From contig JBKQRV010000093.1 of NCBI GenBank assembly GCA_052143835.1, forward strand, positions 69,387 through 133,386: a stretch of DNA of 64,000 nt, given 5' to 3'. The notes below the pieces were generated by a model. It searched no databases. It had not been told where the DNA came from and worked only from the letters and a program-made list of their open reading frames with translations. Source of the stretch: Alphaproteobacteria bacterium. GTDB taxonomy: Bacteria; Pseudomonadota; Alphaproteobacteria; JACZXZ01. Below are positions 1-64,000 of the stretch, one piece after another. Numbering within the stretch: position 1 is the first letter of the stretch; every line of letters starts with the position of its first letter. The translations under genes and the position numbers were made by a program.

Positions 1-1959
1 CTGCGCCTTGCCCCCGAGCAGGTCGTCTGGTTCGGTCCCGGCGATTCGCGCGACTACCTGCTCTATGCGCTCGCCCGGCTCGCCCACAGCGACGTGTCCT
101 TCCTCGGGCCCATGCAGGAGGACCTGGTCCTCGAGATGCAGAAATGGTTCAGCGAGCACGGTCGCAGCATCGGTGTCGCCGCCTCTGATGTAACGGACGG
201 GTGGGAGACCGCGCGCGCGATCGAGGCCCTCGTGGACGAGCGCACCAATGCCTATTTCACCACCGGCAACGGCCTCGTGCAGCGGGCATTGCCTTTTCAG
301 GACGTTCCGGTCGCCTCCGCCTATGAGCAAAGCCTAGGCTATCTCTATTATCTGCTGTGGACCCGCTACGTCAGCGCGGGGCACGCGGCGGCCCAGTCGA
401 TCAACATCACCGGCCTGGAGGCGCTTTATCCGGAGCGGCTGGCGCTCCTCGGCGTGCGCTATGTCGTGGCCCGCGACAGCAAGTTCTACGAGCGGCCTCC
501 GCTCGAGCGGGTCATGGGCTGGCACGGCTACTCGGTCTATGCCTTGCGTGACCCGAATATCTCGGGGTACCGCGTAAGCGGGATCGAGTTCGGCGACACG
601 CTCGCCGACGAGCTGAGGCTGATGCGGCGCCACGGCTTCGATCCGCGGCGGACGGCCGTCCTTCCCGCGAGCGAGCGAGGCTCTTTTGAGGGCTCGGCGG
701 GCCGAGGGGCGGGAACTTTGCAAAGCTCGTCGGTCCGACTGGCGCCGAGCGAGCTGATCTTCTCGGCGAAGAGTTCGGAAGGGCAAAGTCTTGTCGTGCT
801 GCCGTTCAACTGGTCGAGATGCTGGCGGCCGGAGTGGCGTCGCGGAGCGGGTCATCTTACCCGTGCGGACGTCGGGCTCATAGGCGTCGCTTTCGCGGGC
901 GACGTCGAGCTGCATTTGAGCTGGACGGCCGGTTACGGCCGAGGGCGGGCGTGTCTGAAGGAGGATGCGGGGTTGGTCAGCGCGGCAAAGCAAGCCGCGA
1001 GCGAGGTCGGCTTCGCCGAGGCATACGAGCCGTTCGACGAGCATTCCCCGCCCTTTGCCGTGGAGCGGCTGACCTTCGCACGTGACAACGACATGGTGGC
1101 GGAGCGCGAGGCTGCGAGGCGCGGCGACATCGAGGCCGCCGTTCCCGCTTACGTCGCCGCGTCGCTTTCGCAAGATGAGCGCGACGGCCGCAGCTGGTCT
1201 CAAGCGGTCGATTGGCGGTTCACGAGGAGCGGGGAGGGCTATGAGTTCTCGGGCCGAAACGGTGGCGGCGCGAGCCTCGTGGTCCTGCCGCTCGCCTATT
1301 CCTATTGCTGGCGGGCCGCCTGGCAGGGACCGGCCGGCGAGCTCGTGCCGGTCGACCGGGATTGGCTTGGCGTGCTCTTCCGAGAGGCGGCCGCGTTGAG
1401 GCTCGATTTTGCATCAGAGGCTCCCGAGGCGGGCTGCTCGCGCCAGGACCGCATAAGGCAGACGGTCTCCGATCTGCTCGACCAAATCGGCGGGAGGACG
1501 GCCGGCGGGCGCTATGCGCTCGGCGAAACGGTCCGCTTTGGCATCGGCGGCGACGCGGAGGCTTATATGACCTCAGGATGGTCGGGACCTGAGGCCTGGG
1601 GGCGATGGTCGGTGGGCAGGACCGCACAACTTGTCCTAAGGGTCGATCCGCCGTCCTCGGGCGACCTGCAATTGGACGCGGTCGTGGGCGCCCTCATCGG
1701 CGGCGCTCGGCAGTCCGTATCGGCGACGATCGCCGTCAACGGCGTCACGGTCGGCGAGTGGCATTTTGCCGGCGGTAGCGGACCCGCCCCCAGGCAAGTC
1801 ATCGTGCCGCGCCATCTGGTGAGCGGAACGGGCGACATGGTCGTCGAGTTCACGGTCGACGATCCCGTGTCTCCCGCGGCGCTCGGCATGTCGAGCGATG
1901 AGCGCGAGCTCGGACTGAGCTTCGCGAGCCTTGCGGTGAAGGCCGCGGACAAGCATTAG
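1..1959 (+). CDS. 5'-truncated paralog (type A) of the giant membrane-protein family; only the C-terminal soluble region is present. It has two YfhO-C-like beta repeats and one GW-PE-WG module.
   Basis: The reading frame is open from nt 1 with no stop, so the gene continues upstream of the window. It aligns at about 65-70% aa identity with the C-terminal 640 aa of ORFs 13798..17472 and 20488..24156. Shared stretches include LVLEM, VPVASxYEQSLGYLYYLLWTRYVSAG, VVLPFNWSxCW and GWSGPEAWGRWSVG. Confidence 0.8.
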   Translation: MRLAPEQVVWFGPGDSRDYLLYALARLAHSDVSFLGPMQEDLVLEMQKWFSEHGRSIGVAASDVTDGWETARAIEALVDERTNAYFTTGNGLVQRALPFQDVPVASAYEQSLGYLYYLLWTRYVSAGHAAAQSINITGLEALYPERLALLGVRYVVARDSKFYERPPLERVMGWHGYSVYALRDPNISGYRVSGIEFGDTLADELRLMRRHGFDPRRTAVLPASERGSFEGSAGRGAGTLQSSSVRLAPSELIFSAKSSEGQSLVVLPFNWSRCWRPEWRRGAGHLTRADVGLIGVAFAGDVELHLSWTAGYGRGRACLKEDAGLVSAAKQAASEVGFAEAYEPFDEHSPPFAVERLTFARDNDMVAEREAARRGDIEAAVPAYVAASLSQDERDGRSWSQAVDWRFTRSGEGYEFSGRNGGGASLVVLPLAYSYCWRAAWQGPAGELVPVDRDWLGVLFREAAALRLDFASEAPEAGCSRQDRIRQTVSDLLDQIGGRTAGGRYALGETVRFGIGGDAEAYMTSGWSGPEAWGRWSVGRTAQLVLRVDPPSSGDLQLDAVVGALIGGARQSVSATIAVNGVTVGEWHFAGGSGPAPRQVIVPRHLVSGTGDMVVEFTVDDPVSPAALGMSSDERELGLSFASLAVKAADKH

Positions 1960-2370
1960 GCCGCGAAAGACCCTCTCCTTGCGCGCATATTGACGGTCCG
2001 CTTGCGCTCTGCCAAGCTGCCCCGTTGGTCTGATGCGGGCGGCTCCTCGAAGGAAGACGGTCGGGCGGAAAGTCGACTTGAGGATGGACCGCGAGGCAAA
2101 TGCACGACGAGGCGCCGGCTTGGCAGCCGCAGCGCCCTCCAAGAACCATCGCTCCCCTCGCAATCTCCTCTGTTTCGGGCTCATGTGCATCTCGCCGGCA
2201 CTACGGTCCGTTTTACATGCTGCGAATCACGATCGCATCGTCTACCACGATAGTTGCCTGGCTAACTTACCGATGATGTTCGCGGTCGCGAAGAACATTA
2301 GGTGCGCCGGCATGCCCGACTTGCTCGGGGGATCGATGAACGGCCGACCAACCCCTTTGCGGAACTGACC

Positions 2371-5300
2371 ATGGACGGGACCGCTCGCCGATCTGACCGT
2401 TCCTGGCAGCTCGCACTGGCGATTCTCTACCTCGGATTCTACGCTTGGATGCTCGTCGCCGGCCACGGCATGCCATATGTCATGGATGCCAACGAGTCCT
2501 TCTCGATCTTCTGGCACGCTTATAATCTTTTTCATTTCAATATCGGAGACTCGCTGGGCATTACGGACGAGTCCTTCAGCCCGCACGCCGCGGCACATCC
2601 CTATCTTTACACCCACCAAGGCAATTTTCCGCGTCTTTTCGGCTTTCTGATCTATGTGCTCGGCGCGCGCACCATCCAATCCCAGGTGGTGGCAACCACG
2701 GCAATCGTCGGGACGGCGGCGCTCGTTCTCGCCTACCGCTATTTCGCACGGATCGCCGAGCCCCGCTTTGCCGTGATCTATTGCGCACTTCTGGCGACCG
2801 ACTACGTTCTCTATGGGCAGTGGCACGTTGTGACGGACCGCGTCTGGTCCGGGCTTTTCGTTTTCGCGCTCTTGAGCTGTCTGCACGATGCGGGGGGCGA
2901 GCGGCGGCGTCGAGCGCTCGCGTTCCTCTTCTTGATCGGAGCCGGTCTGTTCTACAACGAGCTGGCGTTCGCCGGAATGCTGTCGATTGCCGGCGCGCTT
3001 TACGCCGTCATGATGTTCTGGCGGCGCCCGGCGTTGGCGCTAAGCGCGATCGCGAGCTTTGTCGCAGGCGGGCTCTCGGCCTTGACAATCTTGTTCGCTC
3101 AGTTGAGCGCGCGCTTCGGCACCAGTGCCGTCTTGACGGATCTCTTCTATACCTTCGCCGCCCGCAACTTCGCCGACGACCCGGCCGGTCGCGAGGCTGT
3201 CCGCTCGTTCTTCGAGACGCACAAGATCGCCTTTTGGCCGCAATACGTCAACGGCGACCTCTATCGCAATCTCAAGGAATTCATTTTCTCCCTCAGCCAC
3301 TACGACCTGCAAGTCTACACGCCGATTTTCTGCCTGGTCACGGGGCTGTTGCTCGCGGGATGGGGTCTCGGGGCCGCCCGCACCAAATCTGCAATGCTCG
3401 AGCCGTCGGCGGAGCGCGTGCGGAACGACCCACCGCAGGCCCGATCGCCCGGACAGCGCGCGACCGACCTTGTTCTCCTCATTCATCTCGCGGGCGCGCT
3501 TTTTCTCGTCCTGCGGCCGATCGCGATTGGCGAGGGCGTGTTCGCGCTCTATCCGGCATCCGTTGCGCGTGGCGGTGCGCCGACGGGCCTTCACGTCTCG
3601 CCGGGAACGATCGTCGCCGCGCTGGCCGCGATCGCCGGCGCATTGTCGATCGTCAAGGCGAGCACTGGAAGCTGGTGGGCGACGACCCGGCTGTCGCCCT
3701 GGGCGGCGTTGAGGCTGTTGGCGCTCCTCATCGTGACGGGGGCCGCCCTGGGTTGGCAAAGACTGCTCTATCAGGGCGGCGGAGGGGGGGAACTCGCTGA
3801 CATCTGGATGGTTCCGCTAGCGGCACCCTGGGCGCGAACCGCAGCGCGTTTGGCCGTGGCAACCGCCCTCGTCGTGGCGATCTTCATGGCAATGGGCGGC
3901 GAACGCGCACTCATCGCACGCTCATGTAAAGACATCTTCGCGCGGATCGCACGCTTCGTCATCGCCGGGCTCGCCGGCTACGCCGTGGTCTATTGGCTAT
4001 CGCCGGGCATCGTCTTGAGCGGCTTTCAGTGGCGTTATGCACCCTTCGTCGTCTTTTTCCTTTGTGCGGTGCCGGCCTCGGCGTTCTATCTGCTTGTTCT
4101 CGCAACGGGGCGGCTGCGCGCCGTCTGGCATGAGGGGCATGCCGGCGAAACCGCGATGAGCCTTGCCGCGGCGGGCTTGCTGTTGGCAGGGCTCAGCTAT
4201 TGGGTCGGTCTGCAGCTGAGCTATGTGCGGCTCTTGCCGCCTGACCATGGCAGCTTCTTCCGGCGGCTCGCCGCCCCGCCTTTCCGCGGCCACAGCTTCG
4301 TCGCCAACAGCTACACCGCGCCGCTGACGGCTTTCACCGACGAGTGGGGGTACGCGGATACCGTGATCGGCAAGGGCGGCGTCGTGCTGACCTCGGAGGG
4401 CTATGTGCTTCATCGTGATATGCGCTCCTACCTCTGGTTCGCGGACCGGGGCCGCAATCCCGCCTATGCCTTCCCGGACTTTTATGCATGCTTCGTGCAG
4501 CAGAACCTCGCCAGCGCTGCGGCGCGACGCGTGGCGAAACAGCACGGCTGGCAACCCGCCGGGGGCTGTTCGACGTTGCCGCTCATTGCCGAGGCCGGCC
4601 GGCCGGGCGCGGTGCTGCGCAATGAGGTGGTCGCCCGCGATGCGCCGGATCGCGACTATTGGGCGGTGATCCGCCTCGATCCGGACTACCCGCCTTTCGT
4701 GCGCACGCTTGAAGCGGCGGTGCAAGCGGATGGAGCCGGCGGGCATCGGGTCGTCTACAGCGCCGCCGCCGGGCAGCAGCAGGGCAAGCCCTTAGTGTCC
4801 CCACTCGCCGAACTCGTGGCCATGCCAGGGGACAGCTCGTGCAAGCTCGATCCTAGGCACCTCGTGACGCTGGCCAAGAGCGAGGACGGCGCGCCGTTTC
4901 CCCTGCCGCCCGATTTCACAGGCACGCTCGCATTGCGCTACACGCCGCGCACGGCCACGCGAGCCGGCCAATCGGTGCTTTCGCGACCGTGGCGAGTGAC
5001 GCCGGCCGGAGCCGAGCCTTGCCCCTGGCCGACCGTCGATTACAGCTTCGCCGAGTCTGGCTCGTCGTCGACGTGGCTGTTGGACGGCTGGGGCGATCCC
5101 GAGCCCTGGGGTACTTGGACGGTCGGGCCGGCGGCGCGGCTCGTGCCGGATATTCACACGCTTCCCGACCACGGATTGGTGCTGACGATCATGGCTACAC
5201 CTTTCGTGACGCCGGTGCATCCCTCCGTCGAGGCTTCGCTCCAGGTCAACGGTGTGGCTGTCGGGCACCTGGTTTTTGCTCTCGGTCTTCCCGATCGGCC

Positions 5301-5925
5301 CCGCTCAGTTTTCGTTCCGAGGGCGGCATTGGAGCGCAATATGCCGCCCGAAGTACGTCTTGTCATAACGGATCCGGCATCGCCGCTGGCGCTCGGCATG
5401 TCTTCCGACGAAAGGCTGCTTGGGTTGGGACTGCGCCGGATGCAGTTGGCCGAGGGAGTGGAGCAGCCGGCAATGCTCGTCGAGCCGGGCGAGGATCTCG
5501 ATTTCTCGGCCGGCGGCCATGCCGTCGCGGCCCTGGGAGAGGGATGGATCGCGGCCGAGCCCAGGGGGAGCTGGAGCATTGGCCACACCGCGGACATCCG
5601 GTTCAGGCTCGCCCACCCGATCGGCGGCGATGCAGTGCTGCGGATCGTGGGCGCACCCCTCTTGGCCGCGCGCCGCACCACGGCCTCGGTCGACCTCGCT
5701 GTCAACGGCAGCGCCGTTGGCTCGATCCAGTATCGCCTCGGCGAACAGGAGAGCGAACGGGTTATCAAGATCCCCGGCGCGGCTTTGGCACAGTCGGCGC
5801 AATCGGTGGTCTCGCTTACCCTGCACATGTCCGACGCGAGATCGCCGAAGGAGCTCGGCCTTTCCGACGATCCGCGCCCTTTGGGGTTCTTCCTGCGCCG
5901 GCTGCGGCTCGATCCTGTGCAGTGA
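2371..5925 (+). CDS. Giant polytopic membrane protein (type B). It has an N-terminal domain of about 600 aa with 12 or more TM segments, a periplasmic-type soluble region, and two tandem GW-x2-PE-x-WG-x-W-x-G modules at the C-terminus.
   Basis: ORF 2302..5925. ATG at 2371 (MDGTARR) is preferred over the upstream alternative start. Hydrophobic helices run through about aa 640. The two module copies are GWGDPEPWGTWTVG...SPLALGMSSDERLLGLGL and GEGWIAAEPRGSWSIG...SPKELGLSDDPRPLGFFL. Confidence 0.75.
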   Translation: MDGTARRSDRSWQLALAILYLGFYAWMLVAGHGMPYVMDANESFSIFWHAYNLFHFNIGDSLGITDESFSPHAAAHPYLYTHQGNFPRLFGFLIYVLGARTIQSQVVATTAIVGTAALVLAYRYFARIAEPRFAVIYCALLATDYVLYGQWHVVTDRVWSGLFVFALLSCLHDAGGERRRRALAFLFLIGAGLFYNELAFAGMLSIAGALYAVMMFWRRPALALSAIASFVAGGLSALTILFAQLSARFGTSAVLTDLFYTFAARNFADDPAGREAVRSFFETHKIAFWPQYVNGDLYRNLKEFIFSLSHYDLQVYTPIFCLVTGLLLAGWGLGAARTKSAMLEPSAERVRNDPPQARSPGQRATDLVLLIHLAGALFLVLRPIAIGEGVFALYPASVARGGAPTGLHVSPGTIVAALAAIAGALSIVKASTGSWWATTRLSPWAALRLLALLIVTGAALGWQRLLYQGGGGGELADIWMVPLAAPWARTAARLAVATALVVAIFMAMGGERALIARSCKDIFARIARFVIAGLAGYAVVYWLSPGIVLSGFQWRYAPFVVFFLCAVPASAFYLLVLATGRLRAVWHEGHAGETAMSLAAAGLLLAGLSYWVGLQLSYVRLLPPDHGSFFRRLAAPPFRGHSFVANSYTAPLTAFTDEWGYADTVIGKGGVVLTSEGYVLHRDMRSYLWFADRGRNPAYAFPDFYACFVQQNLASAAARRVAKQHGWQPAGGCSTLPLIAEAGRPGAVLRNEVVARDAPDRDYWAVIRLDPDYPPFVRTLEAAVQADGAGGHRVVYSAAAGQQQGKPLVSPLAELVAMPGDSSCKLDPRHLVTLAKSEDGAPFPLPPDFTGTLALRYTPRTATRAGQSVLSRPWRVTPAGAEPCPWPTVDYSFAESGSSSTWLLDGWGDPEPWGTWTVGPAARLVPDIHTLPDHGLVLTIMATPFVTPVHPSVEASLQVNGVAVGHLVFALGLPDRPRSVFVPRAALERNMPPEVRLVITDPASPLALGMSSDERLLGLGLRRMQLAEGVEQPAMLVEPGEDLDFSAGGHAVAALGEGWIAAEPRGSWSIGHTADIRFRLAHPIGGDAVLRIVGAPLLAARRTTASVDLAVNGSAVGSIQYRLGEQESERVIKIPGAALAQSAQSVVSLTLHMSDARSPKELGLSDDPRPLGFFLRRLRLDPVQ

Positions 5926-6111
5926 GGGGCGGCAGTCGCATGTGAGCGGAAATCAATTACGTTGGGCTGGCGAGACGTTTCATGGTTCCCGCTCCAGTCC
6001 ATTGACGGGTCAGCTACCCTCTGCCAAGTTGGCTCGATCCGGTACAGGCGATTTTTATTTGGAGCGAGTTGCGATCGCGGGCGGGAGTATAGACGAGCGA
6101 CACTTGAGTTA

Positions 6112-8481
6112 ATGATGGCCCTGGAGTCACGCGCGCGACACATGTCCAGTGCGGCATTCGTGCCTTTTTCGGAAGTCCGTGCCGCTCGAGGCGATCCGTG
6201 GTGCTTCGGCCTCATGATCGGCGTCCTGGCGCTGTGGCTGATCGTCCACGGCCTATTTTGGGGGCGCCTCATTTACCATGACGCCTGGATGTACAACTTT
6301 CCAAAGATGCTCGGCATTTCGAAGGGCATGGCCTGCGCCGGCCTGCCGGAATGGCTCGGAAAAATCGACTCCGGAACGCCGGTCAGCATCTATACCACTA
6401 GCGACACCATTACCAATCCGCTCCGGCTTGCTCTGCTTTTCTTCATGAGCTGCTTGAAGCCGAGCGTTGAGGCCGCGGTCTATCTCCAAAAGGCGCATAT
6501 CTTCATTTTCTATCTGTGGCTGGCCTCAAGCATGTATGTGATGGGTCGCGTCCTGTTCCGGCACCAGTTGTCGGCCGTTTATCTCTTCGCGGCCACCCTC
6601 TTCGCCGGATTATGCATGCAGACCGCGCACTCCGACCAAGCGGCGGCCATTCTGTTCTGGTTGCCCTGGATCGTGATCTGCCTCGTGAAATTTCACCGCC
6701 AGAAAGCGGAGAGGCAAGCGCACTGGTACTTGAATGCCGCCGCCCTCTTCGTGGCGCTTCAATCGCTTGACCAATCCCCCCATTTTATCGTCTTTGCCGC
6801 CGGGCTCGCATTGATCCTCTACGCCGTGATGTGCCCGCAAGCGCTCCTAGCTGGACTGCGCCTGCACTGGTTGCGTCTCTGGCCCGCGGCATTCTTGCTG
6901 CTGCTGACCGCCGCCCATTTGCATTTCTTGCTGGGCGAAATCGCTGGCTATATTCCCTCTGTGCGACGCGGTTTGAACCTCGTCCCTTCCGAGATCGGCC
7001 AAAACGCGTTGGTCCAGCCGACGGCATTGATCGGTGCCGTCTTTCCGCTCAGCTTTACGGTCGCATACGATTCGCTGGAGTTCGGCCTCCGCACCTGGCT
7101 GGCGGGGATCGGCGTGTCGGGGGGGAGCCGATTCATCTATCGACTCGATGTGCTGATGTTCTTCGTAGGGATCGTCCCAGGCCTGTTGGCCACGGTCTTT
7201 CTCCTGCGCCCGGGCTGCGGGCGGTTGCGCGCCGGGTGGGGGCTGTTCGCGCTGCTCTGCCTGCTTGTGCCGATGCAGGACACCCGACTTTATCTGCTAC
7301 TGTTCCATCTTCCCTTCTTCAATTTGTTTCGCAGCTATCTGTTGCTTTTCCTCTTCGGCCTCTTCGCGGTGCTCGTGATGAGCGGTTTCGGCATGGATGC
7401 GCTGCTCACGCTCGCTTTCGCGGAGCGCCGCCGCTTGATCTGTCAAGCGCTTCTCCTTGGGGCCGTGCTAGCAGCGGACGCGGCGGTCGCATTCGGATGG
7501 CTGCTCTCGCTCCCGGACACTTACACCGCGCTGCCCCGCACGGCCGTGCTTGACATCCTGATTCTCTTGGCCGGCTTCGGCGCGCTGGCCTGGGGCGTCC
7601 TTCGCGCCGGCGATATCCATCGCGGGATGTTCGCGGTCGTTGTCGTGCTCGTGGCGTCGCAGGCCCTGTATCAAGTGGAAGTTTACCGCATCGTGGGCAT
7701 CCCCGTGGCGCAGGTCATCGACCTCTTTGGCCTCGACGCGGCGGATCGGACCCCGCTTCCGGCCGCCACCGTGCGCGACCCCAACGTGCTTACGCGCAAG
7801 CTTTGTGCGCGCTTCGCCGAATGTTATCTCTCGACTCATGACACGGCATCGCTCAACCGCGACCTGCAAGGCACGTTTCTGCGCAGCCGAGAGGAGGCCG
7901 TGTTCCAGCCCGGCCTCGCGCGCCCGGTGATCGAGGCGCTGAGCGCGGTCGGCCATCCCGTCTTCTGGACAAGCCGTGGTGCCGCTAGCTATGTCGATGC
8001 TGCCGAGCTTACCCGGCGGCTCAACGCCCAATCCTCGCGAATCGCCGAGCATCTGAGCGAGGTGGTCTACGTTCGTCCCGACGACCTCGAGCGGCTCGGG
8101 CCATTGCCGAGCAGGGCGAACGACGCCGTGCTGTCCGATCTCTCGCGCGGCATCGATTGGGTGCGCTTGTCCTATGGCGCTGCATCGCCTTTCTACCTGA
8201 ACGCCGCCATCGCTTACGATCCCCATTGGCGGGCGACGGTGGGAGGCAGGGCGGCGACCGTGGTGCGCGGCAACTTCGGCGGCCTCGTGCTCGCCGTGCC
8301 CGCCGGTTCCGGGGCCATCGAATTTCGCTACGTCAATCGCGCGAGCCAGCTTTTCTTCGCCTCGAGGATGATCATGGGCCTGGCAGGCCTCGCCGCTGCG
8401 GCCTGGCTTGTCTTCGCACGGTACGAGCGTCGCCTGGCCGAGGGAGGGCGGGTCGAAAACCGAGGCGGCGGCGGCGCATGA
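6112..8481 (+). CDS. YfhO-like polytopic membrane protein (type C, about 790 aa), a putative GT-C-type glycosyltransferase.
   Basis: ORF 5962..8481, with ATG at 6112 (MMALESR). It has more than 12 predicted TM helices. The C-terminal YDPHWRATVGGRAATVVRGNFGGLVLAVPAGSGAIEFRY is followed by a terminal TM helix (MIMGLAGLAAAAWLVF). This matches the YfhO-family C-terminal signature as I remember it. Confidence 0.6.
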   Translation: MMALESRARHMSSAAFVPFSEVRAARGDPWCFGLMIGVLALWLIVHGLFWGRLIYHDAWMYNFPKMLGISKGMACAGLPEWLGKIDSGTPVSIYTTSDTITNPLRLALLFFMSCLKPSVEAAVYLQKAHIFIFYLWLASSMYVMGRVLFRHQLSAVYLFAATLFAGLCMQTAHSDQAAAILFWLPWIVICLVKFHRQKAERQAHWYLNAAALFVALQSLDQSPHFIVFAAGLALILYAVMCPQALLAGLRLHWLRLWPAAFLLLLTAAHLHFLLGEIAGYIPSVRRGLNLVPSEIGQNALVQPTALIGAVFPLSFTVAYDSLEFGLRTWLAGIGVSGGSRFIYRLDVLMFFVGIVPGLLATVFLLRPGCGRLRAGWGLFALLCLLVPMQDTRLYLLLFHLPFFNLFRSYLLLFLFGLFAVLVMSGFGMDALLTLAFAERRRLICQALLLGAVLAADAAVAFGWLLSLPDTYTALPRTAVLDILILLAGFGALAWGVLRAGDIHRGMFAVVVVLVASQALYQVEVYRIVGIPVAQVIDLFGLDAADRTPLPAATVRDPNVLTRKLCARFAECYLSTHDTASLNRDLQGTFLRSREEAVFQPGLARPVIEALSAVGHPVFWTSRGAASYVDAAELTRRLNAQSSRIAEHLSEVVYVRPDDLERLGPLPSRANDAVLSDLSRGIDWVRLSYGAASPFYLNAAIAYDPHWRATVGGRAATVVRGNFGGLVLAVPAGSGAIEFRYVNRASQLFFASRMIMGLAGLAAAAWLVFARYERRLAEGGRVENRGGGGA

Positions 8482-8489
8482 CGGCGCTT

Positions 8490-8640
8490 GGCCATCCTCC
8501 GGAGCCGGGCCGGCAGGTGGGGCCGACGCTTCTTTTGTCGGCCAATACCCCTGGCTCCTCGTTGCCGGCCAGGACATGCCCCGCGTCATGGGCGGCGATG
8601 AATTCTCCTCGATCCTTTGGCATGCTCACCGCGCGGCGCG
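8490..8640 (+). pseudogene. Degenerate remnant of the N-terminus of a type-B paralog.
   Basis: Translating ORF 8408..8791 gives YPWLLVAGQDMPRVMGGDEFSSILWHAH. This parallels the type-B N-terminus YAWMLVAGHGMPYVMDANESFSIFWHAY at 2440-2530. The fragment is frame-broken and has no following gene body. Confidence 0.5.
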
Positions 8641-8996
8641 GACGCGTGCGAATGCCTCGGATTTGATCGAGATGCCGCAGTTCGAGTATGGACGAGCGAT
8701 TTCGGCAAGCGTAAAAGAGCGCCGGCAATCTCCTTACCCGATTTGCAGCGGCTGGACGAGAGGGTACGACATGGACGACCAAGAGGCATGAGGATAGTGG
8801 GCGCATCGAGCCTGAGCGGCGATCCTCCAATGACGAGCCAATTCAGCGCTGGGCGTCTTTGTTGTCCATGATTTTGCCAGGCCCAATCTCGGCCCTTCAA
8901 CGCATCATGAGAGGACTGCGTGCGCCTTGGCCGGCGATCGGCGGTCGGTTGCCGAGCGTGGCATCGGCATCGCCTCGGTCGTTGGCGTGGGACCGC

Positions 8997-11900
8997 ATGG
9001 ACGTGGCCGCGCTCTTTGCCCTCGGCGCCCTTGTCGCATGGTGGTTCTGGCCGCATCTCAGTGGGCGCGCGGTCTTCATCGGCGATTCGGACCGCATGAA
9101 TCACTTCCTGACGTGGCTCCGGAATTTCACGAACGGGCTGCGGCACGGCTATATCCCGACCTGGAACGAGTCCCTGTTCGGCGGCTACAGCGTCGTCGCA
9201 TTGCCCTATACCTATCCCAATCTCTTTGCCGCCCTCGCGGCCCTCTGGCCCGAGCGCCTGCTGATCGTCGTGGCGGGATGGATTTCCGCCCTCTTGATGG
9301 TGCTGGCGGGGTGGGCCGGCTACGCCTTCGTGCGCGACGTGACGCGGGAGCGCCTGACGGCCTTCACCGCGGCCGTGCTCTATCAGTCCTCCGCACTCGC
9401 GACCCTCAAGGTCAGCCAGAACGACATGAGCTTCGCGGTGCTGATCATCATTCCGTTGGTCATGTTGATCCTGCGCCGCGTGCGGCCCGGCAACATGGCG
9501 CCGTGCTTCGTCGGCCTGGCCTTGCTGCTGACCCATCTCTTGACGGTGGATTTCTTACAGAAAGCCGCTTACGCCTGCATGCTGTTCGGCCTTTATTCCA
9601 TCTACCGGCTGGTGAGCACCGGCAGTTGGCGTACGCCGTTCGTCCTCGTCAGCGCCGCAGTGGTCGCCGCCGTCGCCTCTTTCCCTCGCATCATGACGGA
9701 CGGCATCGAGCTCTCCCATTCGATCCGGCGCTACATCGGCGGTCAATCGGACAACCTGGACAGCGTCTATACCTCCATCGGACGCCATTTCAATTTCGAG
9801 ATTCTGCGCGCATTCGACGAGCGCATTCTTGGACGCACTTTCGCCGAATCCTACAGCTTCGGAAATATCTTCAATTTGCACGAGGGACTCCTCGTCTATT
9901 CGTCGACCTTCGCCACGCTTCTGATCCTGTGCGGAACGGTGCGGTATCTGCCCGCGCTGCTGCGTGGACGCCGCCTCATCGACGAAGATGCGCCGTTCCA
10001 CCTCGCCTTCGTCGCGTTCTGCGTGTTCGTGGTGCTGAGCAAGCTCGGCTTCACGATCATGTATGTGCTCATGGATCGCATCGACTTCATCCATGCCCGC
10101 ATCCTCGTCGCGGCCATGCTGCCTCTTGCCACGCTCGCAGCAGCGTATCTCTATCACTTGGGGGGCGGGAGCCACCTCGAGAAGCCGATCCTGCCGCGCT
10201 GGCCCCAGCTCCTCGCGGCGGCGCTCGCAGCTGGGCTCCTGGTGGCAGGCAGCGAGCATGTCGCCGATGCCACCGCCGGCCGGCCGATCCCGCTCGGCAT
10301 CTCGGAGGGCTTCACCGCGAACCTCACGGTATCGGCCGGCTCCGTGCTTCGGGTCGGCTTTTCGCTCTTCCTCTTCGCCGCGGTGCTCGCGGCGTCTCTG
10401 GGTCTCGACCGGCGCTCGCCTTGGCGCGGACCGTTGATGGCATTCCTCGCCTTCCTCATGATCTTCCAGGCCGCCGCCTTCGGAGCCTTTCAGCTTCGCG
10501 GTGACCAATTGCGCAGCGATTGGCGGCCGCTGCGGGAGCCGGCGGGCGAGACCAAAAAGCCGGAAAGCGAGCCAATGCCTTTCAAGGAGGCCGGACGCCT
10601 TCTCGCCCGAGCCGATGAGTTCAAAGGACCGACAGAGGCGGCGCTCTCGGCCATCGATCGCCGTCTCGAGCGCGACGATTACCGCACGGCCATTGTCTGC
10701 GATCCCAGCCGGATCAAGATCTTCTGCTCGCCGCACATCGCGAACTTTTGGCGCTTGCGCATGATCGAGGGCTATATCAGCTCGATCCCGGAGCGGCTCG
10801 AAATCCTGCCATGGCCCGCCAATTCGCTGAGCCAACGCTCGATCAGCTTCCCGAGCTTCGCCTCTCTGCCTTGGCCCCTGCTGAGCCTGTTGAATGTCAA
10901 ATATGCGATTGCCGTTCAGCCGGCCTTGTTTACCAACGCCGTAAGGCTGCCCGACGGCACGAGCCGCGAGCTCCGGCCCGAGGATCTCGAGATCCGGCAG
11001 AGCCCGCTTCCGGTGACGCCGAGGGTCTTCTTCGCGTCAACCGTTCAATCGCTTGCCGGGCCCGAGGCCGTGCTCGAGGCGCTTTTCCCGAAGGGCCAGC
11101 TGCGTCCCGAGGGTTACGACGCAGGGCGGCTAAGCTATGTGGAAGACGCCATTGGCGGGAGCTATAGCACGGCGGGTCAGGAGGACCTCAAGGCCTCGTT
11201 CCGCGACCAATACGCGACGATCGAATTTCCGCCTGCCGTGGCCCCGCGCTTTCTCGTCGTCAACGAGCGCTTCGACCCCTATTGGCGCGCCTATATCGGC
11301 GGCAAGGCAGCGAGGATCTATCCGACCAACCTCGTGATGCGCGGCGTCGTCGTCCCGCCCGGCGCGCGCGAGGTGACTATGATCTATCGGCCCTACGATA
11401 CTTCGGGCCGCGCCTTGGCCTTCTATCTCGCGGGCTTCGTTCTGTTCGGATTCGGATGTTGGGCCGTCGGCCGGACAGATCGACGGTTCCCCTCATTGAG
11501 CGCGGCGGAGATGGCGCGGCCTATGCGGCGCGCCGCGAGTTGGCTCCGGACGCGGTTAAGTGCATGGATTGCAGGCGATGCACCGGCGCTATTCCGGAGC
11601 TTGATCGCGATATCGATAATCTGGGCGATGGTCGTGGCCCTCAAATACCACCACGAGCCCAAGCTTCTGCTCATCGCCGTCGCTTGTCCGCTCGCCGGTC
11701 TCCTGCTTGTGCGGCTCGATTTGCGATTGGGGTGGCGGGCGGCCGCTTCGGCCGACCGGCTGGGCACCATCGCCGCCTTCGTCTTCATGCTGGCAATCTG
11801 GTCGGCCAGCCTCGTGCTGTGGAGGCGGGCCGGCGGCTTCTTCGGCGTTCGCGACACGGGCGAATCCGCGGCGATTTTCCTCTCGAGTCACCACGTCAGG

Positions 11901-13745
11901 GACATCGTGTCCTTCTTCTTGCAGGACCACGCGGCAAGTTCGGATCCGGCGGCGCTGGGCTACTTTTATATTCATCACCCCAATTTCATTTCGCGGCTTC
12001 TTTCCATGATCGGCATCGCATTGGGAATGTCGCAGGAGACGCTCATCCTCGCCTGCCTCATGCTTTCGGCGCTTTCGCTTCTGCTGGGCTTTCTCGCACT
12101 CCGCAGACTTTTCGCACCGCTTGTCGCGCTTGCGACTGTCGGATTCTTTGCAACCTCATATGGGGTCTATTTCGCCCAAGCCGGCGACCTGCTGCGCGGA
12201 CTGCATGTCGTGATGCTATGGCTGCTTGTCTACCTGATGGCGCTCGAATGGGATGGGCCGCCCGAGCGCCGGCACGGCCGCGATATCGCGCTCGCGGTAC
12301 TGTTCGTATTCATCGCCTCCTCGGATTGGGCATTCTTTGTCTTCTGTCTCGTTTTCTATTCAATGTGGAACGTTTACGCGCGCCGCCGCGTCGACGTGCG
12401 GCACCTCTTCGCTTGGGTCCTCGTGCCCTCTGCGCTGACGTTCCTCGCGTATTTTTGCATTATCGTCGCGCACACCGGCCTCGAGTTCTTCGTGACCGAC
12501 CTGCTGGTCACGTATTTCGGACGGATGGGCAACGTTTTCTTGGGAGCAATTTTGGGGGAGGCCCCGGACGTCAAGAAATTCCTCGAGTTGTATCAGGCGA
12601 AGCACATCGTCATGTGGGACGTGAGCCCGACGCCCGTTCGCTTGCGCGATGTCGTCACCGCTTACTGGCAGGTCATGCTCGCGGGCAGCCCATGGGTTGC
12701 GCGCGTCTTGTTCGCCACATTCATCGCCTGCTGTGGCGCGACGCTGCTGCGCGTCACGAAGGTCCGCGTGGCACGGGTCGTCGCGCTCGGTATGATCGCG
12801 GCGCTCGCGTTTGGCTTGGCGTTCTCTACGCTGGTCCCGATCCTGATTCTCTATCTGCTGATCGGTTTGCCGGGACTGAGGGCTGAGGAGCCGGCTTCTT
12901 CCGGCGCTGAGCAGAGCCGTCCGGGTCGGCTCGTGTCCGACTTGGCCGCATGGGTCACGATCCTGCTGAGCGCGTCGAGCGTGGTTGGCTTCCTGTTCCC
13001 CAACTACGTCTCCTGGCTTTGGAGCCAAGGAGCATCTCCCGTCGGCTTGCCGGACGCCGCGGCGTTTGGCCTCATTTGCCACCTCCTGGTCTATGCGCGC
13101 AGCTACGCCCGGGACGCGCGCTGGCTGCAGTCGCGCGCGGCCGAGGCAAAGGCGGCGCTGACACGCCTTGCCGCCGTTCTGTCGCTCTCGGCGCAAGCGA
13201 GCACAGGGCGCCGCAGCGTCGACCAAGGCGGGAAGCCACTCGCCACAAGTGATCATTCATGGCGTTTCCGCCCTTGGGGTGGCCCCGCGGCGGTTGCCGT
13301 CATCGCGGCTCTCCATATTTTCAGCAACTTCCAGCTTTACCGGCAATTCCCCCCTCTAGGGCCGCCCTTTGCATCGGCGCTGCGTCGGCCGGAATTTCAC
13401 GGCAAGCTCTTTGTCGCCAACGTGTATGATGGGCTGGTATGGTACTTCACGCGGGGCACCAGCCTCATCACCACCGTCGTGCCGCCTGAGCGCGGGAGCA
13501 CAGAGCGCTTCAGACATTTGCGGGATGGGGATGACCAGGCCAAATACGCGCATCCGGATTACTTCCTTTGCGACAACGATCCCTACTTCGCTTTCGTCCG
13601 CGTCGCGAGAATCGGCGGCAAGACCTGCCAGATGCCGGCCGAGTGCAGCTGCGGGGACGTATTGCATGAGATGGCCAAGCAGGGACACACGGCCGTTGTC
13701 GTCGCACCCAACTACGTGATCATGAAGTACAATTACGTTCATTGA
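8997..13745 (+). CDS. Fusion protein (type D, about 1580 aa). The N-terminal half is a YfhO-like domain that includes the YfhO C-terminal signature and its terminal helix. The C-terminal half is a type-B-like membrane domain plus soluble region without GW modules.
   Basis: ORF 8859..13745. ATG at 8997 (MDVAALF) is preferred. The mid-protein RFDPYWRAYIGGKAARIYPTNLVMRGVVVPPGAREVTMIYRPY plus the helix AFYLAGFVLFGFGCWAV matches the type-C C-terminus. The distal region (PEFHGKLFVANVYDG...YAHPDYFLCDNDPYFAF) aligns with type B (PPFRGHSFVANSYTA...PAYAFPDFYACFVQQN). Confidence 0.7.
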   Translation: MDVAALFALGALVAWWFWPHLSGRAVFIGDSDRMNHFLTWLRNFTNGLRHGYIPTWNESLFGGYSVVALPYTYPNLFAALAALWPERLLIVVAGWISALLMVLAGWAGYAFVRDVTRERLTAFTAAVLYQSSALATLKVSQNDMSFAVLIIIPLVMLILRRVRPGNMAPCFVGLALLLTHLLTVDFLQKAAYACMLFGLYSIYRLVSTGSWRTPFVLVSAAVVAAVASFPRIMTDGIELSHSIRRYIGGQSDNLDSVYTSIGRHFNFEILRAFDERILGRTFAESYSFGNIFNLHEGLLVYSSTFATLLILCGTVRYLPALLRGRRLIDEDAPFHLAFVAFCVFVVLSKLGFTIMYVLMDRIDFIHARILVAAMLPLATLAAAYLYHLGGGSHLEKPILPRWPQLLAAALAAGLLVAGSEHVADATAGRPIPLGISEGFTANLTVSAGSVLRVGFSLFLFAAVLAASLGLDRRSPWRGPLMAFLAFLMIFQAAAFGAFQLRGDQLRSDWRPLREPAGETKKPESEPMPFKEAGRLLARADEFKGPTEAALSAIDRRLERDDYRTAIVCDPSRIKIFCSPHIANFWRLRMIEGYISSIPERLEILPWPANSLSQRSISFPSFASLPWPLLSLLNVKYAIAVQPALFTNAVRLPDGTSRELRPEDLEIRQSPLPVTPRVFFASTVQSLAGPEAVLEALFPKGQLRPEGYDAGRLSYVEDAIGGSYSTAGQEDLKASFRDQYATIEFPPAVAPRFLVVNERFDPYWRAYIGGKAARIYPTNLVMRGVVVPPGAREVTMIYRPYDTSGRALAFYLAGFVLFGFGCWAVGRTDRRFPSLSAAEMARPMRRAASWLRTRLSAWIAGDAPALFRSLIAISIIWAMVVALKYHHEPKLLLIAVACPLAGLLLVRLDLRLGWRAAASADRLGTIAAFVFMLAIWSASLVLWRRAGGFFGVRDTGESAAIFLSSHHVRDIVSFFLQDHAASSDPAALGYFYIHHPNFISRLLSMIGIALGMSQETLILACLMLSALSLLLGFLALRRLFAPLVALATVGFFATSYGVYFAQAGDLLRGLHVVMLWLLVYLMALEWDGPPERRHGRDIALAVLFVFIASSDWAFFVFCLVFYSMWNVYARRRVDVRHLFAWVLVPSALTFLAYFCIIVAHTGLEFFVTDLLVTYFGRMGNVFLGAILGEAPDVKKFLELYQAKHIVMWDVSPTPVRLRDVVTAYWQVMLAGSPWVARVLFATFIACCGATLLRVTKVRVARVVALGMIAALAFGLAFSTLVPILILYLLIGLPGLRAEEPASSGAEQSRPGRLVSDLAAWVTILLSASSVVGFLFPNYVSWLWSQGASPVGLPDAAAFGLICHLLVYARSYARDARWLQSRAAEAKAALTRLAAVLSLSAQASTGRRSVDQGGKPLATSDHSWRFRPWGGPAAVAVIAALHIFSNFQLYRQFPPLGPPFASALRRPEFHGKLFVANVYDGLVWYFTRGTSLITTVVPPERGSTERFRHLRDGDDQAKYAHPDYFLCDNDPYFAFVRVARIGGKTCQMPAECSCGDVLHEMAKQGHTAVVVAPNYVIMKYNYVH

Positions 13746-13803
13746 GAGGCACCGCGCGGCGTCGGGCGCGCAGCACGGCCTCGCTCGGACCCAAACCTTG
13801 GCA

Positions 13804-16800
13804 ATGCAACGGCTCGGCATGGGAAAGCGGATTGCGGGTTTCGCGGGTGCGCTTGCATCGCGCGGATGGGCCTTTGCGCCGGCACTTCTGCTGGTGCTTG
13901 CCTTCAACCTCTATTGGTACGGCGCTTTTCTATCGTTCCCCGTGTTCGGGGAAGATGCGGCGTCGCTGTTGTACGTTCTGCTCGACACGATCAAGGGCGG
14001 CCACCTGGCAACCATAGGCTATCCGATGAATTGGTCGGAAGGCCTGGGACAGCCGAATCTCTTCATAACCTTCACCTTCGACCCTTTCGCTTGGGTGATG
14101 CTCCTGCCGCTCGACCCGGCCGATTGCTATCGCATTTCGATGGCGCTTCGTGCCACGGCAGCCTGGGCAGCGGGTTATTGGTTCTGCATCGTGTTGTTTC
14201 GCGGCCGGCCCATGGTCGCGATGTTCTCTGCGACGCTGTACATCCTGATCGGCTTCATTCTTACGAGCGCATGGGGCACCTATATCTGGGCCGGCATGTT
14301 CAATGCGACGCACGCGGCAATTTTTCCGCTTCTGGGAGCCTTTGCTCTCTTGATCATGCGGAGCCCGCGCCGCATAGGCATCGCGGACCTCTGTTTTCTT
14401 GTCTCGGTATTCTTCTTCATCCTCGATTATCCGGTCGGATCTCTGATCGGCATAGCCGTGTTCCTGACTTTCGCCGGCGCCGCAGCGCTTCTGGCACGCC
14501 CAGCCGAGCGCCGGACCGCAATTTGGGGATTCGCCAAAATCGCAGCAATGGTCGCTATCCTCCTTTTTGCTCCGCCGCTTCACATTTTCTCGTCGTGGAC
14601 GGCGCTCATACAGGGATCGGCGCGAGTGGTGTTTTCCGGCGAGCTGTTTGCATACGGCAACAGTCATGTGCCGCCGCTCATGTGGACGCGATCGCCCTGG
14701 GCTCTCAGAGTGTGCATCCTGGTCGGTTTGTCGGTGTTATTGCTCAACCGGCGTTGGCCGCGCCCGCTCCGAGTGCTTGCTGCCACCCTCTTCCTGGTGG
14801 TTGGCGGAGTGCAGCTCTTGGCACTTGTGAAGTATCTCGGGCTTGACGCTGGGCTCGTGGACCGTCTTCCGCGACTTCACTATTTCGAATTCTACTCGCC
14901 GCTTTTTTATGCTGCATGCGGGGGCTTCGCGTTGAGTCACTGGCGGGATGTCGCCTTTCCGGGCCTCGCTGATCGGCGGCATCTGCACGCGTGGACGTTA
15001 CGGACGATCATGTTCCTGGCAATCGCGCTCTACATCCTGCCGACGATCGTCGTTGTCGTTTCCGGCATTCTTCTGATCGTCGCGCACGCCTGGCTGCGCC
15101 GGGAGAGAAAAGGTGTTCGCAGCGTGGTGTCGCCGGTGGGGGGTCGTCTTGTTGCCCGTGCCGTTTTTGTGGCGCTCATCGCCGCCGCGATCGGAACTTG
15201 GCTGCCTCCCAGTGAGAAGATCTATCCTATCTTCTACGCCGAGAGCCGCTGCCGAGACGGCGTGCTTTGGTGCCGCGACCCGCCGGGCGCCACGATGGCT
15301 GTCGGCGACAATCCGATTACGCAGTACTTGCGGCGGGCCTTGAGCGCGGATGAGCATTTCTCCGGGCGCGCCGAGACTTGGGTCAGGCCGCCCGTCCGGA
15401 TCGGCCTTTATGCGCAAGTGGACATGCGGTGGACGGACGAGCTGTTCGCGCGCCTTCATGCATGGTACGCGCGGGCTTACGAAGCTCAAGTCATAAAGGG
15501 CTCGTCGGAGGACGATCTCTTCCGGCTTCCGCCGCAGCGAGTCGATTGGGACCGCCGCCAGTATCTGCTGGACACCCTTGCGAAATTCGCCCGCGGCGAC
15601 CTTCCGTATAACGGCCCGGCCCAGGAGAACCTGGTGCTCGAGATGCGCGACTGGATCGTCAGGCGCGGCCAGATGTTCGGCTTATTCGTAAAGGACTTCA
15701 CCGATCCGTGGCAGGGCATTAACTCCGTCCAGGCCGTCACCGAGGAACGTACGGCTGCGTTTTTCGCCACGGGAAATGGCCTCTTGCTACGAGCAATGCC
15801 GTTTCAGGGCGTTCCTGTCGCGTCGTCCTACGAGCAGGCGCTCGACTATCTTTATTATCTCTTCTGGACTCGGTATGTCAGCGCCGGTCAAGCAGCGTTC
15901 AAATCCATCAACATGACCACTTTGGAGGCACTTCATCCGGACCGCCTTGCGCTTGCGGGAATACGCTTTGTCGTGGCCCGCGACAGCAGCGCTTACGAAG
16001 CTCCTCCCCTCGAGCGGATCATGAGCTGGCAAGGGTATTCGATCTATGCGGTGCGGCATGCGAACGTCGCAGGCTACGCGGTAAAGAATCTCGAGTTCGG
16101 CAATACGCTGACCGAGGAATTGCGCCTGATGCGCCACCATGGTTTCGATCCCCGGCGTACCGCCGTACTTCCGGCGCGCGCGCGCCGTTCGTTTGCGGAC
16201 TCTACATTCCACGCGCCGGGGATGCTGGCGAGTTCATCCATCAGGTTGGCGCCAAACGAATTGACCTACTTGGCGAGGGGTTCCGGCGGTCCCGTTTTTG
16301 TCGTGCTGCCGTTTAACTGGTCGCATTGCTGGCAAGTGGAGTGGCGCAGGGGAACCGGAAATCTCACCCGCGCCGACATCGATCTGGTGGGAGTCGCCTT
16401 CGAGGGCGACGTCGAGCTGCATCTGCGTTGGACCGCCGGCTATGGCGCGCGTAGCCAGTGTCTCGGCGAGGATCAGACGCAGATCCCCGAGGCAAAGCGC
16501 GCGGCGGCCGCGGTCGGATTCGGCCAGGCCTATGAGCCGCTCGATCGGGATTTTCAACCCTTCGCCGCCGCGCGGCCTCGCTTTGCCGCCGACGCAGTCG
16601 ATGAGCGCGAGTTAGAAAGGAGATCCGATTACAGTAGCGGCAACGAAATGGTGGTGCCGAGCAGCGTGGTGGCGCTGCTGTCGAACGACGAGCTCTATGG
16701 GGGGGCGTGGACGACGTCGGTTTCCTCGGAATTCCGCCGGGACAACGGGGAGTACGAGCTCGTTGCCACGAACGACGGGGGTGCAAGCCTCGCGGTCTTG

Positions 16801-17472
16801 CCATTGCGGCATTCTTACTGTTGGCAGGCGGAATGGCGGGGCAAGGCCGGCGCCCTCCTCCCGGTCGACGCGGACCGGCTTAGCGTGCTGTTTCGCGGAT
16901 CCACATCGGTGCGGCTTCTCCTTCCGCCCGCGGACGAGCGCTCGAGCTGTGCGCTGCGCGACCGCGCGCGCGCGGCGGTTTTTGATTTTCTCGCGAACGA
17001 CCCTGTCAAGTCCGACGCGGCTCGCTACCGTCTCGGCGAGGCCATCGCCTTCGGCAGCGGGGGAAACAGCGAGTCCTTCACGGTGGAGGGATGGGGGCAG
17101 CCGGAAGCCTGGGGCCGATGGTCGCTTGGCTCGACCGCCAAGCTCGTGTTGAGAACGAATCCGCCGCCGACCGGTGATCTGATACTCGACGCATCGGTCG
17201 GTGCTCTACTCGCCGGAAGCCGGCGATTCGCGCGTGCGACGATCGTCGTCAACGGCGTCGAGGTCGGCAAGTGGGAGTTTCGTCCCGAGGATACGCCCGG
17301 GCGCCGTCAGGCAACCGTGCCGCGGGATTTGGTGGCGGATATCGGAGTGATGGTAATCGATTTCAAGGTCGACGAGCCCGTCTCGCCCGCCGAGCTCGCA
17401 GTGTCGCTCGATACTCGGCGCCTTGGCCTCAGTCTGCAAAGACTCACTGTGAGAGCCGCCGACAGCTATTAG
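13804..17472 (+). CDS. Giant membrane protein (type A, about 1220 aa). It has an N-terminal polytopic domain of about 450 aa, a large soluble region with two YfhO-C-like repeats, and one C-terminal GW-PE-WG module.
   Basis: ORF 13798..17472 has TTG at 13798 and ATG at 13804. It is paralogous to 20488..24156 over its full length and to 1..1959. The module is GWGQPEAWGRWSLG...SPAELAVSLDTRRLGLSL. Confidence 0.75.
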   Translation: MQRLGMGKRIAGFAGALASRGWAFAPALLLVLAFNLYWYGAFLSFPVFGEDAASLLYVLLDTIKGGHLATIGYPMNWSEGLGQPNLFITFTFDPFAWVMLLPLDPADCYRISMALRATAAWAAGYWFCIVLFRGRPMVAMFSATLYILIGFILTSAWGTYIWAGMFNATHAAIFPLLGAFALLIMRSPRRIGIADLCFLVSVFFFILDYPVGSLIGIAVFLTFAGAAALLARPAERRTAIWGFAKIAAMVAILLFAPPLHIFSSWTALIQGSARVVFSGELFAYGNSHVPPLMWTRSPWALRVCILVGLSVLLLNRRWPRPLRVLAATLFLVVGGVQLLALVKYLGLDAGLVDRLPRLHYFEFYSPLFYAACGGFALSHWRDVAFPGLADRRHLHAWTLRTIMFLAIALYILPTIVVVVSGILLIVAHAWLRRERKGVRSVVSPVGGRLVARAVFVALIAAAIGTWLPPSEKIYPIFYAESRCRDGVLWCRDPPGATMAVGDNPITQYLRRALSADEHFSGRAETWVRPPVRIGLYAQVDMRWTDELFARLHAWYARAYEAQVIKGSSEDDLFRLPPQRVDWDRRQYLLDTLAKFARGDLPYNGPAQENLVLEMRDWIVRRGQMFGLFVKDFTDPWQGINSVQAVTEERTAAFFATGNGLLLRAMPFQGVPVASSYEQALDYLYYLFWTRYVSAGQAAFKSINMTTLEALHPDRLALAGIRFVVARDSSAYEAPPLERIMSWQGYSIYAVRHANVAGYAVKNLEFGNTLTEELRLMRHHGFDPRRTAVLPARARRSFADSTFHAPGMLASSSIRLAPNELTYLARGSGGPVFVVLPFNWSHCWQVEWRRGTGNLTRADIDLVGVAFEGDVELHLRWTAGYGARSQCLGEDQTQIPEAKRAAAAVGFGQAYEPLDRDFQPFAAARPRFAADAVDERELERRSDYSSGNEMVVPSSVVALLSNDELYGGAWTTSVSSEFRRDNGEYELVATNDGGASLAVLPLRHSYCWQAEWRGKAGALLPVDADRLSVLFRGSTSVRLLLPPADERSSCALRDRARAAVFDFLANDPVKSDAARYRLGEAIAFGSGGNSESFTVEGWGQPEAWGRWSLGSTAKLVLRTNPPPTGDLILDASVGALLAGSRRFARATIVVNGVEVGKWEFRPEDTPGRRQATVPRDLVADIGVMVIDFKVDEPVSPAELAVSLDTRRLGLSLQRLTVRAADSY

Positions 17473-17561
17473 AGTATTTTCATAATTGCTGGCGATAACC
17501 GGCGTTGGCGGGATGCTCGGCGCATTCGGCGGAAGACAATCGCATTTCTAACGCGGCTTGT

Positions 17562-18356
17562 TCACCAGCTGCGCGATAATCGCCGAGCGAGAATTCGGAA
17601 AAGGCTGTGGCCGACCGATACGAAATTGCGTAGGCGCAAAGCCTTCGACCCTGGCGACGCGGTCGCTGGCAGGACGAGCTCTTTGTAGCTAGCTCCTTCT
17701 CCCACCAGACGTGTAATGAGCTCGGCCTGGAATCCGAATCCGGTCGACTCGACGGCAAAGCGCATCACCTGCCACCGTCGGTAGGCGGGAAATCCGTTGT
17801 AGTACTCGATCCTGATCCCCGAGATCTTATTGACAAGCCAGGTGTATAGGCGGGACAGGCCCTTACGGAGCACGCCGCGCCCGCGCACGTCGCGATAGAC
17901 GGGGATGATGATGTCTGCCTCGCCAAGACTGCGCATGATTGCGTCATGCGCCTCGGGCAACTCGTAGTTATCCCCGGCGACCGCACGGTAGTACGTGCCC
18001 TTCCCAAGGAACGCGCAGTCGGTGAAGTTGCGGCCGAGACCGCGATTTCGGGGCAGCGTAATTAGTCGTATGTTCAGCTCGGGATGCCTCCCTTGGTAGG
18101 TGCGGACGACCTCGCTAGTCCGGTCTGTTGAACAATCGTCGAAGACGATCACCTCGATTGTCGTGCCGGTGCGCCGCGATGCGGAAAAGACGTTCTCAAG
18201 GGCATTGACCACATGCCCCTCCTCATTGAGGCACGGCATGAAGACGGTCAGCTCGATGGGCCACTCGCCCCCCAAGGCCTCTTCGAGAATCCGATCCACC
18301 TCGAGTCCTCTCTCCCAGCCACCTGCAAGAGACGCCTCACGCGGCCTATGTCGCAC
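17562..18356 (-). CDS. Family 2 glycosyltransferase of the DPM1/ArnC/CsbB-like polyprenyl-phosphate sugar synthase type.
   Basis: IELTVFMPCLNEEGHVVNALENV...VIVFDDCSTDRTSEVV is a GT2 A-type fold with a DxD-like FDD motif. The likely start is GTG at 18356. Confidence 0.7.
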   Translation of the reverse strand: MRHRPREASLAGGWERGLEVDRILEEALGGEWPIELTVFMPCLNEEGHVVNALENVFSASRRTGTTIEVIVFDDCSTDRTSEVVRTYQGRHPELNIRLITLPRNRGLGRNFTDCAFLGKGTYYRAVAGDNYELPEAHDAIMRSLGEADIIIPVYRDVRGRGVLRKGLSRLYTWLVNKISGIRIEYYNGFPAYRRWQVMRFAVESTGFGFQAELITRLVGEGASYKELVLPATASPGSKALRLRNFVSVGHSLFRILARRLSRSW

Positions 18357-18480
18357 GGGTAAGACGCGGTCGTGGCCGTCGTCGTCCCGGACAGATGAAG
18401 TTCGCGTGAGGACGCTGATATCGGATCAGTCACATGCGCCGCTGCAGGCTCCGATGCGACCTTGCCTTCGCTGTATTCGG

Positions 18481-19470
18481 CTATGCGTGCAAGGTGAACG
18501 CCGTATCGTCCTCGCGAATAAGGTCGAGGTATTTGCGTCCCCAGGCAATCATGTCCTTGATTCCAACCTGAAGACTGATTTGGGGTTGCCAGCCAAGCTC
18601 CGCGAAGATGCGCGAGCTGTCGAGCCAATACTGCGGGTCCTCGCCTGGCCGCCCCTCTGTCGTCTCGGTCAATTCGTCCATTGCGATACCGAATTGCTCG
18701 GCGAGAATGGCGACGAGATCGTGCACGCTGATGGGTTCCTTCGGGCCCGCATTGTAAATTCTTCCCAACGGCGCTCGCTCGCAGATGAGGTAAATTGCAT
18801 GGGCAAGATCCCGCGCGTGAATAAACGAACGCCGCGTACGGCCGGCGCCCTCGAGCGGCAGCTTTTGCCCGGTTAGGGCGCAGAGCACCGCACGAGGTAG
18901 TACACGATGCAGTTGCTGGCCGGGGCCATAGGCATTCGACGGTCGGATGATGTTCATCGGGAACTTGAAAAACTTCCAAAGTGAAATCAAGTGCAAGTCC
19001 GCGGCCAGCTTCGAGACGGCGTATGGGCTGGCCGGCAAGAGCGGAAAGTCCTCCGTCGCCGGCGACTCGGTGTGGCCATAGAGCTCAGACGTTCCAATTT
19101 GCAGGAAGCGCTCCAAATAGTCCCGCTTCAAGAGCTCTTCGCAAGTCTGGGCGAGGCAGGTGACATTGGTCTCGTAATATCGCCATGACTTGTGCCAGGA
19201 ACTCGAATGCGCGAGCGCTGCGAAATTAACGATCACTTCCGGCTTCTCGCGATCGAGCAGCTCGAAGAGACGATCCTGCTCGAAGACCATATGGATCTGC
19301 TCGTATCGGTAGCGCGAATCGTCCTTGCCCACATCGAGCGTATAGGCCGCGGAGCGCGGGATGTTTCTTCCCACGCAGATAACCCTTCGAGGGTTGGCGT
19401 GCTCAAGAAGATACTTTGCAGTATGTACGGCAAAGACGCCACCGCCGCCAAGCAAGACAAAGGTCCTCAA
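18481..19470 (-). CDS. NAD(P)-dependent epimerase/dehydratase (extended SDR; nucleotide-sugar 4,6-dehydratase or epimerase-like).
   Basis: It has an N-terminal Rossmann motif (LLGGGGVFAV), a YxxxK motif (PYAVSK), and length and overall features of the RmlB/GalE/UXS family. The start appears to be TTG at 19470. Confidence 0.75.
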   Translation of the reverse strand: MRTFVLLGGGGVFAVHTAKYLLEHANPRRVICVGRNIPRSAAYTLDVGKDDSRYRYEQIHMVFEQDRLFELLDREKPEVIVNFAALAHSSSWHKSWRYYETNVTCLAQTCEELLKRDYLERFLQIGTSELYGHTESPATEDFPLLPASPYAVSKLAADLHLISLWKFFKFPMNIIRPSNAYGPGQQLHRVLPRAVLCALTGQKLPLEGAGRTRRSFIHARDLAHAIYLICERAPLGRIYNAGPKEPISVHDLVAILAEQFGIAMDELTETTEGRPGEDPQYWLDSSRIFAELGWQPQISLQVGIKDMIAWGRKYLDLIREDDTAFTLHA

Positions 19471-20487
19471 TGAGTTCTTCCTTTCAGAAATGTGTAGGGA
19501 ACGTTCGACCCGCTGTAGGGCGGCTAAGCTAAGAGAATCCCCCTTCCTTGTAAATAGGACCGGACCGCGGATAAAGGCGTCGGCTTCCCCCGCCCAGCGA
19601 TGGGGCGGCGAAAAGCCGTGCTCCTAGCTTCGCACGCGTCTCAAATCGTCGATCTGGCTGGTTGTGCCCGCCAGATCACATGCTCGCGAAGAGGCTGCTA
19701 CGCGGGGCGCCACCTCGCAAACCGCACAGCAGCTCAACTGCATATGGCGGCGCGCAGAAGACGGAGCTGATATGCCGAAATCTGCGCCCCCGCGACACGA
19801 CTCCGATCCGAGGCTTTTCGGCGCTTGCGGGCCTTTCGCGGGTCGCCTTTCTAGCGAAACGGGGCATGGTTGGTAAGTTGCTTGATTTACCGAGAAGATC
19901 GGGTATTCAGGTGCGCAATGCCTCAGAACTTCAAAAGCCGCCCCGACCGTTCGGGCAGGCGGGTGCGGGCAGGCAAGTGCCAATGCCCGTATATCTCGTT
20001 GACCGGTTCAGGCGATGGAACTATAGATTGAGGTCACTTCACAGAAAAGTAAGTCGCGGCGGGATATCGTGGTACAGAATGATCCGGCCCAAGGCGCGGA
20101 GCACGTAACTCCGCGACGCCTCGCCCGCAACCTCGACCCTCTGGCATCACTTGCGGCCGCCGGAGGGGCACTCTTACAATCTTCCGGCCATGCGGCGCAT
20201 CCTGGGACAGAAGGGCGTTGTAACGCCGCTCGCGGTCGGTCATCTGGGCCACAAATTCCATCGGTGCCGTCCGGAGCCGCAGTTCGCGCGCGGCGCGTCG
20301 GCGGCGTGAGGCGGGTCGCGCTGGCCCGGCAACCTATCCCACCCCAGGGGGGCTCGCTCGGCCGTCTGGGCCGCCGCGGCCGATCCGAGAGCCGTCGCCC
20401 CCGGTATCTGCGCGCACTTCCGCGCGACTTGGCCTTGTTCCTGCGAGTCTGCGCATGAGCGAGCCGTTAGCGTAGCTGAACCAGGCC

Positions 20488-23400
20488 GTGCGGCGAACCA
20501 CACTGACCCCCTATCTCGACAACCTTGTCCGCCTCGTCGCCTCGGACCGGCGCGCTTTTCCGCTCGCTCTCCTGCTGGTGCTGGCGTTCAACCTCTTCTG
20601 GTACGGTGCCTTCCTGTCGTTTCCGCTCTTCGGCGAGGATGCGGGAGCGCTATTCTCCAACCTCCTCGAGACGATCAAGGACGGCCAGCTCGCGACCACC
20701 CATTTCCCCATCAAATGGCTCGAGGGCCTGGGGCAGCCCAATCTCTTCGTCACCTTCACCTTCGATCCGTTCTCGTGGGCGATGCTGCTGCCGCTCGAGC
20801 AGGCGGATTCGTTCCGCCTCTCGATGGCGCTGCGCGCGAGCGCGGGTTGGCTCAGCAGCTACTGGTTCGTGCTCGTGCTTTTTCGCGGCCGGCGCGGCGT
20901 GGCGCTGACCGCGGCGACGCTCTATCTCCTTGTCGATTTCACGCTCATGAACGCGTGGGGAATTCATACTTTCGCCGGCATGTACAACGCGACCCATGCC
21001 GCGCTGTTTCCGCTCCTGCTGGCGCTCGCCCTTCTCGTCATGCGCAGCCGGCGCTGGCTCGGGCCTGCCGATCTCGCCCTTCTCGTCGCGCTGTTTTTCT
21101 TTCTGCTCGATTACCCGATCGGCTCCCTGATCGGCACCTGCGTGCTCCTCGCCTACACGGTCGTGGCTCTCGGACTGACGCGCCCAGCCGAGCGCGCGGC
21201 CGCCGTGCGGGGCCTTGCGAAAATCGTGGCGATGGTGGCGATTCTGCTGCTGGCGCCGCCGCTTCATGTTCTCGCGTCATGGTCGGCGCTGCTGCAGGAT
21301 TCAGCCCGAACAGTCTTTCCCGGCGAGCTGTTCGCTTACGGATATGACTATGTGCCACCGGTGATGTGGGCGCGGACGTCACCCGCTTTGCGCGCCTGCA
21401 TTCTCCTTTGCCTGTCGGTGCTGCTGTTCAATCGGCGCTGGCCGCGCCCCTTGCGCATGGCGGTCGGAACCCTGCTCATAGTAGTCGGTGGCGTGCAGCT
21501 CGCCGCACTCGCCAAGTATCTGGAGTGGGCCCCGACGCTCATCGACCGCCTGCCGCGCTTCCAGTTTTTCGAGTTCTACGCCACGCCCGCTTATGCGGCG
21601 TGCGGTGGCTTCGCGCTCTATTACTGGCGGGACCTGCTGTTTCCGCGCCTGGCGGGGAGGCGGCGCGTCGTGTCGTGGCTGCGGGGTGCCATCCTTTTCT
21701 TCCCTCTCGCCGTCGTCGTCTTGCCGCTTGGGGCGGTTGCGGTCGGCACCTATGCGCTCCTCGCCATCGTCGCGCGCGCGCGCGGCGAGGCTCAGCGCGC
21801 CGACTGGACGGCGTCGCCCGCATCGCAGCGTCTGGTTGCGCGGGCGGCCCTGATCGCGCTCGTGTTGGCCGCGGTCGGGGCCTGGCTGCCTCCGACCGCG
21901 TATATTTATCCCATTTTCTATCTCTACGGCCGTTGCCAGACCGGCCTCTTTTGGTGCCGCGACCCGGCCGGCGTGACGATGGGCATGGGCGACAATCCCA
22001 TCACCCGATATCTGCGCCGGGCGCTCGGCGGGGAAGGGCCGTTCGCGGGGCGCGCGGAGACCCTCGTCAGGCCCCCCGTTCGGTTCGAGCGCGCGCCTGC
22101 GGGGGAAATCAAATGGACGCCCGAGCTCTATGACCGCCTCCACCGGTGGTACGCGCGCGCGTACGACGCATTGGCCGACAAAGGCTCACCCACCGGCGAT
22201 CCCTTTTGGCTGGCGCCGCAGGATTTCACCTGGGAGGCGCGCTGGCCGCTCCTGGTGGCGCTGGACAAATTCGGCCACGGCGACGTGGAGTTCGACGGTC
22301 CCTCCCAGGAGGATCTGATCTTGGAGATGCACAAGTGGTACGACGAGGAGGGCCGCAAGTTCGGCCTGCTTGCGCGCGACTTCATGGACCCATGGGAGGG
22401 CATGCTCTCGGTTACTGCCGCCGTCGATGAGCGGAACGCGGCGTTCTTCGGTACCGGCAATGGCCTCATGATGCGGGCATTGCCGTTCCAGAATGTTCCG
22501 GTCGCCTCCTCGTACGAGCAGAGCCTCGGCTATCTCTATTATCTGCTGTGGACGCGCTACGTCAGCGCCGGCCAGCGCGGGTTCAAGTCCATCAATATGA
22601 CCAGCCTGGAGGCGCTCCACCCGGAACGGCTGGCGCTCTTGGGCGTGCGTTACCTGCTCGCGCGCGACAGCAAGGTCTACGAGCGGCCGCCGCTTCCGCA
22701 CGTCATGAGCTGGAACGGCTATTCGATCTATGAGGTGCCCGGTGCGAACGTCGCCGGTTACGGCGTGAGCGGGGTCGAGTTCGGGAGCACCTTGACGGAC
22801 GAGCTGAGGCTCATGCGGCGACATGGCTTCCACCCGAGAGACACGGCCGTACTGCCCGCGAGCGAGCGCACTTCATTCGAGGGTAGGCCGGCCCGAGCTT
22901 GGGGCACCTTGCAGAGCTCAGCGATCACCCTCACGCCCGGCGAGTTGACGTTTACGGCCGTCGCTTCCGGCGGAGAGAGTTTCGTCGTGCTGCCGTTCAA
23001 CTGGTCGCATTGCTGGCAGGCCGAGTGGCGTAAGGGATCCGGACGCTGGAGCCGCGCGGATGTCGATTTGATCGGCGTCGCCTTTACGGGCGAGATCGAG
23101 CTGCATCTACGGTGGACGGCAGGCTACGGTTCCGCGAGCGCCTGCTTGCGCGACGACCGGAAACAGATCGCCGAGGCAAAGCGCGCGGCGGCCGAGATCG
23201 GCTTCTCACAGCCCTACGAGCCTTTCGACGGCCGCTCGCCGCCCTTCGCCGCGGTCCGGCCGCGCTTCGCCGCGGATGCGGTCGAGGCGACGGTGCTGGA
23301 GCTGAAGTCGATGTACCAGAGCGGCGACGAGGTAGTGGTGCCCATTTCCGTCAAGCAGTTGCTGTCGCCCGCCGAGCTCGATGGCAGCGCCTGGTCGACG

Positions 23401-24156
23401 GGGGTCAACTCGGATTTTCGGCCGAGCACGGACGGGTACGAGCTCGTGGCGCGCAATGAGGGTGGCGTGAGCTTATTGGTCTTGCCGGTGCCCTACTCGA
23501 CCTGCTGGCAGGCGGAGTGGCAGGGAAGCCCCGGCGCCCTCGTCCCCGTCGACGAGAGCTGGCTCGGCGTGCTGTTCCGCGGCGCGGCTGCACTCCGGCT
23601 TCGTCTCCCGGCCGAGGCTGCGCAGGCAAGCTGTGCCCAAGCGGACCGCGCGCGGGAGCGGATCGTCGATCTCCTCAAAGGCGACGCCGGCAAAATCGTC
23701 GGTGGACGCTATACAATCGGCGACACCATCAAGTTCGGAGCCGGCAGCGGCTCTGAATGGTACACGACGCGGGGATGGTGGGGCGCTGAGTCGTGGGGAA
23801 GATGGTCGGTCGGCGACGACGCGCGGCTGGTCCTGCGGCTGGGGGCACCGCCGCCGGGCGACCTGGAGCTCGATGCGGATTTGACGGCTTTGATTCTGCC
23901 CAATCGACCGGAAGTGCGGGCGACGGTGCGCGTCAACGGGATGAAGCTCGCCGTGTGGGACTTCCGTGCCGATAACACGCCCGGCCGACGCCAGGCCATC
24001 GTGCCGCGCGACTTGGTGGCGGATGCGAGGGTGATGATCGTCGATTTCCGGATCGACCATGTGGCCTCGCCGCTCGAGCTCGGCGCTTCGAGCGACAAGC
24101 GGCCCCTGGCACTCGGCTTCCGCAGCCTGACCGTGCGCGTCGCGGGGGCCCATTAG
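20488..24156 (+). CDS. Giant membrane protein (type A paralog, about 1220 aa).
   Basis: The start is GTG at 20488. It is collinear with 13804..17472: AFNL(Y/F)WYGAFLSFP(V/L)FGED, NRRWPRPLR, VPVASSYEQ(A/S)L(D/G)YLYYL(F/L)WTRYVSAG. The C-terminal module is GWWGAESWGRWSVG...SPLELGASSDKRPLALGF. Confidence 0.8.
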   Translation: MRRTTLTPYLDNLVRLVASDRRAFPLALLLVLAFNLFWYGAFLSFPLFGEDAGALFSNLLETIKDGQLATTHFPIKWLEGLGQPNLFVTFTFDPFSWAMLLPLEQADSFRLSMALRASAGWLSSYWFVLVLFRGRRGVALTAATLYLLVDFTLMNAWGIHTFAGMYNATHAALFPLLLALALLVMRSRRWLGPADLALLVALFFFLLDYPIGSLIGTCVLLAYTVVALGLTRPAERAAAVRGLAKIVAMVAILLLAPPLHVLASWSALLQDSARTVFPGELFAYGYDYVPPVMWARTSPALRACILLCLSVLLFNRRWPRPLRMAVGTLLIVVGGVQLAALAKYLEWAPTLIDRLPRFQFFEFYATPAYAACGGFALYYWRDLLFPRLAGRRRVVSWLRGAILFFPLAVVVLPLGAVAVGTYALLAIVARARGEAQRADWTASPASQRLVARAALIALVLAAVGAWLPPTAYIYPIFYLYGRCQTGLFWCRDPAGVTMGMGDNPITRYLRRALGGEGPFAGRAETLVRPPVRFERAPAGEIKWTPELYDRLHRWYARAYDALADKGSPTGDPFWLAPQDFTWEARWPLLVALDKFGHGDVEFDGPSQEDLILEMHKWYDEEGRKFGLLARDFMDPWEGMLSVTAAVDERNAAFFGTGNGLMMRALPFQNVPVASSYEQSLGYLYYLLWTRYVSAGQRGFKSINMTSLEALHPERLALLGVRYLLARDSKVYERPPLPHVMSWNGYSIYEVPGANVAGYGVSGVEFGSTLTDELRLMRRHGFHPRDTAVLPASERTSFEGRPARAWGTLQSSAITLTPGELTFTAVASGGESFVVLPFNWSHCWQAEWRKGSGRWSRADVDLIGVAFTGEIELHLRWTAGYGSASACLRDDRKQIAEAKRAAAEIGFSQPYEPFDGRSPPFAAVRPRFAADAVEATVLELKSMYQSGDEVVVPISVKQLLSPAELDGSAWSTGVNSDFRPSTDGYELVARNEGGVSLLVLPVPYSTCWQAEWQGSPGALVPVDESWLGVLFRGAAALRLRLPAEAAQASCAQADRARERIVDLLKGDAGKIVGGRYTIGDTIKFGAGSGSEWYTTRGWWGAESWGRWSVGDDARLVLRLGAPPPGDLELDADLTALILPNRPEVRATVRVNGMKLAVWDFRADNTPGRRQAIVPRDLVADARVMIVDFRIDHVASPLELGASSDKRPLALGFRSLTVRVAGAH

Positions 24157-24400
24157 GAAGGCGCGATGGACGCCTGCCCTCGGTCCGCGACCACGCCGCC
24201 CGACCGCGCAAGGCACATCTGCGCTCCGAACCCGCTCGCATCGCCTGGCCGCAGCGCCTGCCGATAGGCCGATTTCTTGCGTTCGCCGAGCGGAGCGCCC
24301 GACGTAACGGGCCGTATCGATTGCCAAGAGCGGGGGAGTGGACGTCGTCGGTTCTCCCGATCCTGCGGCGATTGATCGCGCTTAGGCCGGAACGCTCGCA

Positions 24401-26143
24401 TTATTGCGAAGCTTCCGTGACGACGCAGGAGTGCACGGCAATCCCGCCGAAAATGATTTGCCAGGTTCGACAGCGGTCGGTGCCGAGCAGCGCGAGATAG
24501 CCCTCCCGCTCGAGATATTCATGTTCGGCTTGTGCGGTTGCCAAATCGCCGGCCCAACTGTGCGGATCAACCGGCGCCATCCACATGAACACATAGCGCT
24601 TGGGCATGGGCATCTTGCGCCCCATTCCGATGTCGATCCCGTCGCGTCGGGTCGCGCGGTAGTCAACAAACCAATATTGCGGGAAAAATCGCTCTCGCGT
24701 CGGATTCTCGTTGGCATCAAAGGGGGGAGGCGCAGGGAGGGGGGTGAGCCCCCGGGCCATCATGTCCTCAATCGTTCCGACGCCGAAAAAATTATTGGGG
24801 ATCAAGGTGACGATGGGCAGGCCGTGCGAGCGGTTCCAGTCATAGACACGCTGGTTCCATAATCCGCCTGCCCGCTTGTCGGCCTCGGCCATTATCGAGA
24901 TCATGCCGGCGTTGTCACGGACCAGGGGAAAGCTCTTTATTGTCCACAATGCCGCAAGGGCCAAGACGCCGATTCCAAAGACCGCGAGCATGCCATTCGC
25001 ATCACGACTGGGCCGCAGACGCGAGACGAGGATAAGGGCGACGGTGGGGACCGCAAGATAGAAGTCGATCGCGGAAGTCGCGGCGCCGCGCCTCAATACG
25101 AAATAGAGGTTGGCTGCGATTGCGGTCAAGCCCGCCCAAACGATGGGGTTGCGGGCGCCATGGGGATGCCGAAGGAGGGCGCCCGCAATGGCGACGAGGC
25201 AAAAGCCCGACATCATCCATATGGGAACATAGGAGCCACTGCCGAACCACGGATGCGCCAGATTAAGCAGCTCGGCCGCAAATGATGAAGATCCTGTTAA
25301 GCCCGACATCCAGCCGTAAAGGAGCACCACGAACCGAACGGCGTACCTGACATTGCCATGATAATAGACGAGGAGACATAGCGCGTAGGTGGCGCCACAC
25401 GCCGCTGCGAGCATCGCGACGTCCCGCGCACGATGCCGGCTCGTGGCGAAAATCGAGGCGCCAAGCATCAGTGCAGGCGTCACGATATAAATGATCTTCA
25501 ATCCAGCCAACAGGCCCATGATGGCTCCCGAGAGTGCCACCAGCTTCACCATGCGTCGCTCTGTCAGGGCCGGTCCAGCAAGAGCCAAGCTGACAAATGC
25601 CATGAGAATGAGTAACGGTTCCTGAAGGACGTAATAATCGGGGAGCAGTGTGAACCAAAGGCCATAGTACGACCCATATTCATAGACCAGCGGGAGAGCG
25701 AAAAGCGCAAGTTTGGAGGGAAAGTCGATCGCCCGGCTACGCGCGATCGCAATTAGGACGAGTGCGAGCAGCACGGTCGCACTCAGGCTGGTCGCAAGCG
25801 CGAACAAGTTTGTCTTCTCCACCAGGGCGTTCTGCGGCGCCGGGTCGACGAGCCTAAGCGCCAAATAGATCGCCTGTTGGATGATGCCAGTCAGCGTCCC
25901 TTGGATTGGATGCGTGAAGTCGGCCGGATTCTCGATTGCGCGCAATATATTGAAGTAGCGGTAGCCGATGTTTTCGTTGAAGGCCGGGGCAACGCTCGTG
26001 CCAGCGACGATGAGGTGCAGTAGCGGAGCTGCGTAGACAATAACCACCGCCAACGCAAGCAAGAGCACGCCTGGAGTGGCGGCAACGAACCGGTGCGCGA
26101 TCCCTGGCCTTTTCGATGCAACGCCGCTAATCCTATCCAACAT
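24401..26143 (-). CDS. Polytopic membrane protein (about 580 aa, more than 10 TM helices plus a C-terminal soluble domain). It is GT-C-like and unrelated to the YfhO-like array.
   Basis: The ORF is 24401..26179, and ATG at 26143 (MLDRISG) is preferred. A hydrophobic profile runs through about aa 430, followed by a soluble C-terminal region. Confidence 0.5.
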   Translation of the reverse strand: MLDRISGVASKRPGIAHRFVAATPGVLLLALAVVIVYAAPLLHLIVAGTSVAPAFNENIGYRYFNILRAIENPADFTHPIQGTLTGIIQQAIYLALRLVDPAPQNALVEKTNLFALATSLSATVLLALVLIAIARSRAIDFPSKLALFALPLVYEYGSYYGLWFTLLPDYYVLQEPLLILMAFVSLALAGPALTERRMVKLVALSGAIMGLLAGLKIIYIVTPALMLGASIFATSRHRARDVAMLAAACGATYALCLLVYYHGNVRYAVRFVVLLYGWMSGLTGSSSFAAELLNLAHPWFGSGSYVPIWMMSGFCLVAIAGALLRHPHGARNPIVWAGLTAIAANLYFVLRRGAATSAIDFYLAVPTVALILVSRLRPSRDANGMLAVFGIGVLALAALWTIKSFPLVRDNAGMISIMAEADKRAGGLWNQRVYDWNRSHGLPIVTLIPNNFFGVGTIEDMMARGLTPLPAPPPFDANENPTRERFFPQYWFVDYRATRRDGIDIGMGRKMPMPKRYVFMWMAPVDPHSWAGDLATAQAEHEYLEREGYLALLGTDRCRTWQIIFGGIAVHSCVVTEASQ

Positions 26144-26373
26144 CTCCCCAACGGCTCTCCTTGGTAACGCTCTCGGCAATGGAATGTCCGATGCGGTTCA
26201 GTATAGGTGGTCGTTCTCCGCTTGGAAAAAGCTTGTTCCTTGACACGGTAGCAAAAGCTCGTCCTTGCGAGGTGGGAATTCCACTTGGCTCAATTCTTCC
26301 TCTCATCTGGTGCCCGAGCATGAGGCAGAACGGGCGCTCGACAAGAAGCATCCCGCGTGCGCAGCCGCCCGCG

Positions 26374-27141
26374 CTACTGCGGCCGGTCGCAATAGAAGAC
26401 CAAGCGCTCGTTGTAATTGATCTCCGTGAGACGTTCCGCGAGCTCCCGCCGCCACGCCTCGTCGCCGGCGCGGTAGGCTTGCCATTCGCGCAAGGTGAAG
26501 GGGACGAGCTTCTCGGGATGCAGCATCGGCAGGATGGTCAAGCCCGAAAGCCCCGCGGCCCGCGCGATTCCCTCGATCTCCTCGAGCACGACGTCGCGCT
26601 CGATCCAACTCGGGTCATGGGCCTTCTGCTGCTTGAGGAAGGCGATCGTCTCGGGCGAGCTGCTGTGCCGCGCGCCGGGCTCGACGAAGATCGCTCGGCC
26701 GCCGGGCTCGAGCACGCGCGCGAACTCGGCGAAGACGCGCGCATAATCATGCATGTGGTGCAGCGTGTCGTAGCAAAGCACGTGGCTGAAGAAGCCGTCG
26801 GCGAAGGGCATCGCGTGCCCGTCGCCATGCTGAAAGGAAATCAGCTCGGGCCGTATACGAAGGTCCGCGTCGACGCGATGCTGCAGGCATGCTTCGAGAT
26901 CGCCATGGATGTCAAAGGCGACGACGCGCCGTCCCATGCGGGCGAGCAGCTCGGTGATCCATCCCGAGCCCGCGCCGAAGTCGAGCACGGGCGCCTCGGA
27001 AAAGGGGGGATTCATGCAGGCCGCCATCATCGAAAAATCGAAGAGCAGACGGGCTGCCGAGCGGGGAACGCCGAACGGCTCGGTAATGGTGGGATTGCCC
27101 AGATAGTCGAATCCGGTCGGTCTTTCGGAACGCTTGAGCAT
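26374..27141 (-). CDS. Class I SAM-dependent methyltransferase.
   Basis: Motif I is VLDFGAGSGWITELLARMG, followed by an acidic-loop D and the FVEPG motif. It sits in a polysaccharide locus, so it may be a glycan-modifying or chain-terminating methyltransferase. Confidence 0.75.
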   Translation of the reverse strand: MLKRSERPTGFDYLGNPTITEPFGVPRSAARLLFDFSMMAACMNPPFSEAPVLDFGAGSGWITELLARMGRRVVAFDIHGDLEACLQHRVDADLRIRPELISFQHGDGHAMPFADGFFSHVLCYDTLHHMHDYARVFAEFARVLEPGGRAIFVEPGARHSSSPETIAFLKQQKAHDPSWIERDVVLEEIEGIARAAGLSGLTILPMLHPEKLVPFTLREWQAYRAGDEAWRRELAERLTEINYNERLVFYCDRPQ

Positions 27142-27342
27142 GAACGTCGTCGCCTGAGGTGAATTTGACGGGAGGCGAGTGTTCTAACATCCCGGCGTGC
27201 TTCGGCAAAGCCGTTTGGGGGGACCCGAAGAGGGGTGCTCAAGACGCGCGGGCAATTGCCGCTGGACAACGCGCTGTTCCGGCTTTACCAAATCGCCCGT
27301 AGAGCCGCCAACGCCCTAGCGAACGAGTACTATGACACCGGG

Positions 27343-28749
27343 ATGAGCCACACGCCATTGGAGCATGCGACCGTGATGGTCGATCTGACGCCGCTTTTGC
27401 CGGGCGGCGGGAACGGCGGCGCCAAGTGGTTCGTGTTGGCACTTCTCTCCGAGATGGGAGAGAGGCGCGCCGGCTGGCGCTGGCTCCTCCTCACGACCGC
27501 CTCGAACGACGCCCTCTTGGGCGAGGCATTGCCGTCGATGGCGCGGCTCCGCGTGCTCGATGAGCACGGCCGGGCACTCCTTCGCCCCGATCCGACCGCT
27601 CTTCCCGGAGGCGGCCGCGCCGACCTGCTCTATTGCCCGTTCACGGCGCCCTTCTACGCGCGTCCCGCCATGCCGACGGTTGCCACCGTCTACGATCTGC
27701 AGTTCATCGAGTATCCGCAGTTCTTCAGCCGTGCCGAGGTCGAGGAACGGGCCGCCAATTTCTTTCGGGCCGCGAACGTGGCCGACCGCTTGGTGTGCAT
27801 TTCCGACTACGTGCGCGATCAAGTTTGCCGCGCGACCGGCCTCGACGGGAGCTGGGTGCGGCGCGTCCATATCAGCCTGCCGGACCGGCTCGGGCCCGTC
27901 GATCGCGCGGCCCTGCCTGCACTCCTTGCCCGCCATGGCCTCGCGCGTCAGCGCTATCTGATCTATCCGGCCAACACCTGGCCGCACAAGAATCACGACA
28001 TGCTGCTGACGGCCGCCGGCATGTATTTCGCGCGGCATGCTACGAGCGATCTCAAGATCGTCTGCTCCGGCGTGAGCGACGATGCGCGCGGCCGGGCGCT
28101 CAAGGCGGCCGCGAGGCGGATGGGGCTCGGCGAGCGCGTGATATTCCCGGGCTTCCTCGCCGACGGCGACCTCGCAGGCCTGCTCGCCGCCGCCCGCGCC
28201 CTCATCTTTCCGTCCTTGTTCGAGGGCTTCGGCATGCCGCTTCTCGAAGCGATGGCCCAGGGCGTCCCGGTGCTGAGCGCCAACACCACGAGCTTGCCCG
28301 AGATCGCGGGCGACGCGGCACTCCTCTTCGATCCGCGCCGGCCCGGCGATATCCTCTCTGCGATCGAGACGATCGAGGAGGAGCCGCAAGTCGCCCTGCG
28401 GTTGGCCGAAGCGGGACGCGCGCGCGCGGTGGCGTTGGGGAACGCCGCCACCATGGCCGAGGCCTATCTCGGGCTCTTCGACGACATTATCGCGGAACAG
28501 CGCCGGCTGCTTGGGCCGCTCCGCCGCCGGCTGGGCTTGGCTCGCCGCGAAGTATCGCGTGCGCTCGCAAACGACCCGCGGGGCCTCGCCCGTCAAATGC
28601 GCCTGGGGCTTTACGCACGCATCCGGCGGGAGGCCGCTTGGCTTTGGGGCCGCGTGCAGCTGGCGCGCGCCGTCCTCGGAGGCCGGCTGCCGCAGTTGCG
28701 AGCGCTTGCCCGCCGGCTGCGCCGCGCCCTTCCGGGGGCCAAGTCGTGA
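27343..28749 (+). CDS. Family 1 glycosyltransferase (GT4-like, retaining).
   Basis: The C-terminal FPSLFEGFGMPLLEAMAQGVPVLSANTTSLPEIAGD is an EX7E-type motif. ATG is at 27343 (MSHTPLE). Confidence 0.75.
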   Translation: MSHTPLEHATVMVDLTPLLPGGGNGGAKWFVLALLSEMGERRAGWRWLLLTTASNDALLGEALPSMARLRVLDEHGRALLRPDPTALPGGGRADLLYCPFTAPFYARPAMPTVATVYDLQFIEYPQFFSRAEVEERAANFFRAANVADRLVCISDYVRDQVCRATGLDGSWVRRVHISLPDRLGPVDRAALPALLARHGLARQRYLIYPANTWPHKNHDMLLTAAGMYFARHATSDLKIVCSGVSDDARGRALKAAARRMGLGERVIFPGFLADGDLAGLLAAARALIFPSLFEGFGMPLLEAMAQGVPVLSANTTSLPEIAGDAALLFDPRRPGDILSAIETIEEEPQVALRLAEAGRARAVALGNAATMAEAYLGLFDDIIAEQRRLLGPLRRRLGLARREVSRALANDPRGLARQMRLGLYARIRREAAWLWGRVQLARAVLGGRLPQLRALARRLRRALPGAKS

Positions 28750-28813
28750 GCGCTCCGCGCGGCAATCGGCGTCCGGCGGGACGTCGCCGCAGCGGGGCGA
28801 GAGTGGGCGGCGA

Positions 28814-29719
28814 ATGAGCGCCGCGATTTCCGTCATTACGCCGTCCTTCGCGCAGGCTCGCTTCATCGAGCGGACCATCCGAAGTGTCATCGATCAAGGC
28901 GTTCCCGACATCGAATATGTGGTGGTGGACGGCGGCAGCAGTGACGGCACGGTCGATATCCTGCGCCGCTACGAGGATCGGCTGCGCTTCGTCTCGGAGC
29001 GCGACGCAGGGCAGGGCGATGCCGTCAACAAGGGCCTGATGATGACGACGGGCCCGGTCATCGGCTGGCTCAATTCGGACGATATTTACTATCCCGGCGC
29101 GCTCGGCGCGGTGCTCGATTATTTCGCGCAGCACCCGGAAGTCGACGTGGTTTACGGCGACGCCCGCCATATCGACGAGAACGACGCCGTGATCGAGGAC
29201 TATCCGACCGAGCCGTGGAATCTCGCGCGCCTGGCCGAGGTATGCTATCTCTGCCAGCCCGCCGTGTTCTTTCGCCGGCGCGTCGTCGAGCGCTTCGGTC
29301 TTCTCGACCAATCGCTTTACTTCTGCATGGATTATGAATACTGGCTGCGCCTCGGCCACGGCGGCGCCCGCTTCACACATTTGCCGCGTCTCCTCGCCGG
29401 CTCGCGCTTCTATCCCGAGAACAAGACGCTCCGAGGGCGTGCCGCATTCCATGCCGAGATCAACGGCATGCTGAGGCGCCGGCTCGGCCGCGTGCCGGAC
29501 CGGTGGCTTGCCAATTATGCCCATGTCGTGGTCGAGGAGCGCGGCATCGCGCGCGACAGCGGGCCGCGCTTCGCCTTCGCGGTCAGCTGGGCGACGCTCA
29601 AGGCGGGATGGCATTGGAACCGCATGCTCAACCCCTCGCTTTTGGCGCTCACCTTGGGCTGGCTGCGCGGCGCCGTCGCCCAGACGCTGGCCTTGCGCCG
29701 GCCCGGAGCCATCCCTTGA
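28814..29719 (+). CDS. Family 2 glycosyltransferase.
   Basis: ISVITPSFAQARFIERTIRSVIDQ...VVVDGGSSDGT...NSDD is the classic GT2 N-terminal pattern. ATG is at 28814. Confidence 0.8.
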   Translation: MSAAISVITPSFAQARFIERTIRSVIDQGVPDIEYVVVDGGSSDGTVDILRRYEDRLRFVSERDAGQGDAVNKGLMMTTGPVIGWLNSDDIYYPGALGAVLDYFAQHPEVDVVYGDARHIDENDAVIEDYPTEPWNLARLAEVCYLCQPAVFFRRRVVERFGLLDQSLYFCMDYEYWLRLGHGGARFTHLPRLLAGSRFYPENKTLRGRAAFHAEINGMLRRRLGRVPDRWLANYAHVVVEERGIARDSGPRFAFAVSWATLKAGWHWNRMLNPSLLALTLGWLRGAVAQTLALRRPGAIP

Positions 29720-30894
29720 GAATCGGCTTCGACGTCAGTCAGACGGGTGCGGACAAGGCGGGCTGCGGCTTTCTCGCCGCAAATCTCGTCCGCCAGCTGC
29801 CGGCGCTCATGCCCGCGGACGAGTTCCTGCTATACCCGACCTTCGGTGACCTCTACTGGGACGAGCGCTGGCCTTCCGACACGGCCTTTCCCGAGGGCCA
29901 CAACGTGCGGCGCGGCTTCCACCATGCGGACTTCGAGGCGGCGCGCGACTTCTGGCGCTTGCCGCCCGACGATCTCGATCGGCTGCTCGGCGATCCCGAC
30001 ATCGTCCACTCCAACAACTTCTTCTGCCCCTCCGGCCTCCGCCGCGCCCGCCTCGTCTACACGCTCTACGATCTCAATTTCCTCGAGAACCCCGAGTGGA
30101 CCACCGAGGCCAACCGGATCGGCTGCTTCCAGGGCGTGTTCAATGCCAGCGTGAACGCCGACTTCATCATTGCCATCTCCGACTTCTCCCGTCGGCACTT
30201 CCTCAGCTGCTTTCCGCATTATCCGGTCGAGCGCACCGCCGTGGTCCACCTTGCGAGCCGCTTCGACGATGATTCCGCAGACGCGGCCGCGGCGGAGGCG
30301 CCCGAGCGGCTCGCCCGCCTCGGGCCCGCGGGCTTCTGGCTTACGGTCGGCACCATCGAGCCGCGCAAGAACTACGACGGCCTGCTGGAGGCCTACGCCC
30401 GCTTGAAGGCGCTGGAGAGCGTGGTGCCGCCCCTCGTGATCGCCGGCAAGAGCGGCTGGATGATGCAGCATTTCGAGGAGCGACTCGCCGAGCTCGGCCT
30501 CGCGGACGATGTGCTGAGGCTCGGCTACGTGAGCGAGACGGAGCTGCGCTGGCTCTACCGGAACTGCTTCGCCTTCGTCTACCCGAGCTTCTGGGAGGGC
30601 TTCGGCTTGCCGGTCGTGGAGGCCATGAGCCAGGGGGCGCCTGTGATCTCCTCGAACGTCAGCTCGATCCCGGAAATCCTCGATGACGCCGGCCTCCTCA
30701 TCGATCCCCGTGACGGCGAAGCCTTGCTGCGCGCGATGCGCCATCTTGCGGGCTCGTCCGCATTGCGCCGCGAGCTCGGCGCGCGCGCGCGTGCGCATGC
30801 GGCCCGCTTCTCCTGGCAGGCGGCGGCGCGCCGCGCGGCCGAGATCTATCGCGAGACGCTCGCCCGCCCGCGCTACGCGGAGAGCCCCGACTGA
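29716..30894 (+). CDS. Family 1 glycosyltransferase (GT4-like).
   Basis: YPSFWEGFGLPVVEAMSQGAPVISSNVSSIPEI is an EX7E motif. The TTG start at 29716 overlaps the upstream stop (TTGA), which suggests translational coupling. Confidence 0.7.
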   Translation: MRIGFDVSQTGADKAGCGFLAANLVRQLPALMPADEFLLYPTFGDLYWDERWPSDTAFPEGHNVRRGFHHADFEAARDFWRLPPDDLDRLLGDPDIVHSNNFFCPSGLRRARLVYTLYDLNFLENPEWTTEANRIGCFQGVFNASVNADFIIAISDFSRRHFLSCFPHYPVERTAVVHLASRFDDDSADAAAAEAPERLARLGPAGFWLTVGTIEPRKNYDGLLEAYARLKALESVVPPLVIAGKSGWMMQHFEERLAELGLADDVLRLGYVSETELRWLYRNCFAFVYPSFWEGFGLPVVEAMSQGAPVISSNVSSIPEILDDAGLLIDPRDGEALLRAMRHLAGSSALRRELGARARAHAARFSWQAAARRAAEIYRETLARPRYAESPD

Positions 30895-30945
30895 CCTCCT
30901 AGCCGCGCAATCGCCATGCATCGGGGCTATGCTTGCGCTGGAAAT

Positions 30946-32265
30946 TCAATGTGCGTGCGGCACGAGGTCGACCGTGACCTCGCAGGGAATGCGCACGGCT
31001 CCGGTGAAGGGCAGCGGCGCCTCGCCCTCGGTCACCTCGATCGGCCCCAGCCCGTCGTGGCGATCGCGCACGAAGGCCATGTTCGGGTCGGGCGTTCCCG
31101 CGAGTTCGCCGCTGTTGATCGAGAGCGTATAGAGCCCCGGCCGCACGGCGAATTGCAGGGTGAAGCGCACGATCGCCGAGCTGCCCGCCTCGAGCGGCGG
31201 CAACGGCCGGCCGAGATGAATGAAGCTCGTGGAGAAGACGAGGCCGCCCGCGCTGTCATAGAGCTCGAAGCCGACGTTGGGTTTCGCCACCCTCTCGCGG
31301 ACCGCGACGAGCGCCTCGATCACGAGGCGGTCGAGCGCTGGAACGCGCCGGCAGTCCTCGCCGGAGGTATTGGCGAGGCGTACCGCCGCGATCTCGAACG
31401 ACGACGCGCCGAGGCGCTTCCCTCGGGGGATGAGCGAGTGCGCAGAGAGCCGCTCCGCCGCGTCGGCGTCGGCGACCATGACGCGCGCCGGGGCGGGAGC
31501 GCGGGCCGTGGCGGCGGGCTCGAGCGCGCGCCCGGTCTCGACGATGTAGCGCCCGATCGCCTCGTCGGTCGAGCCGTCGAAGTCGATCGCCCCGCCGCGC
31601 AGCAGGATGGCGCGGCTGCACATGGCGCGCACGGCCGCCATGTCGTGCGAGACGAAGAGGAGCGTGGTGCCGCGGCCCACGGTCTCGCGCATGGCGCCGT
31701 AGCATTTCTGCTGGAAGAAGATGTCGCCGACCGCGAGCGCCTCGTCCACGATGAGCACGTCGGGGGCAAAGAAGAGGTAGGTCGCGAAGGCGAGACGGAT
31801 CATCATGCCCGAGGAGTAGATCTTGAAGGGGTCGTCGATGAAGGGGCCGATCTCGGCGAAGGCCAGGATGTCCGCCATGCGCGCCTCGGCGTAGCCTGCG
31901 GGAAAATCCAAGAGACGGGCGAGATTGCGCACGTTCTCGCGCCCGCTCAGCTCCGGGTGGAAGCCGGCGCCGAGCTCGAGCAGCGCGAGCGTCGAGCCGC
32001 CGATCTCGGCGCGCCCCCCGCTCGGCGTGAGCACGCCCGCGAGCAGCTTGAGGAGCGTCGTCTTGCCCGCGCCATTGAGGCCGATGATGCCGACGCTCTC
32101 GCCGCGGCGGACGCGGAAGCTCACCTTGCGAAGCGGCCAGATCTCCTGGCGGTAGCGCGAGCGCCCGCGCGTAAGCCAATCCGCCAAGCGGTGCCAGGGC
32201 TGCTCGTAGAGCGCGTAGCACTTCGACAGCCCCTCGACGACGACGGCACCCGGCCCGGCGGTCAT
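30946..32265 (-). CDS. wzt: Polysaccharide-export ABC transporter ATP-binding protein with a C-terminal glycan-binding domain (Wzt/TagH-like).
   Basis: The N-terminus carries Walker A (GLNGAGKTTLLK), the ABC signature YSSGMMIRLAF, Walker B (LIVDEAL) and an H-loop (VSHD). It has a C-terminal extension of about 170 aa, as in O-antigen Wzt proteins. Confidence 0.8.
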   Translation of the reverse strand: MTAGPGAVVVEGLSKCYALYEQPWHRLADWLTRGRSRYRQEIWPLRKVSFRVRRGESVGIIGLNGAGKTTLLKLLAGVLTPSGGRAEIGGSTLALLELGAGFHPELSGRENVRNLARLLDFPAGYAEARMADILAFAEIGPFIDDPFKIYSSGMMIRLAFATYLFFAPDVLIVDEALAVGDIFFQQKCYGAMRETVGRGTTLLFVSHDMAAVRAMCSRAILLRGGAIDFDGSTDEAIGRYIVETGRALEPAATARAPAPARVMVADADAAERLSAHSLIPRGKRLGASSFEIAAVRLANTSGEDCRRVPALDRLVIEALVAVRERVAKPNVGFELYDSAGGLVFSTSFIHLGRPLPPLEAGSSAIVRFTLQFAVRPGLYTLSINSGELAGTPDPNMAFVRDRHDGLGPIEVTEGEAPLPFTGAVRIPCEVTVDLVPHAH

Positions 32266-33167
32266 CTCGGAGGCCTCGCTTCATGGCCGAGGGCAAGGCG
32301 GCGGCGACGCGACAGACCGTGATAGAACCCGCGCCCGCGCCCGGGGTAGAGGAGGAGCGAGCGGCCGAGGCACCAGGCGGCCTCGAGCGCGCGGCCGTGA
32401 TGGTAGTAGGCGACCCCGCGCTCGTACCAGATCGTCGAGCGCAGCAGCCGTTGCGCCCGGTGCGAGTGTCGGCCCGCGGCCTGCCGGTGTATTTCCCAAA
32501 TCCGGGCCACGGAGGCGTTGACGGCTGCCACGCTCGGCCATGTCCGGCCGGCATGGATGACGGCGAGCGGCTCGCTCAGGGAAGCGATCGGCCGCTTTGC
32601 CGTGTAGCGCAGCAGCCAGTCCCAATCCTCAAGCCGCGGAATGGCCTCGTCGAACGCGCCGAACTCCTCGAAGGCGCTACGCCGCATGAGCGCGCAGGAG
32701 CCGAAGCTCACATTGCAGGCGAGAAGCAGGCGCAGATACCAGTCCTCAGGCTCGAGCAGCGGCCGCGCCTCTGCTTCCGTCCCCTGGTCGCGGCTGAGCG
32801 CATAGCCGCAAAGTGCGAGCGAGCGGCTCTCGCCGGAAGCCGCGAGGAGCGCCCGCTGCCGCTCGAGCTTGGCCGGCAGCCACTCGTCGTCGGAATCGAG
32901 AAAGGCGATCGTTTCGCCGCGGCTCTCCCGAATGCCCGTATTGCGCGCGGCGGCGGTCCCGTGATTGCGCTCGTGGCGCAAGACGCGTAGACGCGCGTCC
33001 GCGAATGGCTGAAGCGCACCCTTAAGGTCGTCGGTGGAGGCGTCGTCGACGATGACCAGCTCGAAATCACCGAAGCTCTGGTCCAGCACCGAGCGCACGG
33101 CCCTGGCGATCGACCACGCGCGATTGAATACCGGGATGACGACGCTGATCTCAGGCGGGTTATTCAT
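32262..33167 (-). CDS. Family 2 glycosyltransferase.
   Basis: ISVVIPVFNRAWSIARAVRSVLDQ...LVIVDDASTDD...LDSDD. Its stop overlaps the wzt start (ATGA). Confidence 0.8.
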   Translation of the reverse strand: MNNPPEISVVIPVFNRAWSIARAVRSVLDQSFGDFELVIVDDASTDDLKGALQPFADARLRVLRHERNHGTAAARNTGIRESRGETIAFLDSDDEWLPAKLERQRALLAASGESRSLALCGYALSRDQGTEAEARPLLEPEDWYLRLLLACNVSFGSCALMRRSAFEEFGAFDEAIPRLEDWDWLLRYTAKRPIASLSEPLAVIHAGRTWPSVAAVNASVARIWEIHRQAAGRHSHRAQRLLRSTIWYERGVAYYHHGRALEAAWCLGRSLLLYPGRGRGFYHGLSRRRRLALGHEARPPR

Positions 33168-33380
33168 GACCGGCGGCGGCGCTCCGACCTTCGCTCGGCG
33201 CATTCCGAGACAGGCTGATTTCTACCATGGTGGGGGCGAGCGCGTCCCGCGGCCCGCCGCCCCGCTCCGCACGTGCCGCGGACGGCGGCGGCCGCAGCGG
33301 CTTGCCTTCCGAGATCGTTGTAATAGCAATTATTCGCCGGTACCATCGCCTGCCGATGCTGCCTGAGGGGAGAGGATGAC

Positions 33381-34478
33381 ATGGACTTCGGCTATTTTAC
33401 GTTGAGCGACAACCACTACCCCGACAATCCGCGCAGCGCCGAGCGCTTCATCCTCGATATCCGCGAGCAGGCGCTCCTTGCCGACGAGCTCGGCATGCAC
33501 TCGGTTTGGATCGGCGAGCATCATTTCGATTCCCTCGGCGTCAATTCCTGTCCGGGCACGCTGCTTGCCAGCATCGTGCCGCTGACGAAGCGCGTCCGCT
33601 TGGCACCCGCGGTCGCCGTGCTGCCGCTTCACCATCCCCTTCGCGTCGCCGAGGAATGGGCCACGCTCGATCTCTTGAGCGGCGGGCGCGTCGACTTCGC
33701 CGCCGGGCGCGGCTATGACCGGCGCGAATACGAGCCCTTCGGGGCCAATTTCATGGCATCGATCGAGCTCTTCGCGGAAGGGGTCGACATCCTGCTCAAG
33801 GCATGGAACGAGCCTGGACCATGGTCCTACGAGGGCAAGCATTACACCATCAGGGACATGGCGATCACGCCGAAACCCGTGCAGAAGCCGATCCCCTTCT
33901 TCATCGCCTGCTTCTCGCGCTCGAGCATGGAGATCGCCGCGAGGAGGGGCCTCAACATCATTTTCGCCCCCTTCGCCGCCGCCATGACCTTCGGCGACCT
34001 TGCCAAGGCGGTCCAGGCCTACCGCGAGGAGTGCGCCAAGGAGGGTACGCGGCCCGGCAAGGCGATGTGCAGCTACTTCATCCATATCGCCGACACGGCC
34101 GCCGAGGAGGACTACGGGCGCGAGACGTTGATGAGCTACTTCCGGCATTGCGTGCTGCCCGCCTTCCCCAAGGATCCGGCCAAGGCGCCGCCGACCATGC
34201 AGTACTTCATGCGCATCGTCGAAATCCTCAAGGGCATGCGCAAGGAGGATCTGAGCGACAAATCGATCCTGCTCGGCTCGCCGCAGAAGATCATCGAGAC
34301 GCTCAAGCGGGTCGAGGCGGCCGGCATCGAAGAGGTGATCCTCTATTTCAATGTCGGCAACAAGCCGCACGCCCTGGTCAAGGAGCAGATGGCCAAATTC
34401 ATGGCGAGCGTGGCTCCCGCTTTCGCAGGGTCTCACCAACATGTTCGATCTCGCATCGTATCTGCCCTACCTGGTTAA
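33381..34478 (+). CDS. LLM-class (luciferase-like) flavin-dependent oxidoreductase.
   Basis: The N-terminus FGYFTLSDNHYP...SVWIGEHHF and the overall length are typical of F420/FMN-dependent LLM proteins. Confidence 0.7.
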   Translation: MDFGYFTLSDNHYPDNPRSAERFILDIREQALLADELGMHSVWIGEHHFDSLGVNSCPGTLLASIVPLTKRVRLAPAVAVLPLHHPLRVAEEWATLDLLSGGRVDFAAGRGYDRREYEPFGANFMASIELFAEGVDILLKAWNEPGPWSYEGKHYTIRDMAITPKPVQKPIPFFIACFSRSSMEIAARRGLNIIFAPFAAAMTFGDLAKAVQAYREECAKEGTRPGKAMCSYFIHIADTAAEEDYGRETLMSYFRHCVLPAFPKDPAKAPPTMQYFMRIVEILKGMRKEDLSDKSILLGSPQKIIETLKRVEAAGIEEVILYFNVGNKPHALVKEQMAKFMASVAPAFAGSHQHVRSRIVSALPG

Positions 34479-34905
34479 CCGCATCGGCGTCCGCCTCGCC
34501 GGCGCCTTCGGCAAGGAGCTCGCGGCCCGCGGCATAACATTGCCCATGTGGCGCGTGCTGGCCGCGTTGCGCCACAGCGGCGGCCAACGCGTGGGCCGGC
34601 TCGCCGCGGCGACCTCGATCGAGGTCTCCACCCTCTCGCGCCTCCTCGCCCGGATGGAGCGCCGCGGCCTCGTTCGCCGCGAGCGGGGGAGCGAGGACGC
34701 GCGGAGCGTCCTCGTCGAGCTCACCCAGGCGGGCGCCCGCCTCACCCAAAGGATCATCCCGCGCGCGCTTCACTACGAGGAGGTGGCACTCAGGGATTTC
34801 AACCGGGCGGATGCCGAAGCGCTCAAGGAGATGCTGGTGCGGGTCTACGACAATATCGGCGCGCTCGAGGAGGAGGGCCGGGAGAAGGCCCGGCGGAGCG
34901 CCTGA
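34441..34905 (+). CDS. MarR-family transcriptional regulator.
   Basis: The wHTH region is LPMWRVLAALRHSGGQRVGRLAAATSIEVSTLSRLLARMERRGLVRR. Its start overlaps the LLM 3' end by about 38 nt. Confidence 0.7.
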   Translation: MFDLASYLPYLVNRIGVRLAGAFGKELAARGITLPMWRVLAALRHSGGQRVGRLAAATSIEVSTLSRLLARMERRGLVRRERGSEDARSVLVELTQAGARLTQRIIPRALHYEEVALRDFNRADAEALKEMLVRVYDNIGALEEEGREKARRSA

Positions 34906-34999
34906 GCCGGCGCGGACGGCGCAGCAAAGCGGTTTCCGTGCCCGGCAAGGTCGAGTAGACTTGGCTTTCGCCGCTGCCAAGACATCAGGGAGGATAACG

Positions 35000-36166
35000 A
35001 TGAACAAGCAACTGATCGCGGCTGCCACGGCGCTCTGCCTCATCGCGGCACCCGCACTCGCGGCCGACAAGGTGAAGATCGGCTTCGTCAGCACGCTTTC
35101 GGGCCCGCAGGGCGTGATCGGCAAGCACCAGAAGGACGCGGCCGACTTGGCGCTCGAGATGCTGGGCGGCAAGATAGGAGGGCTCCCGGCCGAGATCATC
35201 TACGGCGACGACCAGTTCAAGCCGGACGTGGGCCGCCAGGTCGCCGAGGAGATGCTCAAGAAGGATAACGTCGATTTCATGACCGGCTTCATCTGGTCGA
35301 ACGTGCTGCTGGCGGCCTACCAGCCGATCATCAAATCGGGAACCATCCTGATCGGCGCCAACGCCGGGCCGCACGAGATCGCGGGCGCGATGTGCGCGCC
35401 CAATTTCTTCTCGACCTCCTGGCAGAACGACGAGACGCCCGAGGCCATGGGCAAGTACATGAGCGACCAGAAGATGACCGATGTCTATATCATGGCGCCC
35501 GACTATGCCGCCGGCAAGGACATGCTCGCGGGGTTCAAGCGTTACTTCAAGGGCAAGTTGGTCGACGAGGTCTACACCAAGCCCGGCCAGGCGGATTACC
35601 AGGCCGAGATCAGCCAGATCCGCGCGGCCAATCCGAAGGCCGTGATGGTCTTCTATCCGGGCGGCATGGGCATCCAGTTCATCAAGCAATACGCGCAATC
35701 CGGACTGCGCGAGAAGATTCCGCTCTATTCGGTGTTCTCGGTCGACGAGACCGTGTTGCCCGCCATCGGCGACGCGGCGGACGGCAATTACGAGACGGGC
35801 TTCTGGTCGCCCGACCTCAAGAACGCGCGCAACCAGGAGTTCGTCGCCGCCTTCCGCAAGAAGTACAACTACTATCCCTCCTTCTATGCGGCCGAGAGCT
35901 TCGATGCGATTGCGCTGATCGACAGCGCGGTCAAGGCGGTCAAAGGCGACCTCACCGACAAGAAGGGGCTGCTCGCGGCATTCGACAAGGCCGACTTCGC
36001 TTCCGTGCGCGGACCCTACAAGTACAACACCAACCACTTCCCGATCGAGAACTTCTACCTCTTCAAGATCGTCAAGGACGCGGAGGGGAACCACGTCCGC
36101 AAGCTCGAGAGCACCGTCTTCACCGACCACAAGGACGCTTACTACGAGGAGTGCAAGATGCAGTGA
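35000..36166 (+). CDS. ABC transporter periplasmic substrate-binding protein (LivK/LivJ-like, HAAT family).
   Basis: It has a signal peptide (MNKQLIAAATALCLIAAPALAADK). It is the first gene of a KHMGF-ordered operon, with an RBS (gggagg) upstream. Confidence 0.8.
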   Translation: MNKQLIAAATALCLIAAPALAADKVKIGFVSTLSGPQGVIGKHQKDAADLALEMLGGKIGGLPAEIIYGDDQFKPDVGRQVAEEMLKKDNVDFMTGFIWSNVLLAAYQPIIKSGTILIGANAGPHEIAGAMCAPNFFSTSWQNDETPEAMGKYMSDQKMTDVYIMAPDYAAGKDMLAGFKRYFKGKLVDEVYTKPGQADYQAEISQIRAANPKAVMVFYPGGMGIQFIKQYAQSGLREKIPLYSVFSVDETVLPAIGDAADGNYETGFWSPDLKNARNQEFVAAFRKKYNYYPSFYAAESFDAIALIDSAVKAVKGDLTDKKGLLAAFDKADFASVRGPYKYNTNHFPIENFYLFKIVKDAEGNHVRKLESTVFTDHKDAYYEECKMQ

Positions 36167-36189
36167 AGCGTGCCTCAGTGCCCACTCTC

Positions 36190-36345
36190 GAACATTCGAG
36201 CGTCACCCCCTCCCCATCGGCCGCTCCTCAACGGGCGGCCGATCCCCCCATCGAGGGGGAGGGGGAAGTTGTTGATGGCGCTCCTCTTTCCCCTCCCCCC
36301 TTGAGGGGGAGGGTAGGGAAGGGGGTGTATCACGTCTCGATGATT
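36190..36345. repeat. REP-like palindromic element (G/C-run hairpins). It belongs to the same family as 63590..63715 and carries an inner-hairpin insertion.
   Basis: Shared blocks are gagcgtcaccccctcccca ... gggggagggggaagttgttga ... cccctccccccttgagggggagggtagggaaggggg. It is intergenic between the SBP and permease genes. Confidence 0.8.
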
Positions 36346-36465
36346 CCGAGTACCAGCACGACCCTATCGCGCTTGCGCGAGAGGGTGGCCGCAAAGCGGC
36401 CGGGTGAGGGAGCGTCCCGGCTTCGCCCATTCATGCTCTAGCATGCTCTAGACAAGGTGCTGTCG

Positions 36466-37389
36466 ATGCAGCCGCTTCTCGTCCTCGAGCAGGGATTGAA
36501 CGGCGTGCAGTTCGGCGTCATGCTGTTTCTGATGGCGGCCGGGTTGACGCTCGTGTTCGGAATCATGAATCTGATCAACCTCGCGCACGGCTCGCTCTAC
36601 ATGATCGGCGCCTACGTCTGCGCCTACGTCTTCCAGGCGAGCGGCTCCTTCCTTCTGGGCATCGGCGCGGCCCTCGCCGCGGCCATCGTCGTCGGCATCG
36701 TCATCGAGGTCGTGGTGTTCCGCGCGCTCTATACGCGCGAGCATCTCGATCAGGTGCTCGCCACCTTCGGGCTCATCCTCTTCTTCGACGAGATGGTGCG
36801 CATCATCTGGGGCCCCACGGCGCTCTACGCGAGCATTCCCGAATTTCTTTCCGGTCAGGTCGAGATCCTGCCGGGCGCGCCCTTCCCCTCCTACCGCCTT
36901 GCCATCATCGTCGTGGGCCTCTTGGTGGCGCTCCTTCTCTATCTTCTGGTCGCCAAGACGCGCTTGGGCATGCTGATCCGCGCGGGTGCGAGCAACCGCG
37001 TCATCGTGGGCGCGCTCGGCGTCAACGTGACGCTGCTCTATACCTTCGTCTTCGCCTTGGGCGCGGCACTTGCGGCTTTCTCCGGCCTCATGGCCGGGCC
37101 GATCTTCACGGTCGAGTCCGGCATGGGCGAGAATGTGCTCATCCTCGCCTTCGTGGTGATCGTGATCGGCGGCATCGGCTCGATCCGGGGCGCCTTCGTC
37201 GCGAGCCTGCTCGTGGGCATCGTCGACACCATGGGCCGAGCCTTCCTTCGCCCGCTGCTCGCGACCGTCATGGCGCCGGCGGCGGCCGACAACGCGGGGC
37301 CGGCGCTCGCCTCCATGTTGATCTACATCCTGATGGCGACCGTGCTGTTCTTCCGGCCTCAGGGCCTGTTCCCGCCGCGTGTGAGATAG
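36466..37389 (+). CDS. Branched-chain amino acid ABC transporter permease (LivH-like).
   Basis: It shows polytopic LivH-family conservation (NLINLAHGSLYMIGAY). GTG at 36457 is an alternative start. Confidence 0.8.
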   Translation: MQPLLVLEQGLNGVQFGVMLFLMAAGLTLVFGIMNLINLAHGSLYMIGAYVCAYVFQASGSFLLGIGAALAAAIVVGIVIEVVVFRALYTREHLDQVLATFGLILFFDEMVRIIWGPTALYASIPEFLSGQVEILPGAPFPSYRLAIIVVGLLVALLLYLLVAKTRLGMLIRAGASNRVIVGALGVNVTLLYTFVFALGAALAAFSGLMAGPIFTVESGMGENVLILAFVVIVIGGIGSIRGAFVASLLVGIVDTMGRAFLRPLLATVMAPAAADNAGPALASMLIYILMATVLFFRPQGLFPPRVR

Positions 37390-37392
37390 GCC

Positions 37393-38343
37393 ATGCGGCT
37401 CGGCAGAGGGGCGCTCACCGTGGCCCTCGGGACGCTCGCGCTCGCCGCGGTGCCGCCGCTTGCCGCCGTGTTCGGCCAGCCTTTCTATCTCGACCTCTTC
37501 ACGCGCATCCTCATCTTCGCGATCGCAGCCTTGAGCCTCGATCTCATCCTCGGCTACGGCGGCATGGTGAGCTTCGGCCACGCCGCCTATCTCGGTATCG
37601 GCGCCTATTCGGTCGGCATCCTCAGCCATTACGGCATCACCGACGGCCCCTTGCATTTCGCCGTCGCGGTCGCGGCCTCGGCGCTTGCGGCGCTTGCCAT
37701 CGGCGCCGTCTCGCTGAGGACGAGCGGGGTCTACTTCATCATGATCACGCTCGCCTTCAGCCAGATGATCTACTTCCTCGGCGTCAGCCTCAACGTCTAC
37801 GGCGGCGACGATGGCATGAACATCGCCGCGCACAGCGAGTTCGGCAGCGCGCTCGACTTGGACAACGCGAGCGTCCTCTATTACCTGGTGCTCGCGATCC
37901 TGCTGCTCTTCTTCTTTGTCGGCCGGCGGCTGGTCGCCTCGCGCTTCGGCATGGTGATCCGCGGCGTCAAGTCTAACGAGCGCCGCATGCACGCCATCGG
38001 TTTTCCCACCTTCCGCTACAGGCTTACCGCCTTCGTGATCTCGGGCGCCATGTGCGGGGTGGCCGGAGCTCTTCTCGCGAACCTGACGCTTTTCGTCTCG
38101 CCCTCGATCATGCATTGGACCCGCTCCGGCGAAGTCTTGATGATGGTGATCCTCGGCGGAATGGGCTCGCTCTTCGGACCGGTGCTGGGTGCCGTCGCCT
38201 ATCTCGTGCTCGAGCAACTGCTCTCCGGCTTCACCTCGCATTGGCAGGCGATCCTCGGCCCGATCCTCGTCCTGGTCGTGCTCTTCGCCAAGCGGGGCAT
38301 CTTCGGGATCTTCGCGGGCGCGGAGGAGGCCGGTCGTGGCTGA
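37393..38343 (+). CDS. Branched-chain amino acid ABC transporter permease (LivM-like).
   Basis: LDLILGYGGMVSFGHAAYLGIGAY is a LivM-type core. Confidence 0.8.
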   Translation: MRLGRGALTVALGTLALAAVPPLAAVFGQPFYLDLFTRILIFAIAALSLDLILGYGGMVSFGHAAYLGIGAYSVGILSHYGITDGPLHFAVAVAASALAALAIGAVSLRTSGVYFIMITLAFSQMIYFLGVSLNVYGGDDGMNIAAHSEFGSALDLDNASVLYYLVLAILLLFFFVGRRLVASRFGMVIRGVKSNERRMHAIGFPTFRYRLTAFVISGAMCGVAGALLANLTLFVSPSIMHWTRSGEVLMMVILGGMGSLFGPVLGAVAYLVLEQLLSGFTSHWQAILGPILVLVVLFAKRGIFGIFAGAEEAGRG

Positions 38344-39091
38344 GGCGTTGCTCGCGATCGAGGGGCTCGTCAAGCGCTTCGGCGGCCTCACCGCGACCGA
38401 CCAGGTTTCGCTCGAGGTTCCCGCGGGCGAGCTCCACGCCGTCATCGGACCGAATGGCGCCGGCAAGACCACGCTCATAGCCCAGCTCGCCGGCGAGCTC
38501 ATGCCCGATGGGGGCAGCATCCGCTTTGCCGGCGAGGACGTGACGCGGCTTCCCACGTACAGGCGCGTGCGCCGGGGGCTCGCCCGCTCGTTTCAGATCA
38601 CGAGCGTCTTCAGGGAATTCACCACGCTCGACAACGTGGCCCTCGCCGTCCAGGCCCAGGCCGGGCACAGTTTCCGCTTTTGGCGTCCGGCGCGCGCGGA
38701 AGCGGCCTTGCGCGAGCCGGCGCGCGCCATCCTCGAGCAGGTCGGCCTGGGCGCGCGCGCGGACGTGCCGGCTGCGATATTGGCGCATGGCGAGAAGCGC
38801 GCGCTCGAGATCGCACTCGCGCTCGCCGGCCGGCCGCGGCTCCTCATGCTCGACGAGCCCATGGCGGGCATGGGGCCCGAGGATTCGGCACGCATGGTGC
38901 GCTTTCTCTCGACCCTCAGGGGCAAGCTCACCATCCTACTCATCGAGCACGACATGGACGCCGTGTTCGCGCTCGCCGACCGCATCACCGTGCTCGTCTA
39001 CGGCCGCGCGATCGCCAGCGGGACGCCCCAGGCGATCCGGAGCAACGCCGAGGTGCGAGAGGCCTATCTCGGCGAGGAGACCACGCCATGA
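38336..39091 (+). CDS. ABC transporter ATP-binding protein (LivG-like).
   Basis: It has Walker A (GPNGAGKTT), a signature and Walker B (LLMLDEPMAG). The GTG start overlaps the livM stop. Confidence 0.8.
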   Translation: MAEALLAIEGLVKRFGGLTATDQVSLEVPAGELHAVIGPNGAGKTTLIAQLAGELMPDGGSIRFAGEDVTRLPTYRRVRRGLARSFQITSVFREFTTLDNVALAVQAQAGHSFRFWRPARAEAALREPARAILEQVGLGARADVPAAILAHGEKRALEIALALAGRPRLLMLDEPMAGMGPEDSARMVRFLSTLRGKLTILLIEHDMDAVFALADRITVLVYGRAIASGTPQAIRSNAEVREAYLGEETTP

Positions 39092-39792
39092 TGCTCGAGG
39101 TCTCCGGGCTCGCGGCCGGCTACGGGGAGAGCCAAGTGCTCTTCGGCATCTCCTTCGAGGTGCGCCGCGGAGAAGTGGTGACGCTTCTGGGCCGCAACGG
39201 TATGGGCAAGACCACCACCATCTCCGCGATCATGGGCATCGTGCCGCCCCGCGCGGGGGAGATCCTGTTCGAGGGCAAGGCGATCCAGGGGCTGCCCTCT
39301 TACCGCGTCGCCAAGCGCGGCCTCGGCCTGGTGCCCGAGGGACGCCAGGTCTTTCCCAACCTGACCGTGCGTGAGAACCTTGTCGCGACCGCCGCCAATC
39401 GTGCCGGCGCGCTGCGGCCCTGGACGCTCGAGCTCGTGCTCGAGCTTTTCCCGGTGCTCGCGGAACGGCTCAACAGCATGGGCGGGCTGCTCTCGGGCGG
39501 GGAGCAGCAGATGCTGTCGATCGGCCGCGCGCTCATGACCAATCCGCGGCTGCTCATTTTCGACGAGGCGACGGAGGGGCTGGCGCCGCGGGTGCGCGCC
39601 GAGATCTGGCGTTGCCTCCGCACGCTCAAGGCGGCGGGCCAATCGATCCTCGTCATCGACAAGAACATCGATGCGCTGACCCGCATCGCGGAGCGCCACT
39701 ATATTCTGGAGAAGGGCCAGATCGTCTGGCAGGGGACGTCGGCGGCGCTGCGTGAGAACGTCGAGCTGCAGCACCGCTATCTCGGGGTGTGA
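39088..39792 (+). CDS. ABC transporter ATP-binding protein (LivF-like).
   Basis: It has Walker A (GRNGMGKTT), LSGGEQQML and Walker B (LLIFDEATEGL). There is an ATGA overlap with livG. Confidence 0.8.
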   Translation: MMLEVSGLAAGYGESQVLFGISFEVRRGEVVTLLGRNGMGKTTTISAIMGIVPPRAGEILFEGKAIQGLPSYRVAKRGLGLVPEGRQVFPNLTVRENLVATAANRAGALRPWTLELVLELFPVLAERLNSMGGLLSGGEQQMLSIGRALMTNPRLLIFDEATEGLAPRVRAEIWRCLRTLKAAGQSILVIDKNIDALTRIAERHYILEKGQIVWQGTSAALRENVELQHRYLGV

Positions 39793-39794
39793 GA

Positions 39795-40045
39795 GGCTAT
39801 CGGATTCACACATCACGGCGACGGCGCTAAGCCCCTCGCCCGCGCCAGCGGGAGAGGGGCTTAGCGCGATCGGCGCCTCCGCGAACATCTGCGAAGATGT
39901 GTGAATGCGATAGCCCTCGGAGGGGGAGAGGGATGCGGAGGCTTAGCGAGACAAAGTCGACCCCGGACTTGATCCGGGGTGGGTGAGGGGGTGATTCCGC
40001 GCCATCGGAACATGGCTTAGCCCGCGGCCGCCCGCGTCCGGCCTG
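39795..40045. terminator. Highly structured convergent intergenic region with nested inverted repeats. It is a likely bidirectional terminator or REP-like element.
   Basis: An outer inverted repeat (ctatcggattcacacatc / gatgtgtgaatgcgatag) encloses a 17-bp-stem palindrome (gcgctaagcccctc ... gaggggcttagcgc). A further hairpin is ccccggacttgatccgggg. The region lies between the convergent livF and GST genes. Confidence 0.5.
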
Positions 40046-40050
40046 CGGCA

Positions 40051-40722
40051 TCAAGCATCGAGGGGCGGGGAGAGCTCGCGGTCCGCGGCGGCGATCTCGG
40101 CCGCGACGCGCGCGATCGCCGGACGCGCTCTCACGCGCTCGTACCACGCGGCGAGTGCCGGGAAACCGTCAAGGCGCGGCCCCTTGAGGCGGAGCGCGTA
40201 GAGCACGGTCATGAACACGGCAATGTCGGCGAAGGTGAAGTTGCCGCAGAGATAATCCTTGTGCGCCAGCCGCTCGTTGAGATGGCGGTAGTGGAGGAGG
40301 ATCGCCGCCTCGGCACCCCTCGCTGCTTCCTTGCGGGCGCGCTGGCGCGCGGGCTCGGGGTCGGGCGGCTCGGTGCGGTACATCAGAGAGCGCACGTCTG
40401 CCAGCAGGATCTCGTCGGCGTAGAGCTCGAGGAGGCGGCAGCGGGCGCGCTCCACGGCTGTCGCCGGATGGAGGGGCGGCGACGGGTAGGCGTCCTCCAA
40501 ATATTCGAAGATCAGCGTCGAATCGAAGAGCGTCAAATCGCCGTCGACCAGCACCGGGACCTGGCCCTTGGGATTGGCGGCCAGCACCGCGGGATGCTTC
40601 GGCGCGTAGCCTTGCGCCTGGCTGAAGGGCACCATCACCCGCTCGAAGGGCAGGCCTTTCTCGTAGAGCGCCATCTCGACCTTGCGGGAGAAAAGACTGA
40701 GAGGGCCGGAATAGAGACGCAT
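40051..40722 (-). CDS. Glutathione S-transferase. It is a candidate glutathione-dependent maleylpyruvate isomerase because of nearby gentisate-pathway genes.
   Basis: The N-terminal thioredoxin-like GST fold is MRLYSGPLSLFSRKVEMALYEKGLPFE...QVPVLVD. The isomerase role is an inference from context only. Confidence 0.6.
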   Translation of the reverse strand: MRLYSGPLSLFSRKVEMALYEKGLPFERVMVPFSQAQGYAPKHPAVLAANPKGQVPVLVDGDLTLFDSTLIFEYLEDAYPSPPLHPATAVERARCRLLELYADEILLADVRSLMYRTEPPDPEPARQRARKEAARGAEAAILLHYRHLNERLAHKDYLCGNFTFADIAVFMTVLYALRLKGPRLDGFPALAAWYERVRARPAIARVAAEIAAADRELSPPLDA

Positions 40723-40792
40723 GGGCGTTGCCTCGAAGGAGCCGGGTCAACGGAACGCTACAAGAACATGCTCGGCGCGGCAAGACGCCAGC

Positions 40793-42271
40793 TTAAGGGT
40801 GCTCAGACTCGCTCGCCTCGCGCCGCCGCCATGGCACGCCGTCGAGGCAATAGCCGAGCGAGACCAGTGCCGCCGGGATCACCGGCAGCACATAGCGCAT
40901 CTCGAGATGGAGCAAGGCAAAGGCGCCGATGACGCCCATGAAGGTGAGCCAGAGGAAGGCCGCCGCTCTATGGCGGCCGCGGGGCTCGGAGCGCCGTCGC
41001 CCGAGCGCCATGAGCGGGGTGCCGATCGCAAGGATCGCGAGCCCGGCGAGAGCCACGATCTCGAGCGCGAGGAGGGGTGGGCCGAAGGTCGCGGCATTCC
41101 AGAAGAGGCCCACGCGCGGCATCTCGCGCAGCTCGCGCACGCCGGGGATCACGCGCGCGGACGCCCTCGGACCGAGCTGGAGGAAGTCGTTGAGGTTCGC
41201 GAGTGGATTGAGGAGGAGGTTGGCGAGGCGCTCGAGCTGGAGATTGTGCACGACGGTCGCGAGATAGGCGAAGGGATGGCGGCCCAGCATCGCGAGGAAA
41301 TGGCTGAAGGTCGCGTGTCTGATCTCGAGCGGATCGAGGCTGTACTCGCGCCACAGGATGTCCACGAGCTGGTACATGCCGGCGAGGCCCGGCGCTACGT
41401 CGTGGCTCACGGCGATGCGCGAGACGAGGTCGGTGCCGTCGAAGGGATTGCCGAGGCCCAAGGCTTCGATATTGATGGAGGGCCAGAGCCAGTTGACGCT
41501 GTCGGTAACGCTCAAAAAGGCATGGCCGGTGCGGTGCGCGTTCCACAGCATGTGGATCGCCACGAGTGCAACGACGGGCAGGAGAAAGGCGGCGAGCGAG
41601 CCGAGCAGCGCCAAGATGCCCTTGGCGCGCAGCCTGTCGCACAGGACGAGCCCGATAAGCGGGAAGAGCGTGAAGTAGAGCCCCACGTCCCGCATCCAGA
41701 TCGAGCCGCCCCAGGCGATCCCCAGCCCCAGGAGCGCGCCCGTTCCGAGCCGCAGTTGCCCGGTCATCTCCATGACGATGAGAAAGACGACCGCGATGAA
41801 GAGGCTCGCATAGAGGCTGTCGCTCAGGACCACGACGTCGTAGAGGCTCGAGCCCGAGATGGCGACGAGCACGAGGATCGCGTATCGGAGTGCGGTGCTG
41901 CGCACGAGAGCGGCAAGAGCGGCCGCGACGAGGGCGAGTGCTGCGACCGAGGCGACGCATTGCACGGTGGCTACTAGCAGCGCGAAGTGGCTGGGGGAGA
42001 CGAGCTTGGCAAGGGCGATGAGGAGCGGATAGCCGTAGGGCCTGACGATGGCGAGAGGCTGCGGCCCGCTGAGGAAGGCGCCGTCGTCGAGCCAGCGACG
42101 GCTCGCCAGAATGTCGTCGCCGAGTGTCAAATAGCCGTAACTGTCCGGGAACAGCGAGGCGCCGAGCCAGAAGAGCAGCAAAAGCTTGAGCGCAAGGATG
42201 GCGCCAAGCAGCAACCCCGCCTTGAGCGCGTAGTCTCTCCCGGCCGCGTCCGCCGCCGTGCCGCGTGTCAT
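40793..42271 (-). CDS. Polytopic membrane protein (about 490 aa). It is a possible GT-C-like glycosyltransferase that partners with the upstream GT2.
   Basis: ORF 40793..42463, with ATG at 42271 (MTRGTAAD) overlapping the GT2 stop. About 12 hydrophobic helices are predicted. Confidence 0.45.
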   Translation of the reverse strand: MTRGTAADAAGRDYALKAGLLLGAILALKLLLLFWLGASLFPDSYGYLTLGDDILASRRWLDDGAFLSGPQPLAIVRPYGYPLLIALAKLVSPSHFALLVATVQCVASVAALALVAAALAALVRSTALRYAILVLVAISGSSLYDVVVLSDSLYASLFIAVVFLIVMEMTGQLRLGTGALLGLGIAWGGSIWMRDVGLYFTLFPLIGLVLCDRLRAKGILALLGSLAAFLLPVVALVAIHMLWNAHRTGHAFLSVTDSVNWLWPSINIEALGLGNPFDGTDLVSRIAVSHDVAPGLAGMYQLVDILWREYSLDPLEIRHATFSHFLAMLGRHPFAYLATVVHNLQLERLANLLLNPLANLNDFLQLGPRASARVIPGVRELREMPRVGLFWNAATFGPPLLALEIVALAGLAILAIGTPLMALGRRRSEPRGRHRAAAFLWLTFMGVIGAFALLHLEMRYVLPVIPAALVSLGYCLDGVPWRRREASESEHP

Positions 42272-43236
42272 CGGCTGCGCCCGAGCGGGGGGCGGCGGCA
42301 CTCGCCTGGCATGAGCCGGATCGGCGCCAATTCGCGAAAGATGCGGCAGCTCGCGCGAATGCGCGCCCCGTCGTCTGCGCCCCAGCCGAGGCGTGCCGCC
42401 AGGAACTCTCGGAACTCGCGGGAGAGCCAGCCGCGCCTGCCCTGGCGCCGGGCGTAGTGCCAAGCGCGGCCGGCGGCGCGCTTGAGCGCGTAGCGCTTGA
42501 GCTCGGGCGCAAGCCCAGGTGTGGTGGCCACGAAATTGGCGAGGGCCAAGTTCACGTCATGGAGCTCCTGGGCGCCGTGCTCGGACTGGCGGCCGGGCGC
42601 CTCCTCGGGGGCGAGGAACACGGTTGCTCGCGTGCGCGCGAAGCGCGCGAGCCGCGCCATACGCAGTTCGATCGAATAATCCTGCACGAGGACGCCGGGG
42701 TCGCAGCCCCCGCTCGCACGGACGAGCTCGGCGCGCGCAAGCCAGGCCGAAGGTGTGGTCTGGGCGCGGCGCAGGCATTCCCGAAGCGTGTCCGCGAGCG
42801 GCTCGGCAGCGGCCGTTTGCCCGATCTCCGCCGCCGCGGCGCGGGCCCGCTCAAGCCCGTCCCCGCTGCGGTAGGTGCCGCCCGTGCCGAAGGCGAGCCC
42901 GCAACCCGTAGCTGCGACGGCGTCGAGGAGGAGCGAAGTGGCACCTTGCGTCAGCATGTCGTCGCCGTCGAGGGCCTTGACGAAGTCGCCGCGCACGGCG
43001 GCGAGGCCGGCGTTCATGGCGAGCGAGGGCCCCGCGTTCGGCTGGGAGATGATGCGGCAGTCGGCCCAGCCCGCGGTGAGCGCGCGGAGCGCCGCGAGGC
43101 TGCCGTCGCTCGAGCCGTCGTCGACGAAGATGAACTCGCGCGCGAAACCGCCGCGTTGCCGGGCGAGCCCGTCGAGGACGAAGGGAAGGTAAAGTGCTTT
43201 GTTGTAGACGGTGATTACGTAGCTGACGCGGATCAT
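42268..43236 (-). CDS. Family 2 glycosyltransferase.
   Basis: MIRVSYVITVYNKALYLPFVLDGLARQ...FIFVDDGSSDGS. ATG is at 43236, overlapping the cupin gene stop by 1 nt. Confidence 0.8.
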   Translation of the reverse strand: MIRVSYVITVYNKALYLPFVLDGLARQRGGFAREFIFVDDGSSDGSLAALRALTAGWADCRIISQPNAGPSLAMNAGLAAVRGDFVKALDGDDMLTQGATSLLLDAVAATGCGLAFGTGGTYRSGDGLERARAAAAEIGQTAAAEPLADTLRECLRRAQTTPSAWLARAELVRASGGCDPGVLVQDYSIELRMARLARFARTRATVFLAPEEAPGRQSEHGAQELHDVNLALANFVATTPGLAPELKRYALKRAAGRAWHYARRQGRRGWLSREFREFLAARLGWGADDGARIRASCRIFRELAPIRLMPGECRRPPLGRSR

Positions 43237-43700
43237 TACCTGCCATGGGCGGCGGCCGCCGGCTTGGCGCGCGCCGCTCTCGGGGCAGCACTTTTCGTGC
43301 GCGCGGGCCGAGGGGCCCCGACCTCGACCGTCTTGAACTTGGCGGGGAGGGTGATCTCGATCAGCTCGAGGTCGTCGGAGTGGTCGAGCTCGGCGTGGCG
43401 TATGCCGGGCGGCTGGTGCACGCAGGAGCCCGCCCGGGCCACGACCTCGCCCACACCCTCGTAGTTGAACTTCACCCAGCCCTTGAGCACGTAATACATC
43501 TGGAAGTCGAGCTTGTGCTTGTGCCAGCCGAAGCCGCCGTGGTCGCCCTTCTTGGCGCGGATGACATGGGCCATGGCGCGGCCGCCGGTCGCCTCGTTGA
43601 TGCCGAGGTCGCGGTACTCGAAGCAGGCTCTCAAGCCGTCGCTCTTGAAGACGGCGTCCTTGGCGTGGGATGCCGAGAACTCGAGCTTCTTGGCGGCCAT
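43236..43700 (-). CDS. Cupin-domain protein (154 aa).
   Basis: GWHKH...YYVLKGWVKF...GSCVHQPPGIRHAE is the cupin two-motif pattern. It is co-oriented and overlapping with the GT2 downstream. Confidence 0.6.
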   Translation of the reverse strand: MAAKKLEFSASHAKDAVFKSDGLRACFEYRDLGINEATGGRAMAHVIRAKKGDHGGFGWHKHKLDFQMYYVLKGWVKFNYEGVGEVVARAGSCVHQPPGIRHAELDHSDDLELIEITLPAKFKTVEVGAPRPARTKSAAPRAARAKPAAAAHGR

Positions 43701-43816
43701 GGCAGATACCTCCCAGGATCGTCCGCCGCGAGGTTGCGGCGCTCGCGGGCACCGACTATACAACGCGGCCGCGCCGCCCGCCAATGCGCTCGCCGGGCTC
43801 TCGCTCGCTTGCGCGC

Positions 43817-45370
43817 TCAGATCCGCCGCGCGCGGCCGGCCCAGTAGAGATCGCGGATCTTGTGCTTCTGGATCTTGCCGACGGCACTCTTCGGCAGTCC
43901 CTCGACGAAGGCGACGCGGCGCGGGCGCTTGTGGCGGGGCAGCGCCTCGAGGCAGAACTCGATGATCTCGCTTTCGCTCGCGGCACATCCCGCCCGCAGC
44001 ACCACGTGCGCGGCGGGGACCTCGCCCAGGCGCTCGTCGGGAATGCCGATGACCGCGCACTCGAGCACGGCCGGGTGCCGGTAGAGCACCTGCTCGATCT
44101 CGAGCGGGAAGATGTTCTCCCCGCCCTGCACGAGCACGTCCTTGGAGCGGTCGACGAGCACGATGAAGCCGTCCTCGTCGGCGTAGCCGAGATCGCCCGT
44201 CCAGAACCAGCCGTCGTTGTTCTTGTAGGCGGCGGCGGTCGCCTTGGCGTCCTTGTAATAGCCGAGCATGAGATGCTCGCCGCGCGTCGTCACCTCGCCG
44301 ACCTGGCCGGGCGGGAGCGCCTTGCCGTCCGGCCCGCGGATCTCGATCTCGACGTTGAAGGCCGGCCGGCCCACGCTCCCCGCCTTCGCCGGCAGGTGCC
44401 GGGGCTGCCGCGCACAGAGCGGCCCCGCCTCGGAGGTGCCGTAATGATCGGTGAGCCCGAGCCAGGGCATCGTCTCTTGCACGCATTCGATGAGGGCCAC
44501 CGGCATCGGCATGCCGGCGTGGTTGACCTTGACGAGCGTGCGCAGCCTCTCGGGCGCAAACGACGGGTGCTTGACCAGGTCGTTGATCTGCGTCGGCACG
44601 AGCAACGCGGCGCTGACGCGGTGGCGCTCGACCATGGCGATGAAGCGCTCTACGTCCCAGTGCGGAAGGAACACGCTCGTCGCTCCGCACATCACCGCGG
44701 GATGGAACCAGATGTAGAGTGCCGCCACGTGGAAAAGCGGGGTCGCCACGGCCGCGATATCCTCCTCGCGGAGGTTGAACTCGACGAGCGTGGTGAGTGC
44801 GGCGAGCCCGCGCGCGCGATGGGAGGCGAGCACGCCCTTGGGCAGGCCCGTGGTGCCGCCGGTGAAGGTGAGCCCGAGCGGATCGTCCTCGCCGAGCGCG
44901 ACCCGAGGCTCGCTCGCGTCGCTCTCTGCGAGCAACTCGTCCAAGCTTGTGCTGCGGCCAACGGGGCGGGGGCCGGCGCCGAAGGCGACGATCTCGGCCC
45001 TGCCGCCTGCCTCCTGGCGGGCCGCCTCGGCAAGGGCCACGAGGCTCGCCTCGACCACGATGAGCTTCGCCTCGGTCGAGGCGAGGATGCGCGCGGCCTC
45101 GGCGGCGCTGGCGCGGGCGTTGATGTTGGCGAGCACCGCGCCCGCGCGCGCGGCGCCGTAGTGGACGATGCCGTAGGCCGGGTAATTGCCGCTCATGATG
45201 GCGATCGTCTCGCCCTTGGCGATGCCGCGCGCGGCAAGGGCGTTGGCGAAGCGGTTCGCCGCGGTGTTAAGGGCGGCGAAGTCGAGGCTTTCCTCTCCGC
45301 AAAGAATGGCGGCCTTTCGCGGCAGCCGGCGCGCGGTGCGCCGCAGTATGTCGCCCGCCAAGAGAAACAT
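43817..45370 (-). CDS. AMP-dependent synthetase/ligase (acyl-CoA synthetase family).
   Basis: The AMP-binding motif is LTFTGGTTGLPKGV, with YGTSEAG and GWFWTGDLG motifs and a C-terminal LPKSAVGKIQK. Confidence 0.85.
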   Translation of the reverse strand: MFLLAGDILRRTARRLPRKAAILCGEESLDFAALNTAANRFANALAARGIAKGETIAIMSGNYPAYGIVHYGAARAGAVLANINARASAAEAARILASTEAKLIVVEASLVALAEAARQEAGGRAEIVAFGAGPRPVGRSTSLDELLAESDASEPRVALGEDDPLGLTFTGGTTGLPKGVLASHRARGLAALTTLVEFNLREEDIAAVATPLFHVAALYIWFHPAVMCGATSVFLPHWDVERFIAMVERHRVSAALLVPTQINDLVKHPSFAPERLRTLVKVNHAGMPMPVALIECVQETMPWLGLTDHYGTSEAGPLCARQPRHLPAKAGSVGRPAFNVEIEIRGPDGKALPPGQVGEVTTRGEHLMLGYYKDAKATAAAYKNNDGWFWTGDLGYADEDGFIVLVDRSKDVLVQGGENIFPLEIEQVLYRHPAVLECAVIGIPDERLGEVPAAHVVLRAGCAASESEIIEFCLEALPRHKRPRRVAFVEGLPKSAVGKIQKHKIRDLYWAGRARRI

Positions 45371-45529
45371 GACCCCCCAACCTCTCCTTGTCCGTCCGCT
45401 CGCGCCCATTGTGGCGGGAAGCCGTGCCGGCTGGCAAGGCGGGCGGGCAATGCGCACCCGCCGGGCATACACCCGACAGACTGCAGTGGGAAAGAGATTT
45501 GCGGCCGCTCTTTGGGCTCGGCTTCGCGT

Positions 45530-45979
45530 TTACGTTGGCTTCGCCGGCGGCTTGGAAGGGGAGGTCCGAGCGGGCCGCCGTTTCTTCTTCACTGTCACGG
45601 CGGTCTTTGGCACAGGCGTCAAGCGATGCTGCCGGATGAGCTCCGCACACTCGCGCTGGAACCGCTGGTGCGTATTTGTCTCGAGCAGAACGACCTTATC
45701 GGCAAATTGGATGAGAAACAGGAGAGTGGACGATCCCGCCCCGCCGAGATGCAAGTGCATCACGCCGTAATCGGCCAGCAGCCGATCGGCATGACCCGCG
45801 GTGGCGCTGTAGAATCGATTTGGCACTTCCCGTCCGCTGCTGATCAAATCGATCAGCAGCAGATAATCCTCCTCCTCCTTCGGATTGAGCGCGACGTGCT
45901 TGTGAAATTGGCCGCCCTCGATGACGTCCTTGCCGGTGCCTGTATAGACGATCCTCGCGGATCGCAGCGGCCCGGCCAC
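45530..45979 (-). CDS. Hypothetical protein (149 aa) with a basic Lys/Pro-rich C-terminal tail.
   Basis: The ORF has a K/R/P-rich tail (KKKRRPARTSPSKPPAKPT). I recognise no family for it. Confidence 0.35.
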   Translation of the reverse strand: MAGPLRSARIVYTGTGKDVIEGGQFHKHVALNPKEEEDYLLLIDLISSGREVPNRFYSATAGHADRLLADYGVMHLHLGGAGSSTLLFLIQFADKVVLLETNTHQRFQRECAELIRQHRLTPVPKTAVTVKKKRRPARTSPSKPPAKPT

Positions 45980-45980
45980 G

Positions 45981-46250
45981 TCAATCTTCGTCGATGACGG
46001 GGGCGGCGCGAAGCCGCGAAAGCCGCTGTTGCCGCGTAAGACGCGAGAGGTTGGTACCTCCCTCCTTACCGCTTGTCACTGCCCCGGTCCTGGCAATGAG
46101 ACGGTCGAGCAAGGGCGTCGCGACCCGCACTTGTTCCTGTGGTTTCGGCGCCGCGGCGGCTTTCTTCGCGCCGCCATGGGATGCCTTGCTCCTTGGCGCT
46201 TTCGCAGCGGGAGGCGTGTGATTGAGCGCGAGCTTGGACGATTTAGTCAT
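45981..46250 (-). CDS. Hypothetical small Lys/Ala/Pro-rich protein (89 aa).
   Basis: The ORF lies 1 nt upstream of 45530..45979 on the same strand. It is low-complexity and basic (AKAPRSKASHGGAKKAAAAPKPQ). Confidence 0.3.
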   Translation of the reverse strand: MTKSSKLALNHTPPAAKAPRSKASHGGAKKAAAAPKPQEQVRVATPLLDRLIARTGAVTSGKEGGTNLSRLTRQQRLSRLRAAPVIDED

Positions 46251-46354
46251 GTCCTTACAATAATCCCTTTGCCGACGTCTTCAAAGGCTATCGCCAGAGG
46301 TGCCTCTGATGGCCATGATAGGCGCTCGGCCGCGAACGGCGGGGGAGGCGAGAA

Positions 46355-47290
46355 GTGGCAGGCGAGCTCGAAGGGCGGGTGGCGCTCGTCACCGGTGGAG
46401 GGCGGGGCATCGGCCGCGCGATCGCGGAGGTGCTTCACGGCCGCGGGGCCGCCGTGGTGATCGCCGACAACGGCACGTCGATCGACGGTCTCGGCGCCGA
46501 CCCTCGCGTCGCAGCGGCGGCCGCCCGGGCGCTCGGTGAGCGCGCCTTAGCCTTCAGCGAAAGCATCGCGAGCCCGTCGGCCGCGCGCGCCGCGGTCGAG
46601 CTTGCGCACCGGCGCTTCGGCGGCCTCGACATCCTCGTCAACAATGCGGCGATCGTGCGCGACGCTTTCATCTTCGAGGGCGATGCCGGCGACTGGGACG
46701 CCGTCATCCGCAACAATCTCTCGGCCGCCTATTATCTCATGACGGCGGCGACGCCGCTCATGTGCGAGGCGAGCAAGGCCGGCCGCGGCGGCGGGAGTTG
46801 GGGCCGCATCGTCAACATCGTCTCGACCGCCGGCTTCTACGGCAATTACGGCCAGGCGAGCTACGCCAGCGCTAAGGGCGGGCTCGTGGCCCTTTCGCGC
46901 ATCGCCGCCCTCGACTTGGCACGGCACGGCATTACGAGCAATGCCGTCGCCCCTTTCGCCGCGACACGCGTGAGCGAGGCCATCAAGCCGGCGAACGAGG
47001 CGCAGGCGCACTATAAGGCGCGGGCGCTCAAGCTCTCCGCCAAGCACGTCGCGAGCTTCGTCGCCTATCTCGCGGGCCCCGCCGCGGCGAAGATTTCCGG
47101 CCAGCTCTTCGGCGTGCGCGGTCGTGAGATTTTCCTCTTCTCGCAACCGCGGCCACAGGCGCGCCTCGTGAACAACGACGCGGATTGGACTCCCGAGAGC
47201 TTGGCGGAAGCCGTCGCTACCGAATTCACCCCATACATGACGGAACTTTCGACCGACCTCGAAGCCTTCAACAGCGAGCCGGTGGTGTAA
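46355..47290 (+). CDS. Short-chain dehydrogenase/reductase (SDR).
   Basis: TGGGRGIGRAIA is the cofactor motif, with NNAA and a catalytic YxxxK (YASAKGG). The GTG start is preceded by gggggagg. Confidence 0.8.
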   Translation: MAGELEGRVALVTGGGRGIGRAIAEVLHGRGAAVVIADNGTSIDGLGADPRVAAAAARALGERALAFSESIASPSAARAAVELAHRRFGGLDILVNNAAIVRDAFIFEGDAGDWDAVIRNNLSAAYYLMTAATPLMCEASKAGRGGGSWGRIVNIVSTAGFYGNYGQASYASAKGGLVALSRIAALDLARHGITSNAVAPFAATRVSEAIKPANEAQAHYKARALKLSAKHVASFVAYLAGPAAAKISGQLFGVRGREIFLFSQPRPQARLVNNDADWTPESLAEAVATEFTPYMTELSTDLEAFNSEPVV

Positions 47291-47379
47291 TTGGCAGTAG
47301 GCTGGCACGGCAGGGATATGTCAGAATCGCGCGACGGAGCGGCCTTGGGGGCGGGCCGGCCGAGGACGGAGGAGTAGCG

Positions 47380-48435
47380 ATGGAAGCGCAACCGCAGCGA
47401 ACGCCCGAGCGCGAGGCCTATTACGCGCGCATTGCCGCGGGAAACATGGCGCCTCTGTGGGAGGTTCTGCGCGGCCTCGTCACCAAGGAGCCGGTCGTGC
47501 GCGAGGTGCCGGCCGTGTGGCATTACCAGGCGATCCGTCCGGCGATCCTCGAGTCCGGCCAGCTGATCACGGCGAAGGAGGCCGAGCGCCGCGTGCTCGT
47601 GCTCGAGAATCCGGCCCTTCGCGGGCTCTCGCGCATCACCATGAGCCTCTTTGCCGGGCTCCAGCTCATCCTCCCGGGCGAGGTCGCGCCGAGCCATCGC
47701 CATGCCGCCTCGGCGCTGCGCTTCATCATCGAGGGCAAGGGCGCCTACACCGCGGTCGACGGCGAGAAGACCGTCATGAGCGAGGGCGATTTCGTCATCA
47801 CCCCGCCCTGGACCTGGCATGACCATGGCAACGAGAGCGAGTTGCCGATGGTGTGGATGGACGGGCTCGACCTGCCGCTCGTCAATTTCCTCAATACGAG
47901 CTTCATGGAGCCCTATCCGGAAGACCGTCAGCCGCTGTCGCGTCCGCTCGGCGATTCCCTCGCGCGCTACGGCCAAGGCATCCTGCCCGACGGTTACGCG
48001 GCCAAGGGCAAATGCTCGCCCGTCTTCAATTACCCCTACGCCCGCACGCGCGCGGCCCTCGAGGCCATGCGCAAGAGCGAGGAATGGGATGCCTGCCACG
48101 GCCTCAAGGTGCGCTACGTCAATCCGGTCGACGGCGACTATGCCATGCCGACGATCGGCGCCTTCATGCAGCTCATCCCCGCAGGCTTCGCAGCACTACC
48201 CTATCGCTCGACCGACGGCACGATTTTCGCCTGCGTCGAAGGCGGGGGCCGTACCCAGGTAGGCGACGCGAGCCTCGAATGGGGTCCGCGCGATGTCTTC
48301 GTGGTGCCGAGCTGGTCCTGGTACCGCCACGAGCCTATGGAGGACACGGTGCTGTTCAGCTTCTCCGACCGGCCGGTGCAGGAGAAGCTCGGCCTCTGGC
48401 GCGAGCAGCGCGGCAACACGGCGCCGCGCGCCTGA
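47380..48435 (+). CDS. Gentisate 1,2-dioxygenase (bicupin).
   Basis: The bicupin pattern includes the His ligands (SHRHAASALRFIIEGKG; WTWHDHGN), and the length is about 350 aa. Confidence 0.75.
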   Translation: MEAQPQRTPEREAYYARIAAGNMAPLWEVLRGLVTKEPVVREVPAVWHYQAIRPAILESGQLITAKEAERRVLVLENPALRGLSRITMSLFAGLQLILPGEVAPSHRHAASALRFIIEGKGAYTAVDGEKTVMSEGDFVITPPWTWHDHGNESELPMVWMDGLDLPLVNFLNTSFMEPYPEDRQPLSRPLGDSLARYGQGILPDGYAAKGKCSPVFNYPYARTRAALEAMRKSEEWDACHGLKVRYVNPVDGDYAMPTIGAFMQLIPAGFAALPYRSTDGTIFACVEGGGRTQVGDASLEWGPRDVFVVPSWSWYRHEPMEDTVLFSFSDRPVQEKLGLWREQRGNTAPRA

Positions 48436-48489
48436 GTACCAGGGTGAGAAGCCTGCGGCCCGCTTGGAAACAAATGAATTCTTTCTGTT

Positions 48490-48615
48490 ATAGTCATGCC
48501 CGCGAAAGCCGGCATCCAGGGCTGCCAAAACGGTGCGTGTCTGAACCCCGCGTACGCAGGCGTGGACACCCGCTCCCCGCCTTCGCGGGGACAAGCTTCG
48601 CGGGTGTGACGAAGG
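48490..48615. repeat. Degenerate MITE/REP-like element with cccgcgaaagc / gcttcgcggg inverted termini.
   Basis: gtcatgcccgcgaaagccgg ... cttcgcgggtgtgac. Translating it gives PAFAGMT-type peptides (ORF 48201..48635). Confidence 0.5.
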
Positions 48616-48667
48616 TGGGAAAGAGCGTGCAGCACCCATTTCCCAACGAGTCCTTAGCTCGCTCTCG

Positions 48668-49243
48668 ATGACGCCCGAGGAAGTGCTTGCCTTCTGGTTT
48701 GCCGCCGTCCCGGGGACGCCGGGCTATGGCCGCATGCGCGAGGTCTGGTTCGAGAAGGACGCGGCCTTCGACGACGAGGTGCGTCGCATGCTCGCGCGCC
48801 CGCACCAGGCCGCTTGGGCGGGCGCTTTGGACGGCTGGACGTCAACGGGGCGCGGCGCGCTCGCCCTCGTGATCCTTCTCGATCAGGTGCCGCGCAATAT
48901 CTTCCGCGGACTAGCGCGCGCCTACGCGTGCGATGCCAAGGCGCGCAGCGTAGCCGCGGCCGCCGTCGCGCGCGGCCACGACCGTGCCTTGCTGCCGGCC
49001 GAGCGCCTCTTCCTCTATCTCCCTTTCGAGCATAGCGAGCTGCCGGCCGACCAAGCGCGCGCGCTCGAGCTCTTCGCGGCCCTCGAGGCCTTTCCCGAGA
49101 CCACGGGCGTCATGAAAACGGCCAGGCGCCATGCCGAGATCATTCAGCACTTCGGCCGCTTCCCCCACCGCAATGCCGCCCTCGGCCGTACCACCACGCG
49201 GGAGGAGGCGGCGTTCCTCGCGGAGCCGGAGTCGTCGTTTTGA
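48668..49243 (+). CDS. DUF924-family protein.
   Basis: VILLDQVPRNIFRG...LFLYLPFEHSE matches the DUF924 pattern as I remember it. Confidence 0.6.
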   Translation: MTPEEVLAFWFAAVPGTPGYGRMREVWFEKDAAFDDEVRRMLARPHQAAWAGALDGWTSTGRGALALVILLDQVPRNIFRGLARAYACDAKARSVAAAAVARGHDRALLPAERLFLYLPFEHSELPADQARALELFAALEAFPETTGVMKTARRHAEIIQHFGRFPHRNAALGRTTTREEAAFLAEPESSF

Positions 49244-49264
49244 AGGAAGCGCTCGCGGCCGCCG

Positions 49265-50656
49265 CTACTTGAGGGGTCGCACCCAGCAGTCGGGTCCGGC
49301 CGCGTGCAGGCCGGCGCAGAGCTCCTTGGCCTGCGTCTCACTCTCGAAGGGACCCAAGGAGAGACGCGCGACCCGCATGCCGCCGACGGTGGTGACGGTG
49401 TCGATCCGCGGCTTGAGCTCGCCGAGGAGCCGCGGAAGACGCGTGCGGAGCGCATTCCAATCGCGGGTTGCCTCCGCGGGCGAGCGGAACGAGACATATT
49501 GCACGAGGTATTTTCCGGCAGCACTCTCGCGCGGCGGCGCGCTCACGGCTGCCGGGCCGGGCAGTGCCGCCAATTGGGGCGCCGCGGCCGCAGGCGGCTT
49601 CGCTACAGGAGCGGGTGCCGCGGCCTTCGCGGTCGCGGCGGGTGCCGCCGCGGTCTTTTTTGCCGCAGGTGCGGGCTTTGCCGGCGTGGCCGCCTCAGGA
49701 GTGGGTGCGGGCTTTGCCGGCGTGGCCGCCTCAGGAGCGGGCGCGGCCGTTGCCGGCGTGGCCGCCTCGGGAGCAGCGGGAGACGTGGCCGCCGCCGGCG
49801 CCGCTTGGCCGGCCTCGTTGGCCGCGGGCTCGGCCTCGGCTGGCGGTGGTGTCAACGGCGTCTCGGCCACGGCGGTCGTGGGCACTGGAGGGGGTGCAGA
49901 CGGCGCCGTGGCCGCGGGCTCCGCCGCCGCCTGCCCTGCTGCGGCAGCTCCCGTCTCACCCTCTTGCCCCGGCTTTGGCGCTGCCGCGATCTGTGGCGGA
50001 GGCACGCCCGTCTTCTGGTAATCGGTGAGCGTGAAGCGCTCGACCTTGGCGCCCGCGTCGCGCTCGCGCAGCACGACGGCGCCGATTTCGGGCGCGTAGT
50101 AAAGCGTCTCGCTGGCCTCGCCGCGCCGGCAGGCAATCTGCCACGCCGTGAAGGTCCCCGCCTCGACCGTAATCTTGTCGGGCCGGCTCACCTCGCAGAA
50201 CTCGCGCTCTTCACGCGGCGGAGCGTCGCCTTCTTGTGTCACGACCTTGTAGGAGACTTCCTTGCCGGCCACGAGAGGGAAGACGGTGGGATTTGCCGGA
50301 TCGAAGGTGCGCGTGAGTGACGGGCCGCCGCCGGCAGGGGTCTCGGAGCGGGGCGGAACGGTTGGATCGCGGAAAGAAATCCACTTGGCATTCGAGTTGT
50401 CGATCCAGCTGATCTCGTCGCCGTTTACCGCGGTGACGAAGATCGGGCGCTCGTCGCCGTTCTCCTCGAAGGTGAGACTGTCGCCGACGCGATAGACGGG
50501 CGGGGAAGCGCTATCGGGAGCCGCCGCCGTTGACGGCGAGGGCGCCTGCGCGGCCGGTTTCATCTCGCATGCCGCAAGCGCAAACGCGAGCGCCAGCCCG
50601 AGGGGCAAGCTTCCGAACGCGCTCACCAGGCGATTTGATCGAGGCTCAACCGGCAT
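49265..50656 (-). CDS. SPOR-domain lipoprotein with a long Ala/Pro-rich low-complexity linker.
   Basis: It has a lipobox (LALAFALAAC) and repeats of the form PEAATPAKPAPT. The C-terminus (YLVQYVSFRSPAEATRDWNALRTRLPRLL...RVARLSLGPFESETQAKELCAGL) is a SPOR fold. Confidence 0.65.
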   Translation of the reverse strand: MPVEPRSNRLVSAFGSLPLGLALAFALAACEMKPAAQAPSPSTAAAPDSASPPVYRVGDSLTFEENGDERPIFVTAVNGDEISWIDNSNAKWISFRDPTVPPRSETPAGGGPSLTRTFDPANPTVFPLVAGKEVSYKVVTQEGDAPPREEREFCEVSRPDKITVEAGTFTAWQIACRRGEASETLYYAPEIGAVVLRERDAGAKVERFTLTDYQKTGVPPPQIAAAPKPGQEGETGAAAAGQAAAEPAATAPSAPPPVPTTAVAETPLTPPPAEAEPAANEAGQAAPAAATSPAAPEAATPATAAPAPEAATPAKPAPTPEAATPAKPAPAAKKTAAAPAATAKAAAPAPVAKPPAAAAPQLAALPGPAAVSAPPRESAAGKYLVQYVSFRSPAEATRDWNALRTRLPRLLGELKPRIDTVTTVGGMRVARLSLGPFESETQAKELCAGLHAAGPDCWVRPLK

Positions 50657-50776
50657 CCGGCCCCACTCCAGGCGCTCTTGCTGCACCCCGCGATCGAATG
50701 TGCCAAAGCGGGCGCGGGCGGGCAACAGGACCGTGGTCGCGGGCAGGCCCGCCGCAGGCTCCGGCACGGCCCTCGC

Positions 50777-51625
50777 TCAGCCCTCGGTGACCTTGTTGCG
50801 CAGGACGCCGATCCCTTCGATCTCCATCTCGACCACGTCGCCCTTCTTCATAAAGACGGGCGGCTTGCGAGCGAAGCCCACGCCGTGCGGCGTGCCGGTC
50901 GGGATGAGATCGCCCGGCTCGAGCGTGGTGAAGCCCGAGCAGTAGGCGACGAGCTCCTCGACCGGGAAGATGAGCTGGGCCGTGGTGCTGTCCTGCAAGG
51001 TCCGCCCGTTGATCTTGGTGGTGAGCCTGAGCCTCGAGGGGTCCTTGAGCTCGTCGCTCGTCACCAGCCACGGACCCACGGCGCCGGACTTGGGAAAGTT
51101 CTTGCCCGGCGTGAATTGGGAGCCGTGGAACTGCCAATCGCGCACCGAGCCGTCGTGATAGATGGTGTAGCCGGCGACATGCTTGAGCGCGTCCTTGGCC
51201 GAGACCCGGCGCGCCCGCTTGCCGATCACGATGCAGAGCTCGACCTCGTAATCATATTGCTCCGAGTCCTTGGGCTTCACGATCGCCTGCTCGTGACCCA
51301 CGTGACTGTCGGGGAAGCGCACAAAGACCACCGGCTTGCTCGGGGCCTTGACGCCGGCCTCGGCCGCGTGATCGGCATAGTTGAGGCCGATCGCGAGGAT
51401 CTTGTCGGGGGCCGTGATCACGGGGAGGAAGCTCACCTGGCTCAGGCGCAGATCGGGCTTCGCCCCTTTGACGAGACGGCGCGCTGCGGCAAGCCCGTTG
51501 CCGGCGAGGAGTGCCTTCAAAGTGGGAAACTTCTTGCCGAGACGGCGCCCGAGATCCACCACCCCTCCGTCCACGACCGCACCGTAGCTGGCGCGGCCCT
51601 TGTGCTTGAAGCTCATCAGTTTCAT
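50777..51625 (-). CDS. Fumarylacetoacetate hydrolase (FAH)-family hydrolase, a candidate fumarylpyruvate hydrolase.
   Basis: KILAIGLNYADHAAE...DYEVELCIVIGK...PGDLIPTGTPHGVG are the FAH-family catalytic motifs. Confidence 0.75.
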   Translation of the reverse strand: MKLMSFKHKGRASYGAVVDGGVVDLGRRLGKKFPTLKALLAGNGLAAARRLVKGAKPDLRLSQVSFLPVITAPDKILAIGLNYADHAAEAGVKAPSKPVVFVRFPDSHVGHEQAIVKPKDSEQYDYEVELCIVIGKRARRVSAKDALKHVAGYTIYHDGSVRDWQFHGSQFTPGKNFPKSGAVGPWLVTSDELKDPSRLRLTTKINGRTLQDSTTAQLIFPVEELVAYCSGFTTLEPGDLIPTGTPHGVGFARKPPVFMKKGDVVEMEIEGIGVLRNKVTEG

Positions 51626-51729
51626 GGCGAATTCCTCTTCCGAGACAGACCCCCTCCGCGCCATCGCGCACCTGAGGAGAATCACAGGGCGGTCGCCGGG
51701 TGTCAATCGCCTCGCCGCTCCCCAGGCCC

Positions 51730-52680
51730 TCAGTCGTAGGGCACCGCAACGGCCTCCGGGTCGCTCTCGTGCAGCGCCCAGTAGACCTCCCTCAAACGCA
51801 TGGTGAGGGGACCGGGCGCGTCGTTGCCAAGAATGCGGCCGTCGAGCCGAGTCACGGGGATGACGCCGCCGGCCGTCGAGGAGAGAAAAATTTCATCGGC
51901 TTCGGCGAGCTCGGCTGAGGCAAGCGGACGCGTCGCGGCCGGCACGCCGAGGGCGGCGCAGAGCTCGAGCACGGAGCGGCGCGTGATCCCTTCAAGGATG
52001 CCCGCCTCCGGCGTCGCTACCTTGCCCTCCGAGACCGCGAAGACGTTGAAGCCCGGACCCTCCGCGACATTGCCCTTGAGGTCGAGGAGGATGGCTACGT
52101 CGGCGCCGCGGTCATAGGCCTGCCATTGGCTCTGCACCAGGTCGAGCCAGTGGTAGTTCTTGACCCGCGGATCGACCGAGCGCGCGGGGATGCGGGCGTA
52201 GGAGCTGACGATCGCGTGGATGCCGCGCTCCTGACGCTCGGGGGTGGCGAGCCAGACGAAGGGGAGGGCATAGGCGATGAACTGGTTCCGGCAAAGACGC
52301 ATGTCGCGGCTGCCGGCCGGCGGCTGGCCGCGCGTGCACACCATGGCGACATAGGCGTTGCGGAGGCCCGTGCGGCGCACGCACTCGATGAGGATGGCGC
52401 GCATCTCGGCACGGCTCTCCGGCGGCGCCAAGCGCAAGGACCGCATCGAGGCGCAGAAGCGCTCGAGGTGTGCCTCGAGCCGGAAGAAGCGCCCCTGCCA
52501 GACGTGGACGACGTCATAGGTCGCATCCGAGCGCGTGAAGCCGAAATCGAGCACCGAGATCTTGGCCTCGGCGATCGGCACGAAAGCCCCCCCGATATAG
52601 GCCAGCCCGCTAGCCGAAGCGTCCGTCGCCCCCGCGACGGTGCGCGGAGCGGCGTCGTTCTGGAGGCGGATGCCCTTCAC
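51730..52680 (-). CDS. Class IV aminotransferase (branched-chain or D-amino-acid aminotransferase family).
   Basis: It has the fold-type IV PLP pattern (EGPGFNVFAV; LEGITR; IFLSSTAGGVIPV). The start is GTG. Confidence 0.7.
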   Translation of the reverse strand: MKGIRLQNDAAPRTVAGATDASASGLAYIGGAFVPIAEAKISVLDFGFTRSDATYDVVHVWQGRFFRLEAHLERFCASMRSLRLAPPESRAEMRAILIECVRRTGLRNAYVAMVCTRGQPPAGSRDMRLCRNQFIAYALPFVWLATPERQERGIHAIVSSYARIPARSVDPRVKNYHWLDLVQSQWQAYDRGADVAILLDLKGNVAEGPGFNVFAVSEGKVATPEAGILEGITRRSVLELCAALGVPAATRPLASAELAEADEIFLSSTAGGVIPVTRLDGRILGNDAPGPLTMRLREVYWALHESDPEAVAVPYD

Positions 52681-52865
52681 CGCGAATTCGTCCTTGATCG
52701 AGATCGTCGAGCCCAGCTGAGCGATAGCATAGGGCGCCAGGTTAGCTGCGATCTGCGGCGAGCCGCAAGAGGCAAGGGCGCGGCGGGACTTGGCGGGGGA
52801 GCGCCCGGCCTGCTATGGTTTCTCCTCAACGCATAAGGCCGGAAGGCTCGAACTGGGAGGATGCA

Positions 52866-54068
52866 ATGCGATTTTGCAAGCTATTGGCAAGCCTTGCGCT
52901 TGCGCTCGCCGTGGCGACCACCGCCAGGGCCGAGACCATCAAGGTCGGCGTGGTGCTGACCTATTCGGGCGTCAATGCCGAGCTCGGCGATCTGATCACG
53001 AAAGCCATGGAGCTTTACGTCAAGCTTCACCAGAAGGAGCTCGGCGACAACAAGATCGAGATGATCAAGCGCGATTCGGGCCCGCCCACGGGGGCGGGGG
53101 CCAAGACTCAGGTCACCGAGCTGATCACGCAAGACCACGTCAATCTGCTGATCGGCTTCATCTTCTCGCCCGACGCGATCGCCAGCGCCCCGGTGGTGAC
53201 GCAGGCGAAGGTGCCGATGATCATCGTGAACGCGGGCACGGCCTGGATCACCAACCTGTCGCCCTATATCGCGCGCACGTCCTTCTCCATGTGGCAGTCC
53301 GGCTATCCGATGGGGACCTACGCCGCGAAAACCCTCAAGTGCGCCACGGCCGCCGTGGGCTATACCGACTACCCGCCCGGAAAGGACGAGCTCGAGGCCT
53401 TCTCGAAGGGCTTCGAATCGGCGGGCGGCAAGGTCATCGACGCGATCCCGATGGGCAATCCCTCGCAGGTGCCCGACTTCACGCCCTTCCTCCAGCGCGT
53501 CAAGGACGAGAAGCCGCAGTGCTTCTACGTCTTCGTGCCGTCGGGCGTGCATGCCGCGGCCCTCGTCAAGACCGCCGGCGAGGTCAACCTCAAGGCGGCC
53601 GGCATCAAGATCATCGGCCCGGGCGACGTCATCGAGGATACCAAGCTCCAGGCCATGGGGGACCCGGCGGTCGGCTTCATCGCCATGGGCAATTATGCCG
53701 CGGATTACGACAATCCCGCGAATAAGGCCTTCGTGAAGGACTGGCACGACGCCTACGGCGCCGACTCGACGCCCGAATTCATGGCGGTCGCGGGCTGGGA
53801 CGGCATGGCGGCGGTCTTCCACGTGATCAAGACGCTCAACGGCAAGCTCGATCCGGACAAGGTGATGGCGGCGTTGCGCGGCTGGAGCTTCGACAGCCCG
53901 CGCGGACGCATCACCATCGACCCCGCCACGCGCGACATCATCCAGGACGAGCACGTCGAGGAGGTCGTCAGGCTGCCCAGCGGCAAGCTCGGCGTGAAGG
54001 TGCTCGAGACCATCCCGGCGGTGAAGGACCCGTGCAAGGAGCTCAAGATCGGGAAGTGCGGGAGCTGA
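52866..54068 (+). CDS. ABC transporter substrate-binding protein (Liv-like, HAAT family).
   Basis: It has a signal peptide (MRFCKLLASLALALAVATTARAE) and is the first gene of the second KHMGF operon. Confidence 0.8.
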   Translation: MRFCKLLASLALALAVATTARAETIKVGVVLTYSGVNAELGDLITKAMELYVKLHQKELGDNKIEMIKRDSGPPTGAGAKTQVTELITQDHVNLLIGFIFSPDAIASAPVVTQAKVPMIIVNAGTAWITNLSPYIARTSFSMWQSGYPMGTYAAKTLKCATAAVGYTDYPPGKDELEAFSKGFESAGGKVIDAIPMGNPSQVPDFTPFLQRVKDEKPQCFYVFVPSGVHAAALVKTAGEVNLKAAGIKIIGPGDVIEDTKLQAMGDPAVGFIAMGNYAADYDNPANKAFVKDWHDAYGADSTPEFMAVAGWDGMAAVFHVIKTLNGKLDPDKVMAALRGWSFDSPRGRITIDPATRDIIQDEHVEEVVRLPSGKLGVKVLETIPAVKDPCKELKIGKCGS

Positions 54069-54151
54069 GCGCTCTCGAGACATCGCTCTCCGCCCATGGC
54101 ACCGCTGCCGCGCGCGAGCGCGGCGGCGGTCGCCGCGCATAAGAGGCGCGG

Positions 54152-55024
54152 GTGCAGCACGTCGCGGACGTCGCCGTCAGCATTCTCTTCGATGGCCTAG
54201 CCTACGCCATGATCCTCTTCGTCATCTCCGTGGGCCTCTCGGTCACCATGGGGTTGATGGGATTCGTCAATCTGGCCCACGGCGCCTTCGCCATGGCGGG
54301 CGGCTATCTCACCGTGACCCTGACCGTGCGGCACGGCGTGCCCTTCCTTTTGGCGCTCGCAGTGGCGTTCTTGGTGGTGGGCGGAGCGAGCGTCGTCATC
54401 GAGCGCCTGCTCTATCGCCGGCTCTATGGCGCGGGCGAGCTCGACCACGTGCTGCTCACCATCGGCCTCGCCTTCATGGCGGTCGCCGGCTACACCTTCT
54501 TCTATGGCCCGGTGCCGCAGCCGGTCAAAGTGCCCTCGTATCTCGAGGGACAGATCGACCTCGGCATCGGCGTCTTTCCGGGCTATCGGGTGTTCATGAT
54601 CGCGGTGGGTGCTGCGCTCATCGCGGGGCTGTGGTACGGCTTCGAGCGCACCAGCTTGGGCGCCCGCATCCGCGCCGCCGTCGACAACCGACGCATGGCC
54701 CAGTCGATCGGCATCGACGTCGACCGGCTCTTCACGCTCACCTTCGCGCTCGGCAGCGGGCTCGCGGCCCTCGGAGGCGGCCTCGCGGTCAACCTCCTCG
54801 GCCTCACGCCCAGCTTCGCCATCCAGTACCTCGTGCTCTTCCTCATCGTCGTCGCGGTGGGCGGGCTCGGCAGCATCAAGGGCACGGTGCTCGCGGCCCT
54901 CGTGCTCGGCATCTTCGACAACGCCGGCAAATATCTCTATCCGGACGGCGGCGGCTTTTTCATCTACGCGATCACCGTGCTGCTTCTGCTCCTCAAGCCG
55001 GCAGGGCTCTATGGTCGCGAGTGA
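54152..55024 (+). CDS. ABC permease (LivH-like).
   Basis: It has the LivH-like topology and conserved NLAHGAFAMAGGY. The start is GTG. Confidence 0.8.
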   Translation: MQHVADVAVSILFDGLAYAMILFVISVGLSVTMGLMGFVNLAHGAFAMAGGYLTVTLTVRHGVPFLLALAVAFLVVGGASVVIERLLYRRLYGAGELDHVLLTIGLAFMAVAGYTFFYGPVPQPVKVPSYLEGQIDLGIGVFPGYRVFMIAVGAALIAGLWYGFERTSLGARIRAAVDNRRMAQSIGIDVDRLFTLTFALGSGLAALGGGLAVNLLGLTPSFAIQYLVLFLIVVAVGGLGSIKGTVLAALVLGIFDNAGKYLYPDGGGFFIYAITVLLLLLKPAGLYGRE

Positions 55025-56024
55025 GCCGCTCGAGGGCGCGCGCGCGCGCGCGGCGGAGTTCCTGCTGCGGCGGCACCGTTTGCGCGCGGCCGAGGCGCTG
55101 CCCTGGCTTGCCGCCGTCCTCGCCTACTTCGCCTTCCCCGGTCACCTGGCGTTCGGCACGCAGCTCCTCATCATGGTGCTCTTCACGCTCTCGCTCGACC
55201 TCATCCTCGGATATGCGGGTATCGTGAGCCTGGGGCATGCGGCCTTCTTCGGCACCGGGGCCTATACGGCGGGCATGCTCGCCGCGCGCTATGGTTGGGG
55301 CGAGCCGATCACCGGCCTCCTTGCGGCGGGCGCCGCGGCCGCCCTCGTCGGCTGCATCTCGGGCTGGTTCCTCCTGCGCTATCGGGGCTTGACGCTCCTC
55401 ATGCTGACGCTTGCGACCGCCATCATGCTGCAGGAGCTCGGCAACGCGCGTGCCGACATCACGGGCGGCTTCGAGGGGCTCACCGGGATCACGATAGCGC
55501 CGCTCCTCGGCCGCTTCGATTACGACCTCTACGGCCGTACCACCTACGTCTATGCGCTCGCCGTGCTCTTCCTCATCTTCCTCCTCGTGCGACGCATCGT
55601 CTACTCGCCCTTCGGCCAGGCGCTCACCGGCATCCGCGAGAACGTGCGCCGCATGCACGCGCTCGGCTCGCCGGTGCACCGCCGGCTGGTCGTCGCCTAC
55701 ACGATCGGTGCCGCCATTGCGGGGATCGCTGGCGGGCTCTTCGCGCAGTCGAACGCCTTCGTCACCCTCGGCGTGTTCGGCTTCGACCGTTCGGCTGCGG
55801 TCCTCGTCATGCTCATCCTGGGTGGTGCTGGGCGCCTCTACGGTGCCTTCGTGGGGGCTGCCGTCTACATGCTGCTCGAGGACAGTCTTGCCAAGCTCAG
55901 CCCGGAATTCTGGCAGTTCGGCATCGGGCTTCTCCTCGTGCTGACCGTGCTTTTCGCGCGCAGGGGGCTCCTGGGGCTGATCGAGGACCTCGGCCGGCTC
56001 CTCAGCCGGAGTGCCCAGCCGTGA
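55011..56024 (+). CDS. ABC permease (LivM-like).
   Basis: LDLILGYAGIVSLGHAAFFGTGAY. Its ATG at 55011 overlaps the livH stop. Confidence 0.8.
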   Translation: MVASEPLEGARARAAEFLLRRHRLRAAEALPWLAAVLAYFAFPGHLAFGTQLLIMVLFTLSLDLILGYAGIVSLGHAAFFGTGAYTAGMLAARYGWGEPITGLLAAGAAAALVGCISGWFLLRYRGLTLLMLTLATAIMLQELGNARADITGGFEGLTGITIAPLLGRFDYDLYGRTTYVYALAVLFLIFLLVRRIVYSPFGQALTGIRENVRRMHALGSPVHRRLVVAYTIGAAIAGIAGGLFAQSNAFVTLGVFGFDRSAAVLVMLILGGAGRLYGAFVGAAVYMLLEDSLAKLSPEFWQFGIGLLLVLTVLFARRGLLGLIEDLGRLLSRSAQP

Positions 56025-56791
56025 GCGCGCCGGCACTCGAGACGCGCGGGGTCAGCATGAGCTTCGGCGCGCTTGCCGTCGCGCGCGACATCACCCTCAC
56101 GCTTCCGCGCGGGGCGCGCCGCGGGCTGATCGGACCCAACGGTGCCGGCAAGACGAGCCTCGTCGATCTGATCACGGGCGTGCTCAAGCCGTCGGCGGGC
56201 CGCGTGCTGTTGAACGGCGAGGACATCACGCACCTCTCCCAGGAGGCGCGCGCGCGGCGGGGCCTCGCGCGTACGTTCCAGATCAATCAGCTCTTCCGCG
56301 GCTTGAGCGTGCTCGACAACCTCTGCCTGGCGATCGGGGAGCGCACCGGCGCCTGCAACAACCTCTTTCGGCCCGCGGGCTCCAAGCCGGCGGTGATCGA
56401 GGAGGCGCTCGAGCATCTCGCGGCGCACCGGCTGGTCGAGGATGCGCTCAAGCCGGTCCGCGAGCTGGCCTACGGCCGCCAGCGCCTGGTCGAGATTGCG
56501 CTCGCGCTGGCGCAGCGCCCGCGCGTGCTTCTGCTCGACGAGCCCGCGGCCGGCGTGTCGTCGAGCGAGAGCCATCTCATCCTGGACGTGCTCGAGCGGC
56601 TCGACGAGGAGATCGCCATCCTCATCATCGAGCACGACATGGATGTGGTGTTCCGCTTCGCGCGCGAGATCACCGTGCTGGTGGGAGGTGCCGTGCTCAT
56701 GGAGGGCTCGCCCGAGGAGGTCGCCGCGGACGCGCGCGTGCGCGCCGTCTATCTCGGCGAGGAAGTGCGGGAACACGCGCGCCATGGCTGA
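56021..56791 (+). CDS. ABC ATP-binding protein (LivG-like).
   Basis: It has Walker A (GPNGAGKTS) and Walker B (LLLDEPAAG). There is a GTGA overlap. Confidence 0.8.
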   Translation: MSAPALETRGVSMSFGALAVARDITLTLPRGARRGLIGPNGAGKTSLVDLITGVLKPSAGRVLLNGEDITHLSQEARARRGLARTFQINQLFRGLSVLDNLCLAIGERTGACNNLFRPAGSKPAVIEEALEHLAAHRLVEDALKPVRELAYGRQRLVEIALALAQRPRVLLLDEPAAGVSSSESHLILDVLERLDEEIAILIIEHDMDVVFRFAREITVLVGGAVLMEGSPEEVAADARVRAVYLGEEVREHARHG

Positions 56792-57500
56792 GGCCGGGTC
56801 GGCACTCGAGCTCGAAGGGGTCTCGGCCGGCTACGGCGAGACGGTCGTGCTCGATGACGTGAGCCTCAGCGTCCGCGAGGGGGAGAGCATTTCCATCATC
56901 GGCCGCAACGGCGTCGGCAAGACGACGCTGCTCGCGACCGTGATGGGCCATACCAGCCTCCACCGCGGCGCCGTGCGTTTCAAGGGCCGCGACATCTCGC
57001 GTATCGCCGTGCACCGCCGCTCGCTTGCGGGGCTCGGCTACGTGCCGCAGGAGCGCGAGATCTTTCCCTCGCTCAGCTTGCGCGAGAACCTCGAGGTCGC
57101 CGCCCGCCCGGGACCGTGGACGACGGAGGCGGTGTTCGAGCTCTTCCCGCCCTTGCGCGAGCGCCAGGCGAACGGCGGCCATCAGCTCTCGGGCGGCGAG
57201 CAGCAGATGCTCGCCATCGGCCGCGCGCTCATGGGCAACCCCTCCGTCATGCTGATGGACGAGCCCTCGGAGGGCCTCGCCCCGGTCATCGTCGAGGAGC
57301 TCGCCCGCGCGGTACGGCGCCTCAGGGAGAAGGACGCGTTCACGCTCGTGCTCGTCGAGCAGAACATGCGCTTGGCGCTCGAGCTCTCGCCGCGCGCCGT
57401 CGTCATGGAGCGCGGCCGCATCGTCTATGACGGCGCCAGTGCCGCGCTCAAGGGCGACCCGGCGGCACTCGACCGGCTCATCGGCGTGGCGCGGGGATGA
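56784..57500 (+). CDS. ABC ATP-binding protein (LivF-like).
   Basis: GRNGVGKTT, LSGGEQQML, LMDEPSEGL. Confidence 0.8.
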   Translation: MAEAGSALELEGVSAGYGETVVLDDVSLSVREGESISIIGRNGVGKTTLLATVMGHTSLHRGAVRFKGRDISRIAVHRRSLAGLGYVPQEREIFPSLSLRENLEVAARPGPWTTEAVFELFPPLRERQANGGHQLSGGEQQMLAIGRALMGNPSVMLMDEPSEGLAPVIVEELARAVRRLREKDAFTLVLVEQNMRLALELSPRAVVMERGRIVYDGASAALKGDPAALDRLIGVARG

Positions 57501-57777
57501 GCTGACGCCTTGCGCACCATCGACTCGGTCGACGTCATGCCGGCTCCGCCCGCGCCGAGGCGGCGACGCGCGAGATCAGCGGGACATCGGCATTGACAGT
57601 TGCGGCGCGCCATGCACAAGCTTGCGCCGACCGCCGAAATTTGCGCGCTTCGGAACGGCCTCGGGCCGAGAACCAGAAAAGCGGGAAAATTCGGCGGCAG
57701 GGACGAGCTTTCGCGTGTCTGGCACGGGGTGCCGCCGGGGAGAGGGCGGCGGCCCCGGCGACCACTGGGAGGGAACC

Positions 57778-58980
57778 ATGAAAAGGCTTTGCATCATCGC
57801 GGCCGGCGCCTTGCTGATCGCGGCCCCGGCATTCGCCGCCGACGACACCATCACCATCGGCATGACCGTGTCGCAGACGGGCTCGCTCAACGTCGATTCG
57901 GTGGCCCAGCTCAAGGGCTCCGAGCTATGGCGCGACGAGGTCAACGAGGCGGGAGGCATCAAGGTCGGCGACAAGCGCTACAAGATCCGCTTCGTCGAGT
58001 ACGACGATCAGTCGCAGGGCGGCCGCGTCCAGCAGCTCTATACCCGGCTCATCGTCCAGGACCATGCCGAGTATCTCTTCAGCCCCTACTCCTCGGGCCT
58101 CACCGCGACGGCCGCGGTGATCAGCGAGCAATACGGCAAGATCATGGTGATCGCCGGCGGGGCGGAGGGCAAGATCTTCCAGCTCGGCAACAAGTATCTC
58201 TTCCAGGCCATCACCTCCGCCGACCACTATCTCTCGGGCGCCATCCAGGAGCTCAAGGAGAAGACCTCCCACGCCGATATCGCGTTCGTCTATTCGGACG
58301 ATCCCTTCTCCAAGGCGGTAGTAGCCGCGGCGCGCACCCAGGCCGCGGCGGCCGGGTTCAAGGAAGCGCTCGTCGAATCCTATCCCGCCTCGACCACCGA
58401 TTTCAGCCCGCTCATCAACAAGATCATCTCTTCCAAGGCCGACACGTTCATGGGCGGGGGGCACTATCCCGACGGGGCCACGCTCGCGCGCCAGCTCTAC
58501 GACCAGAAGGCCGGACTCAAGTGGGTGACGATTCTCGTCGCCCCCGACAGCCCGAAATTCGCGAGCCTCGGACCCGCGGCGGCGGGCATAACCGTACCCT
58601 CGCAATGGGAGCCGGGGGTCACATACAAGCCGGACTTCGGCCCGACGCCGGCAGCGTTCGCGAAGGAATTCGAGACCAAGGAGAAAGTCGGGGTCGACTA
58701 CCACGCGGCCTCGGGCTACATCGTGGGCCTCCTATTGCAGCACGCGATGGAGGAGGCCGGCTCGATCGAGCCCGACAAGGTGGCGGCGGTGCTCAATAAG
58801 CTCGACGTCACGACCTTCTTCGGCCGCTACAAGATCGCGACGGACGCCCAGAATCACGGCCTGCAGATCGCCCACCAGATGGTGCTGGCGCAATGGCAGA
58901 CGAAGGACGGCAAGCTCGATTTGCAGATGGTCTGGCCGGACGCGGCCAAGACCGCCAACCCGCTCTACCCGATCAATTAG
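57778..58980 (+). CDS. ABC transporter substrate-binding protein (Liv-like, HAAT family).
   Basis: It has a signal peptide (MKRLCIIAAGALLIAAPAFAADD) with an RBS (gggaggg). It is the first gene of the third KHMGF operon. Confidence 0.8.
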   Translation: MKRLCIIAAGALLIAAPAFAADDTITIGMTVSQTGSLNVDSVAQLKGSELWRDEVNEAGGIKVGDKRYKIRFVEYDDQSQGGRVQQLYTRLIVQDHAEYLFSPYSSGLTATAAVISEQYGKIMVIAGGAEGKIFQLGNKYLFQAITSADHYLSGAIQELKEKTSHADIAFVYSDDPFSKAVVAAARTQAAAAGFKEALVESYPASTTDFSPLINKIISSKADTFMGGGHYPDGATLARQLYDQKAGLKWVTILVAPDSPKFASLGPAAAGITVPSQWEPGVTYKPDFGPTPAAFAKEFETKEKVGVDYHAASGYIVGLLLQHAMEEAGSIEPDKVAAVLNKLDVTTFFGRYKIATDAQNHGLQIAHQMVLAQWQTKDGKLDLQMVWPDAAKTANPLYPIN

Positions 58981-59039
58981 GACCAGGACATGCCGGGGGG
59001 CCGGGGCCGCAACCGGCCCCCTTCGCATGAGCCGGGCGC

Positions 59040-59912
59040 ATGATCGGCCTCCTCGCCTCGATCGTGGACGGCTTGCTCGTCGGCTCGGTCTACGGGCTCG
59101 CCGCGATGGGGATCTCGCTCATCTGGGGCGTGATGGACGTGATCAATCTCACCCACGGGGCCATGATCGTGGCCGGCATGTTCGGGCTCTATCTCCTCGT
59201 CAACGACGCCGGCTTCCCGGTCTACGCGACGCTCCCGCCCGTTCTCGTCGCCGGGCTTCTCGTCGGCATCGCGCTCTATTGGATCGCCGTCCACCGCATG
59301 GTCGGCCGGCCGCCACTCATGAGCCTGCTCTCCACCTTCTCGGTCAACCTGGTGTTGATCGGTCTCGGCACCGCCAAATGGGGCACGGTGCTCTTCAACG
59401 TGCAGGTCTCGCTTCCCGGCCTCAGTCTCGGGCGCTACACCTTCCCCGGCACGCACATCATGGCGGCCGTGCTGACCGCGGTCATCGCCGGAGTCCTCTA
59501 TCTCTTTCTCTTCCATACCCGCCCGGGCAAGGCCGTGCGCGCGGTGTCGGGCAATCGCGAGGCGGCGGAGCTCGTCGGTATCCCGACGACGCGGGTGCTG
59601 GCGCTTGCCTTCGGCCTCGGCGTGGCGCTCGCCGGCGTGTCGGGCATGCTGATCGGGACGCTCTTTCCCTTCACCGTGCTCTCCGGCGACGCCTACCAGC
59701 TCAAGAGCTTCGTGGTGACGGTGCTCGGCGGTCTCGGCAATCCGACCGGCGCCTTGATCGGCGGCTTGGCGCTCGGCCTCTTCGAGGGGCTCTCGACCCC
59801 GTTCATGCCGGTGAGCTGGACCCTCGTCTTCGAGTTCGTGCTCTTCGTCGTGGTGCTGATCGCCTTCCCCGGCGGGCTCCTCAATCTGCGCTGGCGTCGG
59901 CGCGCGGGATGA
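59040..59912 (+). CDS. ABC permease (LivH-like).
   Basis: NLTHGAMIVAGMFGLY. Confidence 0.8.
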   Translation: MIGLLASIVDGLLVGSVYGLAAMGISLIWGVMDVINLTHGAMIVAGMFGLYLLVNDAGFPVYATLPPVLVAGLLVGIALYWIAVHRMVGRPPLMSLLSTFSVNLVLIGLGTAKWGTVLFNVQVSLPGLSLGRYTFPGTHIMAAVLTAVIAGVLYLFLFHTRPGKAVRAVSGNREAAELVGIPTTRVLALAFGLGVALAGVSGMLIGTLFPFTVLSGDAYQLKSFVVTVLGGLGNPTGALIGGLALGLFEGLSTPFMPVSWTLVFEFVLFVVVLIAFPGGLLNLRWRRRAG

Positions 59913-60886
59913 GCGCGCTCATGATTCTGCGCCGCCCCTTCTTCTGGATCGTGGCACTCGTCATAGCGCTCTTTGCGGCAGCACCCACGATCGGCAACAA
60001 CGTCGAGCTGCGCGAGAGCCTGCTGCTCGCCGCCGTCTACATCACGCTCGCGAGCAATCTCAACCTGATGCTCGGCTACGCGGGCTACGTCAATTTCGGC
60101 AGCATCGTCTTCTTCGGGCTCGGCGGCTATTTCTGCGTTTACTTCATCAGCGCGCTCGGCTGGGGCCTGGCGCCGGCAGCGCTCGCCGGAGGTGCCGCGG
60201 TGAGCGCCTTGGCGCTCGTCTTCGGCCTCGGCATTCTGCGCCTGCGCGGCGCCTACTTCGCGCTCGCGACCATCGGGGTCAACGAGGCGGTGATGGCCTT
60301 CGTCACCAACTTCGAGCCCTGGGGCGGGGGGACAGGCATCTATCTCTCGACCGAGCTCTTCAAGCCCTTGGGCGGCCCCGCGCGGGCGCTTTGGACCATC
60401 TACTACATCCTCGTCGCCGTGATGGGCCTCTCGCTTTATTTGAGCTACTTCATCAAGGTCTCGAAGTTCGGCCTGGGGCTGCTCGCCATCGGCCAGAACG
60501 AGGACGCGGCCGCGATCCTGGGCGTGCCCACGCCGCGCTACAAGGCGTTCGCCTACTGCGTCTCCGCCTTCCTGCCCGCGATCGCGGGCGGGCTCTATTT
60601 CTTCAAGGGCGCCTTCATCCAGCCGACCGACGCCTTCGACCTCCAGTTTTCGACCGAGGCGATCGTGGTCGCGATGCTCGGCGGCCAGGGCACGGTCATG
60701 GGTCCGGCGCTCGGCGCCTATCTCTACGAGCAGCTGCGCGGCTGGCTCCTGACCTCCGACACCTTCGCCAATTTCCAGCTCGTGATCGCGGGCGTGCTCC
60801 TGCTCATCATCGTGCTCTTCGCACCCGGCGGGCTCATGGGCTGGCTCTACGGCCGCTGGCCGCGCCTCAAGAAGGTGCTCGAATGA
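59909..60886 (+). CDS. ABC permease (LivM-like).
   Basis: NLMLGYAGYVNFGSIVFFGLGGY. There is an ATGA overlap with livH. Confidence 0.8.
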   Translation: MSALMILRRPFFWIVALVIALFAAAPTIGNNVELRESLLLAAVYITLASNLNLMLGYAGYVNFGSIVFFGLGGYFCVYFISALGWGLAPAALAGGAAVSALALVFGLGILRLRGAYFALATIGVNEAVMAFVTNFEPWGGGTGIYLSTELFKPLGGPARALWTIYYILVAVMGLSLYLSYFIKVSKFGLGLLAIGQNEDAAAILGVPTPRYKAFAYCVSAFLPAIAGGLYFFKGAFIQPTDAFDLQFSTEAIVVAMLGGQGTVMGPALGAYLYEQLRGWLLTSDTFANFQLVIAGVLLLIIVLFAPGGLMGWLYGRWPRLKKVLE

Positions 60887-61635
60887 CGGCCCTCCTCGTC
60901 ATAGAGAATCTGAGCAAGAGGTTCGGCGGCCTGGCCGCCGTGCAGGAGCTGAGCTTCACCGTCGAGGAGCACGAGATCCTCGGCCTCATCGGGCCGAACG
61001 GCGCCGGCAAATCGACGCTTTTCAACCTCATCAACGGCGTCCTTCAGCCGAACGGGGGGCGGATCACGTTCCGCGGCATCGACATCACCGGCATGGCGCC
61101 CTATCGCGTGGCGCGCGCCGGGCTCGCGCGCACGCACCAGATCGTGCAGCCGCTCCTCGGCATGACGGTGCTCGAGAACTGCACCGTCGGCGCCTGCTTC
61201 GGGCGCGAGAACCTGTCGTTCGCGCGGGCGCGGAAGGTCGCCGAGGAGGTCGCCGCCCTCGTCGGTCTCGAGGACCGCCTGGGCACGCCCGCAGCACAGC
61301 TCACGATCGCGGGCAAGAAGCGCCTCGAGCTCGCCCGCGCGCTCTCCGCGAGCCCCACGCTCCTCCTTCTCGACGAGGTGCTCGCCGGGCTCAATCGGGT
61401 GGAAGTCGAGCGCATGATCGAGGTCATACGCCGCGTGCGCGAGCGCGGCGTCAGCATCCTCATGATCGAGCACCTGATGCAGGCGATCATGACCCTCTCG
61501 GACCGCATCGTCGTGTTGAACACGGGCGAGAAGCTGGCGGAGGGCTCGCCCGCGGAGGTGGCGAACGATCCCGCCGTGATCGAGGCCTATTTGGGCGATC
61601 CCAAGATGGCCGAGGAGCTGCACGGAAGCGCATGA
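60883..61635 (+). CDS. ABC ATP-binding protein (LivG-like).
   Basis: GPNGAGKST, LLLLDEVLAGL. There is an ATGA overlap. Confidence 0.8.
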   Translation: MTALLVIENLSKRFGGLAAVQELSFTVEEHEILGLIGPNGAGKSTLFNLINGVLQPNGGRITFRGIDITGMAPYRVARAGLARTHQIVQPLLGMTVLENCTVGACFGRENLSFARARKVAEEVAALVGLEDRLGTPAAQLTIAGKKRLELARALSASPTLLLLDEVLAGLNRVEVERMIEVIRRVRERGVSILMIEHLMQAIMTLSDRIVVLNTGEKLAEGSPAEVANDPAVIEAYLGDPKMAEELHGSA

Positions 61636-61636
61636 A

Positions 61637-62353
61637 ATGAGCGAGCCGGTATTGCAGGTCGAAGCACTCGAGGCGGGCTACGGCGAGGTCCAGGTCCTAT
61701 GGGGCATCTCGCTCTCCGCGGCGCGCGGCCAGCTCACCACCATCGTAGGCGCCAACGGCGCCGGCAAGACCACCACGCTCCGCGCGGTCGTCGGCAGCAT
61801 CCCGCCGTGGCGCGGGCGCGTCCTCTTCGAGGGAGAGGATGTGACGCGGCTCGCACCCCATGCCAAGGCGGCGCGCGGCCTCGTGCTGGTTCCCGAGGGG
61901 CGCCAGCTCTTCGCCGCCATGACGATCGGGGAGAACCTCGAGATGGGGGCCTACTCCCCGCGCGCCGCGCGCAAGTTCGCCGCTCGCCTCGAGCAGGTCT
62001 TCGCCCTTTTCCCGCGCCTCAAGGAGCGCCGCCATCAGAAGGCCGGCACACTCTCCGGCGGCGAGCAGCAGATGTTGGCGATCGCGCGCGGCCTCATGTC
62101 CGGTCCGGATATCCTGATCATCGACGAGCTCTCGCTCGGCCTGGCGCCCCTCGTGGTGTACCAGCTCTTCGGCACGCTCAAGGAGCTCAAGGCTTCCGGG
62201 CTCACCATCCTGCTCGTCGAGCAGAACGTCCATCTCGCCTTCGCCACGAGCGACCATGCCTACGTCATCGCCGACGGGCGTCTCTTCACCGAAGGCCCGC
62301 CCGCCGACCTCGCGGCACGGCCGGAGATCAGGCAGGCGTATCTCGGGCTGTGA
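61637..62353 (+). CDS. ABC ATP-binding protein (LivF-like).
   Basis: GANGAGKTT, LSGGEQQML, LIIDELSLGL. Confidence 0.8.
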   Translation: MSEPVLQVEALEAGYGEVQVLWGISLSAARGQLTTIVGANGAGKTTTLRAVVGSIPPWRGRVLFEGEDVTRLAPHAKAARGLVLVPEGRQLFAAMTIGENLEMGAYSPRAARKFAARLEQVFALFPRLKERRHQKAGTLSGGEQQMLAIARGLMSGPDILIIDELSLGLAPLVVYQLFGTLKELKASGLTILLVEQNVHLAFATSDHAYVIADGRLFTEGPPADLAARPEIRQAYLGL

Positions 62354-62439
62354 GCGAGGGAGCTCGTCCTCCTCGCGTCACCCGCTTTGAAGCTCGCCGG
62401 TGAGGGCAGGGCAACTGCATTTGAATATTTATGAATGCG

Positions 62440-62560
62440 ATAATCCGTCGTCCCGGCGAAAGCCGGGACCCATTCGTGAGCAGGTGCGGCGTATTTCCAT
62501 TCTCCAACAATGGCGATCCTGATCAATGGATACCGGCTTTCGCCGGTAATGACGCGGTCG
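62440..62560. repeat. MITE/REP-like element with roughly 20-bp terminal inverted repeats (cgtcgtcccggcgaaagccggg / ccggctttcgccggtaatgacg).
   Basis: The termini are directly visible. Translating it gives VPAFAGTT-type peptides (ORF 62260..62580). A related degenerate copy lies at 48490..48615. Confidence 0.6.
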
Positions 62561-62620
62561 GTAGCGTGCGGAATCACCAAATGCGGTTACCCTGCCTCTC
62601 GAGGCGGCGGGGAGATGCCG

Positions 62621-63568
62621 CTACGCCTTGCCCTCCAGCCCGTCGCTCACAGCGACGTTCTCGGGCTCGAGTGCCAGGCCCGCGGCCTTGGCCTCGAGTG
62701 CCAGGAGGGCCGCGAAATCACAATCCACATAGCCGTTGCCGATGAGGCTCTGCACGATCTCGCGCACCGCGGCCGCAAGCGGCATGGGAACCGCGAGCTC
62801 GCGCGCGGCGGCGAGGCCGAGATCGAGATCCTTCCTCAACAGCACGGGCGTGAAGGTGGGGGTGAAGTCGAGGTTGACGAAGGCCGGCGTCTTGTAGCGG
62901 CTGAAGGCCGAGCCGAGCACGCTCTTGTTGACGAAGTCGAGGAAGGCGTGACGCTTGACGCCCGCCTTCTCGGCCAAGACCATGATCTCGGCGAGCGACT
63001 GTGCTAACACGCCGAGCAGCACGTTGTGGCAAATCTTGACGATGCGCGCGCGCTCGCCCTCGCCGACGTAGCTCACCCCTTGGCCGAGGGCCGCGAGATA
63101 GGGCGCTACCTCCTCGTAGGCGGTCTTGGGACCCGAGACGACGAGGCTGAGCCGGCCGGCCTTGACCGCCTTGGCGTTGCCGCTCACGGGGGCCGCGAGG
63201 AAGGCCGCACCCGCCGCCGCGGCGCGCGCGCGCGCCTCGGCCGAGGCCTCTTGGGAGACGGTCGAGCAGTCGATGATGATCTTGGGCGCCTTGCGTTCAC
63301 GCGAGAGCAGGCCCGCGGGGCCGGAGAGCACCTCGAGCAGATCGGCCGAGGCCGACACCATGGTGAAGACGATTTGGCACTCGGCGAGCTCTGCGGGTGT
63401 TGCCACGATCTTTGCGCCCAAGGGGGCGAGCGGCTCGGCCTTGCTGCGCGTGCGGTTGTAGGCGGCAAGCTCGCAGCCCCTCTTCAAGAGGCGCGAGGCC
63501 ATCGAGAATCCCATGCGGCCGAGGCCGATCCAACCGAGCGTGTGCTTGTCGAGGGTCGCGTTCGTCAT
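62621..63568 (-). CDS. NAD(P)-dependent 3-hydroxyisobutyrate-dehydrogenase-family oxidoreductase (6-phosphogluconate-dehydrogenase-like NAD-binding domain).
   Basis: It has an N-terminal Rossmann motif (LGWIGLGRMGFSMASRL), an SSPG-equivalent (CSTVS) and the catalytic GxxxxxK region (PVSGNAKAVKAG). The start coordinate is uncertain by about 1-3 nt. Confidence 0.65.
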   Translation of the reverse strand: MTNATLDKHTLGWIGLGRMGFSMASRLLKRGCELAAYNRTRSKAEPLAPLGAKIVATPAELAECQIVFTMVSASADLLEVLSGPAGLLSRERKAPKIIIDCSTVSQEASAEARARAAAAGAAFLAAPVSGNAKAVKAGRLSLVVSGPKTAYEEVAPYLAALGQGVSYVGEGERARIVKICHNVLLGVLAQSLAEIMVLAEKAGVKRHAFLDFVNKSVLGSAFSRYKTPAFVNLDFTPTFTPVLLRKDLDLGLAAARELAVPMPLAAAVREIVQSLIGNGYVDCDFAALLALEAKAAGLALEPENVAVSDGLEGKA

Positions 63569-63589
63569 CGCTCGAGAACTCCTCTTGGT

Positions 63590-63715
63590 TGCTACTCTCG
63601 CAAATTCAAGCGTCACCCCCTCCCCACCCTCCCCCTTCAAGGGGGAGGGGGAAGTTGTTGAAGTCGTCTACATAACCCCTCCCCCCTTGAGGGGGAGGGT
63701 AGGGAGGGGGGTATG
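63590..63715. repeat. REP-like palindromic element of the same family as 36190..36345.
   Basis: gcgtcaccccctccccaccctcccccttcaagggggagggggaagttgttgaagtcg...cccctccccccttgagggggagggtagggagggggg. Confidence 0.8.
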
Positions 63716-63722
63716 ACAAGCC

Positions 63723-63980
63723 CTAATACGGATTGGCGATCGGCAGCTCCTCGGCGGGGTAGAGCGTGATCACCTTGCAGCCACGGTCGGTGACGACGAT
63801 CTCCTCCTCGATGCGCGCGGCGGAGATGCCGTCCGTGGCCGGGCAATAGGTCTCGAGCGCGAAGACCATGCCCGACTTGATCTCCGTGGGGTCGTCGAAG
63901 GAGTTGAGGCGGCTGATGATGGGCCGCTCGTGGAGCCCCAGGCCGAGGCCGTGGCCGAATTCGAGGCCGAAGGCCTCCAT
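63723..63980 (-). CDS. C-terminal fragment of an M24-family metallopeptidase (Xaa-Pro aminopeptidase/creatinase-like). The 5' part of the gene lies beyond the window end.
   Basis: HGLGLGLHERP...GMVFALETY...EEEIVVTD is the M24 metal-ligand region. The ORF runs to the window edge. Confidence 0.6.
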   Translation of the reverse strand: MEAFGLEFGHGLGLGLHERPIISRLNSFDDPTEIKSGMVFALETYCPATDGISAARIEEEIVVTDRGCKVITLYPAEELPIANPY

Positions 63981-64000
63981 CTCGTCGCTGAAGCCGATCT

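Follow-up and report, generated by a model that had tools for sequence, protein, structure and literature searches.

GT-C glycosyltransferases often work as pairs or together with partner subunits. Some of them act outside the cytoplasm on the side chains of exported glycans, as in the Gtr modification of O-antigens. Such extracytoplasmic side-chain glycosylation is also described for polysaccharides exported by ABC transporters, namely the streptococcal rhamnopolysaccharides (PMC11754754). In Bacillus, Staphylococcus and Listeria, multi-component transmembrane glycosylation is carried out by CsbB-GtcA-YfhO systems, in which YfhO is the GT-C enzyme (PMC5836110, PMC8035078), and GT2 and GtrA-like genes beside a GT-C gene are the classic layout of multi-component glycosylation (PMC8035078). 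A limited literature search on proteins with two or tandem GT-C domains found no description of a fused dual GT-C enzyme, and a literature search on DUF7024 (the "GW" module) found no papers.

The window, which is the whole stretch of 64,000 nucleotides analysed here, carries the gene array listed in Table 1. Searches of six array proteins against Pfam and NCBIfam gave weak matches to DUF7024 and YfhO only. Gene F of this array is, in its structural and evolutionary aspects, probably an established and selectively maintained fusion of two different GT-C glycosyltransferases.

Table 1. Features of the array, in positions of the window
Feature	Position	Strand	Description
Gene A, partial	1-1959		Paralog of G
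c', remnant of C-type N-terminus	2033..2368	+	111-codon ORF; similarity at 2093-2359
Gene B	2371..5925	+	1184 aa; GT-C-like membrane domain, soluble region, two DUF7024-like modules
Gene C	6112..8481	+	~790 aa from conserved MMALES start; ORF opens at 5962; YfhO-type C-terminal motif
b', decayed N-terminal stub of B-type gene	8478..8632	+	Codons 1 to ~52; frameshifted near codons 15-22
Spacer from b' to F start	8633..8867	+	235 nt; 90% identical to L003
Gene F, probable fused dual GT-C protein	8868..13745	+	1625 aa; continuous ORF; Met at 8868 kept in six orthologs
Module 1 of F, predicted YfhO-like GT-C glycosyltransferase	8868..11468	+	TM bundle, ~300-aa periplasmic beta-rich domain, terminal TM helix
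Fusion linker of F, predicted cytoplasmic	11469..11585	+	39 aa, 8 K/R, Arg-rich (TM scan, junction alignment)
Module 2 of F, predicted ArnT/PMT-like GT-C glycosyltransferase	11586..13745	+	Small C-terminal soluble domain; no DUF7024 module
Gene G	13798..17472	+	1224 aa; DUF7024 C-terminus; paralog of H and partial A
Gene H	20488-24156		Paralog of G

Reading frame and junction of gene F

Gene F lies in an uninterrupted ORF that spans positions 8859-13745. An earlier annotation made from the letters of this DNA (the sequence-only reading) had started the gene at 8997. The Met encoded at 8868 is kept in 6/6 F orthologs, whereas other sequences have V, I or A in place of the Met at 8997, and therefore the start is better placed at the ATG at 8868. 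Full-length orthologs of F include P0001 (92%) and P0002 (71%). Comparison of F with its ortholog at the related locus L003 gave identities of 95.0, 96.9 and 90.1% at codon positions 1, 2 and 3, respectively, a pattern of substitution which indicates purifying selection.

The sequence-only reading had recognised that one gene joins two units and had guessed that the boundary lies near 11400-11500. The continuous ORF and the standalone homologs of each part agree with both points: standalone YfhO-like proteins of 890-995 aa align to F residues ~46-880 and then end, the remainder of F is aligned by standalone proteins of 706-771 aa, and the boundary of the two units is placed by these homologs at approximately nt 11469-11585.

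A frameshift or a missed stop near 11400-11500 could falsely merge two adjacent genes, a check that had been proposed along with the original claim, and frame breaks do occur in array genes of several related long-read-style assemblies. The F orthologs themselves have such breaks at residue ~333 (L004) and at residue ~754 (L005 and L006). At the junction, however, 0 breaks were observed. Single in-frame tblastn segments crossed it in L001, L002, L003, L004, L005, L006 and L014, and a single frame runs through it both in the window and in six further assemblies (64-92% identity). At least four samples, with both Flye-style and k141-named assemblies, are represented among the junction-spanning loci. 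The protein sequence of the linker is conserved; the Mets within it are not. Since all of these assemblies read through the junction without a break, the fusion is not a frameshift artefact, and an artefactual merger is given next to no weight.

The breaks in L004, L005 and L006 could be long-read indel errors or real decay, and real decay would weaken the case for selective maintenance in those lineages. P0019, P0020 and P0007 were considered as unfused F orthologs and were rejected; the split in L005 and L006 is a 1-nt insertion at residue ~754, with the junction in frame. Unfused versions, which the sequence-only reading had suggested looking for in relatives, did not emerge, the junction being in frame in every ortholog found.

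In the junction alignment the linker corresponds to the N-terminal tails of standalone module-2 paralogs, whereas YfhO-like proteins that stand alone terminate 5-15 aa past their terminal helix. Each part of F is also found elsewhere as a separate full-length protein, and independent sequences read through the junction in frame, as is characteristic of a Rosetta-stone fusion. Because the linker can still be aligned to those N-terminal tails, the fusion may have arisen once, when the stop and start between two adjacent genes were lost. The YfhO-like module would have been joined in this way, via a short cytoplasmic tail, to the N-terminus of the ArnT/PMT-like module. The same Rosetta-stone link suggests that the unannotated module-2 family probably acts together with YfhO-like enzymes and shares their substrate.

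The two GT-C modules

The window sequence of module 1 scored 16.5 bits against Pfam YfhO (PF09586), below the gathering score of 28.5, and the match was restricted to profile positions 788-826 of 835. This YfhO C-terminal motif is followed by a terminal TM helix in the TM scan. Stronger matches were found among relatives, with 10/13 members of the module-1 alignment matching Pfam YfhO (best E 4.8e-13). The standalone module-1 homologs (P0008-P0016) are 36-48% identical over residues ~46-880 and adjoin GT2 and GtrA-like genes. The predicted structure of module 1 matches AftD and AftA and has a GT-C fold with a large extracytoplasmic C-terminal domain and a terminal TM helix; no match was found with the module-1 family profile among PDB sequences. 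In the first periplasmic loop, the D of IGDSDR is conserved across fused and standalone members.

Module 1 had been described in the sequence-only reading as a complete type-C unit. Its YfhO C-terminal motif and terminal helix are indeed present, but the relation to the C family in hhalign covers only the last 78 profile columns (probability 81%, E 1.3e-5), and blastp against C of the window gave 33% identity over 51 aa. Neither module 1 nor C showed a significant relation to the G/H family in hhalign.

The predicted structure of module 2 has a GT-C fold and matches ArnT, ALG12 and PMT (PDB 5f15, 9e61 and 9s6t). Its family is small and otherwise standalone, with proteins of 660-820 aa, and these standalone members, at 52-67% identity, are far closer to module 2 than B is. 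No Pfam or NCBIfam signature was found for the family, and a profile search gave no PDB sequence match. In the first extracytoplasmic loop, D/E-x-G-E-S is present in 13/14 members and LQ(D/E) in all of them, and the D of S/P-D and the HHPN motif are invariant among the 14 aligned members. Module 2 therefore has the conserved loop acidic residues expected of a GT-C enzyme, with a putative catalytic role.

The second unit had been called type-B-like without GW modules. The lack of these modules was borne out, with no DUF7024 module in F and two in B, but the likeness to B is distant. The module-2 and type-B membrane domains were aligned by hhalign over 279 columns with 98.4% probability and E 5e-15 at 23% identity, and the soluble part of module 2 matched B in blastp with 27.5% identity over 149 aa. 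Relative to the B family, module 2 has two extra N-terminal TM helices. These comparisons make the homology between module 2 and the type-B membrane domain a remote one.

When the module-2 profile was searched against 1.84 billion cluster representatives, 157 proteins were found. The strong matches were standalone, and among those 157 proteins a match in the C-terminal half occurred solely in the F cluster (P0003, P0004 and P0006). A single ortholog cluster, from uncultured soil Alphaproteobacteria, accounts for all the fused proteins. The same genomes carry standalone paralogs of module 2 and of C a few kb upstream.

GT-C enzymes also form heteromeric assemblies in which the roles are unequal, such as those with accessory subunits in OST and GPI-T. 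One module of F might accordingly be a catalytically dead scaffold or an acceptor-binding partner, so that F would carry out one glycosyl transfer and not two. PIGU and GAB1 are among the fold matches, and the module-2 family is without a recognised Pfam signature, both points in favour of this reading. Both modules, however, keep their loop acidic residues (the D of IGDSDR in module 1; D/E-x-G-E-S, LQ(D/E), SD and HHPN in module 2) in fused and standalone proteins alike, and standalone versions of both families exist, which presumably act alone. A dead module is considered rather unlikely, and two active modules are preferred in what follows.

Remnants and history of the array

A frame-broken fragment of a B-type N-terminus had been reported at 8490..8640, and this was confirmed with slightly different limits (b' in Table 1). 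The ATG of b' overlaps the stop of C as ATGA, and the frame that it opens (MTAL...) is out of frame with the B similarity. That similarity lies in the fragment YPWLLVAGQDMPRVMGGDEFSSILWHAH at 8546-8629, which matches positions 20-52 of the B-family HMM (26.9 bits, E 5e-11). At the DNA level b' matched with 72.8% identity over 81 nt when 2371-8481 was compared with 8482-13745 (48 bits, versus ≤ 33.7 bits in shuffles). Between the window and L003, its 92% relative, b' has 82% nucleotide identity with no codon-position bias, compared with 93-94% for genes, and b' of L003 has an extra 27-nt deletion with loss of the best-conserved 9 codons. Five relatives (L001, L004, L005, L006 and L013) have an intact B at the position of b', directly before F. 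Thus b' has family similarity and a broken frame, its constraint is relaxed, and relatives keep the gene intact at the syntenic position; b' is a pseudogene remnant. The attempt to assign b' to a particular B paralog was uninformative, with 16-18/28 identities to all B copies by hand count; the remnants are short and such an assignment is weak for b'.

The spacer between b' and F is similar in length to the gap between the B stop and the F ATG in relatives (180-252 nt). DNA alignment of this spacer with the B-F spacers of distant relatives found nothing alignable, which leaves the 3' edge of the deletion unmapped, and a promoter and terminator scan of 8300-9100 found nothing beyond chance.

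A mirror remnant, c', which this finding of the sequence-only reading did not include, was observed just upstream of B. It ends 2 nt before the B ATG and matches positions 4-92 of the C-family HMM (63.7 bits, E 4e-22). It is 54% identical to the C N-terminus of L006 versus 36% to C of the window (site patterns 15 versus 3, p 0.0075).

It might be argued that b' and c' have a function of their own, encoding for example leader peptides or small membrane proteins, and are not pseudogene debris. For c' this would fit an intact ORF of 111 codons with an ATG that is open and equally long in L003, substitutions relative to L003 of 6/3/12 on codon positions 1/2/3, and a stop 2 nt before the B ATG, which is a geometry of translational coupling. 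The codon skew, however, rests on 21 substitutions, and c' has lost family-invariant residues (YHDAW to YHDSC, DSGTP to NGRPTP); b' is frameshifted and shows no bias by codon position, and in L003 its 9 best-conserved codons are gone. Function of these small ORFs is therefore regarded as unlikely, and both are treated here as remnants. The annotation should be corrected by moving the F start to 8868, by marking 8478-8632 as a pseudogene fragment and by marking 2033-2368 as a truncated C-type ORF.

According to the sequence-only reading, a B-C pair was recently duplicated in tandem, partially deleted to leave the B remnant, and fused as C'-B' into F. The local order on which this rested (B, C, b', F) does exist, B and module 2 are remotely homologous, and the YfhO-type C-terminal motif is common to module 1 and C. 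The alignment of 2371-8481 with 8482-13745, which had been proposed as a check, nevertheless gave no support: b' was the sole match above chance in blastn, F itself showed nothing above shuffles, and at the protein level the halves of F have only 23-33% identity to B and C, in partial regions. Each F module has nearer standalone homologs (40-67%) than B or C. Moreover, relatives with the identical fusion junction are only 64-76% identical, and the array orders are A-C-B-F-G-H in L001, L005, L006 and L013 and A-B-B-F-G-H in L004; the B-C-b' arrangement is absent from all five. Since the same fusion is present in relatives ordered C-B-F and B-B-F, it is likely to predate the rearrangement of B and C and to be independent of it. 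These comparisons indicate that the fusion is old, is conserved in related soil bacteria and did not come from a recent local duplication. As an account of the fusion, the duplication model is on this sequence evidence already refuted, and the probability left to it is very small.

The part of the earlier claim that concerned the B and C genes was sustained, as the b' and c' stubs and the differing orders in relatives indicate that these genes were rearranged, and by the same comparisons no genes other than copies of B and C took part. Upstream of F, the B and C genes have probably gone through birth-and-death turnover. The simplest history would start from an ancestral array A-C-B-C-B-F with two C-B pairs, of which the first C (leaving c') and the last B (leaving b') were then mostly deleted, with F uninvolved. 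In this history b' would be the first ~52 codons of the B that once stood before F, with the native ATGA overlap with C kept, and it is decaying neutrally. No genome with the A-C-B-C-B-F intermediate was found among the relatives examined. B1 and B2 of L004 are only 57% identical, which indicates that B was duplicated long ago. Together with the array orders that differ among relatives, the two stubs show that this glycan-modification array evolves by whole-gene gain and loss, as expected for a strain-variable surface structure.

Proposed function and comparison with known systems

The surrounding cluster encodes an ABC-transporter-type (Wzt) ATPase, GT2 and GT4 enzymes, a methyltransferase and an epimerase. 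It is proposed that both catalytic loops of F lie in the periplasm and that F would take sugars from polyprenyl-phosphate-sugar donors and attach two of them, or decorations of two kinds, to the glycopolymer of this cluster. Fusion would enforce 1:1 co-assembly of the two modules, as Pmt1-Pmt2 or EmbA-EmbB achieve non-covalently, and the defined stoichiometry suggested in the sequence-only reading is plausible. For the functional mechanism of F alone the chances are nearer to even, with donor, acceptor and activity deduced from fold and context.

A bolder proposal, offered tentatively as less probable than this mechanism, is that F is an obligate covalent heterodimer whose modules would be packed together in the membrane in the manner of Pmt1-Pmt2 or EmbA-EmbB and would transfer two sugars in succession, processively, on the periplasmic side, and that the array is a combinatorial toolkit. 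F would then be a natural single-chain dual GT-C enzyme, and the GT-C-like giants of the array, at least six and up to ten in number, would form a toolkit whose gains and losses (b', c' and a variable G) diversify the surface glycan between strains.

Module 1 resembles YfhO in its polytopic GT-C bundle, in its large extracytoplasmic C-terminal domain with a terminal TM helix and in the YfhO C-terminal motif, and its homologs at 40-48% identity match Pfam YfhO and adjoin GT2 and GtrA-like genes. Unlike YfhO, it scores under the Pfam gathering threshold, occurs in a Gram-negative host (alphaproteobacterial MAGs), is fused to a second GT-C module and belongs to an array with six or more giant paralogous membrane proteins. 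Module 2 differs from GT-C enzymes of the ArnT/PMT/ALG type in its sequence identity to them of 8-12%, in its lack of Pfam or PDB sequence matches and in its small, family-specific, Cys-containing C-terminal domain.

As in the glycosylation of ABC-exported polysaccharides, the window combines a Wzt-type ABC ATPase with GT2, GT4 and GT-C membrane enzymes. It differs in that neither a GtrA-type flippase nor a clear polyprenyl-phosphate GT2 was found among the window genes scanned (no NCBIfam model calls the GT2 at 17562-18356 on the minus strand a polyprenyl-phosphate transferase), and in having far more GT-C-like genes.

In quaternary arrangement F may be comparable to the Pmt1-Pmt2 and EmbA-EmbB pairs; Pmt1, Pmt2 and EmbA are among the fold matches of the F modules. 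Yeast Pmt1-Pmt2 (6p2r), mycobacterial EmbA-EmbB (7bvf) and the embCAB operon resemble F in that two GT-C enzymes would act as a fixed pair, and embCAB also resembles the array in its tandem paralogous GT-C genes within a glycopolymer locus. In contrast to Pmt1-Pmt2 and EmbA-EmbB, the partners in F are covalently fused and come from different GT-C families, and such a conserved single-chain fusion may offer a ready-made case for the study of GT-C cooperation.

Fused gene F and the junction between its units

Very large membrane-protein genes, all on the same strand, form an array in the window (G+C 62-70%). A, G and H are mutually paralogous (55-59% identity) and carry a DUF7024-like C-terminus; B has two DUF7024-like modules and F, the fused gene, has none, in agreement with the sequence-only reading, which had noted the lack of these 'GW' modules in the second unit of F.

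Coordinates of the array genes, gene remnants and associated features (residues counted from nt 8868)
Feature	Position or length	Strand	Remark
A	1-1959	+	cut by window edge
c', C-type N-terminal remnant	ORF 2033-2368		111 codons, directly upstream of intact B
B	2371-5925	+	
C	6112-8481	+	ORF opens at 5962
b', decayed B-type stub	8478-8632		
Gap, C stop to F start	386 nt		
F	ORF 8859-13745	+	
Terminal TM helix of module 1	residues 849-867		
Linker	39 residues		8 Lys/Arg
First TM helix of module 2	residues 907-925		
G	13798-17472	+	
GT2	17562-18356	-	
NAD-dependent sugar dehydratase/epimerase	18481-19470	-	
H	20488-24156	+	
592-aa ORF	24401-26179	-	just 3' of H, without Pfam or NCBIfam match
Wzt-type ABC ATPase with Wzt_C domain	30946-32265	-	

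The open reading frame of F is without interruption. Its start had been placed at ATG 8997, but at this position L003 has V, L001 has I, and L004, L005 and L006 (all related loci) have A, whereas the methionine encoded at 8868 (MILPGPISALQRIM) is conserved, together with the next 43 residues, in six of six orthologs; on this conservation, F is best placed at 8868-13745 (1625 aa).

A database search with F returned full-length relatives (P0001, 92% identity, 1598 aa; P0002, 71%, 1639 aa) and standalone proteins, 890-995 aa long, whose alignment is confined to ORF residues ~46-880, where they end. The distal part of F retrieved standalone proteins of 706-771 aa (52-67% identity) that cover 95-100% of it. 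The two joined units described earlier, here modules 1 and 2, thus each have standalone full-length relatives, and the boundary was mapped by TM scan and junction alignment to nt 11469-11585, near the position that had been expected. The junction alignment shows standalone YfhO-like proteins ending 5-15 residues past the terminal helix of module 1, and standalone module-2 paralogs whose N-terminal tails (MTAAAKLGRPL...W...RAAAWLNDD) line up with the linker of F (LSAAEMARPMRRAASWLRT.RLSAWIAGD), a pattern that would be expected if the stop and start between two adjacent genes had been lost. The linker contains no conserved internal start, since its methionines are not conserved in the alignment. 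The positive-inside linker suggests that module 1 ends and module 2 begins in the cytoplasm, in which case the fusion would have needed no extra helix.

A frameshift that falsely merges two genes could also produce such an open reading frame. However, the junction lies in a single frame in seven related loci, with the following identities to the window across the match that spans the junction: L002 and L003 (two JGI samples, 92%), L001 (ENA ERZ25039587, 71%), L004 (1.9-Mb contig of ERZ25039491, 70%), L005 and L006 (ERZ25039587, 65% and 63%, respectively) and L014 (k141-named contig of the Alphaproteobacteria MAG SMAG_U12173, 64%). F is therefore a real single gene and not an assembly or sequencing artefact. 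In addition, the identity of F between the window and L003 is 95.0/96.9/90.1% by codon position, which reads as a signature of purifying selection.

In the comparison of orthologous loci for unfused versions, L005 and L006, in which F is called as two genes, were rejected as candidates: the two loci share a 1-nt insertion (GACGTTCGAGCG; L005:~9455-9486, L006:~9990-9998) at F residue ~754, which splits the gene within module 1 and leaves the junction continuous. F of L004 has a separate frame break at residue ~333 (L004:9972-9989), and the B and C genes of L001 are broken. The broken-frame contigs (L001, L004, L005 and L006) are all Flye-style, and their frame breaks could reflect either systematic errors of long-read sequencing or true pseudogenes.

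Origin of the fusion

The sequence-only reading had explained F by recent duplication of a B-C pair followed by deletion and fusion. When the B-C region (2371-8481) was compared with the fusion region (8482-13745) at the DNA level, the lone match above chance was the remnant b' (2440-2520 against 8546-8626, 72.8% over 81 nt, 48 bits; at most 33.7 bits in 20 shuffles), and protein similarity was remote or partial. Module 2 aligned with the membrane domain of B by hhalign (98.4% probability, E 5e-15, 23% identity, 279 columns) and with the soluble part of B by blastp (27.5% over 149 aa). The second unit, described as type-B-like, thus has a membrane domain that is a true but remote homolog of that of B. 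The first unit is not the complete type-C unit that it was taken for, aligning with the C family in the last 78 columns alone (probability 81%, E 1.3e-5). Standalone relatives of each module are much closer than B or C.

The fusion is found in A-C-B-F-G-H arrays (L001, L005, L006 and L013) and also in an A-B-B-F-G-H array (L004). When 1.84 billion cluster representatives were searched with the module-2 profile, 157 proteins passed E<=1e-3 and 32 passed E<=1e-30, so the family is small. Its strong full-length matches were standalone proteins of 660-820 aa, and a match in the C-terminal half of a protein was found for the F cluster alone (P0003, plus partial P0004 and P0006). Because similarity to B and C is remote, the arrays differ in B and C, and the F cluster is the sole fused match, the fusion appears to be a single, clade-specific, established event. 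The earlier observation was largely right, and so was its interpretation as far as a rearrangement among copies of B and C goes; the fusion, however, is not a recent product of it.

Remnants of B and C copies in the array

The frame-broken B-type fragment reported upstream of F is real and is now better defined as b'. Its ATG (8478) overlaps the TGA of C (8479-8481) as ATGA, exactly as at the C/B junction of L006, and opens MTAL... (MTSTAL... in B of L006); similarity to B then passes into a different frame, runs through YPWLLVAGQDMPRVMGGDEFSSILWHAH and ends near 8632. In all, b' corresponds in register to the first ~52 codons of B, the frame being shifted around codons 15-22. Identity to b' of L003 is 82% with no codon-position bias (flanking genes, 93-94%), and L003 has an additional 27-nt loss that removes YPWLLV; b' therefore evolves as non-coding DNA. 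The gene immediately before F is B in L001 (frame-broken) and in L004, L005, L006 and L013 (intact). The end of b' is 235 nt from the F ATG, within the 180-252 nt range of the relatives' B-to-F spacers, although this spacer could not be aligned to theirs. On the ATGA junction, the register, the position of B in relatives and the similar spacer length, b' would be all that a deletion of ~3.4 kb has left of the B copy usually located before F.

A second remnant, c', was absent from the sequence-only reading. Its residues 21-109 (2093-2359) match the C-family N-terminus (HMM positions 4-92, 63.7 bits, E 4e-22), and its stop lies 2 nt before the B ATG, a spacing equal to that of the L005 C/B junction. 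Since c' is closer to the C N-terminus of L006 (54% identity) than to C of the window (36%), agreeing with L006 alone at 15 sites and with the window alone at 3 (binomial p 0.0075), it did not arise recently by copying from the adjacent C. The ORF has the same length and no interruption in L003, and its substitutions between the two (6/3/12 on codon positions 1/2/3) hint weakly that it may still be translated.

The order in the window lineage is A-c'-B-C-b'-F. In its simplest history, an array that contained the C-B pair twice would have lost the greater part of its first C and of its last B by deletion. The two B copies of L004 are just 57% identical, showing that duplicated copies in the array can be old. 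No genome with the full two-pair intermediate was found among the loci examined. Under this history the B-C spacer (5926-6111) would be the junction made by duplication; it is among the segments least conserved relative to L003 (86% identity, 2-nt indel).

Further variation was observed along the array. The number of DUF7024-like modules at the C-terminus of B differs: two in the window, L003 and L004 (1176-1184 aa), and a single one in L005:3843-6935, L006:4457-7543 and L013:1117-4530 (1028-1030 aa). L002 and L003 encode an identical F protein and differ downstream (L002:7627-15169, order F, G, H; L003:11855-12069, an H-like gene directly after F with 95.7% nucleotide identity to window 20530-20669; window 13798-24156). 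Between the window and L002, G is just 70% identical and F 92%, so that G/H copy content varies between close strains. A 3-kb insert of lower G+C (~59-60%) separates G and H in the window (17473-20487) and carries the opposite-strand GT2 and epimerase genes; G and H are adjacent without it in L001, L002, L004, L005 and L006.

Predicted function and genomic context

Pfam YfhO was matched by 10 of 13 members of the module-1 family (best E 4.8e-13), whereas module 1 of the window matched the YfhO C-terminal motif alone, at 16.5 bits, under the 28.5-bit cut-off. Its AlphaFold model (pLDDT 80.7, pTM 0.84) combines a helical bundle and a beta-rich domain with a terminal helix. Module 2, ArnT/PMT-like, had no sequence match in Pfam, NCBIfam or PDB. 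The predicted first periplasmic loop contains an invariant D in IG(D/N)xDR in module 1, and (D/E)xGES, LQ(D/E), an invariant D and HHPN in module 2. F is predicted to be one chain with two different GT-C-fold glycosyltransferases.

The window also encodes a methyltransferase, two GT4 enzymes and another GT2. Relatives have a conserved block upstream of A (L007:4438-10175, L008:4422-10316 and L009:4583-10316), in which a methyltransferase gene is followed by a C paralog of 756-764 aa, another methyltransferase gene and a module-2 paralog of 724-771 aa, both paralogs being standalone. This brings the full array to approximately ten GT-C-like modules; the block falls outside the window, which begins inside A.

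Standalone module-1 homologs adjoin GT2 and GtrA-like genes, a layout shared with multi-component transmembrane glycosylation systems. In these, a GT-A enzyme synthesizes C55-P-sugar, GtrA acts as its flippase, and transfer of the sugar outside the membrane falls to a GT-C enzyme such as YfhO (PMC8035078, PMC5836110). Based on this layout and the gene context, F would decorate an ABC-exported glycopolymer with sugars in the periplasm, its two catalytic modules being held at 1:1. A limited literature search found no description of a fused dual GT-C enzyme, and the architecture of F is a new variation on the known GT-C enzyme class.

Follow-up and report, generated by a model that had tools for sequence, protein, structure and literature searches.

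A Wzt-type glycan-export ATPase encoded with no wzm nearby and beside giant GT-C-fold membrane proteins in an alphaproteobacterium

The window analyzed here, a 64-kb stretch (64,000 nt) of an alphaproteobacterial contig, encodes an intact Wzt-type ABC ATPase, lacks a gene for the cognate permease Wzm, and carries an array of giant membrane proteins with a GT-C glycosyltransferase fold. The reading favored here, to which a probability of about 60% is assigned, is that this protein is the functional Wzt of a canonical Wzm/Wzt exporter, that its wzm would be encoded elsewhere, and that the exported glycan would be fed to a periplasmic battery of GT-C enzymes. The separation of wzt from wzm is a common, stable and recurrent genome organization and not an anomaly, and the GT-C array is more novel than the orphan wzt itself.

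The Wzt protein and its operon

Judged by its sequence, the open reading frame at 30946..32265 encodes a true Wzt whose C-terminal domain is of the glycan-binding type. The gene, its domains and its flanking genes are as follows.

30946..32265, minus strand: wzt, 439 aa, ATPase subunit of a type-V (Wzm/Wzt) glycan ABC exporter
31531..32265: Wzt ATPase domain (aa 1–245)
Wzt linker, about aa 246–283
30949..31416: Wzt carbohydrate-binding domain (aa 284–439)
32262..33167, minus strand: GT2 glycosyltransferase, 301 aa, first gene of the GT2-wzt operon (Pfam Glycos_transf_2, E 8.5e-34)
33329..33356, minus strand: weak sigma-70-like promoter match (consensus scan, 9/12 positions)
29716..30894, plus strand: GT4c, GT4 glycosyltransferase, 392 aa, a public gene call (Pfam Glycos_transf_1, E 2.8e-32)
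28814..29719, plus strand: GT2b, GT2 glycosyltransferase, ~301 aa, start codon set by comparison with relatives (Pfam Glycos_transf_2, E 3.7e-26)
27235..28749, plus strand: GT4a, GT4 glycosyltransferase, start codon uncertain (Pfam Glycos_transf_1, E 5.2e-26)
26374..27141, minus strand: class-I SAM methyltransferase, 255 aa (Pfam Methyltransf_11, E 4.8e-22)

The wzt coordinates match public gene calls on identical contigs, and the reading frame is intact with a GC3 of 0.92. Residues 45–177 match Pfam ABC_tran (E 2.8e-19), Walker A is intact (62–70, GLNGAGKTT), and the signature motif (150–154, YSSGM), Walker B (171–176, LIVDEA) and the H-loop (205–208, VSHD) are all present. The best NCBIfam matches are the TagH and galactan Wzt/RfbE ATPases. 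The first-pass annotation had described a canonical nucleotide-binding domain followed by a glycan-binding extension of about 170 aa; some 190 aa were measured beyond the ATPase domain, close to that figure, and the likeness of the extension to Wzt C-domains is borne out by a Pfam Wzt_C match at residues 284–412 (E 3.7e-12; 46.9 bits, cut-off 30.4) as well as by profile comparison with the full-length solved Wzt of A. aeolicus (PDB 8DKU/7K2T). Here, the family profile aligned with the A. aeolicus ATPase domain over residues 7–245 (E 2e-97) and with its binding domain over residues 288–432 (E 1e-10). The C-domain as a single sequence gave no meaningful match in the PDB, and the family profile alone reached the A. 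aeolicus domain.

The protein has the N-terminal gate helix peculiar to Wzt/TagH-type ATPases, with its electropositive pocket lined by Tyr and Arg. In the alignment, Y17, Y20, R26 and R39 occupy the gate-helix positions of A. aeolicus Tyr11, Tyr14, Arg20 and His31, the position of Lys12 is taken by Ala, and K15 and R26 are invariant across a 24-sequence Wzt alignment. In the solved complex, the gate helix packs on Wzm and forms a proposed UndPP-binding site (PMC6379404). The retained pocket residues therefore argue that the protein docks onto a Wzm-type channel. Furthermore, both domains are under purifying selection, with relatives at 74–95% identity: comparison of the window with L006, one of the closest relatives, gives a dN/dS of 0.16 in the ATPase domain, where the protein is most constrained, 0.26 in the binding domain and 1.2 in the linker.

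As first described, the wzt start overlaps the stop of the upstream GT2, the junction reading ATGA (GT2 stop TGA, wzt start ATG), an arrangement of translational coupling that is conserved in three genomes (the window and the relatives L005 and L006). The promoter match upstream of this pair falls in the divergent intergenic region that separates it from a luciferase-like gene. Downstream, the convergent GT4 noted earlier is indeed present: GT4c is the last gene of a GT4-GT2-GT4 operon converging on wzt, the two stops lie 51 bp apart, and a terminator scan of this gap found no convincing terminator. GT4c shares 72% identity with its L005 and L006 counterparts and GT4a shares 74–75% with its orthologs there.

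Membrane proteins of the locus and the search for wzm

Most of the remaining cluster consists of large polytopic membrane proteins, with a GT2 and a sugar-nucleotide enzyme among them.

1..1959, plus strand: C-terminal part of a family A GT-C paralog (ACLQME_11520, 1219 aa), running off the left window end
2371..5925, plus strand: M1, GT-C fold glycosyltransferase, 1184 aa, with fn3-like domains; its start, the ATG at 2371, was set by an exact public-sequence match
6142..8481, plus strand: M2, polytopic membrane protein of family B, 779 aa, with a weak YfhO-like C-terminus
8997..13745, plus strand: M3, giant polytopic membrane protein, ~1582 aa, no Pfam match, not Wzm-like
13804..17472, plus strand: M4 (P0150, ACLQME_11540), family A GT-C, paralog of M5 (59% identity, blastp)
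17562..18425, minus strand: GT2 embedded in the GT-C array (Pfam, NCBIfam)
18481..19623, minus strand: NDP-sugar 4,6-dehydratase/epimerase embedded in the GT-C array (Pfam, NCBIfam)
20488..24156, plus strand: M5, GT-C fold glycosyltransferase of family A, 1222 aa, exact match to MGO8867127
24401..26179, minus strand: M6, polytopic membrane protein, 580–592 aa, with 8 or more TM segments, lying downstream of the methyltransferase gene

The first-pass annotation had stated that the 64 kb hold no Wzm gene, and four checks agree. Every membrane ORF in the window was scanned with Pfam and NCBIfam, and no Wzm/ABC-2 permease emerged; the membrane ORFs of ~300 aa are all of the LivH/M-type BPD_transp_2 family. 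A custom Wzm HMM, built from 43 permeases encoded directly upstream of Wzt homologs, recovered two independent Wzm proteins as positive controls (E 1.8e-65 and 5.6e-84) and, run with --max at E<=10, gave no match among all six-frame window ORFs of at least 60 aa. When a 20-sequence Wzm profile was compared by hhalign with each large membrane protein or family profile, the probability was at most 0.6% throughout (0.4% for M2 and 0.16% for M6), and M2, M3, M6 and M7 are excluded as Wzm-like by sequence and profile methods. Locus-tag and accession spacing at NCBI leaves zero uncalled genes from M5 to the luciferase-like gene. Nor does a wzm lie just outside the window, in the 7.6 kb upstream on the cluster side, so that the absence spans ~72 kb of the 142-kb source contig, which belongs to a MAG. 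The closest relatives likewise show no wzm within ~45 kb (L005 together with L093) or 21 kb (L006).

Several of the membrane proteins are assigned by their fold. A model of M5 residues 1–700 (AF2, pTM 0.77) returned only GT-C proteins as top Foldseek matches, namely STT3, AftA, ArnT, AftD and AglB, and the polytopic TM cores of M1 and family A structurally resemble solved GT-C enzymes. On these models, M1 and the family A members M4, M5 and ACLQME_11520 are GT-C fold glycosyltransferases, which may, as their fold suggests, use polyprenyl-phosphate sugar donors on the periplasmic side. In family A, E50 after TM1 is nearly invariant (at least 90%) and D51 is conserved, while in the M1 family D39 and E42 are invariant in the first periplasmic loop after TM1. 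An EmbC/AftD-type identity by sequence was considered for the giant proteins and rejected, as they have no Pfam or NCBIfam matches and the link is one of fold. In all, at least nine GT-C-like genes were counted at the locus. The GT-C families are unassigned in Pfam, NCBIfam and CAZy-type classification, and at 31 and 60 matches among 5.8 billion proteins they are very rare.

The C-termini of these proteins vary: M5 ends in a beta-rich, DUF7024-like domain, M4 has a weak DUF7024 match, and M1 ends in two repeats of ~140 aa that are common to family A and to a giant protein of L005. The neighboring GT-C proteins bear carbohydrate-binding-like tails. A paralog of the C-terminal half of M3 is present upstream of the window. 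The embedded GT2 and NDP-sugar 4,6-dehydratase/epimerase (17562..19623) are candidate makers of sugar donors; no gene stood out as a donor flippase or polyprenyl-phosphate sugar synthase.

M6, which shares an operon with the methyltransferase, has no Pfam or NCBIfam match. An exhaustive HMMER search found 108 homologs among 1.84 billion representatives, a Pfam scan of 50 of these was uninformative, and the M6 profile had no match in the PDB. Its hhalign comparisons with GT-C family A and the M1 family were non-significant, the weak alignment to the latter covering the N-terminal 'NES...QG' motifs.

Related loci and the question of the glycan cap

Related wzt loci place the missing permease gene in context. 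The comparison set comprises 80 related loci; among the matches listed in a genome-collection scan there was no close relative, the best showing 41% identity. In these 80 loci, wzm is adjacent to wzt in 50, lies within 1.3 kb in 6 and is missing from 24; where at least 5 kb is available on both flanks, it is missing from 17 of 56 (30%). The earlier premise that wzm and wzt are almost always paired was therefore too strong. The wzm-less loci include a coherent acidobacterial clade of ~16 species with the order parB, wzt, methyltransferase-coiled-coil protein and GT2/GT4 polymerase. The nearest paired relative, L090 (46% identity), is the sister of the orphan clade and has the order methyltransferase-wzm-wzt-methyltransferase, and L091 also carries wzm-wzt. 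Since these sister lineages are paired, the window lineage descends from a canonical wzm-wzt pair.

No paper on orphan or unlinked wzt was found in the literature, where Wzm and Wzt are both needed in all described ABC-transporter-dependent LPS pathways (PMC2841628). The pathway is in any case dispersed: initiating phosphoglycosyltransferase families were not detected in the window, and housekeeping genes flank the wzt module of L005, which lies 25 kb from the main GT-C array. Because about 30% of related loci are unlinked, an adjacent wzm should not be made a requirement in annotation pipelines or in the prediction of pathways from gene clusters.

Methyltransferase genes recur adjoining related wzt genes, and the product of 26374..27141 is a candidate glycan O-methyltransferase. 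Its resemblance to a WbdD-type terminator, raised in the first-pass annotation, was not found: the class-I SAM domain is the sole domain, with neither kinase nor coiled-coil, and the top PDB hits are methyltransferases of a generic kind, one of them a D-glucose O-methyltransferase, with no WbdD at E<1e-3. A WbdD identity was rejected on these grounds. Also rejected was a common orthologous methyltransferase beside wzt across the clade, the methyltransferases of three members not being orthologous to each other. In A. aeolicus, the Wzt binding domain reads a 3-O-methyl sugar cap (PMC9445017). At the position of its methyl-pocket residue Trp362, profile alignment places no Trp in the clade of the window protein, the consensus being His. 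The cap is possibly a methyl group, as the gene neighborhood suggests, and its specificity is not readable from the sequence.

Export models and comparison with known systems

In the favored reading, Wzt would be the ATP-hydrolyzing, cap-reading subunit of a type-V exporter that flips a finished undecaprenyl-diphosphate-linked polysaccharide across the inner membrane. The adjacent GT2 and the enzymes of the convergent GT4-GT2-GT4 operon would probably build the backbone of this polymer in the cytoplasm, and a chemical cap, possibly methyl, would probably end it; the Wzt C-domain would have to bind this cap before export. A Wzm channel partner would be required and would be encoded elsewhere in the genome, perhaps beyond the 72 kb of this contig or in a separate wzm(-wzt) locus, its permease being shared. 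After export, the lipid-linked glycan would be elaborated in the periplasm by the unusually large neighboring GT-C battery, presumably from polyprenyl-phosphate sugar donors, in the manner of mycobacterial arabinogalactan assembly or of Gtr/GT136-type post-polymerization glycosylation.

It could instead be supposed that Wzt pairs with a non-Wzm membrane protein of the cluster (M6, M2, M3 or a GT-C giant), forming a new kind of exporter or a periplasmic glycosylation machine gated by both ATP and cap. The wzt module indeed lies in or beside arrays of uncharacterized polytopic proteins in the window, L005 and L006, the GT4-GT2-GT4 operon convergent on wzt in L005 ends with the gene of a 1205-aa giant, and M6 sits in the methyltransferase operon with a fold that has no assignment. 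However, both modeled membrane families are clear GT-C enzymes and none of the families has profile likeness to Wzm, so that, for the families tested, the earlier suggestion of a novel membrane protein in place of the permease does not hold up; neither L005 nor L006 has M6 conserved beside wzt, L092–L095 carry the same GT-C arrays without a nearby wzt, and Wzt has retained those parts of the gate helix with which Wzm is in contact in the solved structure. No type-V ATPase is known that operates with a non-ABC-2 transmembrane domain. Such a partnership is considered unlikely, and its stronger form, an alphaproteobacterial (perhaps also acidobacterial) clade without any genomic Wzm in which Wzt couples to a non-ABC-2 partner such as M6 or a giant, quite unlikely, even though it would, if true, represent a novel design for the export of lipid-linked glycans, or a step in which ATP gates their transfer to periplasmic GT-C enzymes.

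The lack of a local transmembrane partner would also fit a permease-free Wzt, a cap-sensing ATPase, soluble or peripheral, that would control chain termination or pass the glycan to other machinery, and work cited in PMC9445017 describes the E. coli O9a binding domain as functioning in trans from its transporter. Against this very unlikely arrangement, for which there is no precedent, stand the strong constraint on the ATPase domain, the retention of all catalytic motifs and of the membrane-interface gate helix, and the ordinary wzm-wzt pairs of the sister lineages. The loss of an adjacent wzm relative to the sister lineage could finally be taken to mean that wzt is decaying, left over from a former pair that lost its permease by deletion. 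This is extremely improbable and already largely refuted by the intact frame, its GC3 and complete motifs, by purifying selection on both domains, and by the coupled GT2-wzt arrangement kept in three genomes.

The exporter reading can be set beside known Wzm/Wzt systems. A. aeolicus WzmWzt (PDB 7K2T, 8DKU; PMC6379404, PMC9445017) shares with the window protein the YSSGM variant, the gate helix and the domain order. The systems studied so far, A. aeolicus included, have wzm encoded with wzt, whereas none lies within ~72 kb here, and the methyl-pocket Trp362 is not conserved. The wzm-wzt-wbdD-wbdA systems of E. coli O9a/O8 and Klebsiella O3/O5 (PMC3482155) resemble the locus in cytoplasmic GT4-type polymerization and in a terminating modification with a Wzt C-domain licensing export, but the window has a 255-aa single-domain methyltransferase in place of WbdD and no wzm; the acidobacterial orphan clade, with its wzt, methyltransferase-coiled-coil and GT2/GT4 genes, comes closer than the window to the layout of these systems. 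The TagH/TarH teichoic-acid exporter ATPases are the best NCBIfam matches of the ATPase domain (E 2.5e-50 and 3.9e-41, below equivalog cut-offs) and have the gate helix in common with it, yet the match is confined to the ATPase domain, with none to their C-terminal parts, and the host here is an alphaproteobacterium.

In mycobacteria, galactan is exported by Wzm/Wzt and then arabinosylated by Aft/Emb GT-C enzymes. This system and the GT136 three-component/Gtr systems (PMC11127046) share with the locus the combination of a binding-domain Wzt with GT-C enzymes, the extra periplasmic carbohydrate-binding-like domains of the latter, and interspersed GT2 and sugar-nucleotide enzymes; the combination of ABC-dependent O-antigen pathways with periplasmic GT-C glycosylation is itself documented (PMC11127046). 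Known Gram-negative systems, however, have one to a few GT-C-like genes, against at least nine here. The locus presents an arabinogalactan-like arrangement in an alphaproteobacterial lineage, an ABC-export module beside at least nine rare, unclassified GT-C glycosyltransferases, and characterization of its glycan could yield several new GT-C (CAZy) families and a model, in a Gram-negative host, of how a polysaccharide is extensively elaborated in the periplasm.

The wzt locus and its product

Gene order in this stretch (window GC ~66%) was derived from GC3-guided ORF calling, with which public gene calls on identical contigs concur:

33381..34478, plus strand, luciferase-like oxidoreductase, divergent from the GT2-wzt pair
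32262..33167, minus strand, GT2, first gene of a two-gene unit with wzt
30946..32265, minus strand, wzt (439 aa), second gene of that unit
27235..30894, plus strand, GT4a-GT2b-GT4c glycosyltransferase operon, convergent with wzt

The source is a 142,100-bp contig of an Alphaproteobacteria MAG (locus tags ACLQME_11520 to 11595), where accession spacing leaves no missed genes from M5, a large membrane protein, to the luciferase-like gene. The GT2 stop and wzt start overlap in an ATGA, and 51 bp separate the stops of wzt and GT4c. Wzt matches Pfam ABC_tran and Wzt_C, each above the curated cut-off, and retains intact Walker A, signature (YSSGM), Walker B and H-loop motifs; its best NCBIfam matches are TagH/TarH and galactan Wzt/RfbE ATPases. 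A profile of the window Wzt and 23 homologues aligned with both domains of the solved Aquifex aeolicus Wzt (8DKU/7K2T), namely the ATPase domain (E 2e-97) and the carbohydrate-binding domain (E 1e-10, residues 288-432 to 256-393). The Pfam matches, motifs and profile alignment thus confirm the first-pass annotation of a Wzt homologue with a canonical NBD and a glycan-binding C-domain, and the ATGA junction and gene calls bear out the overlap with GT2 and the convergent GT4 downstream.

Compared with L006, one of the two closest relative loci, dN/dS is 0.25 for the whole protein, 0.16 for the ATPase domain and 0.26 for the binding domain. The Ala/Pro-rich linker between these two constrained domains (aa 246-283, window 31417..31530) evolves neutrally (dN/dS ~1.2). 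In the alignment, the N-terminal gate helix is kept, with Y17, Y20, R26 and R39 at the positions of A. aeolicus Tyr11, Tyr14, Arg20 and His31. The A. aeolicus structure shows this helix packed against Wzm loops and making up the pocket proposed for UndPP (PMC6379404); retention of the pocket residues therefore points to docking of the Wzt onto a Wzm-type channel. By all available sequence criteria, the orphan Wzt is functional.

Search for a linked permease

The ~300-aa membrane ORFs of the window are all LivH/M-type importer permeases, and for its other membrane proteins neither Pfam nor NCBIfam gives a match. The window carries three distinct ABC importer gene sets of the Liv type (branched-chain amino acid family), at 34538..39091, 52746..56024 and 57256..59912, each with Peripla_BP_6 binding proteins and BPD_transp_2 permeases. 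Outside the glycan cluster, M7 (40793..42556, minus strand; ~556-587 aa, ~12 TM segments, no Pfam/NCBIfam match) adjoins a glutathione S-transferase gene, and the sole tRNA of the window, a tRNA-Ser (CGA) at 43654..43738 on the plus strand, lies between M7 and an AMP-binding enzyme gene.

A Wzm HMM was built from 43 permeases whose genes immediately precede those of Wzt homologues in genome loci, and was run against all six-frame ORFs of at least 60 aa (filters off, E<=10). It yielded no match in the window or the 7.6 kb upstream (L088), and none in the relatives L005 and L006 (+/-10 kb each) or in L093, a 24-kb second stretch of the L005 contig, while two Wzm outside the training set were recovered at E 1.8e-65 and 5.6e-84. 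When a 20-sequence Wzm alignment was compared profile to profile with the large membrane proteins, each singly or through its family, no probability exceeded 0.6%. Since the controlled HMM search and the profile-profile comparison are all negative, the absence of wzm noted for the window stands, now across ~72 kb of contig; a wzm just outside the window, the case named earlier, was not found by the HMM in the 7.6 kb upstream.

Species-representative genomes supplied the 80 best Wzt loci for comparison; wzm is adjacent in 50 of them, within 1.3 kb in 6 and absent from the flanks in 24. Where at least 5 kb is available on both sides, it is absent in 17 of 56 (30%), and the earlier statement that wzm and wzt are almost always paired is therefore too strong. 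A neighbour-joining tree of Wzt ATPase domains groups the window with L005 and L006 in an orphan clade; its sister lineage, L090 (46% identity), has the canonical order methyltransferase-wzm-wzt-methyltransferase, and L091 is likewise wzm-wzt. A second, separate orphan clade comprises ~16 Acidobacteria, mostly Bryobacterales, all lacking a linked wzm, with none within 10 kb of wzt (loci L016, L021, L030, L037, L039, L042-L046, L063, L065, L072 and L082). In both annotated loci, L016 and L030, wzt directly follows gidA-gidB-parA-parB; downstream in L030 lie a WbdD-like methyltransferase-coiled-coil protein (~450 aa) and a GT2+GT4 fusion (~760-815 aa), a layout resembling O8/O9a minus the permease. 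Given two separate orphan clades, one with a canonical sister, wzt-wzm unlinking has happened repeatedly and has persisted over long evolutionary times. The orphan Wzt is otherwise ordinary, and its status reflects a genome layout that is fairly common.

The adjacent membrane-protein array and methyltransferase

1..26200 of the window and 1..7630 of L088 upstream, GT-C-like array, no Pfam/NCBIfam assignment
24401..26179, minus strand, M6, of a 580-592-aa membrane protein family, in the methyltransferase operon
26374..27141, methyltransferase, single-domain class-I SAM

Across the leftmost 26 kb of the window, and for at least another 7.6 kb outside it, lie genes for at least nine polytopic proteins of 580-1580 aa in four to five paralogous families, at a GC content (0.59-0.65) lower than that of the rest of the window (0.66-0.70). 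For family A (ACLQME_11520, M4, M5), only 31 homologues could be detected in 5.8 billion clustered proteins, and for the M1 family 60; all are annotated hypothetical. AlphaFold models were built from the alignments of these two families, and the model of M5 aa 1-700 (pTM 0.77) has confident Foldseek matches only to GT-C enzymes (STT3, AftA, ArnT, AftD, AglB). GT-C catalytic residues usually lie right after TM1, where acidic residues are conserved in the M1 family (D39 and E42) and family A (E50 and D51). The C-termini carry ~140-aa, beta-rich, DUF7024-like repeats common to both families, plus fn3-like domains, an arrangement that recalls the carbohydrate-binding modules found in EmbC, AftD and GT136 ORF12 (PMC11127046). 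By their modelled fold, these two families are GT-C glycosyltransferases, not channels, and the noteworthy novelty is this large array of rare, unclassified, putative GT-C enzymes beside wzt.

The M6 family has 108 representatives worldwide with invariant E69, R80, D181 and K228. M6 shows no Pfam match and no Wzm similarity in sequence and profile comparisons, and is not kept beside wzt in relatives. Its hhalign comparison with the M1 family is non-significant; TM1 and the 'NES' and 'QG' motifs line up, and M6 may be another divergent GT-C.

Similar arrays occur without wzt or wzm within 10 kb in L092 (1.93-Mb contig), L093 (896-kb contig), L094 and L095, so Wzt is not an obligate partner of the GT-C proteins. 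Their sources are further Alphaproteobacteria and MAGs from groundwater. Numerous SAM methyltransferases (up to five in L093) are interspersed in the arrays, along with a fatty-acid desaturase, DegT aminotransferases and sugar dehydrogenases, a content that points to a glycan or glycolipid with heavy methylation, elaborated in the periplasm.

The methyltransferase of the window has generic PDB neighbours, including a D-glucose O-methyltransferase, and carries no WbdD-like kinase or coiled-coil, which speaks against a WbdD-type terminator. Its proposed fit to a capping system holds in part: methyltransferases are repeatedly found next to related wzt genes, but the three clade members carry non-orthologous ones, whereby a clade-wide orthologue beside wzt was rejected, and the tryptophan of the A. 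aeolicus methyl pocket is not kept in this Wzt clade. A methyl cap for the exported glycan is plausible but unproven.

Proposed export route and alternatives

We favour, at a probability of about 0.6, a canonical Wzm/Wzt type-V exporter whose wzm would be encoded elsewhere in the genome, beyond the ~72 kb inspected. Both Wzm and Wzt are required in every ABC-dependent LPS pathway described (PMC2841628). The genes of the pathway are scattered anyway: the window showed no initiating phosphoglycosyltransferase family, and the L005 wzt module, flanked by housekeeping genes, is separated by 25 kb from the main GT-C array. That a non-Wzm protein within the cluster partners Wzt is improbable: unclassified membrane proteins are plentiful beside wzt, but the earlier suggestion of one as substitute permease is countered by the GT-C fold of the modelled families and their negligible Wzm profile probability. 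Somewhat less probable again is a permease-independent role, set beside the missing wzm on one side and the retained gate helix on the other. Least credible is a decaying relic, which the dN/dS values contradict.

In the favoured Wzm/Wzt scheme, cytoplasmic GT2 and GT4 enzymes would assemble the polymer on UndPP, a terminal modification would license binding by the Wzt C-domain, and export would be followed by periplasmic decoration through the GT-C battery. This proposed order parallels mycobacterial galactan export with subsequent Aft/Emb arabinosylation, as well as the three-component systems of ABC-dependent O-antigen pathways (PMC11127046).
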